A stretch of DNA of 64,000 nucleotides from a virus: the IMG/VR virus record IMGVR_UViG_3300032288_001980, positions 96,001 to 160,000 of that record. One strand, given 5' to 3'. The notes below the pieces were generated by a model. The model saw nothing but the letters and a program-made list of their open reading frames with translations. It had not been told where the DNA came from and made no database searches. The position numbers and the translations under genes were made by a program. This document shows, one piece after another, positions 1 to 64,000 of the stretch; position 1 is the first letter of the stretch, and each line of letters begins with the position of its first letter.

Positions 1-1
1 C

Positions 2-67
2 TTAACTATGAATAACTGCGAAGACTTTTTGGAGTGGTTTGAGCCCGAAAAATTGGTTGACAATTAA
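2..67 (+). CDS. 3' end of a small early gene (partial), ending ...EPEKLVDN* inside the next promoter
   Basis: Open frame from the window edge to TAA 65-67; the last codons overlap the TTGACA box, as in the other cassettes. Confidence 0.5.
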   Translation, partial: LTMNNCEDFLEWFEPEKLVDN

Positions 68-99
68 TTCAATTTATTGTATAATATTGGCATAGTAAC
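57..99 (+). promoter_or_regulatory. sigma70-type early promoter, repeated cassette copy 1
   Basis: TTGACA 57-62, 17-bp spacer, TATAAT 80-85, followed by the shared ATTGRYATWSTAAC tail. Confidence 0.9.
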
Positions 100-114
100 A
101 AAAAAGGATCGTAA

Positions 115-345
115 ATGATTACTACAGAAACTCGTAAGAATTATGACGAACGCCACGGTGGACCTTTTGACCGCGGTTCGGCAGACAGTTACTACGGGCG
201 TGGCCGAGACCCTCATTTTTACGTGGGCGGCACGGGCACGTCTGAACGTGTCAGCCAAGAGCAAATGACCCCTGAGGAAATTCAAGCCTATCTTGCAGGC
301 TATCAGTACAACGAACAATTTGGCAATAAAAAGAATTGGGACTAA
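115..345 (+). CDS. small hypothetical early protein (HGGPFDRGSADSYYGR motif)
   Basis: Clean ORF with AAGGA RBS directly behind a consensus promoter. Confidence 0.8.
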   Translation: MITTETRKNYDERHGGPFDRGSADSYYGRGRDPHFYVGGTGTSERVSQEQMTPEEIQAYLAGYQYNEQFGNKKNWD

Positions 346-346
346 A

Positions 347-535
347 ATGACCGAGCGTAGTGCTATGTTTTTGGTTATGGTGGGTCTCCTGACTACCGGC
401 TTTGGTGTCGGTGGTGTGGAAAACTCTATGGATAATTTGGAACTATTGTCCGGCCTGCTAGTCAGCGTGTCCGGGCTGGCAATTATGGCCGCGGGCGTAC
501 TGGGTCTAAAAACGGTTGACAATAAATCCAATTAA
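347..535 (+). CDS. small two-TM membrane protein
   Basis: ATG 347 follows the previous stop (343-345); two hydrophobic stretches; C-terminus runs through the next -35 box. Confidence 0.65.
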   Translation: MTERSAMFLVMVGLLTTGFGVGGVENSMDNLELLSGLLVSVSGLAIMAAGVLGLKTVDNKSN

Positions 536-558
536 TTGTATAATATTGATATGCTAAC
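516..558 (+). promoter_or_regulatory. sigma70-type early promoter, repeated cassette copy 2
   Basis: TTGACA 516-521, 17 bp, TATAAT 539-544, shared downstream tail. Confidence 0.9.
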
Positions 559-574
559 AAAACAGGAGTCCATA

Positions 575-919
575 ATGGATTACACCCAAGAGCAAGTTAA
601 TACTATCGTTGCAGAAGCCAAACAGGCTGCTCGCGACGCCGCTACTAAGTTTTTCAACGAAAAGCTCAGTGGCCAAGACCAATTTGCCTGTGGCTTTGCC
701 TGGGTCGACATTTACGGTGTGCGTGGCAATACCCGACTGGGTAAGATGCTCAAAGCCGCAGGTGTCGAGCGTAGTGATTACAAGAAGTGTTTCAGTCTTT
801 GGAACCCTTCCGAACTTCCCGTCCAAAATGTCGACACTAAAGAAGCAGGTGCCTTTGCGGCCGCTCGAGTGTTCGAAAAATATGGATTCCGGGCCTATTC
901 CGGAAGCCGTTTGGATTAA
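575..919 (+). CDS. hypothetical early protein
   Basis: AGGAG RBS before ATG 575 (MDYTQEQV); the track's upstream start lies inside the promoter. Confidence 0.8.
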   Translation: MDYTQEQVNTIVAEAKQAARDAATKFFNEKLSGQDQFACGFAWVDIYGVRGNTRLGKMLKAAGVERSDYKKCFSLWNPSELPVQNVDTKEAGAFAAARVFEKYGFRAYSGSRLD

Positions 920-960
920 AAGAATTTATGTTGCTGTCTAATCAATTTCTCCAAAATCAA

Positions 961-1012
961 TTGACAGGAATTCGATTTGATAGTAACATAATGGCTGTAG
1001 CAAGGTGCTACA
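961..1012 (+). promoter_or_regulatory. probable early promoter followed by a 5' stem-loop
   Basis: TTGACA 961-966, 17 bp, TAACAT 984-989; hairpin TGTAGCA-AGG-TGCTACA 996-1012. Confidence 0.55.
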
Positions 1013-1039
1013 ATTTTTCAACAATGACAGGAGTCATAT

Positions 1040-1273
1040 ATGTCTAATAAAACGTTTACTTACGTTGGTGTTTCTACTCTTAAGGGCAAGGTTAAGGCCC
1101 GCTTCACTAATGATGCAACCCGCATCAAAGTGCTGATGAAGAATGGCCACACTGATGTCAACTTTGTGGAGTTGCCCCGCGCAATGACCAAGGCTGAGAT
1201 CCGTGCTGAGGGTCACTTGGATAAAGTGATGCCCAATGCCACTGAGGCAGAAAAAGACGCGGCCAGCGCCTAA
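1040..1273 (+). CDS. small hypothetical protein
   Basis: CAGGAG RBS, ORF, followed by a terminator. Confidence 0.8.
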   Translation: MSNKTFTYVGVSTLKGKVKARFTNDATRIKVLMKNGHTDVNFVELPRAMTKAEIRAEGHLDKVMPNATEAEKDAASA

Positions 1274-1275
1274 AT

Positions 1276-1302
1276 ATACAGGGGCTAGGCCCCTGTATTT
1301 TC
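1276..1302 (+). terminator. Rho-independent terminator
   Basis: ATACAGGGG/CCCCTGTAT stem followed by TTTCT. Confidence 0.75.
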
Positions 1303-1322
1303 TGTCAGTTTAAGAAATTGAA

Positions 1323-1351
1323 TTGACAGAAAATACATTTAAATGTATAAT
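1323..1351 (+). promoter_or_regulatory. sigma70 consensus promoter for the AAA+ gene
   Basis: TTGACA 1323-1328, 17 bp, TATAAT 1346-1351. Confidence 0.9.
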
Positions 1352-1393
1352 ACATACTTCAACAACACTTTTTGTTTTATTTAGGAGCAACAA

Positions 1394-2473
1394 ATGGCTG
1401 AGAGTCGTACTGTTAAGATTAGCGAAGCGAAAGTTATTATTCGCAAAGCATTGGCCAAAGGCCGCCCTGTTATGATCTGGGGTCCTCCCGGCATCGGTAA
1501 GTCCGACCTCATTGCAGAGCTTGCACAAGAAGATAATCGTCCCGTAACGGACGTTCGTTTGAACTTGTGGGAACCTACTGACATTAAAGGTATCCCTTAT
1601 TACAACTCTACCGAAAACACTATGTCGTGGGCACCTCCCGCAGAACTGCCTACTGACGAAGAAGCCAGCGACATCCTGTTTCTAGATGAACTTGTTAGTG
1701 CGGCTCCTGCTGTTCAGGCCGCGGCCTATCAGTTGGTTCTTAACCGCCGTGTTGGTACTTATAAACTGCCTAAAGGTGTTGGCATCGTTGCCGCTGGTAA
1801 CCGCATGTCAGACAAGGGTGTTACTTATCGTATGCCTAGCCCGCTGGCTAACCGTTTCGTTCACATTGAACTTCGCGTGGACTTTGAAGATTGGCAAAAG
1901 TGGGCTTTGGCTAATCGCATCGACTCCGATGTGGTTGGTTACCTGAGCTTTGCCAAGGGCGACCTGTATAACTTCGATCCTGCTCAACACGATCGTTCGT
2001 TTGCTACTCCTCGCTCATGGAGCTTCGTCAGCGACCTGCTTGACAGCACACTTACCGAGTCTACGCAAACTGACATTGTTGCAGGTTGCGTTGGTGAAGG
2101 CCTTGCTATTAAGTTTATGGCACACCGCAAGGTTGCTAGCAAACTGCCTAACCCTACTGACATTCTTGCAGGTAAGGTCAAGGACTTGAAGGTCAAAGAA
2201 GTGTCTGCTATGTACTCGCTGACTGCTAGCCTGTGCTATGAACTTGTTGACGCTTACCAAAATGCCAAGAAGGCAGGTAACCTTACTGACTGGCATCCCA
2301 TGTGCGAACACTTTATCCAATACATGATGGATAATTTCGAACCTGAGATGGTTATTATGGGTGCCCATACTGCATTGAAGACTCATGCACTACCCTTTGA
2401 GCACAAGAAGCTCAAGAACTTCCCTGAGTTCTTTAAGAAGTATGCACACCTTGTTATCGATATCGGTAACTAA
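1394..2473 (+). CDS. MoxR-like AAA+ ATPase
   Basis: Walker A GPPGIGKS, Walker B LFLDE, AAGN sensor, LANRF arginine finger, TPRSW. Confidence 0.9.
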   Translation: MAESRTVKISEAKVIIRKALAKGRPVMIWGPPGIGKSDLIAELAQEDNRPVTDVRLNLWEPTDIKGIPYYNSTENTMSWAPPAELPTDEEASDILFLDELVSAAPAVQAAAYQLVLNRRVGTYKLPKGVGIVAAGNRMSDKGVTYRMPSPLANRFVHIELRVDFEDWQKWALANRIDSDVVGYLSFAKGDLYNFDPAQHDRSFATPRSWSFVSDLLDSTLTESTQTDIVAGCVGEGLAIKFMAHRKVASKLPNPTDILAGKVKDLKVKEVSAMYSLTASLCYELVDAYQNAKKAGNLTDWHPMCEHFIQYMMDNFEPEMVIMGAHTALKTHALPFEHKKLKNFPEFFKKYAHLVIDIGN

Positions 2474-2484
2474 TGATTGCTCCT

Positions 2485-2516
2485 GGACGTGGCACTTCGG
2501 TGCCCGTCCTTTTTTT
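2485..2516 (+). terminator. Rho-independent terminator with cUUCGg tetraloop
   Basis: GGACG.GGCAC-TTCG-GTGCC.CGTCC followed by T7. Confidence 0.9.
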
Positions 2517-2520
2517 GGTA

Positions 2521-2560
2521 TTGACAGTAAACTCAAAATAATGTATACTAGCATTAAATA
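2521..2560 (+). promoter_or_regulatory. sigma70 promoter plus an adjacent TAAATA late-type motif
   Basis: TTGACA 2521-2526, 17 bp, TATACT 2544-2549; TAAATA 2555-2560; AGGAG RBS. Confidence 0.75.
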
Positions 2561-2578
2561 GTTAGGAGCACTATACAA

Positions 2579-3820
2579 ATGACTACACAATCAGAACACA
2601 AAACTTCGCAGACTTTTCCCAAATGTAATCTTCCTTGGGAAAAGATCAAAGACCGTGTTACCAAGGCACGTGTCAAACTCTTGCTCCAACATCCCTTCTT
2701 TGGTAACCTTGCTACTCGTCTTAAAATTGTAGACGCTACCGATCGTATTCCTACTGCGGCTGTTGACGGTCGCAATCTGTTCATTAACAAAGACTTTGTT
2801 CATGCACTAAGTGATGGCGAACTAATGTTCCTTATTGGTCACGAAGTCATGCATTGCGTTTTTGAGCACATGATCCGACGCGGCGACAGAAATCCTCAAG
2901 TGTGGAACATGGCAGGTGATTACGTTATTAACCTCATTCTTGAGCGCGACAAGATCGGCGACGTTATTCGTAAAGTAGATATCTTGCTGGATCGTAAATA
3001 TGCAGATATGACTACTGAACAGATCTATGACAAGCTCATGGAAGATGCTGTTACTATTAAAATGCCGCTGGACATGCACATTGACCTTACTGCTGACGGT
3101 AGCGGCAAGGAAGGTGAAGGCCAAGGTATTGAAGTTGTAATGCCAGGCGCTGGCAAAATGTCAGAAGAAGAACGCAAGGCTCTGCAAGACGAAATTAAAA
3201 ATGCTGTACTGCAAGCCGCGCAGGCCGCAGGCGCAGGCAAAGTCCCAGCGGCTGTTGCTCGCATGATCCAAGAACTTACTGCTCCAAAACTTAACTGGAA
3301 AGACCTGTTGCGTATTCAATTGGAAAGTATGATCCGTAACGACTATTCGTTTACTCGTCCTAGCCGTAAAGCATGGCATACCGGTGCTGTACTGCCTGGC
3401 ATGTTGCCTGGCGAAGAAGTTAACGTACACGTTGCCATTGACACTTCGGGTAGTATTTCGGAAGAAATGATTCGAGATTTCCTCAGCGAAGTTAAAGGCA
3501 TTATGGATAACTACGATGCTTGGAACATTCGAGTGTGGTGTTTTGATACTGCTATTCACGCAGACCAAAACTTTAGTTCTGACCAAGGCGATGACATTCG
3601 TAGCTACCAACCCGGTGGTGGTGGCGGTACTGACTTTATGGTTAATTGGGAATACATGAAAGAACATGACATGGAACCCAAACAACTGGTAGTCTTTACC
3701 GACGGTTATCCCTACGGTGAATGGGGCGACAAGGACTTTTGTGATACCCTTTGGGTTATCAATTCTGGCAGAGACATTACTGCACCTTTCGGAGTAACGG
3801 TACAGTATGAACATAGTTAA
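2579..3820 (+). CDS. DUF2201-type metallopeptidase-like (HExxH) + VWA-like domain protein, partner of the MoxR ATPase
   Basis: GHEVMH motif, VAIDTSGS MIDAS, GGGGTDF, VFTDG. Confidence 0.88.
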   Translation: MTTQSEHKTSQTFPKCNLPWEKIKDRVTKARVKLLLQHPFFGNLATRLKIVDATDRIPTAAVDGRNLFINKDFVHALSDGELMFLIGHEVMHCVFEHMIRRGDRNPQVWNMAGDYVINLILERDKIGDVIRKVDILLDRKYADMTTEQIYDKLMEDAVTIKMPLDMHIDLTADGSGKEGEGQGIEVVMPGAGKMSEEERKALQDEIKNAVLQAAQAAGAGKVPAAVARMIQELTAPKLNWKDLLRIQLESMIRNDYSFTRPSRKAWHTGAVLPGMLPGEEVNVHVAIDTSGSISEEMIRDFLSEVKGIMDNYDAWNIRVWCFDTAIHADQNFSSDQGDDIRSYQPGGGGGTDFMVNWEYMKEHDMEPKQLVVFTDGYPYGEWGDKDFCDTLWVINSGRDITAPFGVTVQYEHS

Positions 3821-4035
3821 TGAGCTATCGACATACCGTTGTCGCACGTGATCCAAATCATTTAAGCAACATTATTTGGATAGCCAAAGACTATCTGGCC
3901 CTGCATGCCACAGGGCCTTTTTCCGTTTATGCAGAAAACGGAAAAGCAGTAATAGAGCTCAACGAAGCTGAAGACAGTTTTTTGCTCAAACTCAGCACTT
4001 GGAGCGAAGTGTTGGATCATGACCCAGCATCTTAA
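3820..4035 (+). CDS. hypothetical protein
   Basis: TAATG-coupled ORF. Confidence 0.6.
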   Translation: MSYRHTVVARDPNHLSNIIWIAKDYLALHATGPFSVYAENGKAVIELNEAEDSFLLKLSTWSEVLDHDPAS

Positions 4036-4040
4036 GAAGC

Positions 4041-4046
4041 TAAATA
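4041..4046 (+). promoter_or_regulatory. candidate T4-type late promoter (TAAATA)
   Basis: Intergenic TAAATA upstream of the RBS and ATG 4101; a gp55-like sigma is encoded in this window. Confidence 0.5.
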
Positions 4047-4100
4047 TTATAGCTAGCTTTAACAGTAGCAATCATACACAGTAACAAGGAGAACTTTAAA

Positions 4101-4334
4101 ATGGAATTACAAATTTCCGATATTCAATTGGCCGCTCAGATCATTGACATCGCCGTACAACGCGGTGCCTTTAGGGCCGCAGAAGCTAAATCAGTTGGCG
4201 AATGCTATGAGCGTATTCAGGCTTTCTTATCTGAAGTTGCCAAGCAACAAGAAGCACAAAAGGCAGAAGCAGAAGCTAACGCACCAGCGGCAGCTCCGGC
4301 TGAAACTGTACCTGCCGATGCAAAAGTACAGTAA
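4101..4334 (+). CDS. hypothetical protein, Ala-rich C-terminus
   Basis: AAGGAG RBS, ORF. Confidence 0.8.
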   Translation: MELQISDIQLAAQIIDIAVQRGAFRAAEAKSVGECYERIQAFLSEVAKQQEAQKAEAEANAPAAAPAETVPADAKVQ

Positions 4335-4346
4335 TTGGAGACTAAG

Positions 4347-4874
4347 ATGAAATTTCTCAGACACGTGGGAGTTTTAAATGCAACAGGTCATAGAGCACTT
4401 GTTGTTTTTAGACAAATCCCAAACGAACCAACTAATTGTTTGGTCGTTGACACAGACGCCTTACCTGATAAGTACCACGACGACTTAATGGATGCTGTTG
4501 AAACTATCACAGCCCAGGAAGCCTTAGATTTTTATGAATATGCAAATCGTCAGTTCTTTAGTGATGGCACCAATATGTTAACCACCATGCATCAAAAAGG
4601 ATGGTTAATGAAGGTTAAAACAGATGCAGTCACAATGCGTCCTAGACCTGATATTGAAATTAGTTTGTTGGAACTCAACAATCAGATTTCAGCCATGAAT
4701 GGTGATGAGCCTAATACTACTGAAGGTGTGTTAGATAATAGTAAACTAGCATCCGATCTTCGTCGTCAAGCATCTCTGTTTGAAAAGCAAGCAGAAGACT
4801 TACGCAAGCAAGCTGACGATTTAGATCCACCTAAAGTTAAAAAATCATCTAAGAAATCTAATGTCGTTGCTTGA
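4347..4874 (+). CDS. hypothetical protein with C-terminal coiled coil
   Basis: GGAG RBS at 4337-4340 before ATG 4347. Confidence 0.8.
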   Translation: MKFLRHVGVLNATGHRALVVFRQIPNEPTNCLVVDTDALPDKYHDDLMDAVETITAQEALDFYEYANRQFFSDGTNMLTTMHQKGWLMKVKTDAVTMRPRPDIEISLLELNNQISAMNGDEPNTTEGVLDNSKLASDLRRQASLFEKQAEDLRKQADDLDPPKVKKSSKKSNVVA

Positions 4875-5127
4875 CAAAATTTTAGAAGAAGTTAAAATAG
4901 AGCGACAACGGCAAATAGATTTGCCAGGAAGCGAATATGACCTTGTTAATAATGTAAATGACTGGCTAGCAATAGCTGGTCATTACTTAACACAAGACTG
5001 TACTCGCAAAGGTATAAAACCTACTAGACTGGATTTTCATAGTAGTTTGGTAAAAGCGGCGGCTGTAATAGTTGCGGCATTAGAATACGAAGAAAACTTA
5101 GTTCGAAAAGGTCACATAAAAGAATGA
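4861..5127 (+). CDS. hypothetical protein
   Basis: ORF overlapping the previous stop, operon-like packing. Confidence 0.7.
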   Translation: MSLLDKILEEVKIERQRQIDLPGSEYDLVNNVNDWLAIAGHYLTQDCTRKGIKPTRLDFHSSLVKAAAVIVAALEYEENLVRKGHIKE

Positions 5128-5128
5128 C

Positions 5129-5461
5129 ATGGCTATTAGAAAAAAAGATCGTGGCTTTGACGACATCCTCGACGATGTTGTAATGAACCAAGTTCCTGCT
5201 GAATATATTGAAGAAGTATTGGTTCATTTAACTAACGGGCAAACTATTAGATTTACAGGAAACGAGATAGCAAAGCTAGACAGTTTACCAGAAAAATTAC
5301 AAGAAGAAGGCTTAATTGAAACCAAAGAAATGGTATCCGATGTTGAGATAACCATGGACCTTGCAAGAATCAAAAAACACATGAAGAAGTATGTTAGTAC
5401 ATTAATGGCTAAACATTTTGAGAGCGGCGGAGACACAGATGACAACAAGAAGCGAAATTAA
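5129..5461 (+). CDS. hypothetical protein
   Basis: ORF in operon packing. Confidence 0.7.
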   Translation: MAIRKKDRGFDDILDDVVMNQVPAEYIEEVLVHLTNGQTIRFTGNEIAKLDSLPEKLQEEGLIETKEMVSDVEITMDLARIKKHMKKYVSTLMAKHFESGGDTDDNKKRN

Positions 5462-6323
5462 TTTTGAACAAGATAAAAATTATGTTCCTGTACTAGATCA
5501 CGGCTTTGTAGGACTAGTGGATCACATGGGCAGTGACGGAGCAGTAGTGCAGGCTGCTCGTGTTAGCTACGGAGCAGGAACAAAACAAGTTCAAGATGAT
5601 AGAAATTTAATTCGCTATTTAATGAGACACAAACACACAACACCATTTGAGATGTGTGAAGTAAAGTTTCATATTAAATTGCCTATTTTTGTTATGCGAC
5701 AATTAGTACGACATCGTACTGCCAGCATGAACGAATATAGTGCTCGTTATAGCGTGATGACAGACGAGTTTTATATTCCTGAACTAGAACAAATACAACA
5801 ACAAAGTTCTACTAACAAGCAAGGGAGAGAAGACAATGACTGGGGATTCGAAGAAAAACGAGGAGTGCAACATGCCTTCCAACGAAGTTTTTTCAATGCT
5901 TATAAAGAATACACCGAGCTTTTGGGAAAGGATGGGACTGGCCTTACTCGCGAACTGTCCAGAAGCGTACTCCCAGTGGGCGGCTATACAGAACTCTACT
6001 GGAAAGCAAACCTCAAAAACTTCCTCCACATGGCCCGACTAAGAATGGACAGTCATGCACAATGGGAGATTCAAGAGTTTGCAAGAGCGATGTATGACCT
6101 GGTAAAGCCCTTGTTTCCTCAAGTGTGCGAGGCCTTCGAAGATTACGAACAATACAGCATATCGTGCAGTAGAATGGAAGTAGACTTAATTAAACGTTTA
6201 ATCGGTCAAGATAAATGGTTAGACCTATTAGAAGACTTCAGGGATATTAACGGCATTGCTAAACAGTATGGCATGGGACAACGTGAAATTAAAGAATTCA
6301 CAGAGAAATGGTTAACCAAGTAA
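5439..6323 (+). CDS. thyX: FAD-dependent thymidylate synthase ThyX
   Basis: AARVSY, RHKHTTPFE, RHRTASMNEYSARYS ThyX motif, HAQWEI; GGAG RBS before ATG 5439. Confidence 0.95.
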   Translation: MTTRSEINFEQDKNYVPVLDHGFVGLVDHMGSDGAVVQAARVSYGAGTKQVQDDRNLIRYLMRHKHTTPFEMCEVKFHIKLPIFVMRQLVRHRTASMNEYSARYSVMTDEFYIPELEQIQQQSSTNKQGREDNDWGFEEKRGVQHAFQRSFFNAYKEYTELLGKDGTGLTRELSRSVLPVGGYTELYWKANLKNFLHMARLRMDSHAQWEIQEFARAMYDLVKPLFPQVCEAFEDYEQYSISCSRMEVDLIKRLIGQDKWLDLLEDFRDINGIAKQYGMGQREIKEFTEKWLTK

Positions 6324-6925
6324 TTGTAACTGACTTATGCAGAAATTCAACGTATTTGGAATTGTTCAACAAAGTAGTAGAAGAAATTCAACTAGGCGAT
6401 GATGAGCTAAAAGCCAATTACGTTGATATTCAGCCAAAAGATTTTGCTAGCCTCACTGTTGCTATACGCGGTAGTGAGGTTTTAGCTTTTAGTGGTATGC
6501 AAATTCAACCTGACAGGTGGGGCACAGGTAAGGCTAGAGTTAGTGCTAGATTTTACATACCTCCTAAATTTAGACACGCACATTTACAAAAATTTGAACC
6601 CAGTGATAGGTACGTTAATAGCGCATATCTAATACCTAGACAAATAGCTGTTGCCAAAAGTTTGAATTTAGATTGCGTGTTTATTAGTCGTGAAGATAAA
6701 CAAAGAAGTTTCAGTAAATTTATAGATTTAGTTAACGCCAATGGCGGCTATAATTTTAAAATGCATGAAACAAAATTAGGCGTATGTGGACCATTACCTA
6801 AAGGATATATGCCCAGCGAGTGTTGTCAATGGGTAGCAACTATGCCACTTAAAGACGGAGCCGATTATGATTTCATTGGCTACTTAAAACAAATAACCTG
6901 CGAGAACTGCAATGAGACCAAATAA
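6308..6925 (+). CDS. hypothetical protein, possible GNAT-like fold
   Basis: RVSARFYIPPKFRH followed by a helix and a CVFISRE strand resembles GNAT motifs A/B; weak. Confidence 0.45.
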   Translation: MVNQVIVTDLCRNSTYLELFNKVVEEIQLGDDELKANYVDIQPKDFASLTVAIRGSEVLAFSGMQIQPDRWGTGKARVSARFYIPPKFRHAHLQKFEPSDRYVNSAYLIPRQIAVAKSLNLDCVFISREDKQRSFSKFIDLVNANGGYNFKMHETKLGVCGPLPKGYMPSECCQWVATMPLKDGADYDFIGYLKQITCENCNETK

Positions 6926-7508
6926 GATAGCTATTACTGGACACACTAAAGGTATAGGATCGGCCTTGGCCAATTACTACACAGCCCTTGGTATAGAAGT
7001 TATAGGCTTTAGTCGCACTAACGGATATGATATCAGTAAAGGTGTTGACCAAGAACGCATTATAAACGAAAGTCAGGACTGTGATTTGTTTATCAACAAT
7101 GCTTACTTTAGATATTCCCAAGTAGACTTACTACAACGTTGGTATAATTTTCACCAAAAGAAATCTAATTATATGATTGTTAATATGAGCAGTTTGGCTG
7201 GCGATGCTTGTATGCATTTAGGTAAAGTTTATCCATATGGTCTTCACAAAAAAGCTCTAGACGATGCTAGTTATCAAATGAACTTGGCCGGTGGCTGTAA
7301 ATGTAAAATTATCAACATCAAGCCCGGGCATATTAAAACTGACTTCTTAACGGAAACTAGCACATATACCTATGCACAACTGCGCCAGCCTAGCAGTATT
7401 ATGTCTGTAGATCAGTTGGTAAAGGTTGTTGCATTTGCTGTAGATATTGCCGATGAGAAAAGTTACATAAGTAATGTAACATACAAAGGCGACACTAGTA
7501 CAATATAA
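6912..7508 (+). CDS. short-chain dehydrogenase/reductase (SDR)
   Basis: ITGHTKGIG Rossmann motif, INNAY, catalytic YGLHK (YxxxK), IKPGHIKT. Confidence 0.88.
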   Translation: MRPNKIAITGHTKGIGSALANYYTALGIEVIGFSRTNGYDISKGVDQERIINESQDCDLFINNAYFRYSQVDLLQRWYNFHQKKSNYMIVNMSSLAGDACMHLGKVYPYGLHKKALDDASYQMNLAGGCKCKIINIKPGHIKTDFLTETSTYTYAQLRQPSSIMSVDQLVKVVAFAVDIADEKSYISNVTYKGDTSTI

Positions 7509-8062
7509 TGTCAGACACTTTAGACGTACAAAAATTAGATATTAAATTTGATCCGGCAAAGTTAAAAAGAGAGCTGGGCTTATTATACCACCAATATCCT
7601 TTTCATAAGGATGCCAATCAACTGGCTCTTAGTCACAGCGGCAAATTTACAACTGTTAAAGAACAATTATACGACGGAGTAGGTAGCTTATATGATCGTA
7701 AAAACAATGTAGAGATAGATCAAGAAGACAATTATACTCATATTTGTGATTACGTTAAAGGAAGATACTGGGAAGAAGTAATTAATCAAATAAAAGAAAT
7801 AAGTCCTTTACCGTTAGGTCGGATTCGATTAATGTTACTCAAACCTAAAACTTGTTATAGTTGGCACAAAGACAGCGATGAAATTAGATACCATGTACCT
7901 ATAAGTACTAATGCCAATAACTTTATTGCTACAGAAAAAGGCCTTTACAGAATGGAAGAAGAGGGTAGATTATATACATTAGTAAGTACAGTTTGGCATA
8001 CAGCACTGAACGCTAGTTTCCAACCTAGGGTACACTTAGTATGTTCTACATATAAAACATGA
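7508..8062 (+). CDS. Fe(II)/2OG dioxygenase, AspH-like cupin
   Basis: RIRLMLL, WHKD (HxD), RYHVP, distal WHTALN, RVHLV. Confidence 0.8.
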   Translation: MSDTLDVQKLDIKFDPAKLKRELGLLYHQYPFHKDANQLALSHSGKFTTVKEQLYDGVGSLYDRKNNVEIDQEDNYTHICDYVKGRYWEEVINQIKEISPLPLGRIRLMLLKPKTCYSWHKDSDEIRYHVPISTNANNFIATEKGLYRMEEEGRLYTLVSTVWHTALNASFQPRVHLVCSTYKT

Positions 8063-8652
8063 TATTTTTTGACCACATTGCATCCAATTTAAATGTTATA
8101 CCTGCCTTAGAAGAAGTAATGGCAAATAACAACTTATTTGCTCCTCATACAAAAGTTAAGGCAATTAGTCCTGCACTAGAAGAAGTAGAAAGCATACATC
8201 TACGCATACATCCGCCGGTAGAAGTACAAAGCCGAAAAGAAGGCGAACACTGGGACGCCAAAGACCTTGCTGATCAACAGGCTAGATCTATTATTGATAC
8301 AGAAGCTTTTAAACAGTTAAATCAGGTGCGTAAACTAATAGAACATGCAATGACTCTACTACCCGCAGGACATTTAGGCAGGGCATATATATCTAAACTT
8401 GTCCCAGGAGGAAAGATTTATCCGCACGTAGATCCTGGATTATACTTTGCTATACATAATAGATATCATATTGTATTAACTACAAATCCTGACGTAGAAT
8501 TTTTTACAGAAACAGAAAATATTAAGTGCCAGCCAGGCGAACTGTGGCGGTTTAATAACAGAGCTAAACACTGGGGAGAAAATAAAGGCAGTACAGATAG
8601 ACTGCATATTATTTTTGACATTGCACATAATCCTAGATTTTATGACTATTAA
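8059..8652 (+). CDS. aspartyl/asparaginyl beta-hydroxylase-family dioxygenase
   Basis: IYPHVD, RYHIVL, GELWRFNN, HWGEN, DRLHIIFD. Confidence 0.85.
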   Translation: MIFFDHIASNLNVIPALEEVMANNNLFAPHTKVKAISPALEEVESIHLRIHPPVEVQSRKEGEHWDAKDLADQQARSIIDTEAFKQLNQVRKLIEHAMTLLPAGHLGRAYISKLVPGGKIYPHVDPGLYFAIHNRYHIVLTTNPDVEFFTETENIKCQPGELWRFNNRAKHWGENKGSTDRLHIIFDIAHNPRFYDY

Positions 8653-9511
8653 ACATACACCTATTAACAAAGACATTGGTAGTCTAGTAGAAGCATCCTT
8701 TGATGAAATGATGCAGTTTGACGACTTTGAATTAAGAGAATTAATTTATCGACGCAAGGCTCTTGTGTTTAAAAACGTTAACGTTAGCGCCGATGAAATG
8801 GCTGCATTTAGTAAGAAGTTTGGCAAGCCATGGACTGCTGACATGTATCAAAATCATACTAAAGAACATTTCAAAGTAGCTGCCAACGAAGTAGCATATA
8901 CAGAGTACGACGACAAAAGCTATCCTAGATTATACAAAAGTCTAACATGGCACTGTGATATTGCCAATGAACGAGGATTAGAACCTTTTCCCTTTAGACT
9001 GTTATACTGTACAGACTTGCCTACTAAGATGAAAGGCGGGTCCACTGATGTTGCAGACTTAGGGATTATTCGCAGGGATTGGGATAACAAGCCGCCACAT
9101 AACATTAATTTAAAGAATTTAAATTTCTTATATAATAGTTGGCAGAAAAATTTTACAAATCAAAAATGGTATCCTGCAATTGATCGTCATCCATGGACAG
9201 GTGAAGAATTTGTTAGATATAATGCATTTGGTACTGACGGTGCTTGGATACTTAGAACTGTTATTAAAAAAGAAGACGGTGATGTATGGTTACCTAACGA
9301 GTTTATGCGTGATCTTAGTGTTGGACAAATTGAAGCTACAGACTTTCTAGAGCATAAATGGGAAGTGGGTGATGTATTAATATTTGATAACTGGGCAACA
9401 ATACACAGACGAGGAGATATGGAAATCTTGGAGGGCAGTGAAGGTCGTAGAAGTTTTATACGTATCAGCATTGACCACGAATTTGACAAGATGCCACCGT
9501 ATATACCATGA
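8642..9511 (+). CDS. TauD/TfdA-family dioxygenase
   Basis: ALVFKN, WHCD, GGSTDVAD, HKWEVGDVLIFDNWATIHRR; ATG 8642 overlaps the previous stop. Confidence 0.88.
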   Translation: MTIKHTPINKDIGSLVEASFDEMMQFDDFELRELIYRRKALVFKNVNVSADEMAAFSKKFGKPWTADMYQNHTKEHFKVAANEVAYTEYDDKSYPRLYKSLTWHCDIANERGLEPFPFRLLYCTDLPTKMKGGSTDVADLGIIRRDWDNKPPHNINLKNLNFLYNSWQKNFTNQKWYPAIDRHPWTGEEFVRYNAFGTDGAWILRTVIKKEDGDVWLPNEFMRDLSVGQIEATDFLEHKWEVGDVLIFDNWATIHRRGDMEILEGSEGRRSFIRISIDHEFDKMPPYIP

Positions 9512-10443
9512 TAGAGTACACAGAAAATAATCACTTTCACTGGACCTATGACAACGTTCCGTTTGCATTGCGTAAGAATCCTTATAGCACATTTAAAATG
9601 CACTGGGGTAAACCTAGCCGGCCGGTAGGCAACTTCAAGGACGAAAGCCTTAATGTTTGCCGTATGTTAGCAGACCGATACCCTAATCAAAAGTTTAACG
9701 TGTTCTTTAGTGGTGGTATTGACAGTGAACTTGTTCTACAAGCATTTATGTGGGCTGGACTAAAGCATCGTACAAAAGCAACTATTATTCGTTTCAAAGA
9801 CGGATACAATGATCATGATATACAATATGCCACAGATTTTTGTGTGTATCACAATGTTCCGCATACTGTTTTAGAACTAGATATAGTAGAATTTTATCGC
9901 AGTAAGGAATATATTCCACTGGGTATGAAGTATCAAAGTATCCAACTAGCACAAATACAATGCTTGTGGGCACTAGACAAGATACAAGATGATATCCCTG
10001 TATTGGGCACCGGAGAAGTATTCTTTGAAAAAATATTCAATTGGAAGTCTTGGATGGCCGACGAACCCAAACAAGAATACAATTGGGTGTATTATGTCAG
10101 GGAAAACAATGATCTTAGTGTGCCAAAATATAGTGTATTGAATCAGCGACCTGTTATCAGTGAGTTCTTTAGTTATACTCCCGAAATCATGAAAGCCTAT
10201 GTAAATGATTCTATTGTACAGGATTTATTAGCCGATAGACTTCCGGGAAAATTAAGTATTGCAAGTAGCAAGTATTCAATATATAATAAGTACTTCTTTC
10301 TCAAGCCTAGAAAAAAATATCACGGCTATGAAACACTCAAATTGTTAAACGTGCAGGCTCAACATGAAATGCTACAGTATATACCTTATAACGACCATAG
10401 GTTTGAAATGTTAGCCACAGACTTTATTAAGACGCTAGAATGA
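9508..10443 (+). CDS. PP-loop (adenine nucleotide alpha-hydrolase) protein, type A; paralog of 59392-60477
   Basis: FSGGIDSE PP-loop; shares YTENNHF, G.G(E/D), YTPE and KY.G(Y/F)E with the paralog. Confidence 0.75.
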   Translation: MIEYTENNHFHWTYDNVPFALRKNPYSTFKMHWGKPSRPVGNFKDESLNVCRMLADRYPNQKFNVFFSGGIDSELVLQAFMWAGLKHRTKATIIRFKDGYNDHDIQYATDFCVYHNVPHTVLELDIVEFYRSKEYIPLGMKYQSIQLAQIQCLWALDKIQDDIPVLGTGEVFFEKIFNWKSWMADEPKQEYNWVYYVRENNDLSVPKYSVLNQRPVISEFFSYTPEIMKAYVNDSIVQDLLADRLPGKLSIASSKYSIYNKYFFLKPRKKYHGYETLKLLNVQAQHEMLQYIPYNDHRFEMLATDFIKTLE

Positions 10444-11057
10444 AAATCGTAAAACTAGACCTAAGCTACTTTGACCAAATCAACGATATTCAGCAAGATT
10501 ACAATACTTTTGCAGGAGTTGATGTTAGTAGTGTGCCTTATTACAGGGCAGATATGGCTATGAGTCGCCATAACAATCTTGCTAATTTATATTTAGGAGA
10601 AGACAATCCACAATTTATGATGTGGGGCTATGTCGACGAAACAAATAACAATCGATTGTATGCCGCAATGACTCAGTATTTTAATCCTGATGTTAACATG
10701 TGGTATATTCAAAAAGCTATTACACGTAGAGCAGAACGTATTCCTAGTTTGGGCAACAGAAACGGCTTAGTTGAAGTAATGCAACATGCCATCGATTTTG
10801 CAGAAAAACGAGATTGTTTTCAATACATTATGGCTTATCCTAAACGCTACTATTTGGCGCACAAACGTATTTGGCCTAAATATGTCAAACAACGTCAAGA
10901 ACGGTACGACAGCGTAGTAATAAATGTAATTCCTGCTAATACACGACCACCATTTTTAGACCAATGGATGTGGTTAATGAATAGTGCATTATGGCCCACT
11001 GATTTAGTTGTTACTATGCAGTACCTACGTCCAGAATTTAGACAAGAAATTGTCTGA
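10440..11057 (+). CDS. GNAT-like hypothetical protein; paralog of 15081-15719
   Basis: MWGY-strand-strand-helix pattern; shared VIP..R and P..V motifs with the paralog. Confidence 0.5.
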   Translation: MKIVKLDLSYFDQINDIQQDYNTFAGVDVSSVPYYRADMAMSRHNNLANLYLGEDNPQFMMWGYVDETNNNRLYAAMTQYFNPDVNMWYIQKAITRRAERIPSLGNRNGLVEVMQHAIDFAEKRDCFQYIMAYPKRYYLAHKRIWPKYVKQRQERYDSVVINVIPANTRPPFLDQWMWLMNSALWPTDLVVTMQYLRPEFRQEIV

Positions 11058-11065
11058 TATAAATA
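11058..11065 (+). promoter_or_regulatory. T4 late-promoter consensus TATAAATA, 5 nt before the desaturase ATG
   Basis: Exact TATAAATA 11058-11065, then TCAAT, then ATG 11071; no Shine-Dalgarno. Confidence 0.6.
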
Positions 11066-11070
11066 TCAAT

Positions 11071-11838
11071 ATGAAAACTACTGGACACAGCATAAAACTA
11101 TTTTGGCCTGTACATATTGCAGCCTTGCTGGGCGCTATTGCCATGGCATTATGGGGTAATTTAAATTACCTTTGGTTCTGGCCTGTCGGCTGGATATTAA
11201 TTAGCGGACTAGGCAGTGCTATTGGTCTGCACAGAGTACTAAGCCACAAATGTTTGCCGGAAACAAGTAAGTTTACCAAAAGAGTTCTAACATTGCTGGG
11301 CTGTATGGCCGGGCAAGGAAGTCCTATTTTCTGGGTAGCACTACACAGGGGCTATCATCACAGTCACGCCGACACACCTCGAGATATACACAGTCCTATA
11401 CACGGTTTATTTCATTCTTACCTAAGTTGGAGTTGGAAGATTACTCCCACTGATGTTAACTTGAAATATGCTGTGGATCTATTACGTGACAAATTTCAAG
11501 TATGGGTACATACCAACTATTATAAACTAGTATGGAGTGTAATCATTGTTACAGCATTAATCAATTGGCAGTTAGCCGTTTGTTTAATTTTGTTGCCTAT
11601 GATTACAGGTATTCATCAAGAAGCTTGCATCAACATGTTCTGTCATTTAAAGAACGTTGGTTATAGGAATCACGAAATCAACGACAACAGCCATAATGTA
11701 CCTGTATTGGGTTATTTTGCTTGGGGTCAGGGTTGGCACAACAACCATCACAAACATCCTGGTAATTATAATTTTGGAGAAAAGTGGTGGGAATTTGACC
11801 CTTGTATGATTTTTTATCCTATACTCAAAAGAATTTAA
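11071..11838 (+). CDS. membrane fatty-acid desaturase (Delta9/DesC-like)
   Basis: Three His boxes HRVLSH, HRGYHH, HNNHH; GQGSPIFW; EKWWEFDP. Confidence 0.92.
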   Translation: MKTTGHSIKLFWPVHIAALLGAIAMALWGNLNYLWFWPVGWILISGLGSAIGLHRVLSHKCLPETSKFTKRVLTLLGCMAGQGSPIFWVALHRGYHHSHADTPRDIHSPIHGLFHSYLSWSWKITPTDVNLKYAVDLLRDKFQVWVHTNYYKLVWSVIIVTALINWQLAVCLILLPMITGIHQEACINMFCHLKNVGYRNHEINDNSHNVPVLGYFAWGQGWHNNHHKHPGNYNFGEKWWEFDPCMIFYPILKRI

Positions 11839-13385
11839 TGACTGTCGATATTTTAATTTTTACTGAATTTACCAGCACGACCGTATTTCAACGCCTAATA
11901 GGTGCGTATCGTATTGCCACGGAGTTGCGTAAAAATGGCTATACGGTACAGGTAGTAGATTACTTAACTGAATGGACACCCGAAGAGCTTAATCAAATTG
12001 TAGATAAATTTGTAGGTTCCAATACATTATTTGTTGGCTTTAGTAGCACTCTTTATGCTATACGAGATCAAGCACTCAGCGATAACAGTAGACCTAACCA
12101 TTATCGTAGAGAATTAAGATATACAGAAGATTTTCCATTTAGACCCGAAGTCAGTTACGCATTTATTAAACACATTAAAGAAGTCAATCCTAATACTAAA
12201 ATTGTTTTAGGTGGCCAGCGCAGTCAATACAAAAACAGTAAATTAGTAGACTGTTTTATTCACGGCTATGCGGACCACACTACTGTAGAATATGCACATT
12301 ATTTGTCGGGCAAGCCTTATGATCAATCTGTGTTAAAGATGATTCCTATCAATGATCATCAAATAGAAATAGATTGGATCAAAGATCCTGAGTGGAACTT
12401 TCAAACTAGCCAAGTACTATGGCAAGACAATGACTTAATTTACGACAATGAAGTGTTGCCCATTGAAATTAGTAGGGGTTGTATCTTTAGATGTGATTTT
12501 TGTAGCTTTCCTATGAATGGCAAAGACAAGTTTGATTATATCAAAGACAGTACACCACTTAAAGAAGAATTTATACGCAACTATGAAAAGTGGGGAATAA
12601 CGAATTATATCTTTGCTGACGACACTTACAACGACAGTATCTACAAAGTAGAAAAACTTTACAACGAAGTATTTTCGCAACTACCATTTAAAATACAATT
12701 CAGTGCATATTTGCGACACGACTTAATTCACGCTAATCGAGATATGGCGCCGCTACTAAAAGAAAGCGGACTTAAGACTTGTGTGTTTGGTTTAGAAAGT
12801 CTAAATCATAAAAGTGCATTAGCTATTGGCAAAGGCCTGCACCCAGAGAAAAGCAAAGAATTATTGCACTGGTTACGTGACGAAGCATGGGGTAAAGATA
12901 TTACAATGAGCAGTGGCTTTATTGTAGGCTTGCCACACGAAACAGAAGAAACATTTCGTGAATGGATGGAATGGGTCGAAGATGAAAACTGTCCATTGGA
13001 TGGATATACTGTTGAGCCGCTGGGCTTTAACATTAACGAAAAGAAAATTTGGCCCAGCAAGTTTGAAGCTAATCCGGAAGCCTATGGTTACAACATTATC
13101 AACAAAGGTGTTGCTAACAATAGTTTTTTCCGTTGGAGTATGTGGAGCAATCCTCATATGACGCTACCTAAAGCGTGGGCAATTGCCGATGAATATATTA
13201 TGCGAGGGTACCGAAGTGGGCGGATCAAGCCAGCTGGCTTCTTCCAGTTCATGTGGATGAATGGCACTGGTTTAACCGCCGACGATTTAGCAGGAATGAG
13301 CGTTAAAAATGTCAGTGCAGATTTTTTAAAAGACAAAAAAACTGAATGGTTTAAACTTTACAAACAAAGACTTTTTAATTTATAA
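11838..13385 (+). CDS. B12-binding-domain radical SAM protein
   Basis: GAYRIATELRKNGYTVQVVD N-terminal domain, ISRGCIFRCDFC (CxxxCxxC), DDTYN, FGLESL, FIVGLPHET; TAATG coupling. Confidence 0.9.
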   Translation: MTVDILIFTEFTSTTVFQRLIGAYRIATELRKNGYTVQVVDYLTEWTPEELNQIVDKFVGSNTLFVGFSSTLYAIRDQALSDNSRPNHYRRELRYTEDFPFRPEVSYAFIKHIKEVNPNTKIVLGGQRSQYKNSKLVDCFIHGYADHTTVEYAHYLSGKPYDQSVLKMIPINDHQIEIDWIKDPEWNFQTSQVLWQDNDLIYDNEVLPIEISRGCIFRCDFCSFPMNGKDKFDYIKDSTPLKEEFIRNYEKWGITNYIFADDTYNDSIYKVEKLYNEVFSQLPFKIQFSAYLRHDLIHANRDMAPLLKESGLKTCVFGLESLNHKSALAIGKGLHPEKSKELLHWLRDEAWGKDITMSSGFIVGLPHETEETFREWMEWVEDENCPLDGYTVEPLGFNINEKKIWPSKFEANPEAYGYNIINKGVANNSFFRWSMWSNPHMTLPKAWAIADEYIMRGYRSGRIKPAGFFQFMWMNGTGLTADDLAGMSVKNVSADFLKDKKTEWFKLYKQRLFNL

Positions 13386-13396
13386 GAGAGACAGAC

Positions 13397-14017
13397 ATGT
13401 GGGTACACATATTAACTAACAGTATGAATAGAGTGTTAGTACATGCTCAGGACAAGAAACATTTATATTTTGTTAATGAATGTTTTTTTGATACTCATGT
13501 ATACACAGGAGATCTAGACAAGAATCTCGAATCACAATTTAAATCTAACCCTAGCGACTTTATGCTTCGTGGTTCTAAAATTGTTTATAGTCCAGGTGAA
13601 AATATCGATGACTATCGTAAGTTTGTAGAATACAAATTATGGAGTTACTATGATATATTAACTAAAATAAATCTAGCTAGAGTAAAAGAAATTGAAATTT
13701 GTGCCGGGCAATCAGAAGTATACAAGATGAAATACGATCAGGCCTGCTTACTAAAAGAACACAGCTACGATGCTAAATTAGTTGGCCATAACCGAGTACA
13801 ACTAGTACTAGATTATGCAGAGTTAGATAACTGTACTGTTGAGCAAGCCGCAGATCAAATCATATTGCAATATACAATGCATTTAGAAATGATGACTAAA
13901 ACAGAATGGTTTAGAATCAAATATATGCGATTACTAAAACAAGCCAAGACTGCTGGAGAAGTAAAACAAGTTATGGATAGCTTGCACAAAGAAACATTTT
14001 TGAATATACTATTATGA
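13397..14017 (+). CDS. helical hypothetical protein; paralog of 61508-62149
   Basis: C-terminal CT.(E/D).A...(E).(F/I)R......KQA.T..EV shared with the paralog. Confidence 0.7.
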   Translation: MWVHILTNSMNRVLVHAQDKKHLYFVNECFFDTHVYTGDLDKNLESQFKSNPSDFMLRGSKIVYSPGENIDDYRKFVEYKLWSYYDILTKINLARVKEIEICAGQSEVYKMKYDQACLLKEHSYDAKLVGHNRVQLVLDYAELDNCTVEQAADQIILQYTMHLEMMTKTEWFRIKYMRLLKQAKTAGEVKQVMDSLHKETFLNILL

Positions 14018-15087
14018 GTTCGTTAATATATTATAATCAGTTAGACTTATATAAACCGCAATGGTGCTCTAAGTATCCTGAGCTAGATAAATTCAGTGTA
14101 TTCAGTAAAGCATTTAACAGTGGCATAAGCCTTGTAGACCGAACTGGAACTATAAAGATGCCGGTTAATTTAGTTAACAGACATCCTATGCCTGCGCTAC
14201 AACCAAGTGTATATACGTTTGAAGAACTTTGTTATCTAACATGGCAAAAAATTGAACTGCATATAAGAACTACTAAATTAAGACCTGTAATTATGTACAG
14301 CGGTGGAATTGACAGTACTTTAATTGTTAATTTAATGCATACATACGCCAGTAAAGAATTTAAAGAAAGATTGTTAATTATATTAAACAGCAATAGCATA
14401 CAAGAAAATCCTGTACTATACGAAACTGTAATTAAACGAAATTACAAAACAGAAAGTTCTAACAGTTTTGAAAATTATTTCAATCACTTTAATTACGTTA
14501 TTACAGGAGAGTTCGCTGACAATGTATTCGGTAGTTTAACTTTAAAATCTAGCATTGATTTTTTTGCAACCGAGGCCGTTATTACTGGCAACTACAAAGT
14601 ATTTGCATTTGATTTCTTTAACGCTAAAATAAATGATGCAGATAAAACTAATTGGTTCTTGGACCAAATGGAGCAATTGATAAAAACTTGTCCATGGGAA
14701 ATTAAAACATGGGCTGATTACTTATGGTATCAAAACTTTGCAATGAAGTGGCAGGCCGTTGAGTTTAGAATTATGAGTCATAAAAATGATTCATTAATTG
14801 TCAATGACGAATTCTTGAATAAGCATGTATGCCATTTCTGGGCTAGCGAAGAATGGCAACAGTGGAGTATAAACAATCCTGATAAGAAAATTAAAAATAC
14901 GTGGGTAAGTTATAAGTTCCCTGCTAAAGAACTTATCTATAAATTAAGCAAGGACAGTGACTATCTTGAACGCAAAACTAAATTTCCTAGCTTGCCTGGT
15001 GTATTTAGATATCGAAGAGTTAATAACTTTATTACAGATAAGTTTGAATTTGTAGATGACATTAAAATAGAGGATTATCTATGTTAA
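14014..15087 (+). CDS. asparagine-synthase-like PP-loop protein lacking a glutaminase domain, type B; paralog of 60480-61517
   Basis: MYSGGIDST, SIQENP, ITGEFADNVFG, KTKFPSL. Confidence 0.8.
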   Translation: MSSLIYYNQLDLYKPQWCSKYPELDKFSVFSKAFNSGISLVDRTGTIKMPVNLVNRHPMPALQPSVYTFEELCYLTWQKIELHIRTTKLRPVIMYSGGIDSTLIVNLMHTYASKEFKERLLIILNSNSIQENPVLYETVIKRNYKTESSNSFENYFNHFNYVITGEFADNVFGSLTLKSSIDFFATEAVITGNYKVFAFDFFNAKINDADKTNWFLDQMEQLIKTCPWEIKTWADYLWYQNFAMKWQAVEFRIMSHKNDSLIVNDEFLNKHVCHFWASEEWQQWSINNPDKKIKNTWVSYKFPAKELIYKLSKDSDYLERKTKFPSLPGVFRYRRVNNFITDKFEFVDDIKIEDYLC

Positions 15088-15719
15088 ACAATGTTGCATA
15101 TCAGTTAACTGTTGACGATTTGCCCCGCATTTTAGAAATTTATAAAACTAGAAATTCTAATTTGAAAGTTAAAATAACAACAACGTTAGATCAATATTTT
15201 CAAAAAGCATTCGAAGTTGCATGTAGTAATCGACTAGGTCATAGTGCATGGGGTTACAAAAATGACAAGGGCGAACTTATAATGTTTGCTACACGTAGTC
15301 ATTGGTCTAGTATGCCTTATGCCACTATAGGAAATGTCTTTATTGACTCTGAAAATTCTTTTTTTGGATTAAACAAAAAAGGCCTAATGACAATGAATCA
15401 GTTTTTAACTGATATTTTTTATGACAGTGCAATAAATCATCAACGGTATGTATCTTATATGGCGCGAACATATAAAGATGCTGTAGTTTCTATTAAAAGC
15501 ATTAAGCGAACAGAACAAGATAGAAACTTGATATTTAAAATGGGATTTGTTGAAATTATTCCTCCTTATAATAGAGCTAAATTTGAATTTGGTAGTAATA
15601 TATTAGGAATACTTGAAGGTAGGAATCCCGAACCTGTAATTATACGTAACTGGACTCTGGAGCCCAATCAAATACCTGCACTTGCCAGATTAAAGAATTA
15701 TGAATTTGTTATTAACTAA
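15081..15719 (+). CDS. GNAT-like hypothetical protein; paralog of 10440-11057
   Basis: LTVDDLPRILEIY start, AWGY, IIPPYNR motifs. Confidence 0.5.
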   Translation: MLNNVAYQLTVDDLPRILEIYKTRNSNLKVKITTTLDQYFQKAFEVACSNRLGHSAWGYKNDKGELIMFATRSHWSSMPYATIGNVFIDSENSFFGLNKKGLMTMNQFLTDIFYDSAINHQRYVSYMARTYKDAVVSIKSIKRTEQDRNLIFKMGFVEIIPPYNRAKFEFGSNILGILEGRNPEPVIIRNWTLEPNQIPALARLKNYEFVIN

Positions 15720-15740
15720 ATATACAACTTGGAGAATATT

Positions 15741-16049
15741 ATGAGCATTAAAATTATCACTATTATGAAGCGTCCCAGCGAAGATATTGAGTTTTTCTTT
15801 CTGAAGTACAAGGACCATCCTGTTATGACACAAATGAGAATGAATGCCATGGAGCATCCAGGATTTGTGGGCACAAAGGTAGAAATAAGCGAAGACCGGT
15901 TAACTAGTACAGTTACCATGGAGTTTACCAACGACAACGATTTAAGGTCTTTTGTTAATGCCAACGAAGAACTACTAGTTCAACGCGGTATGCTAATGGA
16001 CGAATGGGTAACTGCAAATAACTGTCAGTTTGACGTTTATATTGGTTAA
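15741..16049 (+). CDS. small hypothetical protein, possible ferredoxin-like/dimeric alpha-beta barrel fold
   Basis: GGAG RBS, TAAATA at 15717-15722; strand-helix-strand-strand-helix pattern. Confidence 0.7.
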   Translation: MSIKIITIMKRPSEDIEFFFLKYKDHPVMTQMRMNAMEHPGFVGTKVEISEDRLTSTVTMEFTNDNDLRSFVNANEELLVQRGMLMDEWVTANNCQFDVYIG

Positions 16050-16870
16050 CGTTTAAAGCCAATAATCATAAACCTATGCCAGCCTGCATAGGATATAGAG
16101 CCAGAATAAACAATGTCAATGTCATGGCATTGTTTTTCAAATTCCTCAAGAGTTTCTACACAATTAACATGATCCTGCATCTCAAACATATTATTTGTTT
16201 GAAGTAGTAATAATTTTCCTGTAGGTATCATATCTAACCATGCTTGAAAGTTGGCTACATGCTCGCATATTGTATTGACAATTGTGTCATGGACTGAATA
16301 ATCAACTGTATAGATATCATGATCGACAGCCAAGTACTTTCCTTTACTAGCTAAATCTAAATTTAAAATCATACCAGCACGATTAGCAACATCATCTATA
16401 TCGTAGCTTATAACTTTTGAATTATCATTGGCTTCTATTAATATAATTCGGGCCAGCGTTCCTATCCAGCCTCCACATAAGCATATAGTACCCAAGTCGT
16501 AAGACTTTAGTTGCTCTGCGGCCCAGATTTTACTTTGTACTTGAAACCTACTTAGGCCGTCTCGCCAGTTGACTTCGGGAAATTCTTTTATAGCTGTTTG
16601 TAAATTACTTAATAGAGTAGCATCAACTGTATGAGTCGCTAAAAATAACTCTATTAGTTTATCTACGTTATCCAAGTCATTTGCCAGTCTGTCAATAATA
16701 GCAGATGTCTTTGTTCTTATCATGTAAGGAACACTGTCAATTACTGCTTGTTTATTTTCTTCGCTGGCATGATGCACATAGTCGTAAATCATCTTAAACA
16801 ACGGTTTGTTTATTTGAACTCTTTTGTATTCATCGAGCCCGTATAATAAGTCTTTACTTTGCAGATTCAT
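16046..16870 (-). CDS. class I SAM-dependent methyltransferase-like protein
   Basis: CLCGGWIG motif I, SYDID acidic motif, IVNTICEH. Confidence 0.75.
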   Translation of the reverse strand: MNLQSKDLLYGLDEYKRVQINKPLFKMIYDYVHHASEENKQAVIDSVPYMIRTKTSAIIDRLANDLDNVDKLIELFLATHTVDATLLSNLQTAIKEFPEVNWRDGLSRFQVQSKIWAAEQLKSYDLGTICLCGGWIGTLARIILIEANDNSKVISYDIDDVANRAGMILNLDLASKGKYLAVDHDIYTVDYSVHDTIVNTICEHVANFQAWLDMIPTGKLLLLQTNNMFEMQDHVNCVETLEEFEKQCHDIDIVYSGSISYAGWHRFMIIGFKR

Positions 16871-18938
16871 AGTTTAACCATTGAGTATGCAACCAATCAT
16901 AATCGTTAATCATGTTTATAGAATCTTTGTTATTTTGTATCCAATCTCTGCCAGCACACGCACCTGCAACGGCATAGTCGCCGTTACTTACACCTAGATT
17001 AACGGTACACCATGTTTGTAATCGTTGATCGGACTCGCTGTCAATTTGGTTTTTAATTACTTTACTAGCCAGTTTTGCCGCTTCCCTGAATCCACTGCGC
17101 CATGCAGTTTCTGGATCACAATTAAATTCTGTAGTACCTATAACTCTTGGTATAACTTTAAATCCTGCACCTATACTAGTAGCCAAGTCAACACGCCAGT
17201 CAGTTGCATTTTTTAATAATTTGGTAGGGAATAGTTTTACACCACCGTAGCCATAAGTTAAACCGTTAACCGGATTCTTAACGTGCCACACATAGACTAC
17301 ATTTCTATCATGCGGCTTTGGATATAAGTCAAAAGCAAAGCTACCTTCGACTACACAATCTGCATCTACTAGATAAAACATATCTGTAGTAACTACATTG
17401 GCAGCGGCCTTATGTGCTTCTAATATTCCTTTGACCCCGTCAACTCTATGTAACTTGGATTTATTATGAATTAATTTTTCTAGCTTTGCATAGTTACTGT
17501 CTGCATAAGGCTCGTTATTGCTCAAAAATACAATGTCAAATTCTTCCTCGGTACACCCGTGCTCAAAACATTTTATAGCACCACGTTTAACTTTATCTGT
17601 GAGCTCTATGCCTTGTGGCACTAGATAACATCCTGCCCATTCAGTTACTCTGCCTGTTTTAGGATTAGTCATTGTAAACACATGAACTTTATCTTCGTTA
17701 CCGCGGCCAGGCATAAACTTTTTATTCCACTGGGGCACTGGTATGCAATTTTTATCAAAATGCCAATATAGTTTTGTATCACCGGGCCCGATGCTCCACT
17801 CAGTCATAAAGGGTCTAGCGTAACCTTGTTCTTTGTATCCTTGAGTATTTGTTACATAGGAAACTTTAACTCCGTACTTTTTATCTGTACCTTCACAGTA
17901 CCAAACGTGCAAGAATTGTAAACTATCATAACTGGGAACAAATTTGTTTGTTACATTAGACCAATCATATAATTGAAAATCCGGATTGACTTGTATTTTT
18001 GGTTGGAGATTTAACTCTATCTCACCCATGTCTAGCTCACCTGTTATAGAATCACTGGGTGTTAGCCTGACTGCCCAAATTCTTTCACCGGGGGGTGTAT
18101 GACTAGAATCCAAATACCAAGTATGGGTTAGATTCATCTTATCTGCTAGCGGTCTATAGTTATACTCAAAGTTTTTGAAGTTAATGTTTTCAAACAAAGG
18201 ATTGGTTTCCCATTTCATATTATCATAGAAATTTAAAACGTTTAACGTGCCTTCTACAACTGTGCCTACAAAGTGCTGTGGCTCTAAACTATATGCCCAT
18301 ACATCGTAATTTGGTAGTTCGACATCTCCTGCCAAATTCCATACATGTCTATATTTTCCCTGGCTATAGTGAAAGTTATTAGTATTGTCTATGCCTGAGT
18401 ATATGCTGTCAGGGAGACTTGTATTTTTTATTAATTTAAACTGATTTTTTGCAGTTTTATCTACAATTTTTAATCCTTGCGGGTCTGAAATATAAGAAAT
18501 TCGTACAGCTTCAATGTCTTCGCCGTCTGTAATAGCAGGGTCAAACAGCCATATATGTTCATATTTCAAATCGTAAGTTGGCGGTAAAAAGTCTACCATT
18601 TGTTTAATGTCAGCATTATAGTATGTGCTAACAGTTATTCGACGTTTTGGTTCTGTTATGTACTGAACATAGCCGCCGTCCCATCTAGCAGGAATTAATT
18701 TTGCTAACCAAAAACTTCTGTCGGGCCAAATCCATATATGTAGATTTTTAGACTCGTAGCCGATCGGAGAAAAGCCCCAATCAAAGTTTTCAAATACTTC
18801 TAAATCTTGTATTTCTTTATTGACAAACCAAGTAGTTTGTCCGTTAGTCATAGCCGATAACTCTTGATCAGTAAAAGGCCTGTCAACAAATACTACTGGA
18901 AATTTACTTATTTGTGTAATGCTGTCTAAATCTGTCAT
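16854..18938 (-). CDS. glycosyltransferase-like protein (GT-A, DAD motif) with degenerate N-terminal repeats
   Basis: C-terminal FDIVFLSNNEP...VKGILEAH...FYLVDAD...NPVNGLTYGYGGVKLF; start placed at MTDLDS. Confidence 0.7.
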   Translation of the reverse strand: MTDLDSITQISKFPVVFVDRPFTDQELSAMTNGQTTWFVNKEIQDLEVFENFDWGFSPIGYESKNLHIWIWPDRSFWLAKLIPARWDGGYVQYITEPKRRITVSTYYNADIKQMVDFLPPTYDLKYEHIWLFDPAITDGEDIEAVRISYISDPQGLKIVDKTAKNQFKLIKNTSLPDSIYSGIDNTNNFHYSQGKYRHVWNLAGDVELPNYDVWAYSLEPQHFVGTVVEGTLNVLNFYDNMKWETNPLFENINFKNFEYNYRPLADKMNLTHTWYLDSSHTPPGERIWAVRLTPSDSITGELDMGEIELNLQPKIQVNPDFQLYDWSNVTNKFVPSYDSLQFLHVWYCEGTDKKYGVKVSYVTNTQGYKEQGYARPFMTEWSIGPGDTKLYWHFDKNCIPVPQWNKKFMPGRGNEDKVHVFTMTNPKTGRVTEWAGCYLVPQGIELTDKVKRGAIKCFEHGCTEEEFDIVFLSNNEPYADSNYAKLEKLIHNKSKLHRVDGVKGILEAHKAAANVVTTDMFYLVDADCVVEGSFAFDLYPKPHDRNVVYVWHVKNPVNGLTYGYGGVKLFPTKLLKNATDWRVDLATSIGAGFKVIPRVIGTTEFNCDPETAWRSGFREAAKLASKVIKNQIDSESDQRLQTWCTVNLGVSNGDYAVAGACAGRDWIQNNKDSINMINDYDWLHTQWLNYESAK

Positions 18939-19608
18939 ATAACCACTCGAAATCATTAACTCGTTTAAGTGCTTCTAGATTGTTTTTATTTTCGGTGCCG
19001 TACTGTTTTCCAGCAACAGCACCAGAGATCGCTTCTTTGGCATAATTGCCTTCGGCGATAGTACACCATGTATCTAAACGTTGTTTAGTAATGTCATCAT
19101 CACTAATTATACCACTGGCCAGTTTAGTACACTCTCTGAACGCACTACGCCATGTACTAAAAGGATCAGTGTTGAATTGCGTTATGTTGCTTATTTGTTC
19201 TTTGCTGACAAACTCTGCCCCCATACTAGTAGCAAGATCAACACGCCATTCTTTAATGTTTAATAATAAATCTTTTCGAAACAGTTTTACGCCGCCATAT
19301 CCATACACTAGATTGTTTACAGGATTTTTACTAGTCCAACAAAATACACAATCAGTTGACGGTATTCTTCCGTAGATTAATTCGGATACAGTTGGACTGT
19401 AGTCAAAGTAAAAATCATCAACTATATAAGCATCTGCATCTACAACATAAAAATGACTAGTCATGCTTTTTCTTGCGGCAGCTTGATGTGCTTCTAATAT
19501 TCCTTTGACCCCCGATACTCTTTTTGCATGAGGAGCATACTCTAATAATCTCGAGTAGTTTGCTTCTGCATTAGGTTCGTTATAACTTAAAAATATAACA
19601 TCAAGCAC
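18904..19608 (-). CDS. glycosyltransferase-like protein (GT-A, DAD motif), paralog 2
   Basis: VIFLSYNEP, VKGILEAH, FYVVDAD, YGYGGVKLF, WRSAFRECTKL. Confidence 0.75.
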   Translation of the reverse strand: MLDVIFLSYNEPNAEANYSRLLEYAPHAKRVSGVKGILEAHQAAARKSMTSHFYVVDADAYIVDDFYFDYSPTVSELIYGRIPSTDCVFCWTSKNPVNNLVYGYGGVKLFRKDLLLNIKEWRVDLATSMGAEFVSKEQISNITQFNTDPFSTWRSAFRECTKLASGIISDDDITKQRLDTWCTIAEGNYAKEAISGAVAGKQYGTENKNNLEALKRVNDFEWLYDRFRQHYTNK

Positions 19609-21013
19609 GGCGAGACTCCATATAAAATGGAATTAATTCAGGAAATGTAACCTTGAAATTAGTTCCTCTTCTTTTGTCATGCTCTTCGATAAACAATGCA
19701 AAGTTTCGTCTATCTCTTTTTAATTTTTCTGGATCTAGTTTATGGTTATCTAATAGATGTTTAATTCGTTCGGCTGCATGTAATTCATGCTGATAAAATC
19801 CGTAATGATCCGGATGTTTATGGCCATGTCCTAAATTTTGTTTAATGTAATTGATGCATTCTGTATAACTGGCTTTCATTTCATCATTAGCTATTAAACT
19901 ACTTAAAAAGTCCGGGTGCCTTAAGTAAGGAAAGTCTACATACAAAGGATGTGGTCTTTTTTCGGACCTTAAAATATTTTTATCGTTTTTAATTGCGGCT
20001 ATGTCTTCTAAAAAATGTTTGAACATTGGCAAACTTAATACATTAAATGTCACCATAATAGTAACCGACACATCAGGACATTCTTTAATTATACGTTGCA
20101 CATTTGTGTACCACTGTTTGTAATCCATACCGTGACGAATATAATCGGCCTGGGGACCAAATGTATCTGCACTGGTATAGATATGTAATTTCTTAACCGC
20201 ATTTGCTGTTGTGATTCTTTTTAGTTGTTCTATCGTTTTATCTATAATAGAATCGGGTAAACATAAATTAGTGTTAATTGCAAAATTTAGATTAGGATTA
20301 GGATTGGCTTCTATATAGTCTAAAGTCCTAAACGTGTTCTTGTTCATTAACGGCTCGCCACCGGTAATTCTAAAAGTATGTAAATTGGGATATAACTCGG
20401 GCCACCATTGCCACCAAGCATCTACGTAAGGATTGTCTTCCCTGTCAGGTATTGGCATGCGATCTAATTCTTTAAGGCGCTCTATGTTATTAAATTTAAT
20501 TCCTTGCAGATTATAAGGGCCAAATTTAACTGCTTCTTCCATCCACTTACTACTAATGTCAGGACTGCAATATGAACACTTAAAATTACAGCCGTTACCA
20601 AAACTAACTTCAACGTAAGTAGGAACAGTATTATCCGTTGGATCTGCATTGACAATTTTATGCATGTACGGATAACTCCATTCTTCTGCTGTCTTTAATA
20701 TTCTATCACTAAAGTGAGTACCTTCTGTATCTTCTACACGCCAGCAATAATCACATTCAGTGGGTCTAGTACCTTCGAGCATTTGTGCTCTTAGAGATTT
20801 TTTATATTGTGTATTGTGTAATGCACTAGGGTTTGTTTTTATTTCTTCTAAAGGAATCTTATGTTGCATAGGATGGTGACAACTGTGTGTCATTCCTGTT
20901 TGCAAATGAATAGTTACTTGGGTCCATTTAGCCGCACAAAAGCTAGGACTAACATTATCAATAACTTGTTTAATGTGCCCTAGTCGTTGATTAAAGTAAC
21001 TATAATCACTCAT
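19601..21013 (-). CDS. radical SAM protein with an N-terminal twitch-like Cys cluster
   Basis: GNGCNFKCSYC, ITGGEPL, INTNL; N-terminal FCAAKW...HSCHH...CDYCW. Confidence 0.88.
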   Translation of the reverse strand: MSDYSYFNQRLGHIKQVIDNVSPSFCAAKWTQVTIHLQTGMTHSCHHPMQHKIPLEEIKTNPSALHNTQYKKSLRAQMLEGTRPTECDYCWRVEDTEGTHFSDRILKTAEEWSYPYMHKIVNADPTDNTVPTYVEVSFGNGCNFKCSYCSPDISSKWMEEAVKFGPYNLQGIKFNNIERLKELDRMPIPDREDNPYVDAWWQWWPELYPNLHTFRITGGEPLMNKNTFRTLDYIEANPNPNLNFAINTNLCLPDSIIDKTIEQLKRITTANAVKKLHIYTSADTFGPQADYIRHGMDYKQWYTNVQRIIKECPDVSVTIMVTFNVLSLPMFKHFLEDIAAIKNDKNILRSEKRPHPLYVDFPYLRHPDFLSSLIANDEMKASYTECINYIKQNLGHGHKHPDHYGFYQHELHAAERIKHLLDNHKLDPEKLKRDRRNFALFIEEHDKRRGTNFKVTFPELIPFYMESRRA

Positions 21014-21989
21014 TATCAGATCCTACACCTTTTAATACAGCATCTTCTCTAATCATTGGTCCCAACCTATTAGGATTAACATACGTTGCTTTAAAAAACT
21101 TGCTAGCATCTTCGTCTAAGTCTGCTAGTTCTAAACCTAGTTCTTGTTTTAGAATAACGCCCAATCGTTTTGTCTCTTCTAATAACTTAGTAGGATTCCA
21201 ACTGTAACCGCTACGAGGACAAGACATACCTTGTCCTACAAACTTAGGAGCTACTTCTTTGGCCCAAAACTCGTCGTGCCATTCAAAGTCTCTGACATTA
21301 ACAAAATCAAATTCATCTCGTTTCATGTTTGTTAAATAACAACCCAGTCTAGTCCCATATACTGCCCATTCCCCGTTGGCTACGTCTGCGCCCACGCTGG
21401 CCCATACTAAAAGTCTTTGATAATTTTTATAATGTACTGCTTGTTTAAATCGCCTAGGGTCCACTGTTACTCCGCGTTCCAGGCCTAACTTAACACCTTC
21501 TCTAAAGCCTGCTCTATATGCTTGATAAGGAGTAGCATTGTTCATCACGTCACTATAAACATTATTCATCTGAACATAATTAATGTTCCAGCAAAAGTCC
21601 ACTTGGCTTTCTGGAGTATCAGAAGCTTCATGGCTTTTCATTTGTTCGACTACGTGCTTGGGCCAGCACTTGATACCACCATTGCCGTAGACTAAGCCGT
21701 TAACAATATTCTTTCCTGCCCAACTAATCACATCACTGCGGTCAATTTTACGCATGTCAATTTGAATGTTCATAAAGTCTTCGCGAACAATGTTATCTGC
21801 ATCAATAGTAATGAATCTTTCAGTGTTACACAATGCGGCGGCGGCTTTATGGCAAGCATCACTGCCTTTAACTCCGTGACTACGTTGCGCCCATGGAATT
21901 TTTGTTAACAAGTCTGCATAATTTTCGTCTGCATTTGGCTCGTCATAACTCATGAACACTACATCAAATTCTGTAATAGGTACTAGCAT
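21006..21989 (-). CDS. glycosyltransferase-like protein (GT-A, DAD motif), paralog 3
   Basis: VVFMSYDEP, VKGSDACH, FITIDAD, NGLVYGNGGIK; TAATG coupling supports the start at 21989. Confidence 0.75.
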   Translation of the reverse strand: MLVPITEFDVVFMSYDEPNADENYADLLTKIPWAQRSHGVKGSDACHKAAAALCNTERFITIDADNIVREDFMNIQIDMRKIDRSDVISWAGKNIVNGLVYGNGGIKCWPKHVVEQMKSHEASDTPESQVDFCWNINYVQMNNVYSDVMNNATPYQAYRAGFREGVKLGLERGVTVDPRRFKQAVHYKNYQRLLVWASVGADVANGEWAVYGTRLGCYLTNMKRDEFDFVNVRDFEWHDEFWAKEVAPKFVGQGMSCPRSGYSWNPTKLLEETKRLGVILKQELGLELADLDEDASKFFKATYVNPNRLGPMIREDAVLKGVGSDNE

Positions 21990-22978
21990 TAATTTCTTTC
22001 TATTGTCCAATGTAATCTTAAATTAGTATTATCAAATATGAGCCCCATATTTTGATATCCTTTAACATAGTCAATGGTATATGTTTTACCATTGGCCACT
22101 TCGTTGGGTGGTATACCAAATGTGCCATAGTATTGACTGGGGTCATTATGTTTGATCATATGTACTGCCAAAGTATCATAAAATCTTAACTTATTTGGAT
22201 CCTTAAGATTACTTGTAATAATAACACCTTTATCTGTAAATTTCAACCTTAGGTGACAGTCTTCGTTGTTAGAGCACTCAGCGGTATTAATACTATAAAC
22301 ACACCCGCCAGAGAATGGCGTTATAAATTGTTTGGTTTGCCAACTCCAAGAATACGAATGAAAAAAACGTTTGGTCCATACTATTAATCGATTTAACTTG
22401 TCTTCGGTAAGCCAGTCTAAATTAAAATTTAAACGTTTATTAAGAATATCGTTAGGTTTGCATAATATAGTTTCGTATATGTTGTTTGGATCGTATTTGT
22501 CTACTATATAAAATACAATATCCTCGTCAGACTGTGCAAATATTCTTTCTGTACTCATTGCCTTAAGCAAGTTTTCCAAAGAAGACCTATTAACTGCTAC
22601 TTCTAATTGTTTGGTGTTTAAATGAAAGTTTAAGTTAACTTGATCTTCGTAGTCAGCTTCTGATTTGAAGGGAATGCCATACAAATTGTCGCTGTCAGAA
22701 TGCAACTTTCTTAAGAAAGTGTCTTTCTTAAAAAGCCCTTTTGTGTCTTGAGATTTATCAAATGCTACGATATAATCGTTTTCACTTGCATTTGAATCTA
22801 ATATATTTTTTATATGCTCGTTAAATTCGGGTACTAGTATATACTCACCTTGTGGCAAAGGTTGTAACTGTATCTTGTCTATGGCGCCGTTTTCAGGATT
22901 ATAATAAACAAAATACTCAATAGGAGCAACTTCTGTTTGTTCAAACAACGATGCAAATTCTGTTAGACTGTTATGCAT
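21989..22978 (-). CDS. hypothetical protein
   Basis: Long ORF in a tightly coupled operon. Confidence 0.75.
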   Translation of the reverse strand: MHNSLTEFASLFEQTEVAPIEYFVYYNPENGAIDKIQLQPLPQGEYILVPEFNEHIKNILDSNASENDYIVAFDKSQDTKGLFKKDTFLRKLHSDSDNLYGIPFKSEADYEDQVNLNFHLNTKQLEVAVNRSSLENLLKAMSTERIFAQSDEDIVFYIVDKYDPNNIYETILCKPNDILNKRLNFNLDWLTEDKLNRLIVWTKRFFHSYSWSWQTKQFITPFSGGCVYSINTAECSNNEDCHLRLKFTDKGVIITSNLKDPNKLRFYDTLAVHMIKHNDPSQYYGTFGIPPNEVANGKTYTIDYVKGYQNMGLIFDNTNLRLHWTIERN

Positions 22979-23783
22979 ATACAGCTAATATCCTATTGTA
23001 AATATCTTCGTTGACCCAATTTTTTGTGTAATGCCAAATTCCAGATTGTATATAATTTTCAACTTTAATTGTGCTGTTATCTAATATCCAAGAATTTAAA
23101 AATTTAAACCATTCTAAATTAGCCCAAGACATGCTGGCGGTGTTTTCCTCTTGTTTGCTTAATGTAGTTAATTCTAAACCTGTTGTATAGAAAACATCTG
23201 ATAATTTTAATGCTAGGCTAAATGCTACATTGAATTTTAATGTTAGCTTGTCGTCGATTGAATATTCTTTTAAGAATTGTTCTTTGAATTGTCTCCAAAA
23301 AGTAACTATTCGATGTGTTAGTTTTGTCAGTTCCATAAAGTCATTGGTCTTTTTGTACAGTATGGCATTGGTCCAAACATCTGGTAAATTATTTCTAACG
23401 ATAATTTTTCTTTGCTCGTACAACGGCCTAGTAATTTTACTACCTTTAAAATCTAATAGTTTTTTGTTCAGTACAATATCATGAAAATCTAACCATTGGA
23501 ATATATTAGATATATCAGATAGTATTAACGTATCGCTATATAAGAATAATGTTCGATCGTATAGGCTAGCCGTAAGCCCATCGATTAGTCCACGTTCTAT
23601 AGAATCGACTTTTTCTATTACATGAACATTGTCAAAATATTGCTGATATTTGTCTACTAAGTCTTGACGAGGTACTACAATGCTTGTATTCAGTTGACTA
23701 TTTTTCTTTGCTGTTATGGACAACAATACAGCTTGTCGAACATGCTGTTCGCTGTCTGCATAGGTTATTATTCCATTAGACAT
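22971..23783 (-). CDS. GT8-like glycosyltransferase-fold protein
   Basis: TLFLYSDTLIL DxD-like region, WTNAILYKK; paralog of the upstream gene. Confidence 0.6.
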   Translation of the reverse strand: MSNGIITYADSEQHVRQAVLLSITAKKNSQLNTSIVVPRQDLVDKYQQYFDNVHVIEKVDSIERGLIDGLTASLYDRTLFLYSDTLILSDISNIFQWLDFHDIVLNKKLLDFKGSKITRPLYEQRKIIVRNNLPDVWTNAILYKKTNDFMELTKLTHRIVTFWRQFKEQFLKEYSIDDKLTLKFNVAFSLALKLSDVFYTTGLELTTLSKQEENTASMSWANLEWFKFLNSWILDNSTIKVENYIQSGIWHYTKNWVNEDIYNRILAVYA

Positions 23784-24660
23784 AATAATCCTTAATAAAT
23801 TTATCGTAGTGACGTAGTAATGCTAGCTTGTTCATAATATGAATATCTTGATTTACTAATCGTACTGGCAAATTCTTCCAAGGTTCATTTCTAAAATTGC
23901 TGAGAAAAGTAAAATCATTTTTTCCGTTCAGTTGTACCAGGTCATCTTTTTGATCCATAAATCGCATCGTGCCAGGAGGTATTTCTTTAACCCAATTACC
24001 TTCTCTTTGTCCGTTCATTAAATGAATAGCAATGCTGGAAGCATAATCTGTTCTAAACATTTTACCAGGAAACTTATATAAGAACTTATAGTAATCGTAA
24101 TTATCTTTGACATGATGCCACATATTAAAAAACTGTGTACTGGGTTCACTTCTTTGCCAATATATAACTGTGCTCCACCACATGTCAATGCCATCGGGAT
24201 GTAATCGTTGTTCTTCATGATGCGGCAGTTCCCAGCGCAGACCGCGAGCATTTCTAAACAATGCTAGTTCGTAATCGGATTCAAATAATAAATCTAATGC
24301 ATTACTGTTAACAATATAATCAACATCTATTAATAAACTTTTATCCCACGGACTTAGCTCGTAGACATTATGCTTGTTACCGTTACTAAATTGTGCTTGA
24401 AAACTGTGCCATGGACTATCATTATGAACACGGGTATTTTCTTCGTGTTTAATATCCTCTACAATAATTTTGTCAAAGCAATAGTCAATTAAATTGCGAG
24501 GATGCGTTTCTATTAAATGCTCATGGGTTTTTACATCTGTGAGCAATGCTACATTGTTATTTTTTAAATTTGCCTTAACAGACAATGCTGTCATTACAGC
24601 CAGTTTAGTATAATCCAGTTTGTCGTTGTTATAGGCAAATAGAACTACACCTTTACTCAT
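23776..24660 (-). CDS. GT8-like glycosyltransferase-fold protein
   Basis: KHNVYELSPWDKSLLIDVDY (DxD), WSTVIYW, FRTDYA. Confidence 0.7.
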   Translation of the reverse strand: MSKGVVLFAYNNDKLDYTKLAVMTALSVKANLKNNNVALLTDVKTHEHLIETHPRNLIDYCFDKIIVEDIKHEENTRVHNDSPWHSFQAQFSNGNKHNVYELSPWDKSLLIDVDYIVNSNALDLLFESDYELALFRNARGLRWELPHHEEQRLHPDGIDMWWSTVIYWQRSEPSTQFFNMWHHVKDNYDYYKFLYKFPGKMFRTDYASSIAIHLMNGQREGNWVKEIPPGTMRFMDQKDDLVQLNGKNDFTFLSNFRNEPWKNLPVRLVNQDIHIMNKLALLRHYDKFIKDYYV

Positions 24661-25006
24661 TGATGTTTACCAAACTTTTAAGATTACGTTGCCGCTTTAG
24701 TTTTTCGTTTTCAACAAAAAAATCATTCATAGCCATAGTGTATGCACTATTCAATTTTTCTAAAAATACCGGAAGGTCCTTTACCAAAACAGGCATTTCG
24801 TTATTATCTAAGAATACTTGCTGTTCGGCTTTAACAGAAATCAAATAGTTTATGTATCCCATAATTTCTACAGAAGCTGTGAAAATGCCACTGTTATGGT
24901 TTACTAACTTTTGAATTTCTGCTCTTTGTTTGAGATTATTTCTTTGATTTGATAGTGTTAGACGATAATTGCTAAAGTCTAAGGCTTCTTGAAGACGTTT
25001 ATCCAT
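24653..25006 (-). CDS. hypothetical protein
   Basis: ORF with its own upstream TAAATA motif. Confidence 0.75.
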   Translation of the reverse strand: MDKRLQEALDFSNYRLTLSNQRNNLKQRAEIQKLVNHNSGIFTASVEIMGYINYLISVKAEQQVFLDNNEMPVLVKDLPVFLEKLNSAYTMAMNDFFVENEKLKRQRNLKSLVNINE

Positions 25007-25038
25007 TGCGATCTTTCTCTGTGTATTAAGTACGCAGA

Positions 25039-25044
25039 TATTTA
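25039..25044 (-). promoter_or_regulatory. candidate late promoter TAAATA heading the glycosyltransferase cluster
   Basis: Intergenic TAAATA 32 nt upstream of ATG 25006. Confidence 0.55.
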
Positions 25045-25055
25045 TCGCAATAGAT

Positions 25056-26105
25056 TTAGCTGTCTACACCGGAAGTTGTAAATCCTTCTGCCAAAATATA
25101 AGCAGGAGGAGTAATATTAAAATTGGATTGACCGAATGAATTGGGCGCCGCATACATTACATTAGATGTTAGTACGTGTGTACCGTTTACATTTATTCTA
25201 AATGCCATGTTGTCCAACTCAAATCTAATAGCAACGGTTCCGTTATTGTCTACTAATCGACCATAGACCTTAAGTCTAAATGTGGAATATCCGCCATAAC
25301 CACCGTAACCTCCATATCCCCCGTAGCCGCCATAACCACCGTAACCTCCATATCCCCCGTAGCCGCCATAACCACCGTAACCGCCATAACCGCCACCTGA
25401 GCCAGCACTACTGGCTGTCATTAATAATATTTCATTGGCCGAAAGGTCATAAAATCCTTTATTTTCGCTAACTGCATAAGTGCCTGTATTTGATGCAGTA
25501 TTGATATCTAATACAAATGTTCCTAGTTTGCTGTATACATCTTGCCATGACTGATAGCCGCGGCCGCTACCTCCGCTGGCAGTCATATGCAATCGTAACT
25601 GACCGCCGCTATTAAAAAACCACCTAGCTTGGTCAAAACTACCAAATTGATAATTAACCGTAGCTGATATTTTATATTTCCATGGAGTAGATCTTGATGT
25701 AGTACCTAATGTTGCAAATTGTTTTCTTGCAGATACTAAATTGTTTTTATTTGTATCAACCAGTGAATTTAATACTTTAAGAACCTGTGCTTGTTGCGCC
25801 GTAATAAGTTGTCCCACCGCTGTTCTAGACAAATTAGTTGTTAGTGGCAACGACCCTGTATTATGTGCAGAAATGTTAACTATGTCAATGGTACTATTCC
25901 ATAATGAACTGGTTATTTTATTTCCGACTACTGCTAATTGTGCAGTGGGAGTTTGTCCCCAACCATATTTTAACAACGCTTTTCTTGCAGGATCAGTTGT
26001 AGGGCCACCACCTTGTTCGGTAGGTCCCCAGATTTTATTCACGGCCTGAGCTAGCTCATTCCATTGAGCCGCTGTTACTATTTGACCTTGGATAAAATCA
26101 GTCAC
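25056..26105 (-). CDS. virion structural / short tail-fibre-like protein carrying a (GGY)12 insertion
   Basis: Repeated G..ITA..WN-type N-terminal motifs, beta-rich C-terminus, position after the tail-fibre gene. Confidence 0.7.
   Translation of the reverse strand: MTDFIQGQIVTAAQWNELAQAVNKIWGPTEQGGGPTTDPARKALLKYGWGQTPTAQLAVVGNKITSSLWNSTIDIVNISAHNTGSLPLTTNLSRTAVGQLITAQQAQVLKVLNSLVDTNKNNLVSARKQFATLGTTSRSTPWKYKISATVNYQFGSFDQARWFFNSGGQLRLHMTASGGSGRGYQSWQDVYSKLGTFVLDINTASNTGTYAVSENKGFYDLSANEILLMTASSAGSGGGYGGYGGYGGYGGYGGYGGYGGYGGYGGYGGYGGYSTFRLKVYGRLVDNNGTVAIRFELDNMAFRINVNGTHVLTSNVMYAAPNSFGQSNFNITPPAYILAEGFTTSGVDS
25287..25394 (-). repeat. tandem repeat encoding (Gly-Gly-Tyr)12; 36-bp DNA unit in about 2.5 exact copies
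   Basis: CCGCCATAACCACCGTAACCTCCATATCCCCCGTAG at 25291-25326 and 25327-25362, partial at 25363-25380. Confidence 0.95.
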
Positions 26106-26106
26106 T

Positions 26107-27159
26107 TTAACGTACTCCTACGACAGCCTCGATTAATCTGACGCCTTGTTCGTCAGAATTTACTAACGAACGACCGATGACTGTGTAGGGGTCTGGTCGT
26201 TCAACCGCTTTAGCAATTCCTGGCATATTGCTAGAAACTAGTCTAGCTCCTTTCCACACAGGACCTACTACTTGCACTGGCACACGACCTGTTAAAGCTA
26301 CTGGCAGTGCTTGGCCTTTACGTAGGCCTGCACCGTTTAGTATAAAGGCTGGCTCAGTGGAAACAACGCCAAACACTTGGTCGTCTGCTTCGCTTTGTGT
26401 TTGAGTAACTTCCTTTTCGCCGCCCAATTTAATTACTGTTCCTGGTGTGTAAGGAACATCTGATTCATAATATTCTGCAACGTCAGCAAATTCTGCTTGA
26501 ATCGCAACGCCTCGGAATTTAACACCTGTTCTATTAGCTAAATTAAAACCTTTGCCAATAGTTGGAAATTCTGGAAGAATAGCAGTTTCTGTAGCGTTAG
26601 GAGTAAACTCGTCTGCACTCATTATACCCATAATTCTCTTAGTTGCTGTTACTGTTTGATTGGGTTGTCCTTGATTAATAACAACTTTTTCAGTGTTATA
26701 ATGAATAATGACGTCATGGAAAAGTCCGTTTGTATCTCTTATAGTTGCATAAACAATTGTGTTGCTGTCGGGGAATCCTAACATTACCCACTTTGTACCA
26801 TCCCATACATATAATGTTTTTGTAGCAGGGTTGAACCAAAAATCTCCAGCTCTGTTTCCAGCTACTAACGGTTCCGTGTCACGGACGTATCTGTTAGCAA
26901 TTTCTTTCCATGCGCCGCTGGTGTCAAAAACACTAAGAGCTTTTGTAGATTTGTTAAACCATAGCTGTCCAACAATCGGATTTGCAGGTGCAGTAGGGTA
27001 AGAAAAGTTTTCTAGCATTGCTACTAGGTTTTCTGCCATTACTTCACCGTAGCCGGCATAGTTTTTACCCACTAGCCTAATGCTGGTGCTGACATCCAAG
27101 GTGCCATCGGCAATACTTGTTAGTAGCGTACCATCTGATTTATTGACATCATATGCCAT
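26107..27159 (-). CDS. tail fibre protein with C-terminal peptidase-G2-like autocleaving chaperone domain
   Basis: GQLWF/GDFWF and LYVWDGTKW fibre repeats; ADVAEYYE..PGTVI..VFGVVST..GRVPVQV. Confidence 0.8.
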   Translation of the reverse strand: MAYDVNKSDGTLLTSIADGTLDVSTSIRLVGKNYAGYGEVMAENLVAMLENFSYPTAPANPIVGQLWFNKSTKALSVFDTSGAWKEIANRYVRDTEPLVAGNRAGDFWFNPATKTLYVWDGTKWVMLGFPDSNTIVYATIRDTNGLFHDVIIHYNTEKVVINQGQPNQTVTATKRIMGIMSADEFTPNATETAILPEFPTIGKGFNLANRTGVKFRGVAIQAEFADVAEYYESDVPYTPGTVIKLGGEKEVTQTQSEADDQVFGVVSTEPAFILNGAGLRKGQALPVALTGRVPVQVVGPVWKGARLVSSNMPGIAKAVERPDPYTVIGRSLVNSDEQGVRLIEAVVGVR

Positions 27160-27179
27160 TGTAATTCCTCGTTATCTTA

Positions 27180-27185
27180 TATTTA
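27180..27185 (-). promoter_or_regulatory. candidate late promoter TAAATA
   Basis: Intergenic, followed by GAGG RBS and ATG 27159. Confidence 0.55.
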
Positions 27186-27192
27186 ACCAACT

Positions 27193-27840
27193 TTAGGCCA
27201 CTCTAATTCTTATAGTGTAACGTACTTGTAAAAGTCTATTTGCAGACTTTTGAACCGGGTGGAAAGTAACATGAGTTAACAATAATCCTCCGTTTAATGT
27301 AGTTCCTTTACTTTTTAAACCAATTTCATCAAATACAAATGAACCGTCAAAAGAACTAGCATTGTCTAAGTTATCTTGACTTTGTCCTGCTAAGTTAAAA
27401 ACTGTATCGCTGACCATAGGCTCATTATAATCGATAACACAGTTAACAACAATATCACTGTACGTTAAGCCATTAATGTGCTCGTAAGTGATAAAATTGC
27501 TAGTAGTATCTGTATTATTAACAGTATCGTTGCCGTCAACTACTTTAAAAAATGTAGGGCTGTATAAATCTTCGTTTTGGCCGCTGATATTTGACCCTTT
27601 GTATGTAATAACACCCATAGAGTCGATAATTGTGCCTCCGTTGCCAAAATGCATTTCATACACGGGGCCTACTCTAGTAGTAGGACCAACAAATGTATAC
27701 GCTAAACTTTGCACAAGTGCAATACTTAGGTTTTCAGGGTTAATAGCATTTCGCTGATTTACAAATACTTGGCCCGTAACTGGGTCAAATACTTTTAAAT
27801 GTCCTTCTATTTTTAGAGTAGCATTTTCATTTGATAACAT
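27193..27840 (-). CDS. baseplate / tail-collar-type structural protein
   Basis: FGNGG, FDEIGL, THVTFHPVQK..RYTIRI pattern typical of fibre-attachment proteins. Confidence 0.65.
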   Translation of the reverse strand: MLSNENATLKIEGHLKVFDPVTGQVFVNQRNAINPENLSIALVQSLAYTFVGPTTRVGPVYEMHFGNGGTIIDSMGVITYKGSNISGQNEDLYSPTFFKVVDGNDTVNNTDTTSNFITYEHINGLTYSDIVVNCVIDYNEPMVSDTVFNLAGQSQDNLDNASSFDGSFVFDEIGLKSKGTTLNGGLLLTHVTFHPVQKSANRLLQVRYTIRIRVA

Positions 27841-27860
27841 GGTTTTGCCTTTAATTTACA

Positions 27861-27866
27861 TATTTA
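27861..27866 (-). promoter_or_regulatory. candidate late promoter TAAATA
   Basis: Overlaps the stop of the giant gene, 20 nt upstream of ATG 27840. Confidence 0.45.
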
Positions 27867-30800
27867 CCTATTTAAATCACCCTCTTTTTCGGTGACAAAA
27901 ATTGCAGCCAATGTGCGGCTTTCTTTCAGGGTTTTACCCGGCTCATTGAAAATTACAGTAGGTTTATTGAATATAATAGCCCCTGTTTTTTCACGTTCAA
28001 CTGGAATAGTTTGTACTGGGTCAGCATCCATAACAACTGCACCTGCACTATGACTTGCGGCGCCTGTACCTAACGTTCCTCGCACTAACTTGCCTAATAT
28101 ATTTCCGTTGGCTTCGTAATATTCGATACGTTCGCCATCGATAAAAATAACACCTGGGTGACGGAAAGTAATATCTACTCCGCTTAATTTGGTTACATCT
28201 TCAACTTCAATATACTCACTTTCTGGAGTAATTGCAGTAACCAGTGTAGTTTTAGCATCGTTAGCTATTCTAGAATAAGACCACTCATTATTTAATGATT
28301 TTAACATACGGAAACTGTATAGTTCATATTCTCCTAACTCATAAATCTGAGCTTCGCGGGGGTATCTTGTTTCTACTAGAATTTCTAATGCGTCGCCAGC
28401 TTTAAGTATAGCTAATTCTTCGTCGGGGTTTTGTTCTAAACGTAAAATATTAAATGGTGCTCCATCAATGATGATTTGCAATTGTTCTGGTAATATGCCG
28501 AAATCGCCACCATTGTAAATTGCATCTAATAGAGCTTCTAATTGTTCTCTAGTAGGGTCAACGCCTACCCCTGGGAAATCCCATGGGCGACGATTTAAAC
28601 CTGGTTCGTATGTGTTAAAATCCATTGTGGTTGGATTACTTGTGTCTGTATTAGGGTTAATAGAATTAACTAAACTTGGACCTTGGCCTGTTCTGTTAAA
28701 TTTAAGTTTTACACTTGGATACACATATTCTTCGACGGTTATTTCTCCGGAGTCAGTAACGTCTCTAGTATCTAATACTTCACGCAGTTTACTGTGATAT
28801 GGTTTAGTTTGATCAATATAATCAATGAACTGCTCTACAGTATCTTTTTCATAGAACGGTTTTTGATCTAGACCTTTAACTGCTAGGTTGTCAACATGCA
28901 GATACGTGCTTTTTGCAATCCAGTCTACTCGGTTGTGTTCGCTGTAAACGTATCTTACCATTGCAAAGAACAATTTGTTATAATACTTGGCAAATCGATT
29001 AATAAAAATATCTTCTCTTAGTGCTGTTAGTATTTCGTAAAACTCTTGACTTGGTTCTGGATCCCAGCGTTTAAAGTCCCATGGGCCGTTGTCCCATAGG
29101 TCCTGTTGCTTTTGACTATTAAACAGAATTTCTTTAAATGCAATAGTACCGTTCTTTCTATAACGTAAAATTTGCTGACCATCTACATATTCGTAGACAG
29201 CAAATTTGCCTATTGCATCATTTTTAACTAAAATATAATCGCCATTGTTTAAAGTTTCTGTTAGCTGGAATATAACTTGCTCTGATTCTACTTCATAGCT
29301 ATAAGGAATAGTTGCATCGTAGCTAGGATCCACGTAGTCGATGTAATTCCAGAATTTAGTTAACTCGTAAAAATGCTCGCCCTTGGTAAAATCCTGCAAA
29401 TGTCTGTCCCAGTTTGCTATAGTGTTAACTAAATCAATTTCCGCTAACAATTGATTTACAACTTCAACGAAGTTTCTACGAGCTTCACTACGATTTTTAA
29501 TCCAGCTTTGTTGAGTTGGACGAATTCTATTACCGTAGCGATTAAACTGATTCAGTCTTGGATCAGGTACATCATTTGGTAATGGCATCTTGATAGTATT
29601 GTTAGCTAACAATGTATACTCGTACAATTTGTAGAAAGGTTGTTGTCCAAACGCTCTTGTTAGATCTTCAGCAGTGAATGTTCTAAAAGCTCTATAATAA
29701 CTATTGTTTTGTTTAACTATCGAACCAAATGTATATGCTGTTTCGGGTTGATAATCAGTATAGGTAGTTGTATATGTTGTGCTGTCATAACCTACTAGAC
29801 TGTCGCGCAGTCTAATATGTAGCCATTCAGGTATACCTGTTGTGCCATCATTTTCGCGAAGTATCATCCACTGGCTGTGTACATTTGTATCATCCGCTTT
29901 AAATTTAATTTGTAAACTAGTTGTAGTGTCATTTAAGAACTGTGTTACGTTAGCAATAATAAAACTGTCCTTGCTAACTGGAGCAAACCAACTGATACCG
30001 CTGTTAGTTGGATCAGTAATTATGCTGGCTAATGTAGCAATAGGAATTCTTCTTTCTTTACGATTGTTTGGTAATGTAGTTTTATCTTTTACCCAGAAAT
30101 AATATTTTGTAGCTTGAGCACCTGTTTCTGTAGTATAAACAACCGTAGAGTAACTGTTGTTACTAATGTCGCCATTAGGTGTTATCTTTGCTGTACCTGT
30201 TGGAACTTGTCCATCAACTGGCGTGCCATTTTTAACAGCTTCGTTGTAAGCAATTGGGTCCACACTAGTTTCTATCCACTCGTAGATGTCGATGCTACTA
30301 CCAGTAAACAACTTACCCCAATTTTTAATTCTGTAGTCTAATGTACCTTGTTCGTATTCTACATACTTGACATTGCTAGTGTCCCACCACACTGTGCCAA
30401 CTTGGCGATGAGTCCAATAGCTGTCAGGGTTAACTGAAATATTATCGTCAGTGGTAATTTCATACTGAGCAGGATCTACGCTACCTTTGTGATCTATTTC
30501 AATATCAGCGACACTAGGTATGATTCCTTTGTAAGGGTCATATAACTCCAAATCTATTAAGATTCTATCTAGTTTGTAATCGTATAAATTTACTTCATGA
30601 ATTTTATAAGTATCAACCAATGGGGATTCTTGGTCATATAAATCAAAGTTTTGATATAGTACAGGTATCAAAGTAATATCGTCTTCTACTCTGTACTCAT
30701 ATTGCCATTGGTATACTTTGTATCCGGATTCTTCTTCGACATAGGCAAGTTCATTGTCTACCCAATTGTATCTCGGACTGGTTCTAGATGCCTCTAATAA

Positions 30801-33800
30801 AGTCTTAGTTTTGAATACTACAGGAGCATACAGATAAACTGTTCCTTCAGTACCAGGATCAGTAACAATAGTAGAAATTTGTATTGTGTCAGAATCTATT
30901 ACGCTGTCGACCGTAACTATACCATCAATAGTATCACTACTATTAGAACCTGTAATTAACAACACATCGCCTGCTGTCATATTATGGGCTTCACTAAATG
31001 TTACATTAGTTGGGCCAGTCGGGCTATCGTCTGCTTTGACAATTTCTGTTATTGTATAAGACTTTTGCTGTGATAAAACGCTCCACTTGCCTTCTTTATA
31101 ATTGCCTATCCAGATAGTTGGCTTTGTAGTTACATCAATGCTGTCGTATAGATCTTTTACAGATGTTGTGTCTGCTGTAACAAAATCAACGTCGTCAAAA
31201 TTAATAAATCCTGCGTTAGGCAAATCTGTATCAAATACTACTTCATTTTGATCGTCGGTTAATTCAGATTTTTTACGAACAGGGAAAGTTAAATTTTCGG
31301 CGCCAGGACGATCAATCCATCGATTGTCCGAAGCCATAATATCAACGATTCTGTCGGTACTACGATCAATGTTACTAATTTCAGTAGTAGGGTCGTAGTC
31401 GGGTCTAAACCTAAACAGTTGTTTATTGTCTTTAAATTCTTTTTGTTTTAACTGTAAGCTCCATGATTGATTTGTTTCATTTGCACCAAAGTCTCCCAGC
31501 TTAAACATCCATTCTTCATCTACTTCCAACTCTTGCAAAGTATTAATTGTTCCTTCTACGTTGGTGTTACGTAAAAGTTTGCTATAGACAGCAGGAGTAC
31601 CCTGCTGACGAATCATTCCCCTTTGGAATTCAAATGTTACGCTAGGGTTTAACAATAAATTGTCAAGATAACTAGTGGTATTAATTCCTAAATTATGACG
31701 AGCTGTTTCAACTAGTCTTGTGTTTAGAGTACTGCCTTCAATACTAAAGTATCTAGTTTCCATATCGGAAATAGTTCTATCATAGTTTGCTATAACTGTA
31801 CTACCATTGATTAAATAACCGGCAGCACTTGGACGGCCTTGCCAATCTGCTGTGCGCTGGCCAATGAATTTTAATCTGTATTGTTTTAATCGTAAAACTG
31901 GATCGTAGACAATATCATTAAATGCTGTAATGTTATCAAATATAACAGCATGTTCAATGTCTAGTATACGAATTCGAATACCAAATAATCCTGTTTGATC
32001 GCTCTTAGTTGAAATAACAGTTACACCGTCATCTTCTCTACTAATTTTAACATTACTGATGTCCAACGGGACTTTATCTTTGTCTATCAGCGGAGCAAAG
32101 CCTCTGGTCATTACATTAAAGTCTTCAACAAAACCCTGTGGATTACTAATTATTAGTTTATTAGCACATGGACTTAATGCAATATAATATCCCTCTGCCC
32201 ATTTAGTTTCGCTCCAAAACAAAAATTGTTGAGCACTTTGACGAAAGTCTTTAATACCATTCATAGTTGTATCAAAGTCACCAAATACTACCCCTTGGTC
32301 AACTATCCAGCGTTGTAGTCCTAGTAGGAAGTTAACTACTCCTTCTCTACTATTGAATACTGTGCCATAATCTACTAAACTAGGTGTTGTTTCCCAGTCT
32401 AGTGATTCTTTAACTGTAATATTACTATAAGTAAATTCGGTTACACGGCTAGTTGGCTTTGGTTTATATACTGTAAAATAAGGATTAATAAAGTCGTAAC
32501 CTTGAACTTCATAACCTTTGCCGTTATAAATTACTTTTACACCACTATAGAAGAATTCTTTATACGGAGTTCCTTTATAAAATGTTAAATTGTAACTTTC
32601 TTCGGGGATAAAATTTCCGCCGCTTTGAACTTTTAAACTGTCCGCAAGGAAACTTAAATTTCTCTTGTCAGCAAAACCGCCTAGTTTGAAAATGTTTTGT
32701 ACAGTGGCATATCTTATTTGATTGTAAAAATAATCTGCCAATGTTTTACTGTCGCTGATTAAACTTTCAGCTATAATATTTTCTAGTCCGTAACGTATAG
32801 TGGTATTGTCAGAATAAATGTTGTCGCCATATATTTCCCTGTGGAAAATATACTCCCCTACAGGAGGACGACTGCTTTGTAATTTACTTACAGAATATTG
32901 AGTATTGTAAAAATCAGTGCCTTCAAATTCTGGTTGCCACGACTTTTCGATATACTTGTTAGGTGCTACTGTAAAGTACCATTGGGCCGCGGCCCAAGGA
33001 TACTCTTCGCTTCGAATCCATGCAAGTTCTTGGTTGCCTAAGTCGCCTGCGGCCCAATCTAATTGAGCGGCTTCTTGACTAGGAGCAGATGTAATACCAG
33101 CCGTAACTGGATCTAACAAATGACCTAAATTGTTAACAGGAAAAATTGCGCTGGGTCTAGCAACCATATGATCAACTAATACCGCAGGAGGACAAGCAAC
33201 ATTGCCTAACTGTAAGGCGTCAATTAACGGCTGTCTTTTGTAAGGGTCGGTCCAACTATAATGTGTATCCCACCATGTAGGCTTGACACTATAGCCCAAC
33301 ATTTCCCATGGGTGAGTATGTGGACGATCTGTGTCATACAATGCTTTATAAATGCTTCTCCAACTGCCGCCTAGGCCGTTGCTAACAGTAGTGTAGTTCC
33401 AGGTAAATTTATTAGTCTGCTGATAAAAAGCAGTATTATCTAATTGATTAATACCATTGGTTGTTTTCCATAGTCTAAACAAATCACCAACATAGCTGGC
33501 CTTGTCTTCTCTAGAAACACGAGTGGATCTAAATAGTCCAGGTTCAGCATTAGTCCATCTAAAGCGTTTTTGTTTGAACCCGTCAAATATGTTATTATAA
33601 ATTCTTGTTTCTAATTCAAGTATTATATCATCTCTGTAATCGCCGTAAGCAACAATCATACTGCCGTCATGACATTGAATAAATGTTTTTGCAACGGGAT
33701 ATGTGTTATCTGTAATAACCTCTGGCTTGTAAACTGGAGCCATGCCCAGTTTACTCAAACTAGCTGGCACAAAGCTATTGTTTTTAGTTTCATATACTAC

Positions 33801-36800
33801 TATATCAATAGTACAAGGTCCACCTAACTGAATAAACTCTACAGTTGTATTGCTTAGAGTGTAATGAACTCCTTGTGTTTTAATTCGATTGTTAATGTAA
33901 ACATAAACATGATTTCTATAAGGATCAGTAATATCAACTGCAATAGGCAATGCATAAGTAACCGTTTGCGGAGAAATTTCGCTTATATTATAACTTACGG
34001 AACTTTTAACAGGACCATAATAGACCATATCACTGTATGCGTGAGTAAAGTCTGAAGCTTTTCCGATATTGATGTCGGCCAATGCTTTATCTAGTTGTTC
34101 TGCCGGAGTTAATTCCGTTACATCTACTTCGGAATCTAGCATTGAAATTTTCTGCAAAAACTTTTGTCTAAATATCTTAGACTGTTCCGCACCAAAACGT
34201 AATGCATTAATTGGATTAGTTTCGCTTAATCTTAACAATGCCGCTAGCTTTAATGAACTATTTTCTTGTTGTTGTATTACCCAACCTGATCCAGGATTTT
34301 TGTGTATATTATAATAGTTATTTTTACCGTAGCCGTGTCCTTCGAATCCATAGGTGCTTAATAGTTTACTCTTAAAGTGATTGAATACTTGATTATATCC
34401 AACACTGGTAAAAGAAGCGTTATCGGCGTTGGCCTCTAGTGTATTGTGTACAGCATAAATGCCCCATTCAACAGAACTTTCAAACAATACTTCAATAATA
34501 TCGCCGTTAGATAATATACTAGGTTCAACAGTAATTTCAATTAGTCCTGCATTTTCCTGGTAAGTGAACCCTTCTGTTTTGTCGTAACCGTTTACTCTTA
34601 CTAGGAAACTACGAGGATCGTTATAAGCATCTGTAACGATTACTTTACCAGTTGTTCCATTAAACAAATATCTAAAATTTGTTTGCGTTGTGGCATAAAT
34701 TTCTATAGAGCCTTCTGTAGCTCCGTTATTAGTAACAAACCCAGCTGGAGTATTGTCTATATCATTAATAAATGTTAGTGACAGGCCACTCATGTTATAA
34801 ACTGTAGCTTGTCCTAATACAGGTACTACCAGTGTGTTAGTAACTGGATCAAATCTTTCCCATTCGCCGGCCTTGCTCAAACACCAAAATACAGGTTTGC
34901 TGTTTTCTTGAGTTACCATGTAAGTATAACTAGGTGTGCTGTCTAGTGGAATACTAATTACATTATCTGAATATTTGTTATTAACTGGTTTGCTAACACG
35001 CTGATAAGTCTTTGGTGGCTCACTGTTTTTAACCCAACCGTTACTTTGATTGTAGCGGCCTAGTTTTTCATCCCAATACTGATAATAATAGTTACCTGGA
35101 ATCTGACTACGCAAGTTTAAAGAATCTCTATAGTATAAAGGATAATTTTGTGTTACATCAAATAATAAATTTGTAAATGTTTTAGCAAAAGGACTAGCAT
35201 TGTCTACAATGTCAAAGTTTGTAGATCCGTAAGAAACTTCGAACCCTAGTTCTTCGTCATAGACAGATCCTACTTGATATTGGAATAATGTATTTCCTGC
35301 AAAATCACTGTCAGGATATTCGTTGGTATTGCCAATGCTTACTGCATTTTTATCATACATTGTAAACAACGGAAATTGATTACGTTTTGTTTTATTTTGT
35401 CCTAGTACCCAATTGGTACCGTCAAACCATAGTTCTTTATAAATGTACGTACTTCCTCTTAGGACAAACAACTTGTCGTCTGTACTGTCTATGCTAGGAC
35501 TGTCTGGCTCAAGTACAAAACTAATTGCAGATCCTACTCCGGTTACACGATATATTTTATTGTTATAATTATGGTTGCCGTTAATGAATACTACCCTGTA
35601 ATCATTTTTTAATTGTATACCATCAACAATAAACGCAGATTCACTGGTAATTGTTGCTGGAGCAATATTATCAATTACTAGGTCAACCGGAGTGATTGGG
35701 TTTTTTCCGTAGTTGTATAACTCCAAGTCTCTAATAAATTGTACAATAGGACGAGCCGCACGTTGTTCTACTTTTAGATAATCGGCGCTGTTTACTCCTA
35801 AGAACTCACAAACTTCTTTGACTGCATCAACGTGATACCATTTGTTTGTTCTACTCCACGGATTTTGATCGCGGGCGCCGCGTTCCATGACAATATACTC
35901 TTTTTGTATAGGCGCAGGCTCGCTGGTATCCCAACGCTTACGATCCCAGTTAACTCCATCCCATGGCACATAGGCCAACATTGTATAAGACGTGCGAGGA
36001 TCTAATTCGATACTAGGAATTAACTTAATACTATCTCCTACTCCACTTACAATATAATACTCAGGATCTACCAATGGATCAGGATCGCTTACATATTCTG
36101 CGGGTGTTACAGTTGGCGCTGTAATACCTGTTACTGTAACACTAAACAAACTACCAGCTCCAATTATACCAGGACTGGCTCTTAGCATGTCACCAACTTT
36201 GTATCCTTGACCGCCGTCTATTAATACTACACTAGTAACTTGGCCACCGCTGACTGTTAGATTTACTCTGACACCAGACCCAGTTACAGTTTCGTCTTGT
36301 CCAACTAGTGGAACGTTTTGATAAAAACCGTTGTTGTATCCGCTGCCAGAGTTTGGGCCGCTTAAACTAGTAATTGTATTTTTGTTAATAAAATAAATTT
36401 TCATTCCGTTATGGAATGTCAAAGTTTTTCCGTTAGGCTGAACTGGTGTTGTATACTCTAGCTTGCCAATAATATCACTAGCTACATTAATTGTACCTTC
36501 CAATTGAATAGGCAGCGGATCAAACTTTAACCAATAATAACTGGTAAAGTTAGTAAACATGTCTGCATCAATAGGAGGGTTCCAAACGTAATATTCACTG
36601 TCTAACTGATCTGGTTTTGTTCTGTTCCAATTTAACTTTAGCTGTGAAAGAAAGTCGTCGTAAGTCAAGCTATCAGTAACATTACCGTTAATGTCATTGA
36701 ATACTACTCCGGGTTCTAACTGATAGTCGGATCTAATTGAACGTGGCTCTTCTAAATAAAAATCTTTTGTAGGACGATATACTGTACCACTTTTTTTACC

Positions 36801-37004
36801 TACATATAAGTTAATATCTTCGGGCGAGCCTTTGCTTATTAATTTGTCTAATGTATTGGATAAAAATTTTGTGTTAATATCGGTTCGGATATAGCCCGGC
36901 AAGAAGTTGCTAGATTTGATTACTTCGTTGCCAGCACCTTCCCCGGGTACTGTATTTTTACTGGCCACTACGGGCTGTGCGGAGAAATTCTTCTTTTCTG
37001 CCAT
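27864..37004 (-). CDS. giant (3046 aa) structural protein, probable baseplate wedge component
   Basis: Uninterrupted 9.1-kb ORF directly after the gp6-like gene; GSGY/GQGY Ig-like insert, WD-rich motifs; product inferred from position. Confidence 0.7.
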   Translation of the reverse strand: MAEKKNFSAQPVVASKNTVPGEGAGNEVIKSSNFLPGYIRTDINTKFLSNTLDKLISKGSPEDINLYVGKKSGTVYRPTKDFYLEEPRSIRSDYQLEPGVVFNDINGNVTDSLTYDDFLSQLKLNWNRTKPDQLDSEYYVWNPPIDADMFTNFTSYYWLKFDPLPIQLEGTINVASDIIGKLEYTTPVQPNGKTLTFHNGMKIYFINKNTITSLSGPNSGSGYNNGFYQNVPLVGQDETVTGSGVRVNLTVSGGQVTSVVLIDGGQGYKVGDMLRASPGIIGAGSLFSVTVTGITAPTVTPAEYVSDPDPLVDPEYYIVSGVGDSIKLIPSIELDPRTSYTMLAYVPWDGVNWDRKRWDTSEPAPIQKEYIVMERGARDQNPWSRTNKWYHVDAVKEVCEFLGVNSADYLKVEQRAARPIVQFIRDLELYNYGKNPITPVDLVIDNIAPATITSESAFIVDGIQLKNDYRVVFINGNHNYNNKIYRVTGVGSAISFVLEPDSPSIDSTDDKLFVLRGSTYIYKELWFDGTNWVLGQNKTKRNQFPLFTMYDKNAVSIGNTNEYPDSDFAGNTLFQYQVGSVYDEELGFEVSYGSTNFDIVDNASPFAKTFTNLLFDVTQNYPLYYRDSLNLRSQIPGNYYYQYWDEKLGRYNQSNGWVKNSEPPKTYQRVSKPVNNKYSDNVISIPLDSTPSYTYMVTQENSKPVFWCLSKAGEWERFDPVTNTLVVPVLGQATVYNMSGLSLTFINDIDNTPAGFVTNNGATEGSIEIYATTQTNFRYLFNGTTGKVIVTDAYNDPRSFLVRVNGYDKTEGFTYQENAGLIEITVEPSILSNGDIIEVLFESSVEWGIYAVHNTLEANADNASFTSVGYNQVFNHFKSKLLSTYGFEGHGYGKNNYYNIHKNPGSGWVIQQQENSSLKLAALLRLSETNPINALRFGAEQSKIFRQKFLQKISMLDSEVDVTELTPAEQLDKALADINIGKASDFTHAYSDMVYYGPVKSSVSYNISEISPQTVTYALPIAVDITDPYRNHVYVYINNRIKTQGVHYTLSNTTVEFIQLGGPCTIDIVVYETKNNSFVPASLSKLGMAPVYKPEVITDNTYPVAKTFIQCHDGSMIVAYGDYRDDIILELETRIYNNIFDGFKQKRFRWTNAEPGLFRSTRVSREDKASYVGDLFRLWKTTNGINQLDNTAFYQQTNKFTWNYTTVSNGLGGSWRSIYKALYDTDRPHTHPWEMLGYSVKPTWWDTHYSWTDPYKRQPLIDALQLGNVACPPAVLVDHMVARPSAIFPVNNLGHLLDPVTAGITSAPSQEAAQLDWAAGDLGNQELAWIRSEEYPWAAAQWYFTVAPNKYIEKSWQPEFEGTDFYNTQYSVSKLQSSRPPVGEYIFHREIYGDNIYSDNTTIRYGLENIIAESLISDSKTLADYFYNQIRYATVQNIFKLGGFADKRNLSFLADSLKVQSGGNFIPEESYNLTFYKGTPYKEFFYSGVKVIYNGKGYEVQGYDFINPYFTVYKPKPTSRVTEFTYSNITVKESLDWETTPSLVDYGTVFNSREGVVNFLLGLQRWIVDQGVVFGDFDTTMNGIKDFRQSAQQFLFWSETKWAEGYYIALSPCANKLIISNPQGFVEDFNVMTRGFAPLIDKDKVPLDISNVKISREDDGVTVISTKSDQTGLFGIRIRILDIEHAVIFDNITAFNDIVYDPVLRLKQYRLKFIGQRTADWQGRPSAAGYLINGSTVIANYDRTISDMETRYFSIEGSTLNTRLVETARHNLGINTTSYLDNLLLNPSVTFEFQRGMIRQQGTPAVYSKLLRNTNVEGTINTLQELEVDEEWMFKLGDFGANETNQSWSLQLKQKEFKDNKQLFRFRPDYDPTTEISNIDRSTDRIVDIMASDNRWIDRPGAENLTFPVRKKSELTDDQNEVVFDTDLPNAGFINFDDVDFVTADTTSVKDLYDSIDVTTKPTIWIGNYKEGKWSVLSQQKSYTITEIVKADDSPTGPTNVTFSEAHNMTAGDVLLITGSNSSDTIDGIVTVDSVIDSDTIQISTIVTDPGTEGTVYLYAPVVFKTKTLLEASRTSPRYNWVDNELAYVEEESGYKVYQWQYEYRVEDDITLIPVLYQNFDLYDQESPLVDTYKIHEVNLYDYKLDRILIDLELYDPYKGIIPSVADIEIDHKGSVDPAQYEITTDDNISVNPDSYWTHRQVGTVWWDTSNVKYVEYEQGTLDYRIKNWGKLFTGSSIDIYEWIETSVDPIAYNEAVKNGTPVDGQVPTGTAKITPNGDISNNSYSTVVYTTETGAQATKYYFWVKDKTTLPNNRKERRIPIATLASIITDPTNSGISWFAPVSKDSFIIANVTQFLNDTTTSLQIKFKADDTNVHSQWMILRENDGTTGIPEWLHIRLRDSLVGYDSTTYTTTYTDYQPETAYTFGSIVKQNNSYYRAFRTFTAEDLTRAFGQQPFYKLYEYTLLANNTIKMPLPNDVPDPRLNQFNRYGNRIRPTQQSWIKNRSEARRNFVEVVNQLLAEIDLVNTIANWDRHLQDFTKGEHFYELTKFWNYIDYVDPSYDATIPYSYEVESEQVIFQLTETLNNGDYILVKNDAIGKFAVYEYVDGQQILRYRKNGTIAFKEILFNSQKQQDLWDNGPWDFKRWDPEPSQEFYEILTALREDIFINRFAKYYNKLFFAMVRYVYSEHNRVDWIAKSTYLHVDNLAVKGLDQKPFYEKDTVEQFIDYIDQTKPYHSKLREVLDTRDVTDSGEITVEEYVYPSVKLKFNRTGQGPSLVNSINPNTDTSNPTTMDFNTYEPGLNRRPWDFPGVGVDPTREQLEALLDAIYNGGDFGILPEQLQIIIDGAPFNILRLEQNPDEELAILKAGDALEILVETRYPREAQIYELGEYELYSFRMLKSLNNEWSYSRIANDAKTTLVTAITPESEYIEVEDVTKLSGVDITFRHPGVIFIDGERIEYYEANGNILGKLVRGTLGTGAASHSAGAVVMDADPVQTIPVEREKTGAIIFNKPTVIFNEPGKTLKESRTLAAIFVTEKEGDLNR

Positions 37005-37005
37005 C

Positions 37006-40000
37006 TTAAACCTTAACTTGTTTTAAATTAACATCAGTTAGTTGCGTAATAATATCAATGTCATCGATTGTTGAACTACTTATAAACAACTCATTTGCCC
37101 CACTGCTGACTTGGAATAAGTCTCCAAAAGTATTACTAGTGCCTTGTGGAACTAAAACCACAGAGCTAATGGAACCAGCTAACTTAGTGTGTATGTAGGC
37201 AGCAAGTTCTGTAAAGTAAAAAGTTTCGCCAAATGTCCAGTTGACTATGGCAAAAAATTCATCTATTGCAGCCAGCACTTTACTTTTAATTTCGTTGTCT
37301 GTCATTGCTGTACCTGGCATTTTAATTACTTTAAATCTACCCGATAGTTCTTTATCTGCATACTTGCCAAACAATAATTTGTATTTGGCAGGCCTGTATA
37401 CAATAGTATCACTGGAAGTTTTTACATCTTCTAGTGTAGCAAAATTTTTGTACAATTCTTGTGGTGTTGGCGGCTGTGGCATATCTTGTACTCTGCCATT
37501 GTTCTTTAACCAACGTCTAAAGCTCATGTCGTAGTCACTGGTTAGTACAAATAAATCAATGATATTAATTGTACTAGGATCAATACGCTGATTGCTTTCG
37601 GCAACGTGATGCCACTGCATATACAAACCTTTGCGGCCTATTACAGTTTTAGTTGTTGCAGTATCATCGTATTCTGTATCGTAGGCCTGTTGGAAGGTTA
37701 TTCCGTTAACAGTAGTAAAATCTAACTTGATTTGATTTGATCCTACTAGCGTTTCAAATACATATGGATCGTCTGGTAAAAAGTCGCTGTTATCGTCAGA
37801 TACGCTGACAACCAACTTAGTATTGTCTGTAAAACTATCAGCACCGATAAAATACTTGTCACTCTTAAATTCAGATTTTTTACCTAACATGCCGTTGCCT
37901 AACGCATTGGTATTGGTTGGCAAGAAATAAATGCTGTCACGTTCAATTTTCGTAGTTTCGGCATTTAGAGATTTCTTAAAGTTTTCGTTAAAGAAACGTA
38001 CTTTGTTTTCACTGCCAACAATATACCTTAGGCCTTTGTTTACAATAACATACTGTCCATTTTCGTAAGTAACTTTTATTAACCAACTGTTGTCTTTGTT
38101 AAGCTCGCTGACATCTCCTGCAAACTCGTCGCTGTAAAACTCACTGGTTCCTAAATTGTTTTGTGTAACAATTTTATAAGTTTGTGTTAGATAATCGTAA
38201 CGAATACCAAATGTATTTTTGGCTGCTAGCAATTCAAATATTAAATTGTACTCAGTTGTGCCAAAAACCTGTTTGAATCTAGGAACAATGCGGCTAATAG
38301 TACTGTTAGATTTAATATTTTTAGACAACGCAATAGTTCCTGTGCCGTCTAACTTTTTACCAGTATCAGCGCCAGTTAAGTTTTGTTCTCCAAGACCATT
38401 GCCATATATTCCTGTTACTGCGGCCCATGTTTTAGTTCCGTTGGTGTCAAATTCAACTAACGATCCTTGCTGTATAAGTCTCATTAATCCTGTTGTTGCT
38501 GACCCCACTTTGATAACTTCGGCTGTTGTTCCGCTTTGTGGAATTCCTGTAAAGTAGCCGGTGCTGGCACCACTGTTAATTGTAGCTCTATTCCATGTAA
38601 CATTAGTTGGCTGTCCTGTTATCTCGCTGTATGTTACTGCTGGGTATATGCTGTAAAACATGTTAACTAGCTCGGGGCTAGAAAATAAACCGGAAATATT
38701 TTCTCCAATTAAATTACGTAAGAAATAGTTATTGCTAACAGTATAGTAATTAGTTGTGTAAAATTCATCTTTGTAAATGTAGCCGTCATCACTGAAAATA
38801 TCTAAACTTTGATTTGTTCCAGTTGGATCAGTAATGTTAGTGTATCGACTGAATCCGCTGTGAATTCTATTAACTGCTCTAATCTTAAGAATATTAGAAC
38901 TTTGAGTTAACGGATACACACTATAGTCCTGACCTGTTACCATGCGGTCTTGACTGTAATAAGCATTAGGTGCGTTAGCACGTACACTTTCTATAGTTTC
39001 AGAAGGTGTACTGTTGTTTACTGTATATTCTAAGTCAGCAGTTAATGTTAGGAATTGTTTCTTTCCTACTCGGTCAAAGTATGCTATTTCCCAAGTGATG
39101 TTTTTCATATCGTCTGGGCGAATAGTATATGTTAGTCCATTGCTGGTACGAGTCCATATTCTAATAATTCCACGTGGAACATCACTAAAATAGCCGTCAC
39201 CAAACTTAACGCTGATTTTATCACTGTCGCGTGTGATTACGCTACAAATTTTTCTTTGACCCAAACTATAGCTGTTATAAATTACGTTGTTACCTACCAA
39301 GTTAGGAACGTTTTTCCAGGTGTTGACTATGCTACCATCTTCATTAATAGTTTGAATGTAAACATCTTGCTCGTTAATATTTTCAATATCTACGTCTAAT
39401 ACACGATTTTCAATATAGTCATTTAACTGAAAGTCATTTTTGTTTAATTGACCCTGCTTAAATGTTACGAAGAATCCTGTGTTTGCACTGGTGTTTCCTG
39501 TACCATCATTTCTATAAAGCAAATTAAATGCCGCATATGGATCTGGAATAGCTTCTTCGTAATAGCCTAGGTCAGCAAAGTCGCTGTTACAAATTTCAAA
39601 ATTACTACTAATTCCAGCGACGCTGGCATTGTAGCTAACGGCCACTTGTTGATCCGGTACAGAATTTAAACTGTATAACTGACTAGTAACTCCGCCTACA
39701 GTTCCTGCTTTTACAGGGTTTCCAAATAAATGGTTGGCTATAAAGACGCTGTTCATTACTGTGATAAACTTTTCAAAACTATCAGGATCATTTACCCCAG
39801 CCCATTGAATTACTTTATTGGCCAAGTTATTTCCAGTATTGTCTAAGACATTTTCTGTAGTTTTGATAGATTTGATCTTTAATAAGCCTTGGGCGCCAAT
39901 ATTACGCTTTGGGTTATAACTTAAAAATCTAGCTAGTCGTAGTACGTTTTCTTTTCGTTCTGCTGTATCAATAAAGTTTTCTCGACTGTTTAAGTCGATA

Positions 40001-40233
40001 CGAAAACCTAAGTTTTGTCCTAAGAACGCAACTAAGTCAATAAGGGCAACAAATTCACTGGATTGAATCCAGTCATTGAAATCTTCAGGGTAGTTAGTGC
40101 GAATGTAATCAATCATTGCAGTACGCAATGTATCAAAGTCGTAGGCTTTAAAATCAGCGTTACGGAAACTTTGATATACACTTTGCCAGTTTTCTGCGGC
40201 AAATAAATTTTCTTGTCTAATAGTTTGAGTCAT
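37006..40233 (-). CDS. gp6: baseplate wedge subunit, T4 gp6-like
   Basis: DFDTLRTAMIDY, FIDTAER..VLRLA..LSYNP, ETIESVRANAP..QDRMVT..DY. Confidence 0.88.
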   Translation of the reverse strand: MTQTIRQENLFAAENWQSVYQSFRNADFKAYDFDTLRTAMIDYIRTNYPEDFNDWIQSSEFVALIDLVAFLGQNLGFRIDLNSRENFIDTAERKENVLRLARFLSYNPKRNIGAQGLLKIKSIKTTENVLDNTGNNLANKVIQWAGVNDPDSFEKFITVMNSVFIANHLFGNPVKAGTVGGVTSQLYSLNSVPDQQVAVSYNASVAGISSNFEICNSDFADLGYYEEAIPDPYAAFNLLYRNDGTGNTSANTGFFVTFKQGQLNKNDFQLNDYIENRVLDVDIENINEQDVYIQTINEDGSIVNTWKNVPNLVGNNVIYNSYSLGQRKICSVITRDSDKISVKFGDGYFSDVPRGIIRIWTRTSNGLTYTIRPDDMKNITWEIAYFDRVGKKQFLTLTADLEYTVNNSTPSETIESVRANAPNAYYSQDRMVTGQDYSVYPLTQSSNILKIRAVNRIHSGFSRYTNITDPTGTNQSLDIFSDDGYIYKDEFYTTNYYTVSNNYFLRNLIGENISGLFSSPELVNMFYSIYPAVTYSEITGQPTNVTWNRATINSGASTGYFTGIPQSGTTAEVIKVGSATTGLMRLIQQGSLVEFDTNGTKTWAAVTGIYGNGLGEQNLTGADTGKKLDGTGTIALSKNIKSNSTISRIVPRFKQVFGTTEYNLIFELLAAKNTFGIRYDYLTQTYKIVTQNNLGTSEFYSDEFAGDVSELNKDNSWLIKVTYENGQYVIVNKGLRYIVGSENKVRFFNENFKKSLNAETTKIERDSIYFLPTNTNALGNGMLGKKSEFKSDKYFIGADSFTDNTKLVVSVSDDNSDFLPDDPYVFETLVGSNQIKLDFTTVNGITFQQAYDTEYDDTATTKTVIGRKGLYMQWHHVAESNQRIDPSTINIIDLFVLTSDYDMSFRRWLKNNGRVQDMPQPPTPQELYKNFATLEDVKTSSDTIVYRPAKYKLLFGKYADKELSGRFKVIKMPGTAMTDNEIKSKVLAAIDEFFAIVNWTFGETFYFTELAAYIHTKLAGSISSVVLVPQGTSNTFGDLFQVSSGANELFISSSTIDDIDIITQLTDVNLKQVKV

Positions 40234-40242
40234 CGCTTAACC

Positions 40243-40608
40243 TTATTTTATATCCGAATTAGCATCAAAATTTACTTGTAAATCTGTTACTAAGTCATCT
40301 GGCAAATAATTCAATCTTATCATTACTACAAATCCGTTATCAACTTGAATGATTTCTGCGCCCATGTATTGAAATCTAATGTCTTGCGTTACTATTGCTT
40401 CGCATTCACGTTTAATAAAAGTTTGTAACTCGGGAGTTAAAGGATCAAAAATATAGTCCCAAACTGCTGTGCCAAATGTTGGCGCCATTACACGCTCGCC
40501 TTTACGAGTGTAAAAATGATTCAATAGATCCTGCTTGGCCAAATCAATATTGTAGGCCTTGAGTGATGGTGTTCGAGTTGTAAAACCTTTATATCTTAAT
40601 GTTGCCAT
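40243..40608 (-). CDS. gp25: baseplate wedge protein, gp25/GPW family
   Basis: DLLNHFYTRKGERVMAPTFG...IFDP...DIRF; start placed at MATL (40608). Confidence 0.9.
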   Translation of the reverse strand: MATLRYKGFTTRTPSLKAYNIDLAKQDLLNHFYTRKGERVMAPTFGTAVWDYIFDPLTPELQTFIKRECEAIVTQDIRFQYMGAEIIQVDNGFVVMIRLNYLPDDLVTDLQVNFDANSDIK

Positions 40609-40613
40609 ACTAA

Positions 40614-40619
40614 TATTTA
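40614..40619 (-). promoter_or_regulatory. late promoter TAAATA 5 nt before the gp25 ATG
   Basis: GGTAAATA-TTAGT-ATG, no Shine-Dalgarno. Confidence 0.6.
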
Positions 40620-40640
40620 CCAATAAAATAAACTACATAC

Positions 40641-40877
40641 TTAATGCAACGTAGGTTTAAGCTCATTTATTTTCATCTTTTCAATTAGCTCTGTAATGTT
40701 TTCGTCATTGAGCATTTGATTATTAATCAGCTTAATAACTTCTTTAAAGAACTCAACGTTTTTGGGCAGTTCGCTGATATAGTTTAAATTAGGATATATG
40801 AAGTCCAACTGGCCATTTTCTTTAATAATAATGGCGCAGTCCTGTGGGTCACATTGATATCCTTTATAGGTTGACAT
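40641..40877 (-). CDS. small hypothetical protein
   Basis: ORF between gp25 and the divergent intergenic region. Confidence 0.6.
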   Translation of the reverse strand: MSTYKGYQCDPQDCAIIIKENGQLDFIYPNLNYISELPKNVEFFKEVIKLINNQMLNDENITELIEKMKINELKPTLH

Positions 40878-40899
40878 GAAATATAATTTAATATAAAAT
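40871..40899 (+). promoter_or_regulatory. sigma70-type promoter
   Basis: TTGACA 40871-40876, 17 bp, TAAAAT 40894-40899, upstream of GGAG RBS and ATG 40932. Confidence 0.65.
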
Positions 40900-40931
40900 A
40901 CTATTTATTTGGTTATTTTCTGGAGATTTTT

Positions 40932-41327
40932 ATGACTATGCATTTGGCTCACCCTAGTTTAACTATGTCTGGCAAACGCAAGGGCAAGAAAAAATTTCGT
41001 AATGCCGAAGAAGCTCGTAAAGCTCGCGCATTGGACGAGTCTTGGCAAGAATTGCAAAAGAAGTGGGGCATCGAAGCAGAAGAAAAGAAACGCAAGCGAG
41101 CGATGACAGCGCCATTGCTGACTACTGTTAAACCGTTTATTCGTGACACTGGTCCTCGTATTCCTAGCCTTAACGGCGGGCTTGATTCCGCTCCTGCCAC
41201 TTTAGCACCTAGTAAAGTGTATACCGGCACCAAAGTCAAAGGTATTGCTACTATGCACAAGTCAAATGCTGTACCAGTATTCAGCGACGAAGAAGCGGTT
41301 GAAATCAGCCGTATGCGTAGGGGTTAA
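40932..41327 (+). CDS. basic hypothetical protein (GIATMHKSNAVPVF motif)
   Basis: GGAG RBS, ORF with its own promoter. Confidence 0.8.
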   Translation: MTMHLAHPSLTMSGKRKGKKKFRNAEEARKARALDESWQELQKKWGIEAEEKKRKRAMTAPLLTTVKPFIRDTGPRIPSLNGGLDSAPATLAPSKVYTGTKVKGIATMHKSNAVPVFSDEEAVEISRMRRG

Positions 41328-42007
41328 TCTTTACAACTTGTAAAGACGCTGAGTCCTATCTTACGGCGTGCGCCTGCTTGCAAAAAGTTTGTAGATACAT
41401 GTAAGCATCTGCGATCAAAAACTATTACGTTTCCTGGTCGCCATTCAAATCGTTGCTGTACACTGAGTCCTTCAAAGTTATTGCGGGGCAAATGACTACA
41501 TTCTTCTACTAATTGCTCGTCGAATCCATGGGTAAGTTCAGCAACGTCTGAGTAATCTGTGATAACTTTGTTATATTCTTCTTTGACATCTGTGCTACCT
41601 TTAACAAAAAACGCCGCTGGTCCATACCATCGTTGATTAAGTACGTATAGGGCATTCTTTGCGGGATTGTACTCTGTGCCGGCAAATACCTTTAAGGGAA
41701 ACACAAATGTTTTCCACGGATTAGGGTCAGGTAGACCTGTGTCTGTATGTACTCTATATGGTACTTTGGTATCAAAAAAGTTTGCGTTATCTATTTTCCA
41801 AGTTCCTTGACCCAATTCATTGTTAATAATTGGAGTGATTATTTCTACAACTTTGGGTGTTATGTCGGAAAAATATCTACCTGTAAACTGAACATAGTTA
41901 CTAGCATCGTACTGCTGTTGTTCTTGTTTAAAACCAGTATTGTGATGCTCCATTAATAATTCTGTTCTAGTATATAAATCTAAAACATTTTCTAATACAT
42001 AAGCCAT
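41324..42007 (-). CDS. Fe(II)/2OG dioxygenase-like protein
   Basis: VHTD (HxD), WRPGNVIVFDRRCLHVS distal His; TAATG-coupled start at 42007. Confidence 0.7.
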   Translation of the reverse strand: MAYVLENVLDLYTRTELLMEHHNTGFKQEQQQYDASNYVQFTGRYFSDITPKVVEIITPIINNELGQGTWKIDNANFFDTKVPYRVHTDTGLPDPNPWKTFVFPLKVFAGTEYNPAKNALYVLNQRWYGPAAFFVKGSTDVKEEYNKVITDYSDVAELTHGFDEQLVEECSHLPRNNFEGLSVQQRFEWRPGNVIVFDRRCLHVSTNFLQAGARRKIGLSVFTSCKD

Positions 42008-42642
42008 TACTGTATGCCTGGATCTTTTTTGTTTAATTGTGCAAATGCCCACTGTCGTTCTGCACATTGGAAACACTGACCGCATCTGCCTACTTGTTGT
42101 TCTGTGCAACTATGGCTAAGTTCTAATAACTGCTCTTGCCCAAATTGATAATACAAATCTAACGTATGTCTTTTATCGAGATCTACAAAAGGAATCTGAG
42201 CTCTTTTATATTTGTTATGTACAGGACGTTCTGGATACAGTCCTGGCATCGGCCATTGTACTGGCGGTGTTTGTTGACTTCCATAAAATATATAATCTGC
42301 TATGCCATTTAACACTTCGATTGTGCCAGTTTCAACTTGTTTGCTATGATGAACAGTTGGATCACCTACCGGAATGGGTGCAGGTAAGTTTAGTCCTAGT
42401 ACTCTGTTAACATACTTAACTATATCTGGACTGTATCTATAAGCACCATCAGTTCTGGGAACTGTAAAAGGAATCAGTTCTTTTGGTTGACTGCGCTCTT
42501 TGTTTAGTTTTGCAACTAGATATAACAGTATGGCGCTGTCCATGCCGCCACTAACAGTAACGGCTATTTTAGTTGGCCATTCTGGAATATAAATGTTAAA
42601 TGTCCTGCGATCATTGGCAGGTCCGCATGTAATAAGCATCAA
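42007..42642 (-). CDS. QueC-like PP-loop protein
   Basis: VSGGMDSA; C-terminal SHSC...RCGQCFQCAER Zn motif as in QueC. Confidence 0.75.
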   Translation of the reverse strand: MMLITCGPANDRRTFNIYIPEWPTKIAVTVSGGMDSAILLYLVAKLNKERSQPKELIPFTVPRTDGAYRYSPDIVKYVNRVLGLNLPAPIPVGDPTVHHSKQVETGTIEVLNGIADYIFYGSQQTPPVQWPMPGLYPERPVHNKYKRAQIPFVDLDKRHTLDLYYQFGQEQLLELSHSCTEQQVGRCGQCFQCAERQWAFAQLNKKDPGIQ

Positions 42643-43343
42643 TGTCTGTGTTGCAGATGTGCAATAACCTTATTGACATTAGCAACTGTAAAAGGAATAT
42701 TCATAATTAAGTGGATACTGTCGTCTGTCCAACTAATTGTTCTGTGTGTCTTTTTTGTATTTACATAGTAGACACGGCCCTGTTCTATGTTAATTTTTTT
42801 ATCGTCCATCCACCAATCATATTGTAGTGGGGCAACGTTTTTAACAAAACATGCCAATCTAAATTCTCTACGAGGAAAGCCCGGGCTATCTCTGTGCGGA
42901 ACAAAATATCCGCCGGTATTACACTTAACAAAAAAGCTACGGCCAACAGGTGCAAATTCTTGAAATAAAGGATGCAGACTGGCGCAAGCATCGTAAAGTG
43001 CTGTAGGTTTAGTAAATGCGCTATCACCTACTGGACGACCTAATGCTTGCGCGGCTTCGGGCAAGCTCGGTAAACTACGATGGTCCCAGCCTTCAATGTC
43101 TAACGTAGTTAAACTAAGACCTTTGCGATTGTTTGGTCTGTCTGTTCTGGGCAAATAGTCGACCCAGTCGTTGGAAAACACCGCCAACTCTTGTTCAAGT
43201 TGGGCGGTGTCGATCATATAATCCAATGGCTCGAAGTCTCCGATACCCAGCAATGCAGTTTCTGCAACTAGTTTGTCGTAGTTACTGATTGCTGGGTCTA
43301 CTGTACTCCTACTGTGACTTATGCCTTTACCATCTACTGTCAT
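42639..43343 (-). CDS. AspH-like Fe(II)/2OG dioxygenase
   Basis: GRSFFV, FVPHRD, GRVYYVNTKKTH, SIHLIMN. Confidence 0.75.
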   Translation of the reverse strand: MTVDGKGISHSRSTVDPAISNYDKLVAETALLGIGDFEPLDYMIDTAQLEQELAVFSNDWVDYLPRTDRPNNRKGLSLTTLDIEGWDHRSLPSLPEAAQALGRPVGDSAFTKPTALYDACASLHPLFQEFAPVGRSFFVKCNTGGYFVPHRDSPGFPRREFRLACFVKNVAPLQYDWWMDDKKINIEQGRVYYVNTKKTHRTISWTDDSIHLIMNIPFTVANVNKVIAHLQHRH

Positions 43344-43879
43344 GCGGCCTTTACTAATTCTTCAGGCCAATGTATGTATTCTTTCCATGCATTGTCCCTA
43401 ATGTAAATTGTTTGTTTACGAGCAAGTTTAGCCATTTCCCAGTATGTAGGTGCTCTTGGTTGTACCAATGGCTCCATTGGGTCCGTACCTTTAACAAAGT
43501 TACAAGTACGGCATGCTGTTACAATATTGTCCCAGTTAGTTTCGCCACCTTGGCTACGAGGCACCACGTGGTCAAAGGTCAAGTTGTCCACATGAAACTG
43601 TTCGCCGCAGTACTGGCAACGGTATCCGTCTCGCATATAAACCATTTTACGGTTAAATGCTACACCAAAACTAGGATTAATATATCTTGTAGCCACAATG
43701 ATGCTAGGCACAGGAATAGTCAAATGTTGACTACGTACATGCCAATCATCATAGTTTTTAATTACTGTGGCCTTTTCCGAAAAAATTGCTTTTATAGCGG
43801 TTTGCCAGTCTACCGTGCTCAGTGGCACTAAGCATAGCGGCTGATAGTCTGCGTTCAGCACCAGTGTGTCATTGCTCAT
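43340..43879 (-). CDS. HNH endonuclease (McrA-like)
   Basis: RDGYRCQYCG, DHVVPRSQGG, NIVTACRTCNFVKG; start placed at MSNDTLVLN. Confidence 0.92.
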   Translation of the reverse strand: MSNDTLVLNADYQPLCLVPLSTVDWQTAIKAIFSEKATVIKNYDDWHVRSQHLTIPVPSIIVATRYINPSFGVAFNRKMVYMRDGYRCQYCGEQFHVDNLTFDHVVPRSQGGETNWDNIVTACRTCNFVKGTDPMEPLVQPRAPTYWEMAKLARKQTIYIRDNAWKEYIHWPEELVKAA

Positions 43880-43884
43880 AATAA

Positions 43885-43890
43885 TATTTA
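43885..43890 (-). promoter_or_regulatory. late promoter TAAATA 5 nt before the HNH ATG
   Basis: CTTAAATA-TTATT-ATG, no Shine-Dalgarno; an extended -10 TGTTATACT also lies at 43918-43910. Confidence 0.55.
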
Positions 43891-43944
43891 AGCTAAAGGT
43901 CAAAACGCTAGTATAACATAAAAAAGATTTTCTGCAATTACTGG

Positions 43945-43987
43945 AAATACCAAAGTAAATTTACAGCAAATACCAAAGTAAATTTAC
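43945..43987. repeat. two 20-bp direct repeats, each containing the palindrome GTAAATTTAC (putative operator pair)
   Basis: AAATACCAAAGTAAATTTAC at 43945-43964 and 43968-43987, between divergent promoters. Confidence 0.85.
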
Positions 43988-43989
43988 GG

Positions 43990-44018
43990 TTGACAATTAA
44001 TCCAATTAATTATACAAT
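43990..44018 (+). promoter_or_regulatory. sigma70 early promoter of the repeated family (partial copy)
   Basis: TTGACA 43990-43995, spacer ATTAATCCAATTAATTA, TACAAT 44013-44018. Confidence 0.85.
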
Positions 44019-44047
44019 CAATTTATCGTTAACCTTCGGGGCTTGAC

Positions 44048-44338
44048 ATGGATTTTAATATTAACAATTTTGAATTCCTTGGTTGGAATAACAGCACAGG
44101 ACACGACAAAATATGGGGGCTGGTACAGACCAGTCAAGGCGTTTTTAGTTTTTGGGGACGGCGTGGCAAAAGTCTGTCCTTCAAACAACATTTTAGCATT
44201 TGGGACGCAAGGGCCACAGCCGACAAAAAGGAGCGTGCCGGTTATACTAAATGTAGTACTGAAGTGTTACCCGCAGATTTTGAGGGGCAATTAATGATGG
44301 CCTGCTTGGGCCGTGTAAAATTTGGGCTTGACAATTAA
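44048..44338 (+). CDS. WGR-domain-like small protein
   Basis: HDKIWG, FWGRRG, KKERAGY pattern. Confidence 0.6.
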   Translation: MDFNINNFEFLGWNNSTGHDKIWGLVQTSQGVFSFWGRRGKSLSFKQHFSIWDARATADKKERAGYTKCSTEVLPADFEGQLMMACLGRVKFGLDN

Positions 44339-44370
44339 TCCAATTTAATATATAATATTGGTATAGTAAC
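44328..44370 (+). promoter_or_regulatory. sigma70 early promoter, repeated cassette copy
   Basis: TTGACA 44328-44333, 17 bp, TATAAT 44351-44356, shared tail. Confidence 0.9.
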
Positions 44371-44384
44371 AAAACGGGTACAAA

Positions 44385-44618
44385 ATGCTTACAGCAGACA
44401 CTCTTAAAACTCTTATGGAGTTTGGTCCCCAGGGCCTTACTGTACTGATCCGCAGGGCAGGTTACAAAGAAGACAGTTTTGTCAAGTCCAAGTTTCTGGG
44501 CATGACTAACGGCGGGCAGTTTTGCTATCAATGCACTTACAAGGGCGATTTTGAAGATACTTGTAAAGTATTCCTGACATATAACCATGACACTGGCAAG
44601 GTTTCTGCCGAATACTAA
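44385..44618 (+). CDS. small hypothetical early protein
   Basis: ORF directly behind a cassette promoter. Confidence 0.75.
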   Translation: MLTADTLKTLMEFGPQGLTVLIRRAGYKEDSFVKSKFLGMTNGGQFCYQCTYKGDFEDTCKVFLTYNHDTGKVSAEY

Positions 44619-44622
44619 TTGG

Positions 44623-44665
44623 TTGACAATAAATCCAATTTATTATATAATATTGATATTGTAAC
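44623..44665 (+). promoter_or_regulatory. sigma70 early promoter, repeated cassette copy
   Basis: TTGACA 44623-44628, 17 bp, TATAAT 44646-44651, shared tail, AAGGAG RBS. Confidence 0.9.
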
Positions 44666-44681
44666 GCAAAAGGAGTCCTAG

Positions 44682-45107
44682 ATGGCCTACGTTTCCCAGG
44701 ATATGAAAGCAAAGTTGGCGCCTGCTATCAAAGCCCTACTGAAAAAGTATGGTATTAAAGGCACCCTGGCTGTGAATAACCACAGTACTCTTGTGCTTAA
44801 TATCAAGTCCGGCAAAATTGATTTCGTTGAAAACTTTATTCAAACAGATCTCGCCAAGCCCCATGCTGGCAAAATGTCTGCGGATCAAGTGGCTTATCTG
44901 CGTAAGCATCAGACTTTGGATGTTAACACTTATTGGGCGCACGACCATTATTCCGGTAAGGCCCGGGACTTTTTAGTTGCAGTAATTGACGCCATGAAGG
45001 GTCCTGAGTTTTTTGACCACACGGATGCCCAAACTGACTATTTTCATTGTAGTCACTACGTTAGTATTAATATTGGTAACTGGAAAAAGCCCTATATAGT
45101 GGCTTGA
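44682..45107 (+). CDS. hypothetical early protein
   Basis: RBS plus ORF; its TGA stop lies within the next TTGACA. Confidence 0.85.
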   Translation: MAYVSQDMKAKLAPAIKALLKKYGIKGTLAVNNHSTLVLNIKSGKIDFVENFIQTDLAKPHAGKMSADQVAYLRKHQTLDVNTYWAHDHYSGKARDFLVAVIDAMKGPEFFDHTDAQTDYFHCSHYVSINIGNWKKPYIVA

Positions 45108-45146
45108 CAATAAATCCAATTAATTGTATAATATTGATATTGTAAC
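45104..45146 (+). promoter_or_regulatory. sigma70 early promoter, repeated cassette copy
   Basis: TTGACA 45104-45109, 17 bp, TATAAT 45127-45132, shared tail, AAGGAG RBS. Confidence 0.9.
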
Positions 45147-45164
45147 GCACAAAGGAGTTCGAAA

Positions 45165-45485
45165 ATGGCTAAACTGCTGATTACTACCCAAGTTTACGAA
45201 AACTATGCTTGGAACGAAGACGGCTCCTTGGGCACTGGCGAGAACGCCTATTGGAAGGCCAAGGGCGGTTCGGACTATGTGGTTAAGAACTTTAAGGATT
45301 TTGGTCGTGTTACTGAAGTCGTGATGGCTCTGCGTTCGCAGATTGAATCCGACAATGATGCTTTCCGCGAGCATATTATCGACTGGGAAGTTGTGGCCGA
45401 CGACTACCTCACTGAGTTCGAGCGCGATCAGTTGGAGTACGAAGGCGTGATTCGTTTTGGTGCTAAAGAATTGGCTCTTGCTTAA
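45165..45485 (+). CDS. hypothetical early protein
   Basis: RBS plus ORF behind a cassette promoter. Confidence 0.85.
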   Translation: MAKLLITTQVYENYAWNEDGSLGTGENAYWKAKGGSDYVVKNFKDFGRVTEVVMALRSQIESDNDAFREHIIDWEVVADDYLTEFERDQLEYEGVIRFGAKELALA

Positions 45486-45495
45486 GGTAACCATC

Positions 45496-45648
45496 ATGGA
45501 CAATTTTGATACTGAAATTCAATGCGACGAGTGCATTCCTGCACTTTATGAAATGACTCCCGAAGAGTATGCGGAGTTTTGCAAAGAATACAACGAGTGG
45601 CTAGACAAACAAGAAGAAGGCTATGAGCCGGAGAAAGAATATGCGTAA
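45496..45648 (+). CDS. small acidic protein
   Basis: AAGGT RBS before ATG 45496; coupled to the ligase start. Confidence 0.6.
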   Translation: MDNFDTEIQCDECIPALYEMTPEEYAEFCKEYNEWLDKQEEGYEPEKEYA

Positions 45649-46954
45649 ACCTTGGCAAGTTATTACAGAGCTAGAATCAGACAATAGTCGACTGGCCAAA
45701 GAAGCAATTATAGAAAAAGAAGCCCAAGCAGGTAATTCGGAATTTTTCGAAGGCGTTCGCATGGCGCTGGACTGCATGGTAACTTTTGGTGTTAAAAAAG
45801 TTCCCACTCATGGTGGACCCGACGGACAGGGCCTGCCATGGTCGGCGTTTAAAGAACTAGCAGACAATCTTGCTAGTCGTAGCCTAACTGGTCATGATGC
45901 TCGTAATGCCATTGAGCTTTGCCTAAGTGCGGCTACAGAAGCAGAGTGGAATAACTGGTATCGTCGTATCCTTATTAAAGATCTGCGTTGCGGTGTCAGC
46001 GAAAAAACTGTAAACAATGTAGTAGGCAAAAAATACAAAGCATATTCTGTGCCTGTGTTTACTTGCCAATTGGCTCATGATAGCACTAACCACGAAAGCA
46101 AAGTATGTGGCAAAAAACTAATCGAAGTCAAACTGGATGGGGTGCGAGTATTGACAATCGTATACCCCAACGGTCAAGTGGATCAATTCAGTCGAAACGG
46201 CAAGGAATTGCTGAACTTTGGTCACCTCAAGGATCAGTTCGCAAAAACAGTGACTGGCTTGACGGAGCCTGTGGTGTTCGACGGCGAAGTGATGTCAAGT
46301 AGTTTCCAAGACTTGATGAAGCAGGTGCATCGCAAAGACAATGTCAGTGCTCAAGATGCTGTACTGCATTTGTTTGATTTTATTCCTCTTAAAGACTTCC
46401 AAAAAGGTCGTTGGGACAGGCCACAGGATCAGCGTAGCGAAAAGCTAAAAGCATGGAAAGACCTATGGGCCGAAGAAACGCCTGATGTTCAAATTCTCAG
46501 TCACGAAGTAGTTGACTTGGACACTGAGCAAGGACAAATTAAATTTAAAGAAATTAATGCTCGGGCCATTGCAGGCGGCTATGAAGGTATTATGATCAAA
46601 GAGCCAAATGCGCCTTACGAGTGCAAACGTACTGTAAGCTGGCTCAAGCTCAAACCTTTTATCGAAGTCAGTCTTAGTGTTGTTGGTGTCGAAGAAGGCA
46701 CAGGCAAGAACCTAGGCAGATTGGGTGCTATTATCTGTGAGGGTGATGATGACGGAAAATACATCAACGTTAACGTTGGTAGCGGCTTTACTGACGCTGA
46801 TCGCGATTCTTATTGGAACGGCAAAAATAAGCTTCTTGGACAAGTTGTTGAGGTTCGTGCAGACGCCGTTACACAAAATCAGGATGGCAGTTATTCGCTC
46901 AGGTTTCCGAGGTTCTTACGTTTCCGAGGCTTCGAGGCTGGGGAAAAAATTTAA
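45641..46954 (+). CDS. lig: ATP-dependent DNA ligase (T4 gp30-like)
   Basis: EVKLDGVRV motif I, FDGEV, EGIMIK, WLKLKP, OB-fold SLRFPRF; GGAG RBS before ATG 45641. Confidence 0.95.
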   Translation: MRKPWQVITELESDNSRLAKEAIIEKEAQAGNSEFFEGVRMALDCMVTFGVKKVPTHGGPDGQGLPWSAFKELADNLASRSLTGHDARNAIELCLSAATEAEWNNWYRRILIKDLRCGVSEKTVNNVVGKKYKAYSVPVFTCQLAHDSTNHESKVCGKKLIEVKLDGVRVLTIVYPNGQVDQFSRNGKELLNFGHLKDQFAKTVTGLTEPVVFDGEVMSSSFQDLMKQVHRKDNVSAQDAVLHLFDFIPLKDFQKGRWDRPQDQRSEKLKAWKDLWAEETPDVQILSHEVVDLDTEQGQIKFKEINARAIAGGYEGIMIKEPNAPYECKRTVSWLKLKPFIEVSLSVVGVEEGTGKNLGRLGAIICEGDDDGKYINVNVGSGFTDADRDSYWNGKNKLLGQVVEVRADAVTQNQDGSYSLRFPRFLRFRGFEAGEKI

Positions 46955-46964
46955 TAAGGTAACT

Positions 46965-47204
46965 ATGACGCCAGAAGCAGTTAAAGCAATGTTATACGGA
47001 GGCTTAAAAGAGCTGACCGAAGACCGTAAGCTATTTCGTAAAAGTGAAATTGGTCGTAAGCACGAATACAGTTCGTGGACTGAAGAAGGCGAAGTGGCCG
47101 TAAAAGATTTTATTAGTCTTGTGACTACTCAAATGTTGATGGCCGAAGAAGCACGTATAGAATCCAAAGCCAAAGATATGGTCATGGACAACCTAAAGAA
47201 ATAA
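46965..47204 (+). CDS. hypothetical protein
   Basis: AAGGT RBS before ATG 46965. Confidence 0.7.
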   Translation: MTPEAVKAMLYGGLKELTEDRKLFRKSEIGRKHEYSSWTEEGEVAVKDFISLVTTQMLMAEEARIESKAKDMVMDNLKK

Positions 47205-47667
47205 GTTCTAAATTAGGATCTGTATTAACTAGGTCAATGACCTGTTCTATGGGTACTTTGAACTTAATACTGGCATAGACCATGCCTTTGTTTTTAACGT
47301 CCCACATCATAGGTTCGGATTGTATATTAACTAGATAAGCACGACCTGCTTCTAGTTTTACAGGTTCCTGATCTTTGACGCAGTAATATTGCTCTCCAGC
47401 AGTATGCAAGTGCATGATCATAGATGTAAACCACAAACTCTTTCCGTAATGTAATCGCAACGTTGGGCCATACATGCTGTAACTAGGCTCTATGGCTATG
47501 TGGGCTACACAATCGGGTATTCTATTTAAGAAATCTTGTTTATGTTCTCCCAATGGGGTAACAGATTTTTTATGCTGGGCAATGTGTATCTTATCCCAGT
47601 TTACCCATCTTAGATTTTCTTCCTGCCATCTATTGGGAAGACTAATACCTTTAATTTCGTATATCAT
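47182..47667 (-). CDS. hypothetical protein, possibly a degenerate AspH-like cupin
   Basis: LRLH..., LEAGRAYLVN resembles the cupin strand; no clear HxD/distal His. Confidence 0.5.
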   Translation of the reverse strand: MIYEIKGISLPNRWQEENLRWVNWDKIHIAQHKKSVTPLGEHKQDFLNRIPDCVAHIAIEPSYSMYGPTLRLHYGKSLWFTSMIMHLHTAGEQYYCVKDQEPVKLEAGRAYLVNIQSEPMMWDVKNKGMVYASIKFKVPIEQVIDLVNTDPNLELISLGCP

Positions 47668-49625
47668 ACTGGAAATAATCCTTTAACCGCTTCCCATTGA
47701 CGTTTTTGTAATTCTGTAGGTGCACCGAATATAGGCTTCCAACGACCTGGGCTTAACTCAGGTCCTTTGATTTGTGCTCTACCGTTTTCTATAGCTTTTT
47801 TCGATGCTAGGTAACCTTCTTTTTCTAATTGTGCTCTAGTTTTGCCAGGAGGATAATTACCTGCCTTCATGATCTGTGCTTCTTTTAGTCTGCGACCATT
47901 CTCATGAGGACAGCTACTAATACAGTTAGCAACGTTGGCCCAGTCTCCGGCTTGTGCATATTCTTTAATGTTTTTATTATTATAACTTAATGAGCTAGCA
48001 CCGCCAGCACCCATGTTATATGCCAAACTTACTAGTGCATCAAATTGACTTTGTGTTGCTTTGACTCCTTTGAATCTGTTTTTGACAGCATTTTCAATTT
48101 GCTGGACATCAACTAGAAACTTATTATAGGCTTTTTCGTAAGGTTGGCCATTGTCAAACTCTCCGGGCTTGTCCCACGAAACACCCTGTTGTAAGTGTCC
48201 AAAACCAATACTGTTAAAACGGAAGTCCCAATAATCGATTGGTCTAAATGCTTCCATGCCCAGGATAAAGTCTGCGCCAGGTTTACTTAAATGCATACCG
48301 GCAATAGGTTGAGCATTTGTATTATCCACGTTAGCATTAGGTTCGATGCCAGTAGTATCCAACGGAGTAGTGCTGGCATTAGGGTCTGGTGGCAATCCAG
48401 GTCCGCCATCTGCGGCTGTTTGTTGTTCACTGCGTGTTTTGCTAGTTAATCCAGGATTAGGCAAGTTCACGTGGCCTCTCCATGGTTCGTGTTCTGGTAC
48501 GCGGCTAGCAATACTACTACGAACACTGGAGTTAACTGCTAGACCATTTTCCTTAGGAGTTTCAGGGCTAGCAGGTGATGGACCGTTTAAGTGTAACTGT
48601 GCGCCGCTCATTACTAAGTTGCCAGTAGCTCCTAGGTTTGCAGAACCTAGCGCACCCATTTTAAGATCGCCACCTACAATTAAATTACCACTGCCTGATA
48701 CACTAATTTTAAGGTCTGATCCACTGTTCATTTGAATTTGGCCGGCGGCTTCTAAATTAATGTCTTTACCAGCGCGAACGTTGAAATCTCCTAAAGTGTG
48801 GAGATTAATACCGCCTTCGGCATAAGCATCTATATGTCCGTCTGCACTTAATTCAAACCATGCTGTGCCATCTCTGTTGATCAAATAGATCATACCAAAC
48901 GTATCGTTAATAAAAATTTGTGCGCCGTTTTGTGTACGTAATCTTATATAAGCATTTTTTGGATCATCGTCCATGACAAACTGATGTTGACCAGGCGTTA
49001 GTATTCCATATACTTTGCTTATACTGTCTCGTTGAGCTCCACTAGTACTATTGCCTCGTAAAAAGTCTTTGGTAAGTCCTTGATCTTCCAGTGCGTCGGC
49101 AAGTGTGGGATGACGGGGTCTTAGACTAGCATCGTTGTCTAAGTCACGTTTATTCTTTTCTGCGCTAGGATAAGATTCAGGGTTAGTGGTCTCACCATAT
49201 GTTTTACCAAAAGGTATACCAGGCACTGTGTATGTATTAGCATCCTGATATAAGCAAGCAAACCATACGCCTTTGGTAATATCTCCGTTGGCAAAGCAGA
49301 CTAGTACTTCGTTGTTTACATCAGGAGGCACAAACCAAAAACCATATGCACGTTGCGTTTCGGTACTGCTTTTAGGATTAGAGCCTGTTGCCCTGGGATC
49401 ACTGGCACCTGCAAAAGGACTGGCATAACTTACAGTTACCCAAGACGAACTGTCACTAGGATCACTTTTAAATTCTGGTATCCATACTCGTAGTCTGCCC
49501 ATGCCTTTTTCGTCAGCATTATCTTTGACGATACCCAAGTATACGCCCATAGGCATATTAATTCTACTGGCGGTATCGTCTTTTGATTGAGGTCTAACTT
49601 TACTGGCTGCGTTACTGATTGGCAT
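47664..49625 (-). CDS. gp5: baseplate hub/spike protein, T4 gp5-like, with C-terminal GH24-type lysozyme
   Basis: YLGIVKDNAD..GRLRVWIP OB-fold, VPPDVNNEVLVCF, HQFVMDD beta-helix; lysozyme EAFR..YWD..SIGFGH, TQSQFDALVSLAYNMG. Confidence 0.88.
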   Translation of the reverse strand: MPISNAASKVRPQSKDDTASRINMPMGVYLGIVKDNADEKGMGRLRVWIPEFKSDPSDSSSWVTVSYASPFAGASDPRATGSNPKSSTETQRAYGFWFVPPDVNNEVLVCFANGDITKGVWFACLYQDANTYTVPGIPFGKTYGETTNPESYPSAEKNKRDLDNDASLRPRHPTLADALEDQGLTKDFLRGNSTSGAQRDSISKVYGILTPGQHQFVMDDDPKNAYIRLRTQNGAQIFINDTFGMIYLINRDGTAWFELSADGHIDAYAEGGINLHTLGDFNVRAGKDINLEAAGQIQMNSGSDLKISVSGSGNLIVGGDLKMGALGSANLGATGNLVMSGAQLHLNGPSPASPETPKENGLAVNSSVRSSIASRVPEHEPWRGHVNLPNPGLTSKTRSEQQTAADGGPGLPPDPNASTTPLDTTGIEPNANVDNTNAQPIAGMHLSKPGADFILGMEAFRPIDYWDFRFNSIGFGHLQQGVSWDKPGEFDNGQPYEKAYNKFLVDVQQIENAVKNRFKGVKATQSQFDALVSLAYNMGAGGASSLSYNNKNIKEYAQAGDWANVANCISSCPHENGRRLKEAQIMKAGNYPPGKTRAQLEKEGYLASKKAIENGRAQIKGPELSPGRWKPIFGAPTELQKRQWEAVKGLFPV

Positions 49626-49628
49626 TTA

Positions 49629-51953
49629 TTAACCCTTTGCGCTTGGTGTTTTGACTGCTAGTGCATTAGCTTGAGTTTCGGCTGTTTTGCGTGTAGCGGA
49701 TTGCTGGTTCTGTTGCGCGGTCTGTTGTTTTTGAACAGCTTCTTTACTTAGTCCTAGATAACTAGCCACAATACCTGCATCGCGTACTGCTGTAATTTTT
49801 TGTAAGAACTGTCCTTTGAATGTATGTTCTACTCTAGTGGCTAGATACAAGCCCGATATCATATTATTTTGATCAAATTTCATTAAACCATCGGTGGGAT
49901 CATAGTCGCTTGGAGTTTGTACAGTTAGATAAAAATAATTGCCGCCTTTATTATAGTCCGCCAAGGTCATTGAACTATTTTTCATTTGATTGTTGCCGCC
50001 TAGTTTTTCTAATAAAATACTGTTTGGCGTACCAAACCAAAACGGGTCTCCTACTATTTCTATATCAATTTTACATAAGTCCGCACTGGCACGTAGCTGA
50101 TTAAAAATATAACCAAATGTGCCGCGATTGTTACTAAAAGGACTTTCTACACCTTGTGTGCTTTCTTTATCCGTATCGTCCTCTAAGAATCTATTCAATA
50201 GCCATCCGGCATTAACGCTAGCATCATCTACTACACCTTGACTGTCTTGATATGTTAGCCCTGATGTACGTAGCTTGTGCGGGTCGCCTTTAGGTGCGTT
50301 TTGTCCGAACTTTCTAATAGGACCTAATAATGTTGTAGCGGCTTCCTGTTTGGCCTTCATTACAGGATTATTGGCCTGTGCTTGAACTAGTTTAGCTTCT
50401 TCTTTAGCTCTGTTGTTAAAAAGATAAAAGCCTTTGCCTTCCCTAACATCTTTTAATTTTTGTGCATTATCTTTCCATTCTTTACGTGCTTGGTCAATGG
50501 CAGCTCGCTCCCCGTCTGGATTCCCTTTAATCTTTGGACCATGTTGGCTAGTGTCTACGAATGCTGTGCCGTTAGTAGGAACTGGCTGAAAGAAAGCATT
50601 GTTTAGAGTAATTTTAAAAGATTTCACTTCAGTGTTTAGTCCAGTATAAAAATAATCATAACGTTTATTCAACATGTTAAGTACTTTTAACTTTTCATAT
50701 CTCTTTTTAATAGTTTCCCTATTAATAGCTTCATCGCCACCTTGTTGTGCATCTTGATCTGCTGGTGTTACTATTTGCGGAGTAATAAATTCCATTATTC
50801 TGTAAGTAATCTTTTTAGCATAGTCTTTGGTAAAACTATCAAACTCGATAGCTTGTGTATAAGTTTGTACCCGGAAAAACTTATAAGGGTCGGCAGCTTC
50901 GTCTGGAGTTACTTTACTAGGTAGTCCTTTTTCATTGCCGGCACTGCCTTTACGTTCTACTTTTTGCAATTTTTGCATTTCTTCTGTGCCGGCCAAAATA
51001 ACATTAATCAAACCTAATATGCCAGATCCTTCCCTAAAAATCTGGTTGCCTTTGCCGTCAGCGGATACTTGAGTGTTTTTGGTTGTAGCAATAGACCCTG
51101 GGTTAAAGTTAGCAAATTTATATTTGGCTATCTCGGGGTCTACAATAAATTCATACTCGTTAGGTATAATTTTGCTTACGTAAACTTTTTGTTTTTCTTT
51201 ATCATTCAATGCTTGCTGTAGTCCTTGAAAATATTCTCCCACTGTGGTTGCACTTACGTTAACAATGTCTTTTAAATTTTCTACTACAAGCTCTTGAGCA
51301 CTAACTTCTAAGTGAACAAAGTCGATTTTATATTGACCGCCTTTTTCAGTTATATTCATTTCAACTTTTCTAAACACAATGGGCCAAACATAATATAACC
51401 CTGGAATGAATACTTCATCGCCCGACGGAGTAGTGCCTTTAAATGTTATTTCTAAATAGTACTGGGCTTGAGTGTGATTTGAAATTCTAAGTGCATTGGC
51501 TGTTCGAACAAGTTTGTCTAAGAATTGTACACCCAGAGGTTCTGTAATATTCATAGTGCCGGTGGTTGCTACTACGTTTTGAGTTTTACTATCCCAGTTA
51601 CAAACGGTATTGACCTGCAAGTCGCTGATAATCATATCACTAGTGGCCGCAGTTTCGGCTATAACAACACCTTGTGCTGGATTCCAATCTTGTAACAACT
51701 GCGGGTGAATCATTGTTAATCTTAGATAGTAAGCAGTATTTTGATATTCGTTAAGTACGTTGGGCCTAAAACTGCCCATTGCTTCTGCGCTTTTAACAAT
51801 GTCTACTTGTACAGGTGTAACTTTTTTATCAGCTTGGTCTACTGCTTTTATTGTTGCAGGATTTCGTAATGCTTCTGCCCTAGCATTAATATTGCTGGCT
51901 GCTTGCGATGGAGTAACTGTCTCCCTAGGAGTCATTGGTGGTTTGTTTGACAT
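49629..51953 (-). CDS. baseplate hub protein (gp27/late-control-D-like)
   Basis: C-terminal IEIVGDPFW and ISGLYLATRVEHTF..GQFLQKI; position before gp5. Confidence 0.7.
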   Translation of the reverse strand: MSNKPPMTPRETVTPSQAASNINARAEALRNPATIKAVDQADKKVTPVQVDIVKSAEAMGSFRPNVLNEYQNTAYYLRLTMIHPQLLQDWNPAQGVVIAETAATSDMIISDLQVNTVCNWDSKTQNVVATTGTMNITEPLGVQFLDKLVRTANALRISNHTQAQYYLEITFKGTTPSGDEVFIPGLYYVWPIVFRKVEMNITEKGGQYKIDFVHLEVSAQELVVENLKDIVNVSATTVGEYFQGLQQALNDKEKQKVYVSKIIPNEYEFIVDPEIAKYKFANFNPGSIATTKNTQVSADGKGNQIFREGSGILGLINVILAGTEEMQKLQKVERKGSAGNEKGLPSKVTPDEAADPYKFFRVQTYTQAIEFDSFTKDYAKKITYRIMEFITPQIVTPADQDAQQGGDEAINRETIKKRYEKLKVLNMLNKRYDYFYTGLNTEVKSFKITLNNAFFQPVPTNGTAFVDTSQHGPKIKGNPDGERAAIDQARKEWKDNAQKLKDVREGKGFYLFNNRAKEEAKLVQAQANNPVMKAKQEAATTLLGPIRKFGQNAPKGDPHKLRTSGLTYQDSQGVVDDASVNAGWLLNRFLEDDTDKESTQGVESPFSNNRGTFGYIFNQLRASADLCKIDIEIVGDPFWFGTPNSILLEKLGGNNQMKNSSMTLADYNKGGNYFYLTVQTPSDYDPTDGLMKFDQNNMISGLYLATRVEHTFKGQFLQKITAVRDAGIVASYLGLSKEAVQKQQTAQQNQQSATRKTAETQANALAVKTPSAKG

Positions 51954-51956
51954 ATA

Positions 51957-52250
51957 TTACAAGTACGTCTTTGCGTTATCTTTGCTTAATAATTTAATCT
52001 TTGTTCCAGCTTTAAAATCAAACACTGGATCCGACAGTACGTCGGGATTTACTGCTCTAAATATCCACCACAATTTACTAGAACCATAAGCATCGTATGC
52101 TAATAGATCGGGTCTATGGTGGTATCTAGATTCAATGATTGCTTCTATTTCCGTGCCGTCTAAATTGACAGTGGGTAAAGTAGCCAAATCTAAATAAAAA
52201 CGATTTACCCTCGTAGTTGCGTAGGGACTAGTTTGTTCATACATTGCCAT
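51957..52250 (-). CDS. baseplate wedge protein, LysM/gp53-like
   Basis: RPDLLAYDAYGSSKLWWIF..NP...DF.AG..IKL. Confidence 0.85.
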   Translation of the reverse strand: MAMYEQTSPYATTRVNRFYLDLATLPTVNLDGTEIEAIIESRYHHRPDLLAYDAYGSSKLWWIFRAVNPDVLSDPVFDFKAGTKIKLLSKDNAKTYL

Positions 52251-52861
52251 TATACGTATCCTTGTTTAGCTAATTTTCCAGCCGCAAAGTCACTTAGATT
52301 AAAGTTTCTTGCAACTGGGCCAGTGTTGTATTGTGTCATTAAGTCAATAGTCATTTCTAATACAATAGGAACTACTACTTGACCAATCGGTGTTTGTACT
52401 GGCACATAATCTACATCGCTGGGATATCTATAGTTTACTGCACTAATAACAACCGGGACGTTTTGAAATATTGCAGGGCCATATGCATTAAACTCCATTA
52501 CCTGCGGAGGACTACCGCGAAGTCCGTCTGATCGTCCAAAGTGCATTTTTGTAATAGTTTTAAAAAAGTGCATTACTGCTACCATGTATTGTGCTTCCTC
52601 TACAGTACTAGCTGTAAACTTTGCACCATTTATACTTATTTTAGGGTTAGTTGTTCTTTGATAAATGTTAGGAGCATAGTTTGTATGCGTTAATGGCTGT
52701 TCTTCCCAAACTGAACGAACATCGTATTGAATGTCTGGCATGTAAGGAAACATTACTCCACCGAACTGCTTCAATGGTGCTAGCATCGGACTAGAAAATA
52801 AAGGATCCCTTACTCCTTTTTTACTGGCCAAAGCCACTCGCTTTGTGTAATCAATTGCCAT
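52250..52861 (-). CDS. tail tube initiator-like baseplate protein
   Basis: FPYMPDI, HTNY, G.PP..L.F.AYG..FQNVPVVI pattern; precedes the LysM-like gene. Confidence 0.7.
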   Translation of the reverse strand: MAIDYTKRVALASKKGVRDPLFSSPMLAPLKQFGGVMFPYMPDIQYDVRSVWEEQPLTHTNYAPNIYQRTTNPKISINGAKFTASTVEEAQYMVAVMHFFKTITKMHFGRSDGLRGSPPQVMEFNAYGPAIFQNVPVVISAVNYRYPSDVDYVPVQTPIGQVVVPIVLEMTIDLMTQYNTGPVARNFNLSDFAAGKLAKQGYV

Positions 52862-53471
52862 TGGCGTCTCCTAGTTTACTGTTAACTACATTAAATAAGT
52901 CTTGGTCAAAACGTCCAAATAATTCAGTAAATAATTTCATTCTTGTTTCTTGGTCTGCGGCAGCAAACATGTTTCTAATTTCACTGGCACTGGATATATT
53001 CTTTCCTAACAAAGAAAACTGCACAGTAGGTGCTACATAAACATAGCCATGCTTGTCAAATGTATCAAAGTCGAAATCTTTTGAGTACGGTTGTAAATAG
53101 CTTGGACTACCATCTTTTTTAGGTTTAAATGCAAAACGCGGATCTTCTGCCATATCTTTTTCGCTGACAGCAAACACTAAAATATCTTTGGTAGGATCAT
53201 GTTGTGCTGTTATTTCTTGTGCTTGATAGGGATTTTTAGTTTGTACGATAGCAGATCCCGGAACTCCGGTTAGCATCATTAGTGCTTTCTTTTCTGCAAA
53301 GTTAAAAGGACTTTTAGGTGGTTCCACTTTGTCACTGGTAGCAATACTAACTGCATCTTCGCCAAATTGTTTTATTAAATGGCCGTAGACGCTTCTGTGA
53401 CCCATGTGAAAAGGCTGAAATCTACCTGGGTAAACTACTACAAAGTTTTTGTTAATTTGACTAAATCTCAT
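52851..53471 (-). CDS. cytidylyltransferase-like (HIGH) nucleotidyltransferase
   Basis: YPGRFQPFHMGH, SPFNFAEK, ISSASEIR. Confidence 0.85.
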   Translation of the reverse strand: MRFSQINKNFVVVYPGRFQPFHMGHRSVYGHLIKQFGEDAVSIATSDKVEPPKSPFNFAEKKALMMLTGVPGSAIVQTKNPYQAQEITAQHDPTKDILVFAVSEKDMAEDPRFAFKPKKDGSPSYLQPYSKDFDFDTFDKHGYVYVAPTVQFSLLGKNISSASEIRNMFAAADQETRMKLFTELFGRFDQDLFNVVNSKLGDANGN

Positions 53472-53491
53472 AATTGTGGATCCTTATCTAA

Positions 53492-53497
53492 TATTTA
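53492..53497 (-). promoter_or_regulatory. candidate late promoter TAAATA heading the baseplate operon
   Basis: Intergenic, followed by AAGGA RBS and ATG 53471. Confidence 0.6.
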
Positions 53498-53533
53498 TGG
53501 CAAGAAAAATGGCTGTTTTTGAGTTGACAATAG

Positions 53534-53563
53534 TTGACTTTGTTAGTACTGACCTGCTACAAT
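53534..53563 (+). promoter_or_regulatory. sigma70 promoter for the late sigma gene, leaderless geometry
   Basis: TTGACT 53534-53539, 18 bp, TGcTACAAT (-10 at 53558-53563), 7 nt to ATG 53571, no Shine-Dalgarno. Confidence 0.75.
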
Positions 53564-53570
53564 CTTATTC

Positions 53571-54470
53571 ATGACCGCACCTAAAATATATCTAAGCAAC
53601 AAAGAATTACTCAAAGAAATTCACAAAAGTAAGATGACTTACTCCTGGCTCAAAGCGCCAGAATACTTTCAATACGACATTATTGTACGAGATTTAAACG
53701 ATTTTAACGATAAACCTACTGAAAAATACCCCGACGGTGTTATTGCTGAAGCAAAAGCTAATAGGGCCGCGGCTCTAAGTTTAAAAGCCCACGAAACTGC
53801 TGTTAAAGAATGGGAGTCAAAAGGCAGCAAAGGCGAAAAACCCAAAGCTATTCAATATAAAGTAGACCCCGAATCCGTTAATACAGATGATCTTGTGATT
53901 AGATTAATGACGTTTGAACATATTCCCGAAGAGCCCGGCCGCAAAAATAAACCAAAAATTACTAGCGATTACCACAGTAAAGTTAACTTTCCCCCTTATA
54001 AGCATTTTGCTAAAATAAATGCCCAATGGGAGGAAGTAGCCCGAAGTCATTGGCGTGGTGATTTAGCCACAGGGGAGTTTAGTGTTGACCATGGGCAAAC
54101 TACTCGCGGTTTAGCCCAAATGTATATTAAACTCTGTGAGCGTTATAGTATGCGTAGTAACTGGCGTGGCTACACTTACGTAGAAGAAATGCGTGGACAA
54201 GCTCTGTTGCAGTTAAGCCAAATTGGTCTACAGTTTGATGAATCAAAATCAGAAAACCCGTTTGCTTATTACACAGCGGCTATTACTAATAGCTTTACTC
54301 GTATTCTTAACATCGAAAAGAAAAATCAAGTTATTCGTGATGATCTATTAATTGACAGCGGACAAATGCCTAGCTATACTAGACAGTTAGAATACGAAGC
54401 ACTAATGGCTCAAGAGCGAGAAAGAAATAGTGCTTTGAGATCTGTAGAAATGGAAGACTCCAGTGATTGA
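53571..54470 (+). CDS. gp55: late-transcription sigma factor, T4 gp55-like, with N-terminal insertion
   Basis: NWRGYTYVEEM..FDESKSENPFAYYTAAITNSFTRILNIEKK matches the gp55 core; precedes gp47/gp46 as in T4. Confidence 0.85.
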   Translation: MTAPKIYLSNKELLKEIHKSKMTYSWLKAPEYFQYDIIVRDLNDFNDKPTEKYPDGVIAEAKANRAAALSLKAHETAVKEWESKGSKGEKPKAIQYKVDPESVNTDDLVIRLMTFEHIPEEPGRKNKPKITSDYHSKVNFPPYKHFAKINAQWEEVARSHWRGDLATGEFSVDHGQTTRGLAQMYIKLCERYSMRSNWRGYTYVEEMRGQALLQLSQIGLQFDESKSENPFAYYTAAITNSFTRILNIEKKNQVIRDDLLIDSGQMPSYTRQLEYEALMAQERERNSALRSVEMEDSSD

Positions 54471-54636
54471 TATCCAACCTAAAGATACCAGTAAGGGCCA
54501 CTTTTATGTAAGCCTTGTCAAAAGTGCTACTCGCATTGCCGCAGGTATTAGTTTAATTTGGCCTCAAAGCATAATTCTTGCAGGCATATTTCTTATTGCC
54601 GCAGAAATATTAGGCATTGTCGAGGAAATTGTATGA
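54463..54636 (+). CDS. small membrane protein (57 aa, GTG start; absent from the ORF track)
   Basis: GTG 54463 overlaps the gp55 stop; reads ..HFYVSLVKSATRIAAGISLIW..AEILGIVEEIV*, hydrophobic. Confidence 0.65.
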   Translation: MIDIQPKDTSKGHFYVSLVKSATRIAAGISLIWPQSIILAGIFLIAAEILGIVEEIV

Positions 54637-54797
54637 AGCTAATTTTAATTCAATTTTATTTGACTATGATTGTTGCACTACAACAGACTTGTTTGGCTGT
54701 TAGTAATGGCTGTTTGTTTTTGTACGGCAAGCTATCTGACTTGGCGTTTAAAGCAAGACTGTTGATAGAGGATTTAAAAAATGGACCAATTGTTTAA
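54633..54797 (+). CDS. small hypothetical protein
   Basis: ATGA overlap with the previous stop and GAGGA RBS. Confidence 0.5.
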   Translation: MKLILIQFYLTMIVALQQTCLAVSNGCLFLYGKLSDLAFKARLLIEDLKNGPIV

Positions 54798-63285: not shown

Positions 63286-64000
63286 TTAGCCGAAAAAATC
63301 GCTGGGATTAAATGTTAGGTCTGCAGAATATTCATTTCCGCATTTACTGCACTTTACAGTTAGCTTATTGTCTACACCGCAGTCAGTTATTTCTTTAAGC
63401 ATTTGATCGATTAAGTCAAATTCAGGTTTACTGATACTGCCTACCCATTCTCTAAGCATTTTTCTGTCTGTAAACTCTTGATTGTCAGGAGTAATTACTT
63501 TTTCTATACTAGAAGTAATTAAGTCTAATGTTGCATCTAATAGCCTTGTAAAACTTTGACCAGTCATTTTTAATTTTTGTAGTTGATCTTTAACTTCAGA
63601 TTCAACTTGTTGGCCTTTGGCCATTTCTTCAAATCCAGCAATATTAACTTTGTTTTGCTCAGTTAATGTAAATGGCTTAAGAGATACTTTAATTCCGCTG
63701 GGCAATACAATTTCAACGTTACCTTTGTAAAATCGTGTGCTGTCTAATATAGCACCTAGGTTAACATTAACTGGTGTTACAGCATCAGGTTCACAGTCAT
63801 GAGTAAATTCCATTTCCATATTGTCACCATAGGTAGCCATACGTATAGCTACCATGATAGCATCCATATCGATTACAGGAATTTCTCCTGGGTCTATAAT
63901 GCCAGGCACACAGGTTCTAAAAACTTGTTTTATAGATTCTCCGTTTAACAATGCGTCTGGACTTTTTAACATTAACTCGTCTTTGGCAGTCATTGGAAAA
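63286..64000 (-). CDS. gp26: baseplate hub assembly protein, T4 gp26-like (5' end outside the window)
   Basis: (FP)MTAKDE...DMDAIMVAIRMATYG, CSKC Zn-ribbon, FNPSDFF; frame still open at the window edge. Confidence 0.75.
   Translation of the reverse strand, partial: FPMTAKDELMLKSPDALLNGESIKQVFRTCVPGIIDPGEIPVIDMDAIMVAIRMATYGDNMEMEFTHDCEPDAVTPVNVNLGAILDSTRFYKGNVEIVLPSGIKVSLKPFTLTEQNKVNIAGFEEMAKGQQVESEVKDQLQKLKMTGQSFTRLLDATLDLITSSIEKVITPDNQEFTDRKMLREWVGSISKPEFDLIDQMLKEITDCGVDNKLTVKCSKCGNEYSADLTFNPSDFFG
63292..63298 (-). other. putative programmed -1 ribosomal frameshift heptamer T TTT TTC
   Basis: GAT TTT TTC GGC TAA at the end of the gp26-like ORF; the -1 frame reads RLRLSQLLKEPAKL-MDFV without a stop. 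Confidence 0.7.

Follow-up and report, generated by a model that had tools for sequence, protein, structure and literature searches.

A run of 13 genes in an uncultured giant phage encodes oxygenases, ATPases, GNAT-fold proteins, and a membrane desaturase, and it raises the question of what such a set of enzymes acts on. The cluster lies at positions 6308 to 16049 of a 64-kb stretch of viral DNA (the window). In total, 184 kb of phage sequence was searched, from a record estimated to be ~52% complete.

Gene content and boundaries

The ORF list of the window contains the same 13 plus-strand ORFs that the initial annotation had described as a co-oriented, overlap-coupled run. They are tightly packed and mostly overlapping, with 9 of the 12 junctions overlapping by 1 to 38 nt and 3 spaced by 11 to 21 nt. 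A ThyX gene lies directly 5' of gene 1 and overlaps its start, and the cluster adjoins a minus-strand block running toward the tail genes.

5418 to 6323, +, ThyX, flavin-dependent thymidylate synthase (Pfam Thy1, E value of 1.4e-56; readable RHR...S motif)
6308 to 6925, +, gene 1, 205 aa, unnamed family, with Cys residues conserved close to the C terminus
6912 to 7508, +, gene 2, SDR of 198 aa (adh_short, 31.5 bits versus a cutoff of 26.6)
7508 to 8062, +, gene 3, soluble AspH-like Fe(II)/2-oxoglutarate oxygenase 1, 184 aa (Asp_Arg_Hydrox PF05118, E value of 2e-7)
8059 to 8652, +, gene 4, AspH-like Fe(II)/2-oxoglutarate oxygenase 2, 197 aa (PF05118, E value of 1e-15)
8615 to 9511, +, gene 5, TauD/TfdA-family Fe(II)/2-oxoglutarate oxygenase (PF02668, E value of 1.6e-22, 81 bits)
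9508 to 10443, +, gene 6, PP-loop ATPase A, core (SGGIDSE; conserved GGE, FSYTPE, and KYHGYE)
10440 to 11057, +, gene 7, GNAT-fold protein, core, almost always directly 3' of PP-loop A
11071 to 11838, +, gene 8, integral-membrane delta-9-type fatty acid desaturase, ~255 aa, core (FA_desaturase PF00487, 52 bits)
11802 to 13385, +, gene 9, class B (B12-binding) radical SAM (rSAM) enzyme (Radical_SAM, 59.6 bits; CxxxCxxC)
13397 to 14017, +, gene 10, helical partner of PP-loop B, core, directly upstream of PP-loop B genes
14014 to 15087, +, gene 11, PP-loop ATPase B, core, with an asparagine-synthetase-class synthetase domain and no glutaminase domain
15081 to 15719, +, gene 12, second GNAT-fold protein, a gene 7 paralog (hhalign probability of 98%, E value of 1e-13)
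15741 to 16049, +, gene 13, conserved 102-aa protein starting at ATG 15741, a Met common to all relatives

The families initially assigned were verified for 12 of the 13 proteins. The exception is gene 1, for which the label GNAT-like is unproven: hhalign gave only 1.7 to 12% against the GNAT-fold family, and the Pfam GNAT profile reached E values of only 0.03 to 0.06, in 3 of 16 relatives. Gene 1 has no match in Pfam, PHROG, or NCBIfam, and its family is found in ~20 related loci, often divergent from the desaturase gene. Gene 13 has no significant family match in Pfam or NCBIfam; it is conserved across its whole length among relatives, and its sequence pattern suggests a small alpha+beta fold.

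For the desaturase, the most probable start is ATG 11071 and not 11008. The protein has two hydrophobic hairpins and the His boxes HRVLSH, HRGYHH, and HNNHH, both as in delta-9 acyl desaturases, along with a weak DesA-family match in NCBIfam and a paralog at 61846 to 62604 of G000. Among the tailoring enzymes, the SDR carries the TGxxxGxG, Ser, and YxxxK motifs and has a FabG-like PHROG match. The HxD and distal His are readable in gene 3, a homolog of which adjoins the B12 rSAM gene in locus L011. The sole NCBIfam match of gene 4 is the lipid A hydroxylase LpxO (24 bits versus a cutoff of 500), and gene 5 comes closest, though weakly, among named and solved proteins to ScoE/Rv0097-type oxygenases, whose substrates are (carboxymethyl)amino fatty acids. 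Gene 9 is probably a C-methyltransferase; its B12-binding match is subthreshold (21.8 bits), and its best NCBIfam matches, PhpK, a ladderane-lipid rSAM, and HpnJ, all fall far under the cutoffs. HpnR rSAM and FabG-like SDRs are also among the weak nearest named relatives of these accessory enzymes.

Conservation and distribution

Four independent close relatives (65 to 95% identity) have the complete set of 13 genes in the same order, and distant relatives (38 to 50% identity) retain the order GNAT, PP-loop A, GNAT-fold protein, desaturase, partner, and PP-loop B behind ThyX. The core recurs in hundreds of uncultured phages, and PP-loop A has at least 280 viral relatives. Most loci sampled by PP-loop A contain the trio of PP-loop A, GNAT-fold protein, and desaturase. 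Within 8 kb of viral PP-loop B genes (n = 87), desaturase, PP-loop A, GNAT-fold, and AspH genes are each present in 48 to 57% of cases and ThyX in 40%, with ThyX standing beside the module in several phage lineages. When PP-loop B lineages were clustered at 60% identity, the guild co-occurred around PP-loop B in 10 of 37, in collinear, convergent, and shuffled arrangements. AspH, TauD, gene 1 family, B12 rSAM, and SDR genes recur around the core in shuffled order. The co-occurrence check that the initial annotation had proposed thus came out in its favor, with synteny in close relatives and the same families recurring together, rearranged, across many divergent viral contigs. The 13 genes do not form one indivisible unit; they divide into a conserved core (PP-loop A, GNAT-fold protein, and desaturase, plus partner and PP-loop B) and a changeable tailoring shell.

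Each GNAT-fold gene lies directly 3' of one PP-loop gene (gene 7 after A and gene 12 after B). Gene 12 is the fastest-evolving gene of the cluster, with 44 to 59% identity in relatives where neighboring genes show 65 to 95%. Of 87 viral PP-loop B genes, 83% have the partner gene directly 5'; of 83 bacterial ones, 31% do. Many phages, as well as Patescibacteria (CPR), Bdellovibrionales, and Bacteroidota, have the pair by itself, with no desaturase nearby. The cultured bacterium Duganella sacchari carries the order PP-loop A, GNAT-fold protein, desaturase, GNAT, partner-like protein, PP-loop B, and cupin, in DNA of native G+C content. No PP-loop B relative was found among 50,697 GenBank phage records, and no published description of the module was found in the literature. 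The window itself holds a second, paralogous module of the same guild:

57596 to 62149, +, GNAT, PhyH-type hydroxylase (HxD), PPPDE-like papain-fold protein, PP-loop A', PP-loop B', and partner'

In the viral contig L072, orthologs of this second module lie directly beside those of the first.

A candidate acyl-chain pathway

The best explanation of the cluster, which we favor tentatively and give a little less than an even chance, is a pathway in which an acyl chain is activated, transferred, desaturated, and hydroxylated or methylated before being joined through an amide, yielding a lipid-like product. The initial annotation had listed virion protein, lipid, nucleic acid, or a small metabolite as substrates; this list can be narrowed toward acyl chains and lipids, with the others less favored, because the desaturase is of the delta-9 membrane type and because, in 11 related phage loci, the start of PP-loop A overlaps a canonical ACP gene with the motif (L/I)DSLD. 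ACP genes lie elsewhere within the guild in 7 further related loci. The earlier statement that NRPS, PKS, and ACP genes are lacking holds for the 184 kb searched (~52% complete), but for ACP it does not extend to the family. Neither these 184 kb nor seven related records, two of them rated 100% complete, yielded an ACP, an acyl-ACP/CoA ligase, or a lipid-synthesis gene, and the carrier would therefore need to be of host origin.

The phage may thus build or remodel an acyl-chain-bearing molecule in the infected cell, with amide bonds formed last. PP-loop A would drive the activation of a carboxylate with ATP, and its GNAT-fold partner would shuttle acyl or aminoacyl groups between an amine and a thiol carrier, the carrier being the phage ACP where present and host ACP or CoA in this phage. 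The desaturase would introduce a double bond into the chain, which the two AspH/LpxO-like oxygenases, the TauD/ScoE-like oxygenase, the SDR, and the B12 rSAM enzyme could hydroxylate, oxidize, reduce, and C-methylate. The partner and PP-loop B, with their own GNAT-fold protein, would convert the remaining carboxylate to an amide. The predicted product is an amide-linked unsaturated, oxygenated lipid or lipo-amino acid acting on or in the host envelope.

The PP-loop A profile matches NAD synthetase (1.6e-7), LarE-like proteins, and NcsA/TtuA in the PDB. PP-loop B (357 aa), of which the phage genome has three paralogs, matches LarE in its PP-loop and has no Pfam Asn_synthase match. Its AlphaFold model (pLDDT of 94) places it in the asparagine-synthetase, beta-lactam-synthetase, and TsnB9 fold class, the best structural matches in the Foldseek and VIA searches being TsnB9, beta-lactam synthetase, and carbapenam synthetase. 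Members of the asparagine-synthetase class adenylate a carboxylate, after which a nitrogen nucleophile displaces AMP. PP-loop B shares the PP-loop (AANH) class with beta-lactam synthetase, carbapenam synthetase, and the hydroxyamidotransferase TsnB9, but it is only ~10 to 15% identical to them, lacks the N-terminal glutaminase domain, and comes paired with an upstream helical protein. This partner matches no known family, and its C-terminal part resembles a Patescibacteria (CPR) homolog (E value of 1e-10).

Two known systems resemble this pathway in part. JamABC/TtuABC-type cassettes consist of an acyl-ACP ligase, a dedicated ACP, and a membrane desaturase or acetylenase; related phages likewise encode an ACP, an ATP-using activating enzyme, an acyl-transfer protein, and a membrane desaturase, translationally coupled. 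In the phages, however, a PP-loop ATPase takes the place of the ANL adenylase as activating enzyme, a GNAT-fold protein is inserted, no PKS or NRPS follows, and this lineage has no ACP in the 184 kb searched. Bacterial aminolipid and lipid A tailoring uses the N-acyltransferase OlsB, the AspH-type acyl hydroxylases OlsC and LpxO, and OlsE, and the cluster similarly combines a GNAT-like acyltransferase, AspH/LpxO-family oxygenases, and a membrane di-iron enzyme. Unlike those pathways, to which PP-loop ligases are foreign, the cluster has no OlsA/PlsC-type acyltransferase, its proteins score far under the family cutoffs, and the small AspH-like proteins have no hydrophobic stretch of transmembrane length.

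Acyl chains are the substrates of the named proteins closest to the accessory enzymes, but these matches are all weak and subthreshold, to families of very broad chemistry. The gene 7 model resembles ordinary small acetyl-CoA-dependent GNATs and not the known acyl-ACP-using types, the recurrent ThyX neighbor is unaccounted for, and no PP-loop enzyme is known to load a carrier protein. The partner/PP-loop B pair occurs without a desaturase, and therefore its substrate need not be a lipid.

Alternative substrates and upstream motifs

Decoration of host-surface or virion-glycan sugars is an unlikely alternative. PP-loop enzymes would amidate uronic acids or form acetamidino groups, with N-acylation by GNATs, C-methylation by the rSAM enzyme, and oxidation by the SDR and 2-oxoglutarate oxygenases; WbpG/PseA-type PP-loop amidotransferases do act on sugars. 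In the cultured Pelagibacter phage Mosig, an island of AspH, FA_desaturase, TauD, GNAT, and AspH genes adjoins sugar aminotransferase, carbamoyltransferase, and tail-fiber genes, and the cluster resembles such islands of T4-like pelagimyophages and cyanomyophages in packing AspH, FA_desaturase, TauD, GNAT, and radical SAM genes near tail genes. Hypervariable regions of these phages mix tail-fiber with LPS genes, AspH is reported to be core to pelagimyophages, and a stearoyl-CoA desaturase is reported for freshwater ones (PMC7029224); the PP-loop, GNAT-fold, and partner core is, however, absent from that description. A core membrane acyl desaturase and ACPs are ill suited to sugar chemistry, the cluster lacks nucleotide-sugar enzymes, glycosyltransferases, and aminotransferases, and the three adjoining minus-strand genes have no Pfam match.

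Equally hard to favor is a diffusible metabolite distinct from membrane lipids, for instance, a signaling or antibiotic-like amide. Its precursor would be a short acid bound to a carrier, and the desaturase would work like JamB-type enzymes, on a short acyl-ACP. The order of ACP, adenylating enzyme, and desaturase in relatives resembles JamABC/TtuABC starter cassettes, the best structural matches of PP-loop B yield small natural products, and the TauD protein is ScoE-like. Against this, there is no downstream NRPS/PKS assembly line, exporter, or resistance gene, nor an ACP found here.

It seems quite unlikely that the target is a protein or peptide modified after translation, such as a virion protein or a giant surface protein. 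In that case, AspH would hydroxylate Asp or Asn residues, the GNATs would acylate, and the AsnB-like enzyme would form isopeptide or lasso-like amides; proteins are substrates of AspH enzymes, and AsnB homologs include the lasso cyclases. A PPPDE-like papain-fold protein is present in the second module, and Duganella, Bacteroidota, and this window all encode giant proteins with no known domains close to the module. The nearest language-model clusters of the partner are "tail protein" families, a lead without Pfam support. No precursor-like small variable ORF was found in the cluster, gene 13 being conserved along its full length, and the desaturase and ACPs are left unexplained.

Nucleotide or nucleic acid modification, in which a PP-loop enzyme activates a base or the carboxylate of 7-carboxy-7-deazaguanine, followed by GNAT, 2-oxoglutarate oxygenase, and rSAM tailoring, with ThyX as a link, is improbable. 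ThyX recurs as a neighbor, tRNA or nucleotides are the substrates of many PP-loop enzymes, and in L011 rSAM, AspH, gene 1-like, and SDR genes lie beside a QueC-like gene. The window, however, has a QueC-like gene elsewhere (42007 to 42642, minus strand), and therefore no QueC substitute is needed; in addition, the membrane desaturase and ACPs do not fit, and PP-loop B belongs to a carboxylate-amidating class. Finally, a pileup of unrelated auxiliary genes at one permissive genome position is disfavored as very improbable: T4-like phages have hypervariable islands and the accessory set varies by lineage, but start and stop codons overlap, the same families stay together in many lineages in differing order and orientation, and the pairs of PP-loop A with the GNAT-fold protein and of partner with PP-loop B persist into bacteria, so that synteny and recurrence support the initial claim of a selected pathway without a scaffold synthase over a random AMG hotspot.

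Two promoter-like motifs had been taken to suggest late expression.

11058 to 11065, +, TATAAATA, 13 nt before the desaturase ATG at 11071
15717 to 15722, +, TAAATA, 24 nt before ATG 15741 and followed by a GGAG ribosome-binding site

This suggestion is supported only in part, as TAAATA precedes the desaturase and gene 13, but the other 11 genes have no such motif. TATAAATA occurs as a single copy in the 64-kb window, versus 9.7 expected. Of 212 genes, 35 have a TAAATA within the preceding 45 nt, versus 3.2 expected, and TAAATA is a genuine promoter-like upstream motif of this phage.

Organization of the cluster

The window covers bases 96001-160000 of a single 183,898-bp IMG/VR record, which CheckV rates about 52% complete; the source phage is therefore probably a jumbo phage, and one protein of its tail region shows 40% identity to Ralstonia jumbo phage RsoM2USA. 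The ORF listing agrees exactly with the 13 co-oriented plus-strand ORFs of the initial annotation, with overlaps at 9 of the 12 junctions and intergenic gaps of at most 21 nt. Family searches identified a short-chain dehydrogenase/reductase (SDR), two Asp_Arg_Hydrox proteins, TauD, a PP-loop protein carrying SGGIDS, and FA_desaturase, and five cluster proteins have no family match. The start of gene 13 is corrected to ATG 15741, and that of the desaturase is probably ATG 11071. The features discussed are as follows.

6308-16049 (+), genes 1 to 13, module 1
6308-6925 (+), gene 1, followed by gene 2, the SDR
From 7508 and 8059 (+), genes 3 and 4, AspH-like pair, followed by gene 5, TauD
9508-10443 (+), gene 6, PP-loop A
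10440-11057 (+), gene 7, GNAT-fold protein
From 11071 (+), gene 8, desaturase (probable start), followed by gene 9, radical SAM enzyme (rSAM), putatively B12-type
13397-14017 (+), gene 10, partner of PP-loop B
14014-15087 (+), gene 11, PP-loop B
15081-15719 (+), gene 12, second GNAT-fold protein
From 15741 (+), gene 13, small protein
57596-62149, module 2, a paralogous set of GNAT, HxD PhyH-type hydroxylase, PPPDE-like protein, PP-loop A', PP-loop B', and partner'

Neither megablast of the cluster nor tblastn searches with the rSAM and PP-loop B gave a match in 50,697 GenBank phage records. Desaturase matches in GenBank phage records were found only in Pelagibacter phage Mosig and in a record named 'Acinetobacter phage MD-2021a' (CAKLQH020000002.1). 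The latter carries trpB, trpC, btuB, baeSR, and aidB around the match and looks like a bacterial chromosome, not a phage. A glycosyltransferase character of the minus-strand neighbors at 16046-19608 is unsupported by Pfam. Within the minus-strand structural block, 27864-37004 holds a 3046-aa ORF and then a 1075-aa ORF. Giant proteins without known domains also adjoin the module in Bacteroidota and, at 2633 aa, in Duganella.

Conservation of a core module

All 13 genes keep their order in four close relatives that are independent of each other, one of them a 231-kb contig. In two more distant contigs (38-50% identity), a reduced set occupies the same place behind ThyX, comprising GNAT, PP-loop A, GNAT-fold, desaturase, partner, PP-loop B, and a third PP-loop A-like gene. 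This reduced set defines the module core, around which the SDR, the AspH pair, TauD, the putative B12-type rSAM, and genes 1, 12, and 13 form a shell. Profile sampling yielded at least 453 viral and at least 140 bacterial-species loci for the PP-loop B family and at least 280 viral loci for the PP-loop A family, and HMMs made for every cluster family were run over the loci retrieved. Of 87 viral PP-loop B genes, 83% have the partner directly upstream. Genes for the desaturase, PP-loop A, the GNAT-fold protein, and AspH each lie within 8 kb of 48-57% of them, and ThyX lies within that distance of 40%. When clustered at 60% identity, the viral PP-loop B genes fall into 37 lineages, of which 31 have the partner and 10 have the full set of PP-loop A, GNAT-fold, and desaturase genes in collinear, convergent, or shuffled order. 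The dominant order at PP-loop A loci is PP-loop A, GNAT-fold, desaturase, with AspH, TauD, gene-1 family, rSAM, SDR, and GNAT genes recurring at variable positions around PP-loop A. If the cluster were merely a hotspot of unrelated auxiliary genes, its families would be scattered independently among relatives. They cluster together instead, and these neighborhood statistics contradict that alternative.

In a 299-kb viral contig from a different jumbo phage (L011), the region 3508-13319 groups two B12-type rSAMs, AspH, a gene-1-like gene, and an SDR with a methyltransferase, cupins, a QueC-like PP-loop, and an rSAM with an HMPTM zinc ribbon. The accessory shell can also accompany another kind of PP-loop enzyme.

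In bacteria, the partner/PP-loop B pair mostly stands alone and is found in Patescibacteria (CPR), Bdellovibrionales, and Burkholderiales; Bacteroidota have a more distant form of the pair, often with a cupin directly after it. In Duganella sacchari Sac-22 (locus L135), nearly all of the core is present, and its DNA has the native G+C content. A weakly ectoine-synthase-like Cupin_2 protein is often encoded after or near the bacterial PP-loop B, as in L027 (11098-11802), L135 (11053-11703), and L026 (12574-13077); in phages, this place is taken by a GNAT-fold or PP-loop A-like gene.

In one relative (contig L072), orthologs of module 2 directly adjoin those of module 1, which indicates that both modules belong to one guild, that is, one recurring set of gene families. 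The PhyH-type hydroxylases of this contig (2445-3284) and of the window (58048-58887) are 84% identical, in comparison with 26-54% for the adjacent module genes, which suggests unusually strong constraint or recent exchange.

Enzymes of the cluster

PP-loop B has the AsnB-type synthetase-domain fold. Its SGGxDS motif is present as SGGIDS, which is invariant across 34 homologs and aligns with the LarE PP-loop. The protein (357 aa, PP-loop from residue 96) is without the N-terminal Ntn glutaminase domain, with only about 60 residues ahead of the aligned synthetase domain. PP-loop B has no Pfam match, including at the gathering score of Asn_synthase (PF00733), for which PP-loop A scores 18 bits (cut-off, 21). 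No match was found for the partner profile in the PDB or for 21 partner homologs in Pfam, and a lead to 'tail protein / HI1402_helical' families from language-model clusters was not supported and was set aside. The genome encodes four PP-loop B genes in all. Two paralogs lie outside the window, at 37246-38984 (-) and 23375-24606 (+) of the whole record (G000:C1), and their neighbors have no Pfam match; the former has its own upstream partner-like gene. A QueC-like ORF at 42007-42642 (-) scores 26 bits with Pfam QueC, above the cut-off, and the idea that PP-loop A stands in for a missing QueC was rejected on account of this gene.

An exhaustive HMMER search with gene 7 gave 40 representatives, and the family profile matches GNATs in the PDB; the predicted structure of gene 7 is a plain GNAT fold (pLDDT, 92). 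Gene 12 is homologous to this family (hhalign, 98%), so that each PP-loop gene is directly followed by a GNAT-fold paralog, and the GNAT alpha/beta fold was found for both 10440-11057 and 15081-15719. The family consensus has no conserved copy of the acyl-CoA pyrophosphate loop (Q/R-x-x-G-x-G/A), and LGNRNG precedes the helix at 110-123. Gene 1 had also been described as GNAT-like, a homology that was not demonstrated: hhalign gave 1.7% and 12%, the Pfam GNAT matches of its family are weak (E values of 0.03-0.06 in 3 of 16 relatives), and its profile reaches only an E value of 0.3 in the PDB. Gene 12 evolves far faster than its neighbors (44-59% versus 65-95% identity in the same relatives), and distant phages have a PP-loop A-like gene in its place. 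This position may be specificity determining.

The desaturase matches PF00487 at 52 bits (cut-off, 29.7) and has the His boxes HRVLSH, HRGYHH, and HNNHH and two hydrophobic hairpins. The integral-membrane di-iron enzymes of PF00487 act on hydrophobic chains, and the desaturase is the strongest clue to the substrate in the window. Gene 9 matches Radical_SAM at 59.6 bits with CxxxCxxC present; its B12-binding match (21.8 bits) is below the cut-off of 32.1, and its NCBIfam class B matches are all far below their cut-offs. TauD scores 46 bits with the NCBIfam equivalog of ScoE-type isonitrile synthases (cut-off, 400), and gene 5 is a member of the TauD superfamily only. The NCBIfam equivalog of the lipid A hydroxylase LpxO gave 24 bits for gene 4 (cut-off, 500). 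The AspH-like proteins at 7508 and 8059 contain no hydrophobic stretch of transmembrane length, and a match of gene 4 to the beta-hydroxylase Cpz10 (E value, 0.03) was too weak to use.

Carrier protein and possible product

The statement of the initial annotation that there is no acyl carrier protein (ACP) holds for the 184 kb of the record, itself about 52% complete, in which neither Pfam PP-binding nor an HMM built from the ACPs of relatives found one, but it does not extend to the relatives. ACP genes were detected with Pfam PP-binding in two of five further relatives, exactly upstream of PP-loop A; that of contig L248 (7786-8004) encodes a 72-aa protein containing LDSLDIVEL and ends in a stop codon that overlaps the start of PP-loop A. 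The HMM identified 20 ACP-like ORFs in the sampled loci, 11 of them immediately before PP-loop A and seven more at other places in phage copies of the guild. No ACP was found in seven related records, two of them rated 100% complete, and the phage ACP is thus optional. The small upstream ORFs at 4861 and 5129 were discarded as ACP candidates, having no Pfam support despite an LDSL tetrapeptide in 5129. The ACP of the 11 related loci recalls JamABC-type cassettes. Those cassettes have a dedicated ACP and an ANL-type acyl-ACP ligase, whereas no PP-binding domain is present in the 184 kb, the 13 cluster proteins have no AMP-binding match, and the activating enzymes here are PP-loop ATPases.

The reported lack of a recognizable RiPP precursor agrees with the narrow gaps and with the sole small gene (102 aa) being conserved over its whole length. 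Among named proteins, those closest to the accessory enzymes are LpxO, ScoE/Rv0097, lipid-methylating class B rSAMs, and FabG-like SDRs; these matches are all weak but agree in pointing to acyl or lipid chemistry. An acyl-based product finished by amidation is the best-supported reading, and a quite possible one, because of the desaturase, the ACPs of the relatives, these accessory matches, and the carboxylate-amidating fold of PP-loop B. Its rivals are that the cluster tailors sugars or LPS, makes a soluble small metabolite, or modifies a protein. Modification of nucleic acid has lost weight, since the QueC-like gene lies elsewhere in the window. A more specific form of the acyl-amide reading, unlikely as a whole, is a widespread, undescribed phage pathway in which PP-loop ATPases would take the role of ANL adenylases and, with GNAT-fold transferases, a phage or host carrier, and the desaturase, would produce a new class of amide-linked, unsaturated, oxygenated lipids that alter the envelope of the infected cell. 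The partner/PP-loop B pair of this pathway would form a putative new two-subunit branch of the asparagine-synthetase class, common to predatory bacteria, Patescibacteria (CPR), and phages.

Islands of AspH, desaturase, TauD, and GNAT genes are already known in T4-like marine phages (PMC7029224; Pelagibacter phage Mosig), as is each enzyme superfamily of the cluster. Literature searches found no description of the module. As far as these searches reach, the PP-loop A/GNAT-fold/desaturase trio, the partner/PP-loop B pair, and their linkage with an optional ACP are undescribed, and the cluster can be regarded as an auxiliary tailoring island of phages whose core is new and widespread. Phage auxiliary genes are mostly interpreted singly; here, there is a multienzyme pathway whose fixed core, none of whose proteins has a family name, is conserved over hundreds of large phages, all uncultured, and is found in cultured bacteria as well. 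If the product is a lipid-like amide, phages would synthesize an envelope-active molecule of their own, beyond desaturating host lipids, and PP-loop enzymes would gain a new role, namely carrier-linked acyl activation and an amidation that needs no glutaminase domain. The module is open to direct test, with its core present in cultured D. sacchari and its genes small and, except for the desaturase, soluble.

Expression signals

Across the whole record, TAAATA (often A/T-TAAATA) is about 10-fold enriched upstream of genes, lying within 45 nt of 35 of 212 genes, compared with 3.2 expected. Examples are the upstream regions at 2555, 15717, 26107, and 27193 of the window. Most of these sites lie 22-38 nt before the start, and a second class lies at 10-13 nt. 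Late expression of the cluster had been proposed from TAAATA sites, and such sites precede two genes only: the site at 15717, 24 nt before ATG 15741 of gene 13, is of the main class, and that at 11058, 13 nt before ATG 11071 of the desaturase, is of the short class. The remaining 11 genes have no such upstream motif, and the cluster as a whole is thus not shown to be expressed late. These 11 genes probably rely on transcription that comes in from upstream of 4101, after a terminator-like hairpin at 3897-3917 that precedes the plus-strand run and alone looks convincing; generic scans for sigma-70 promoters and terminators performed at chance level. The full T4-type TATAAATA is strongly depleted in the window, with one copy in 64 kb versus 9.7 expected. 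Short-class TAAATA sites would give rise to nearly leaderless transcripts.
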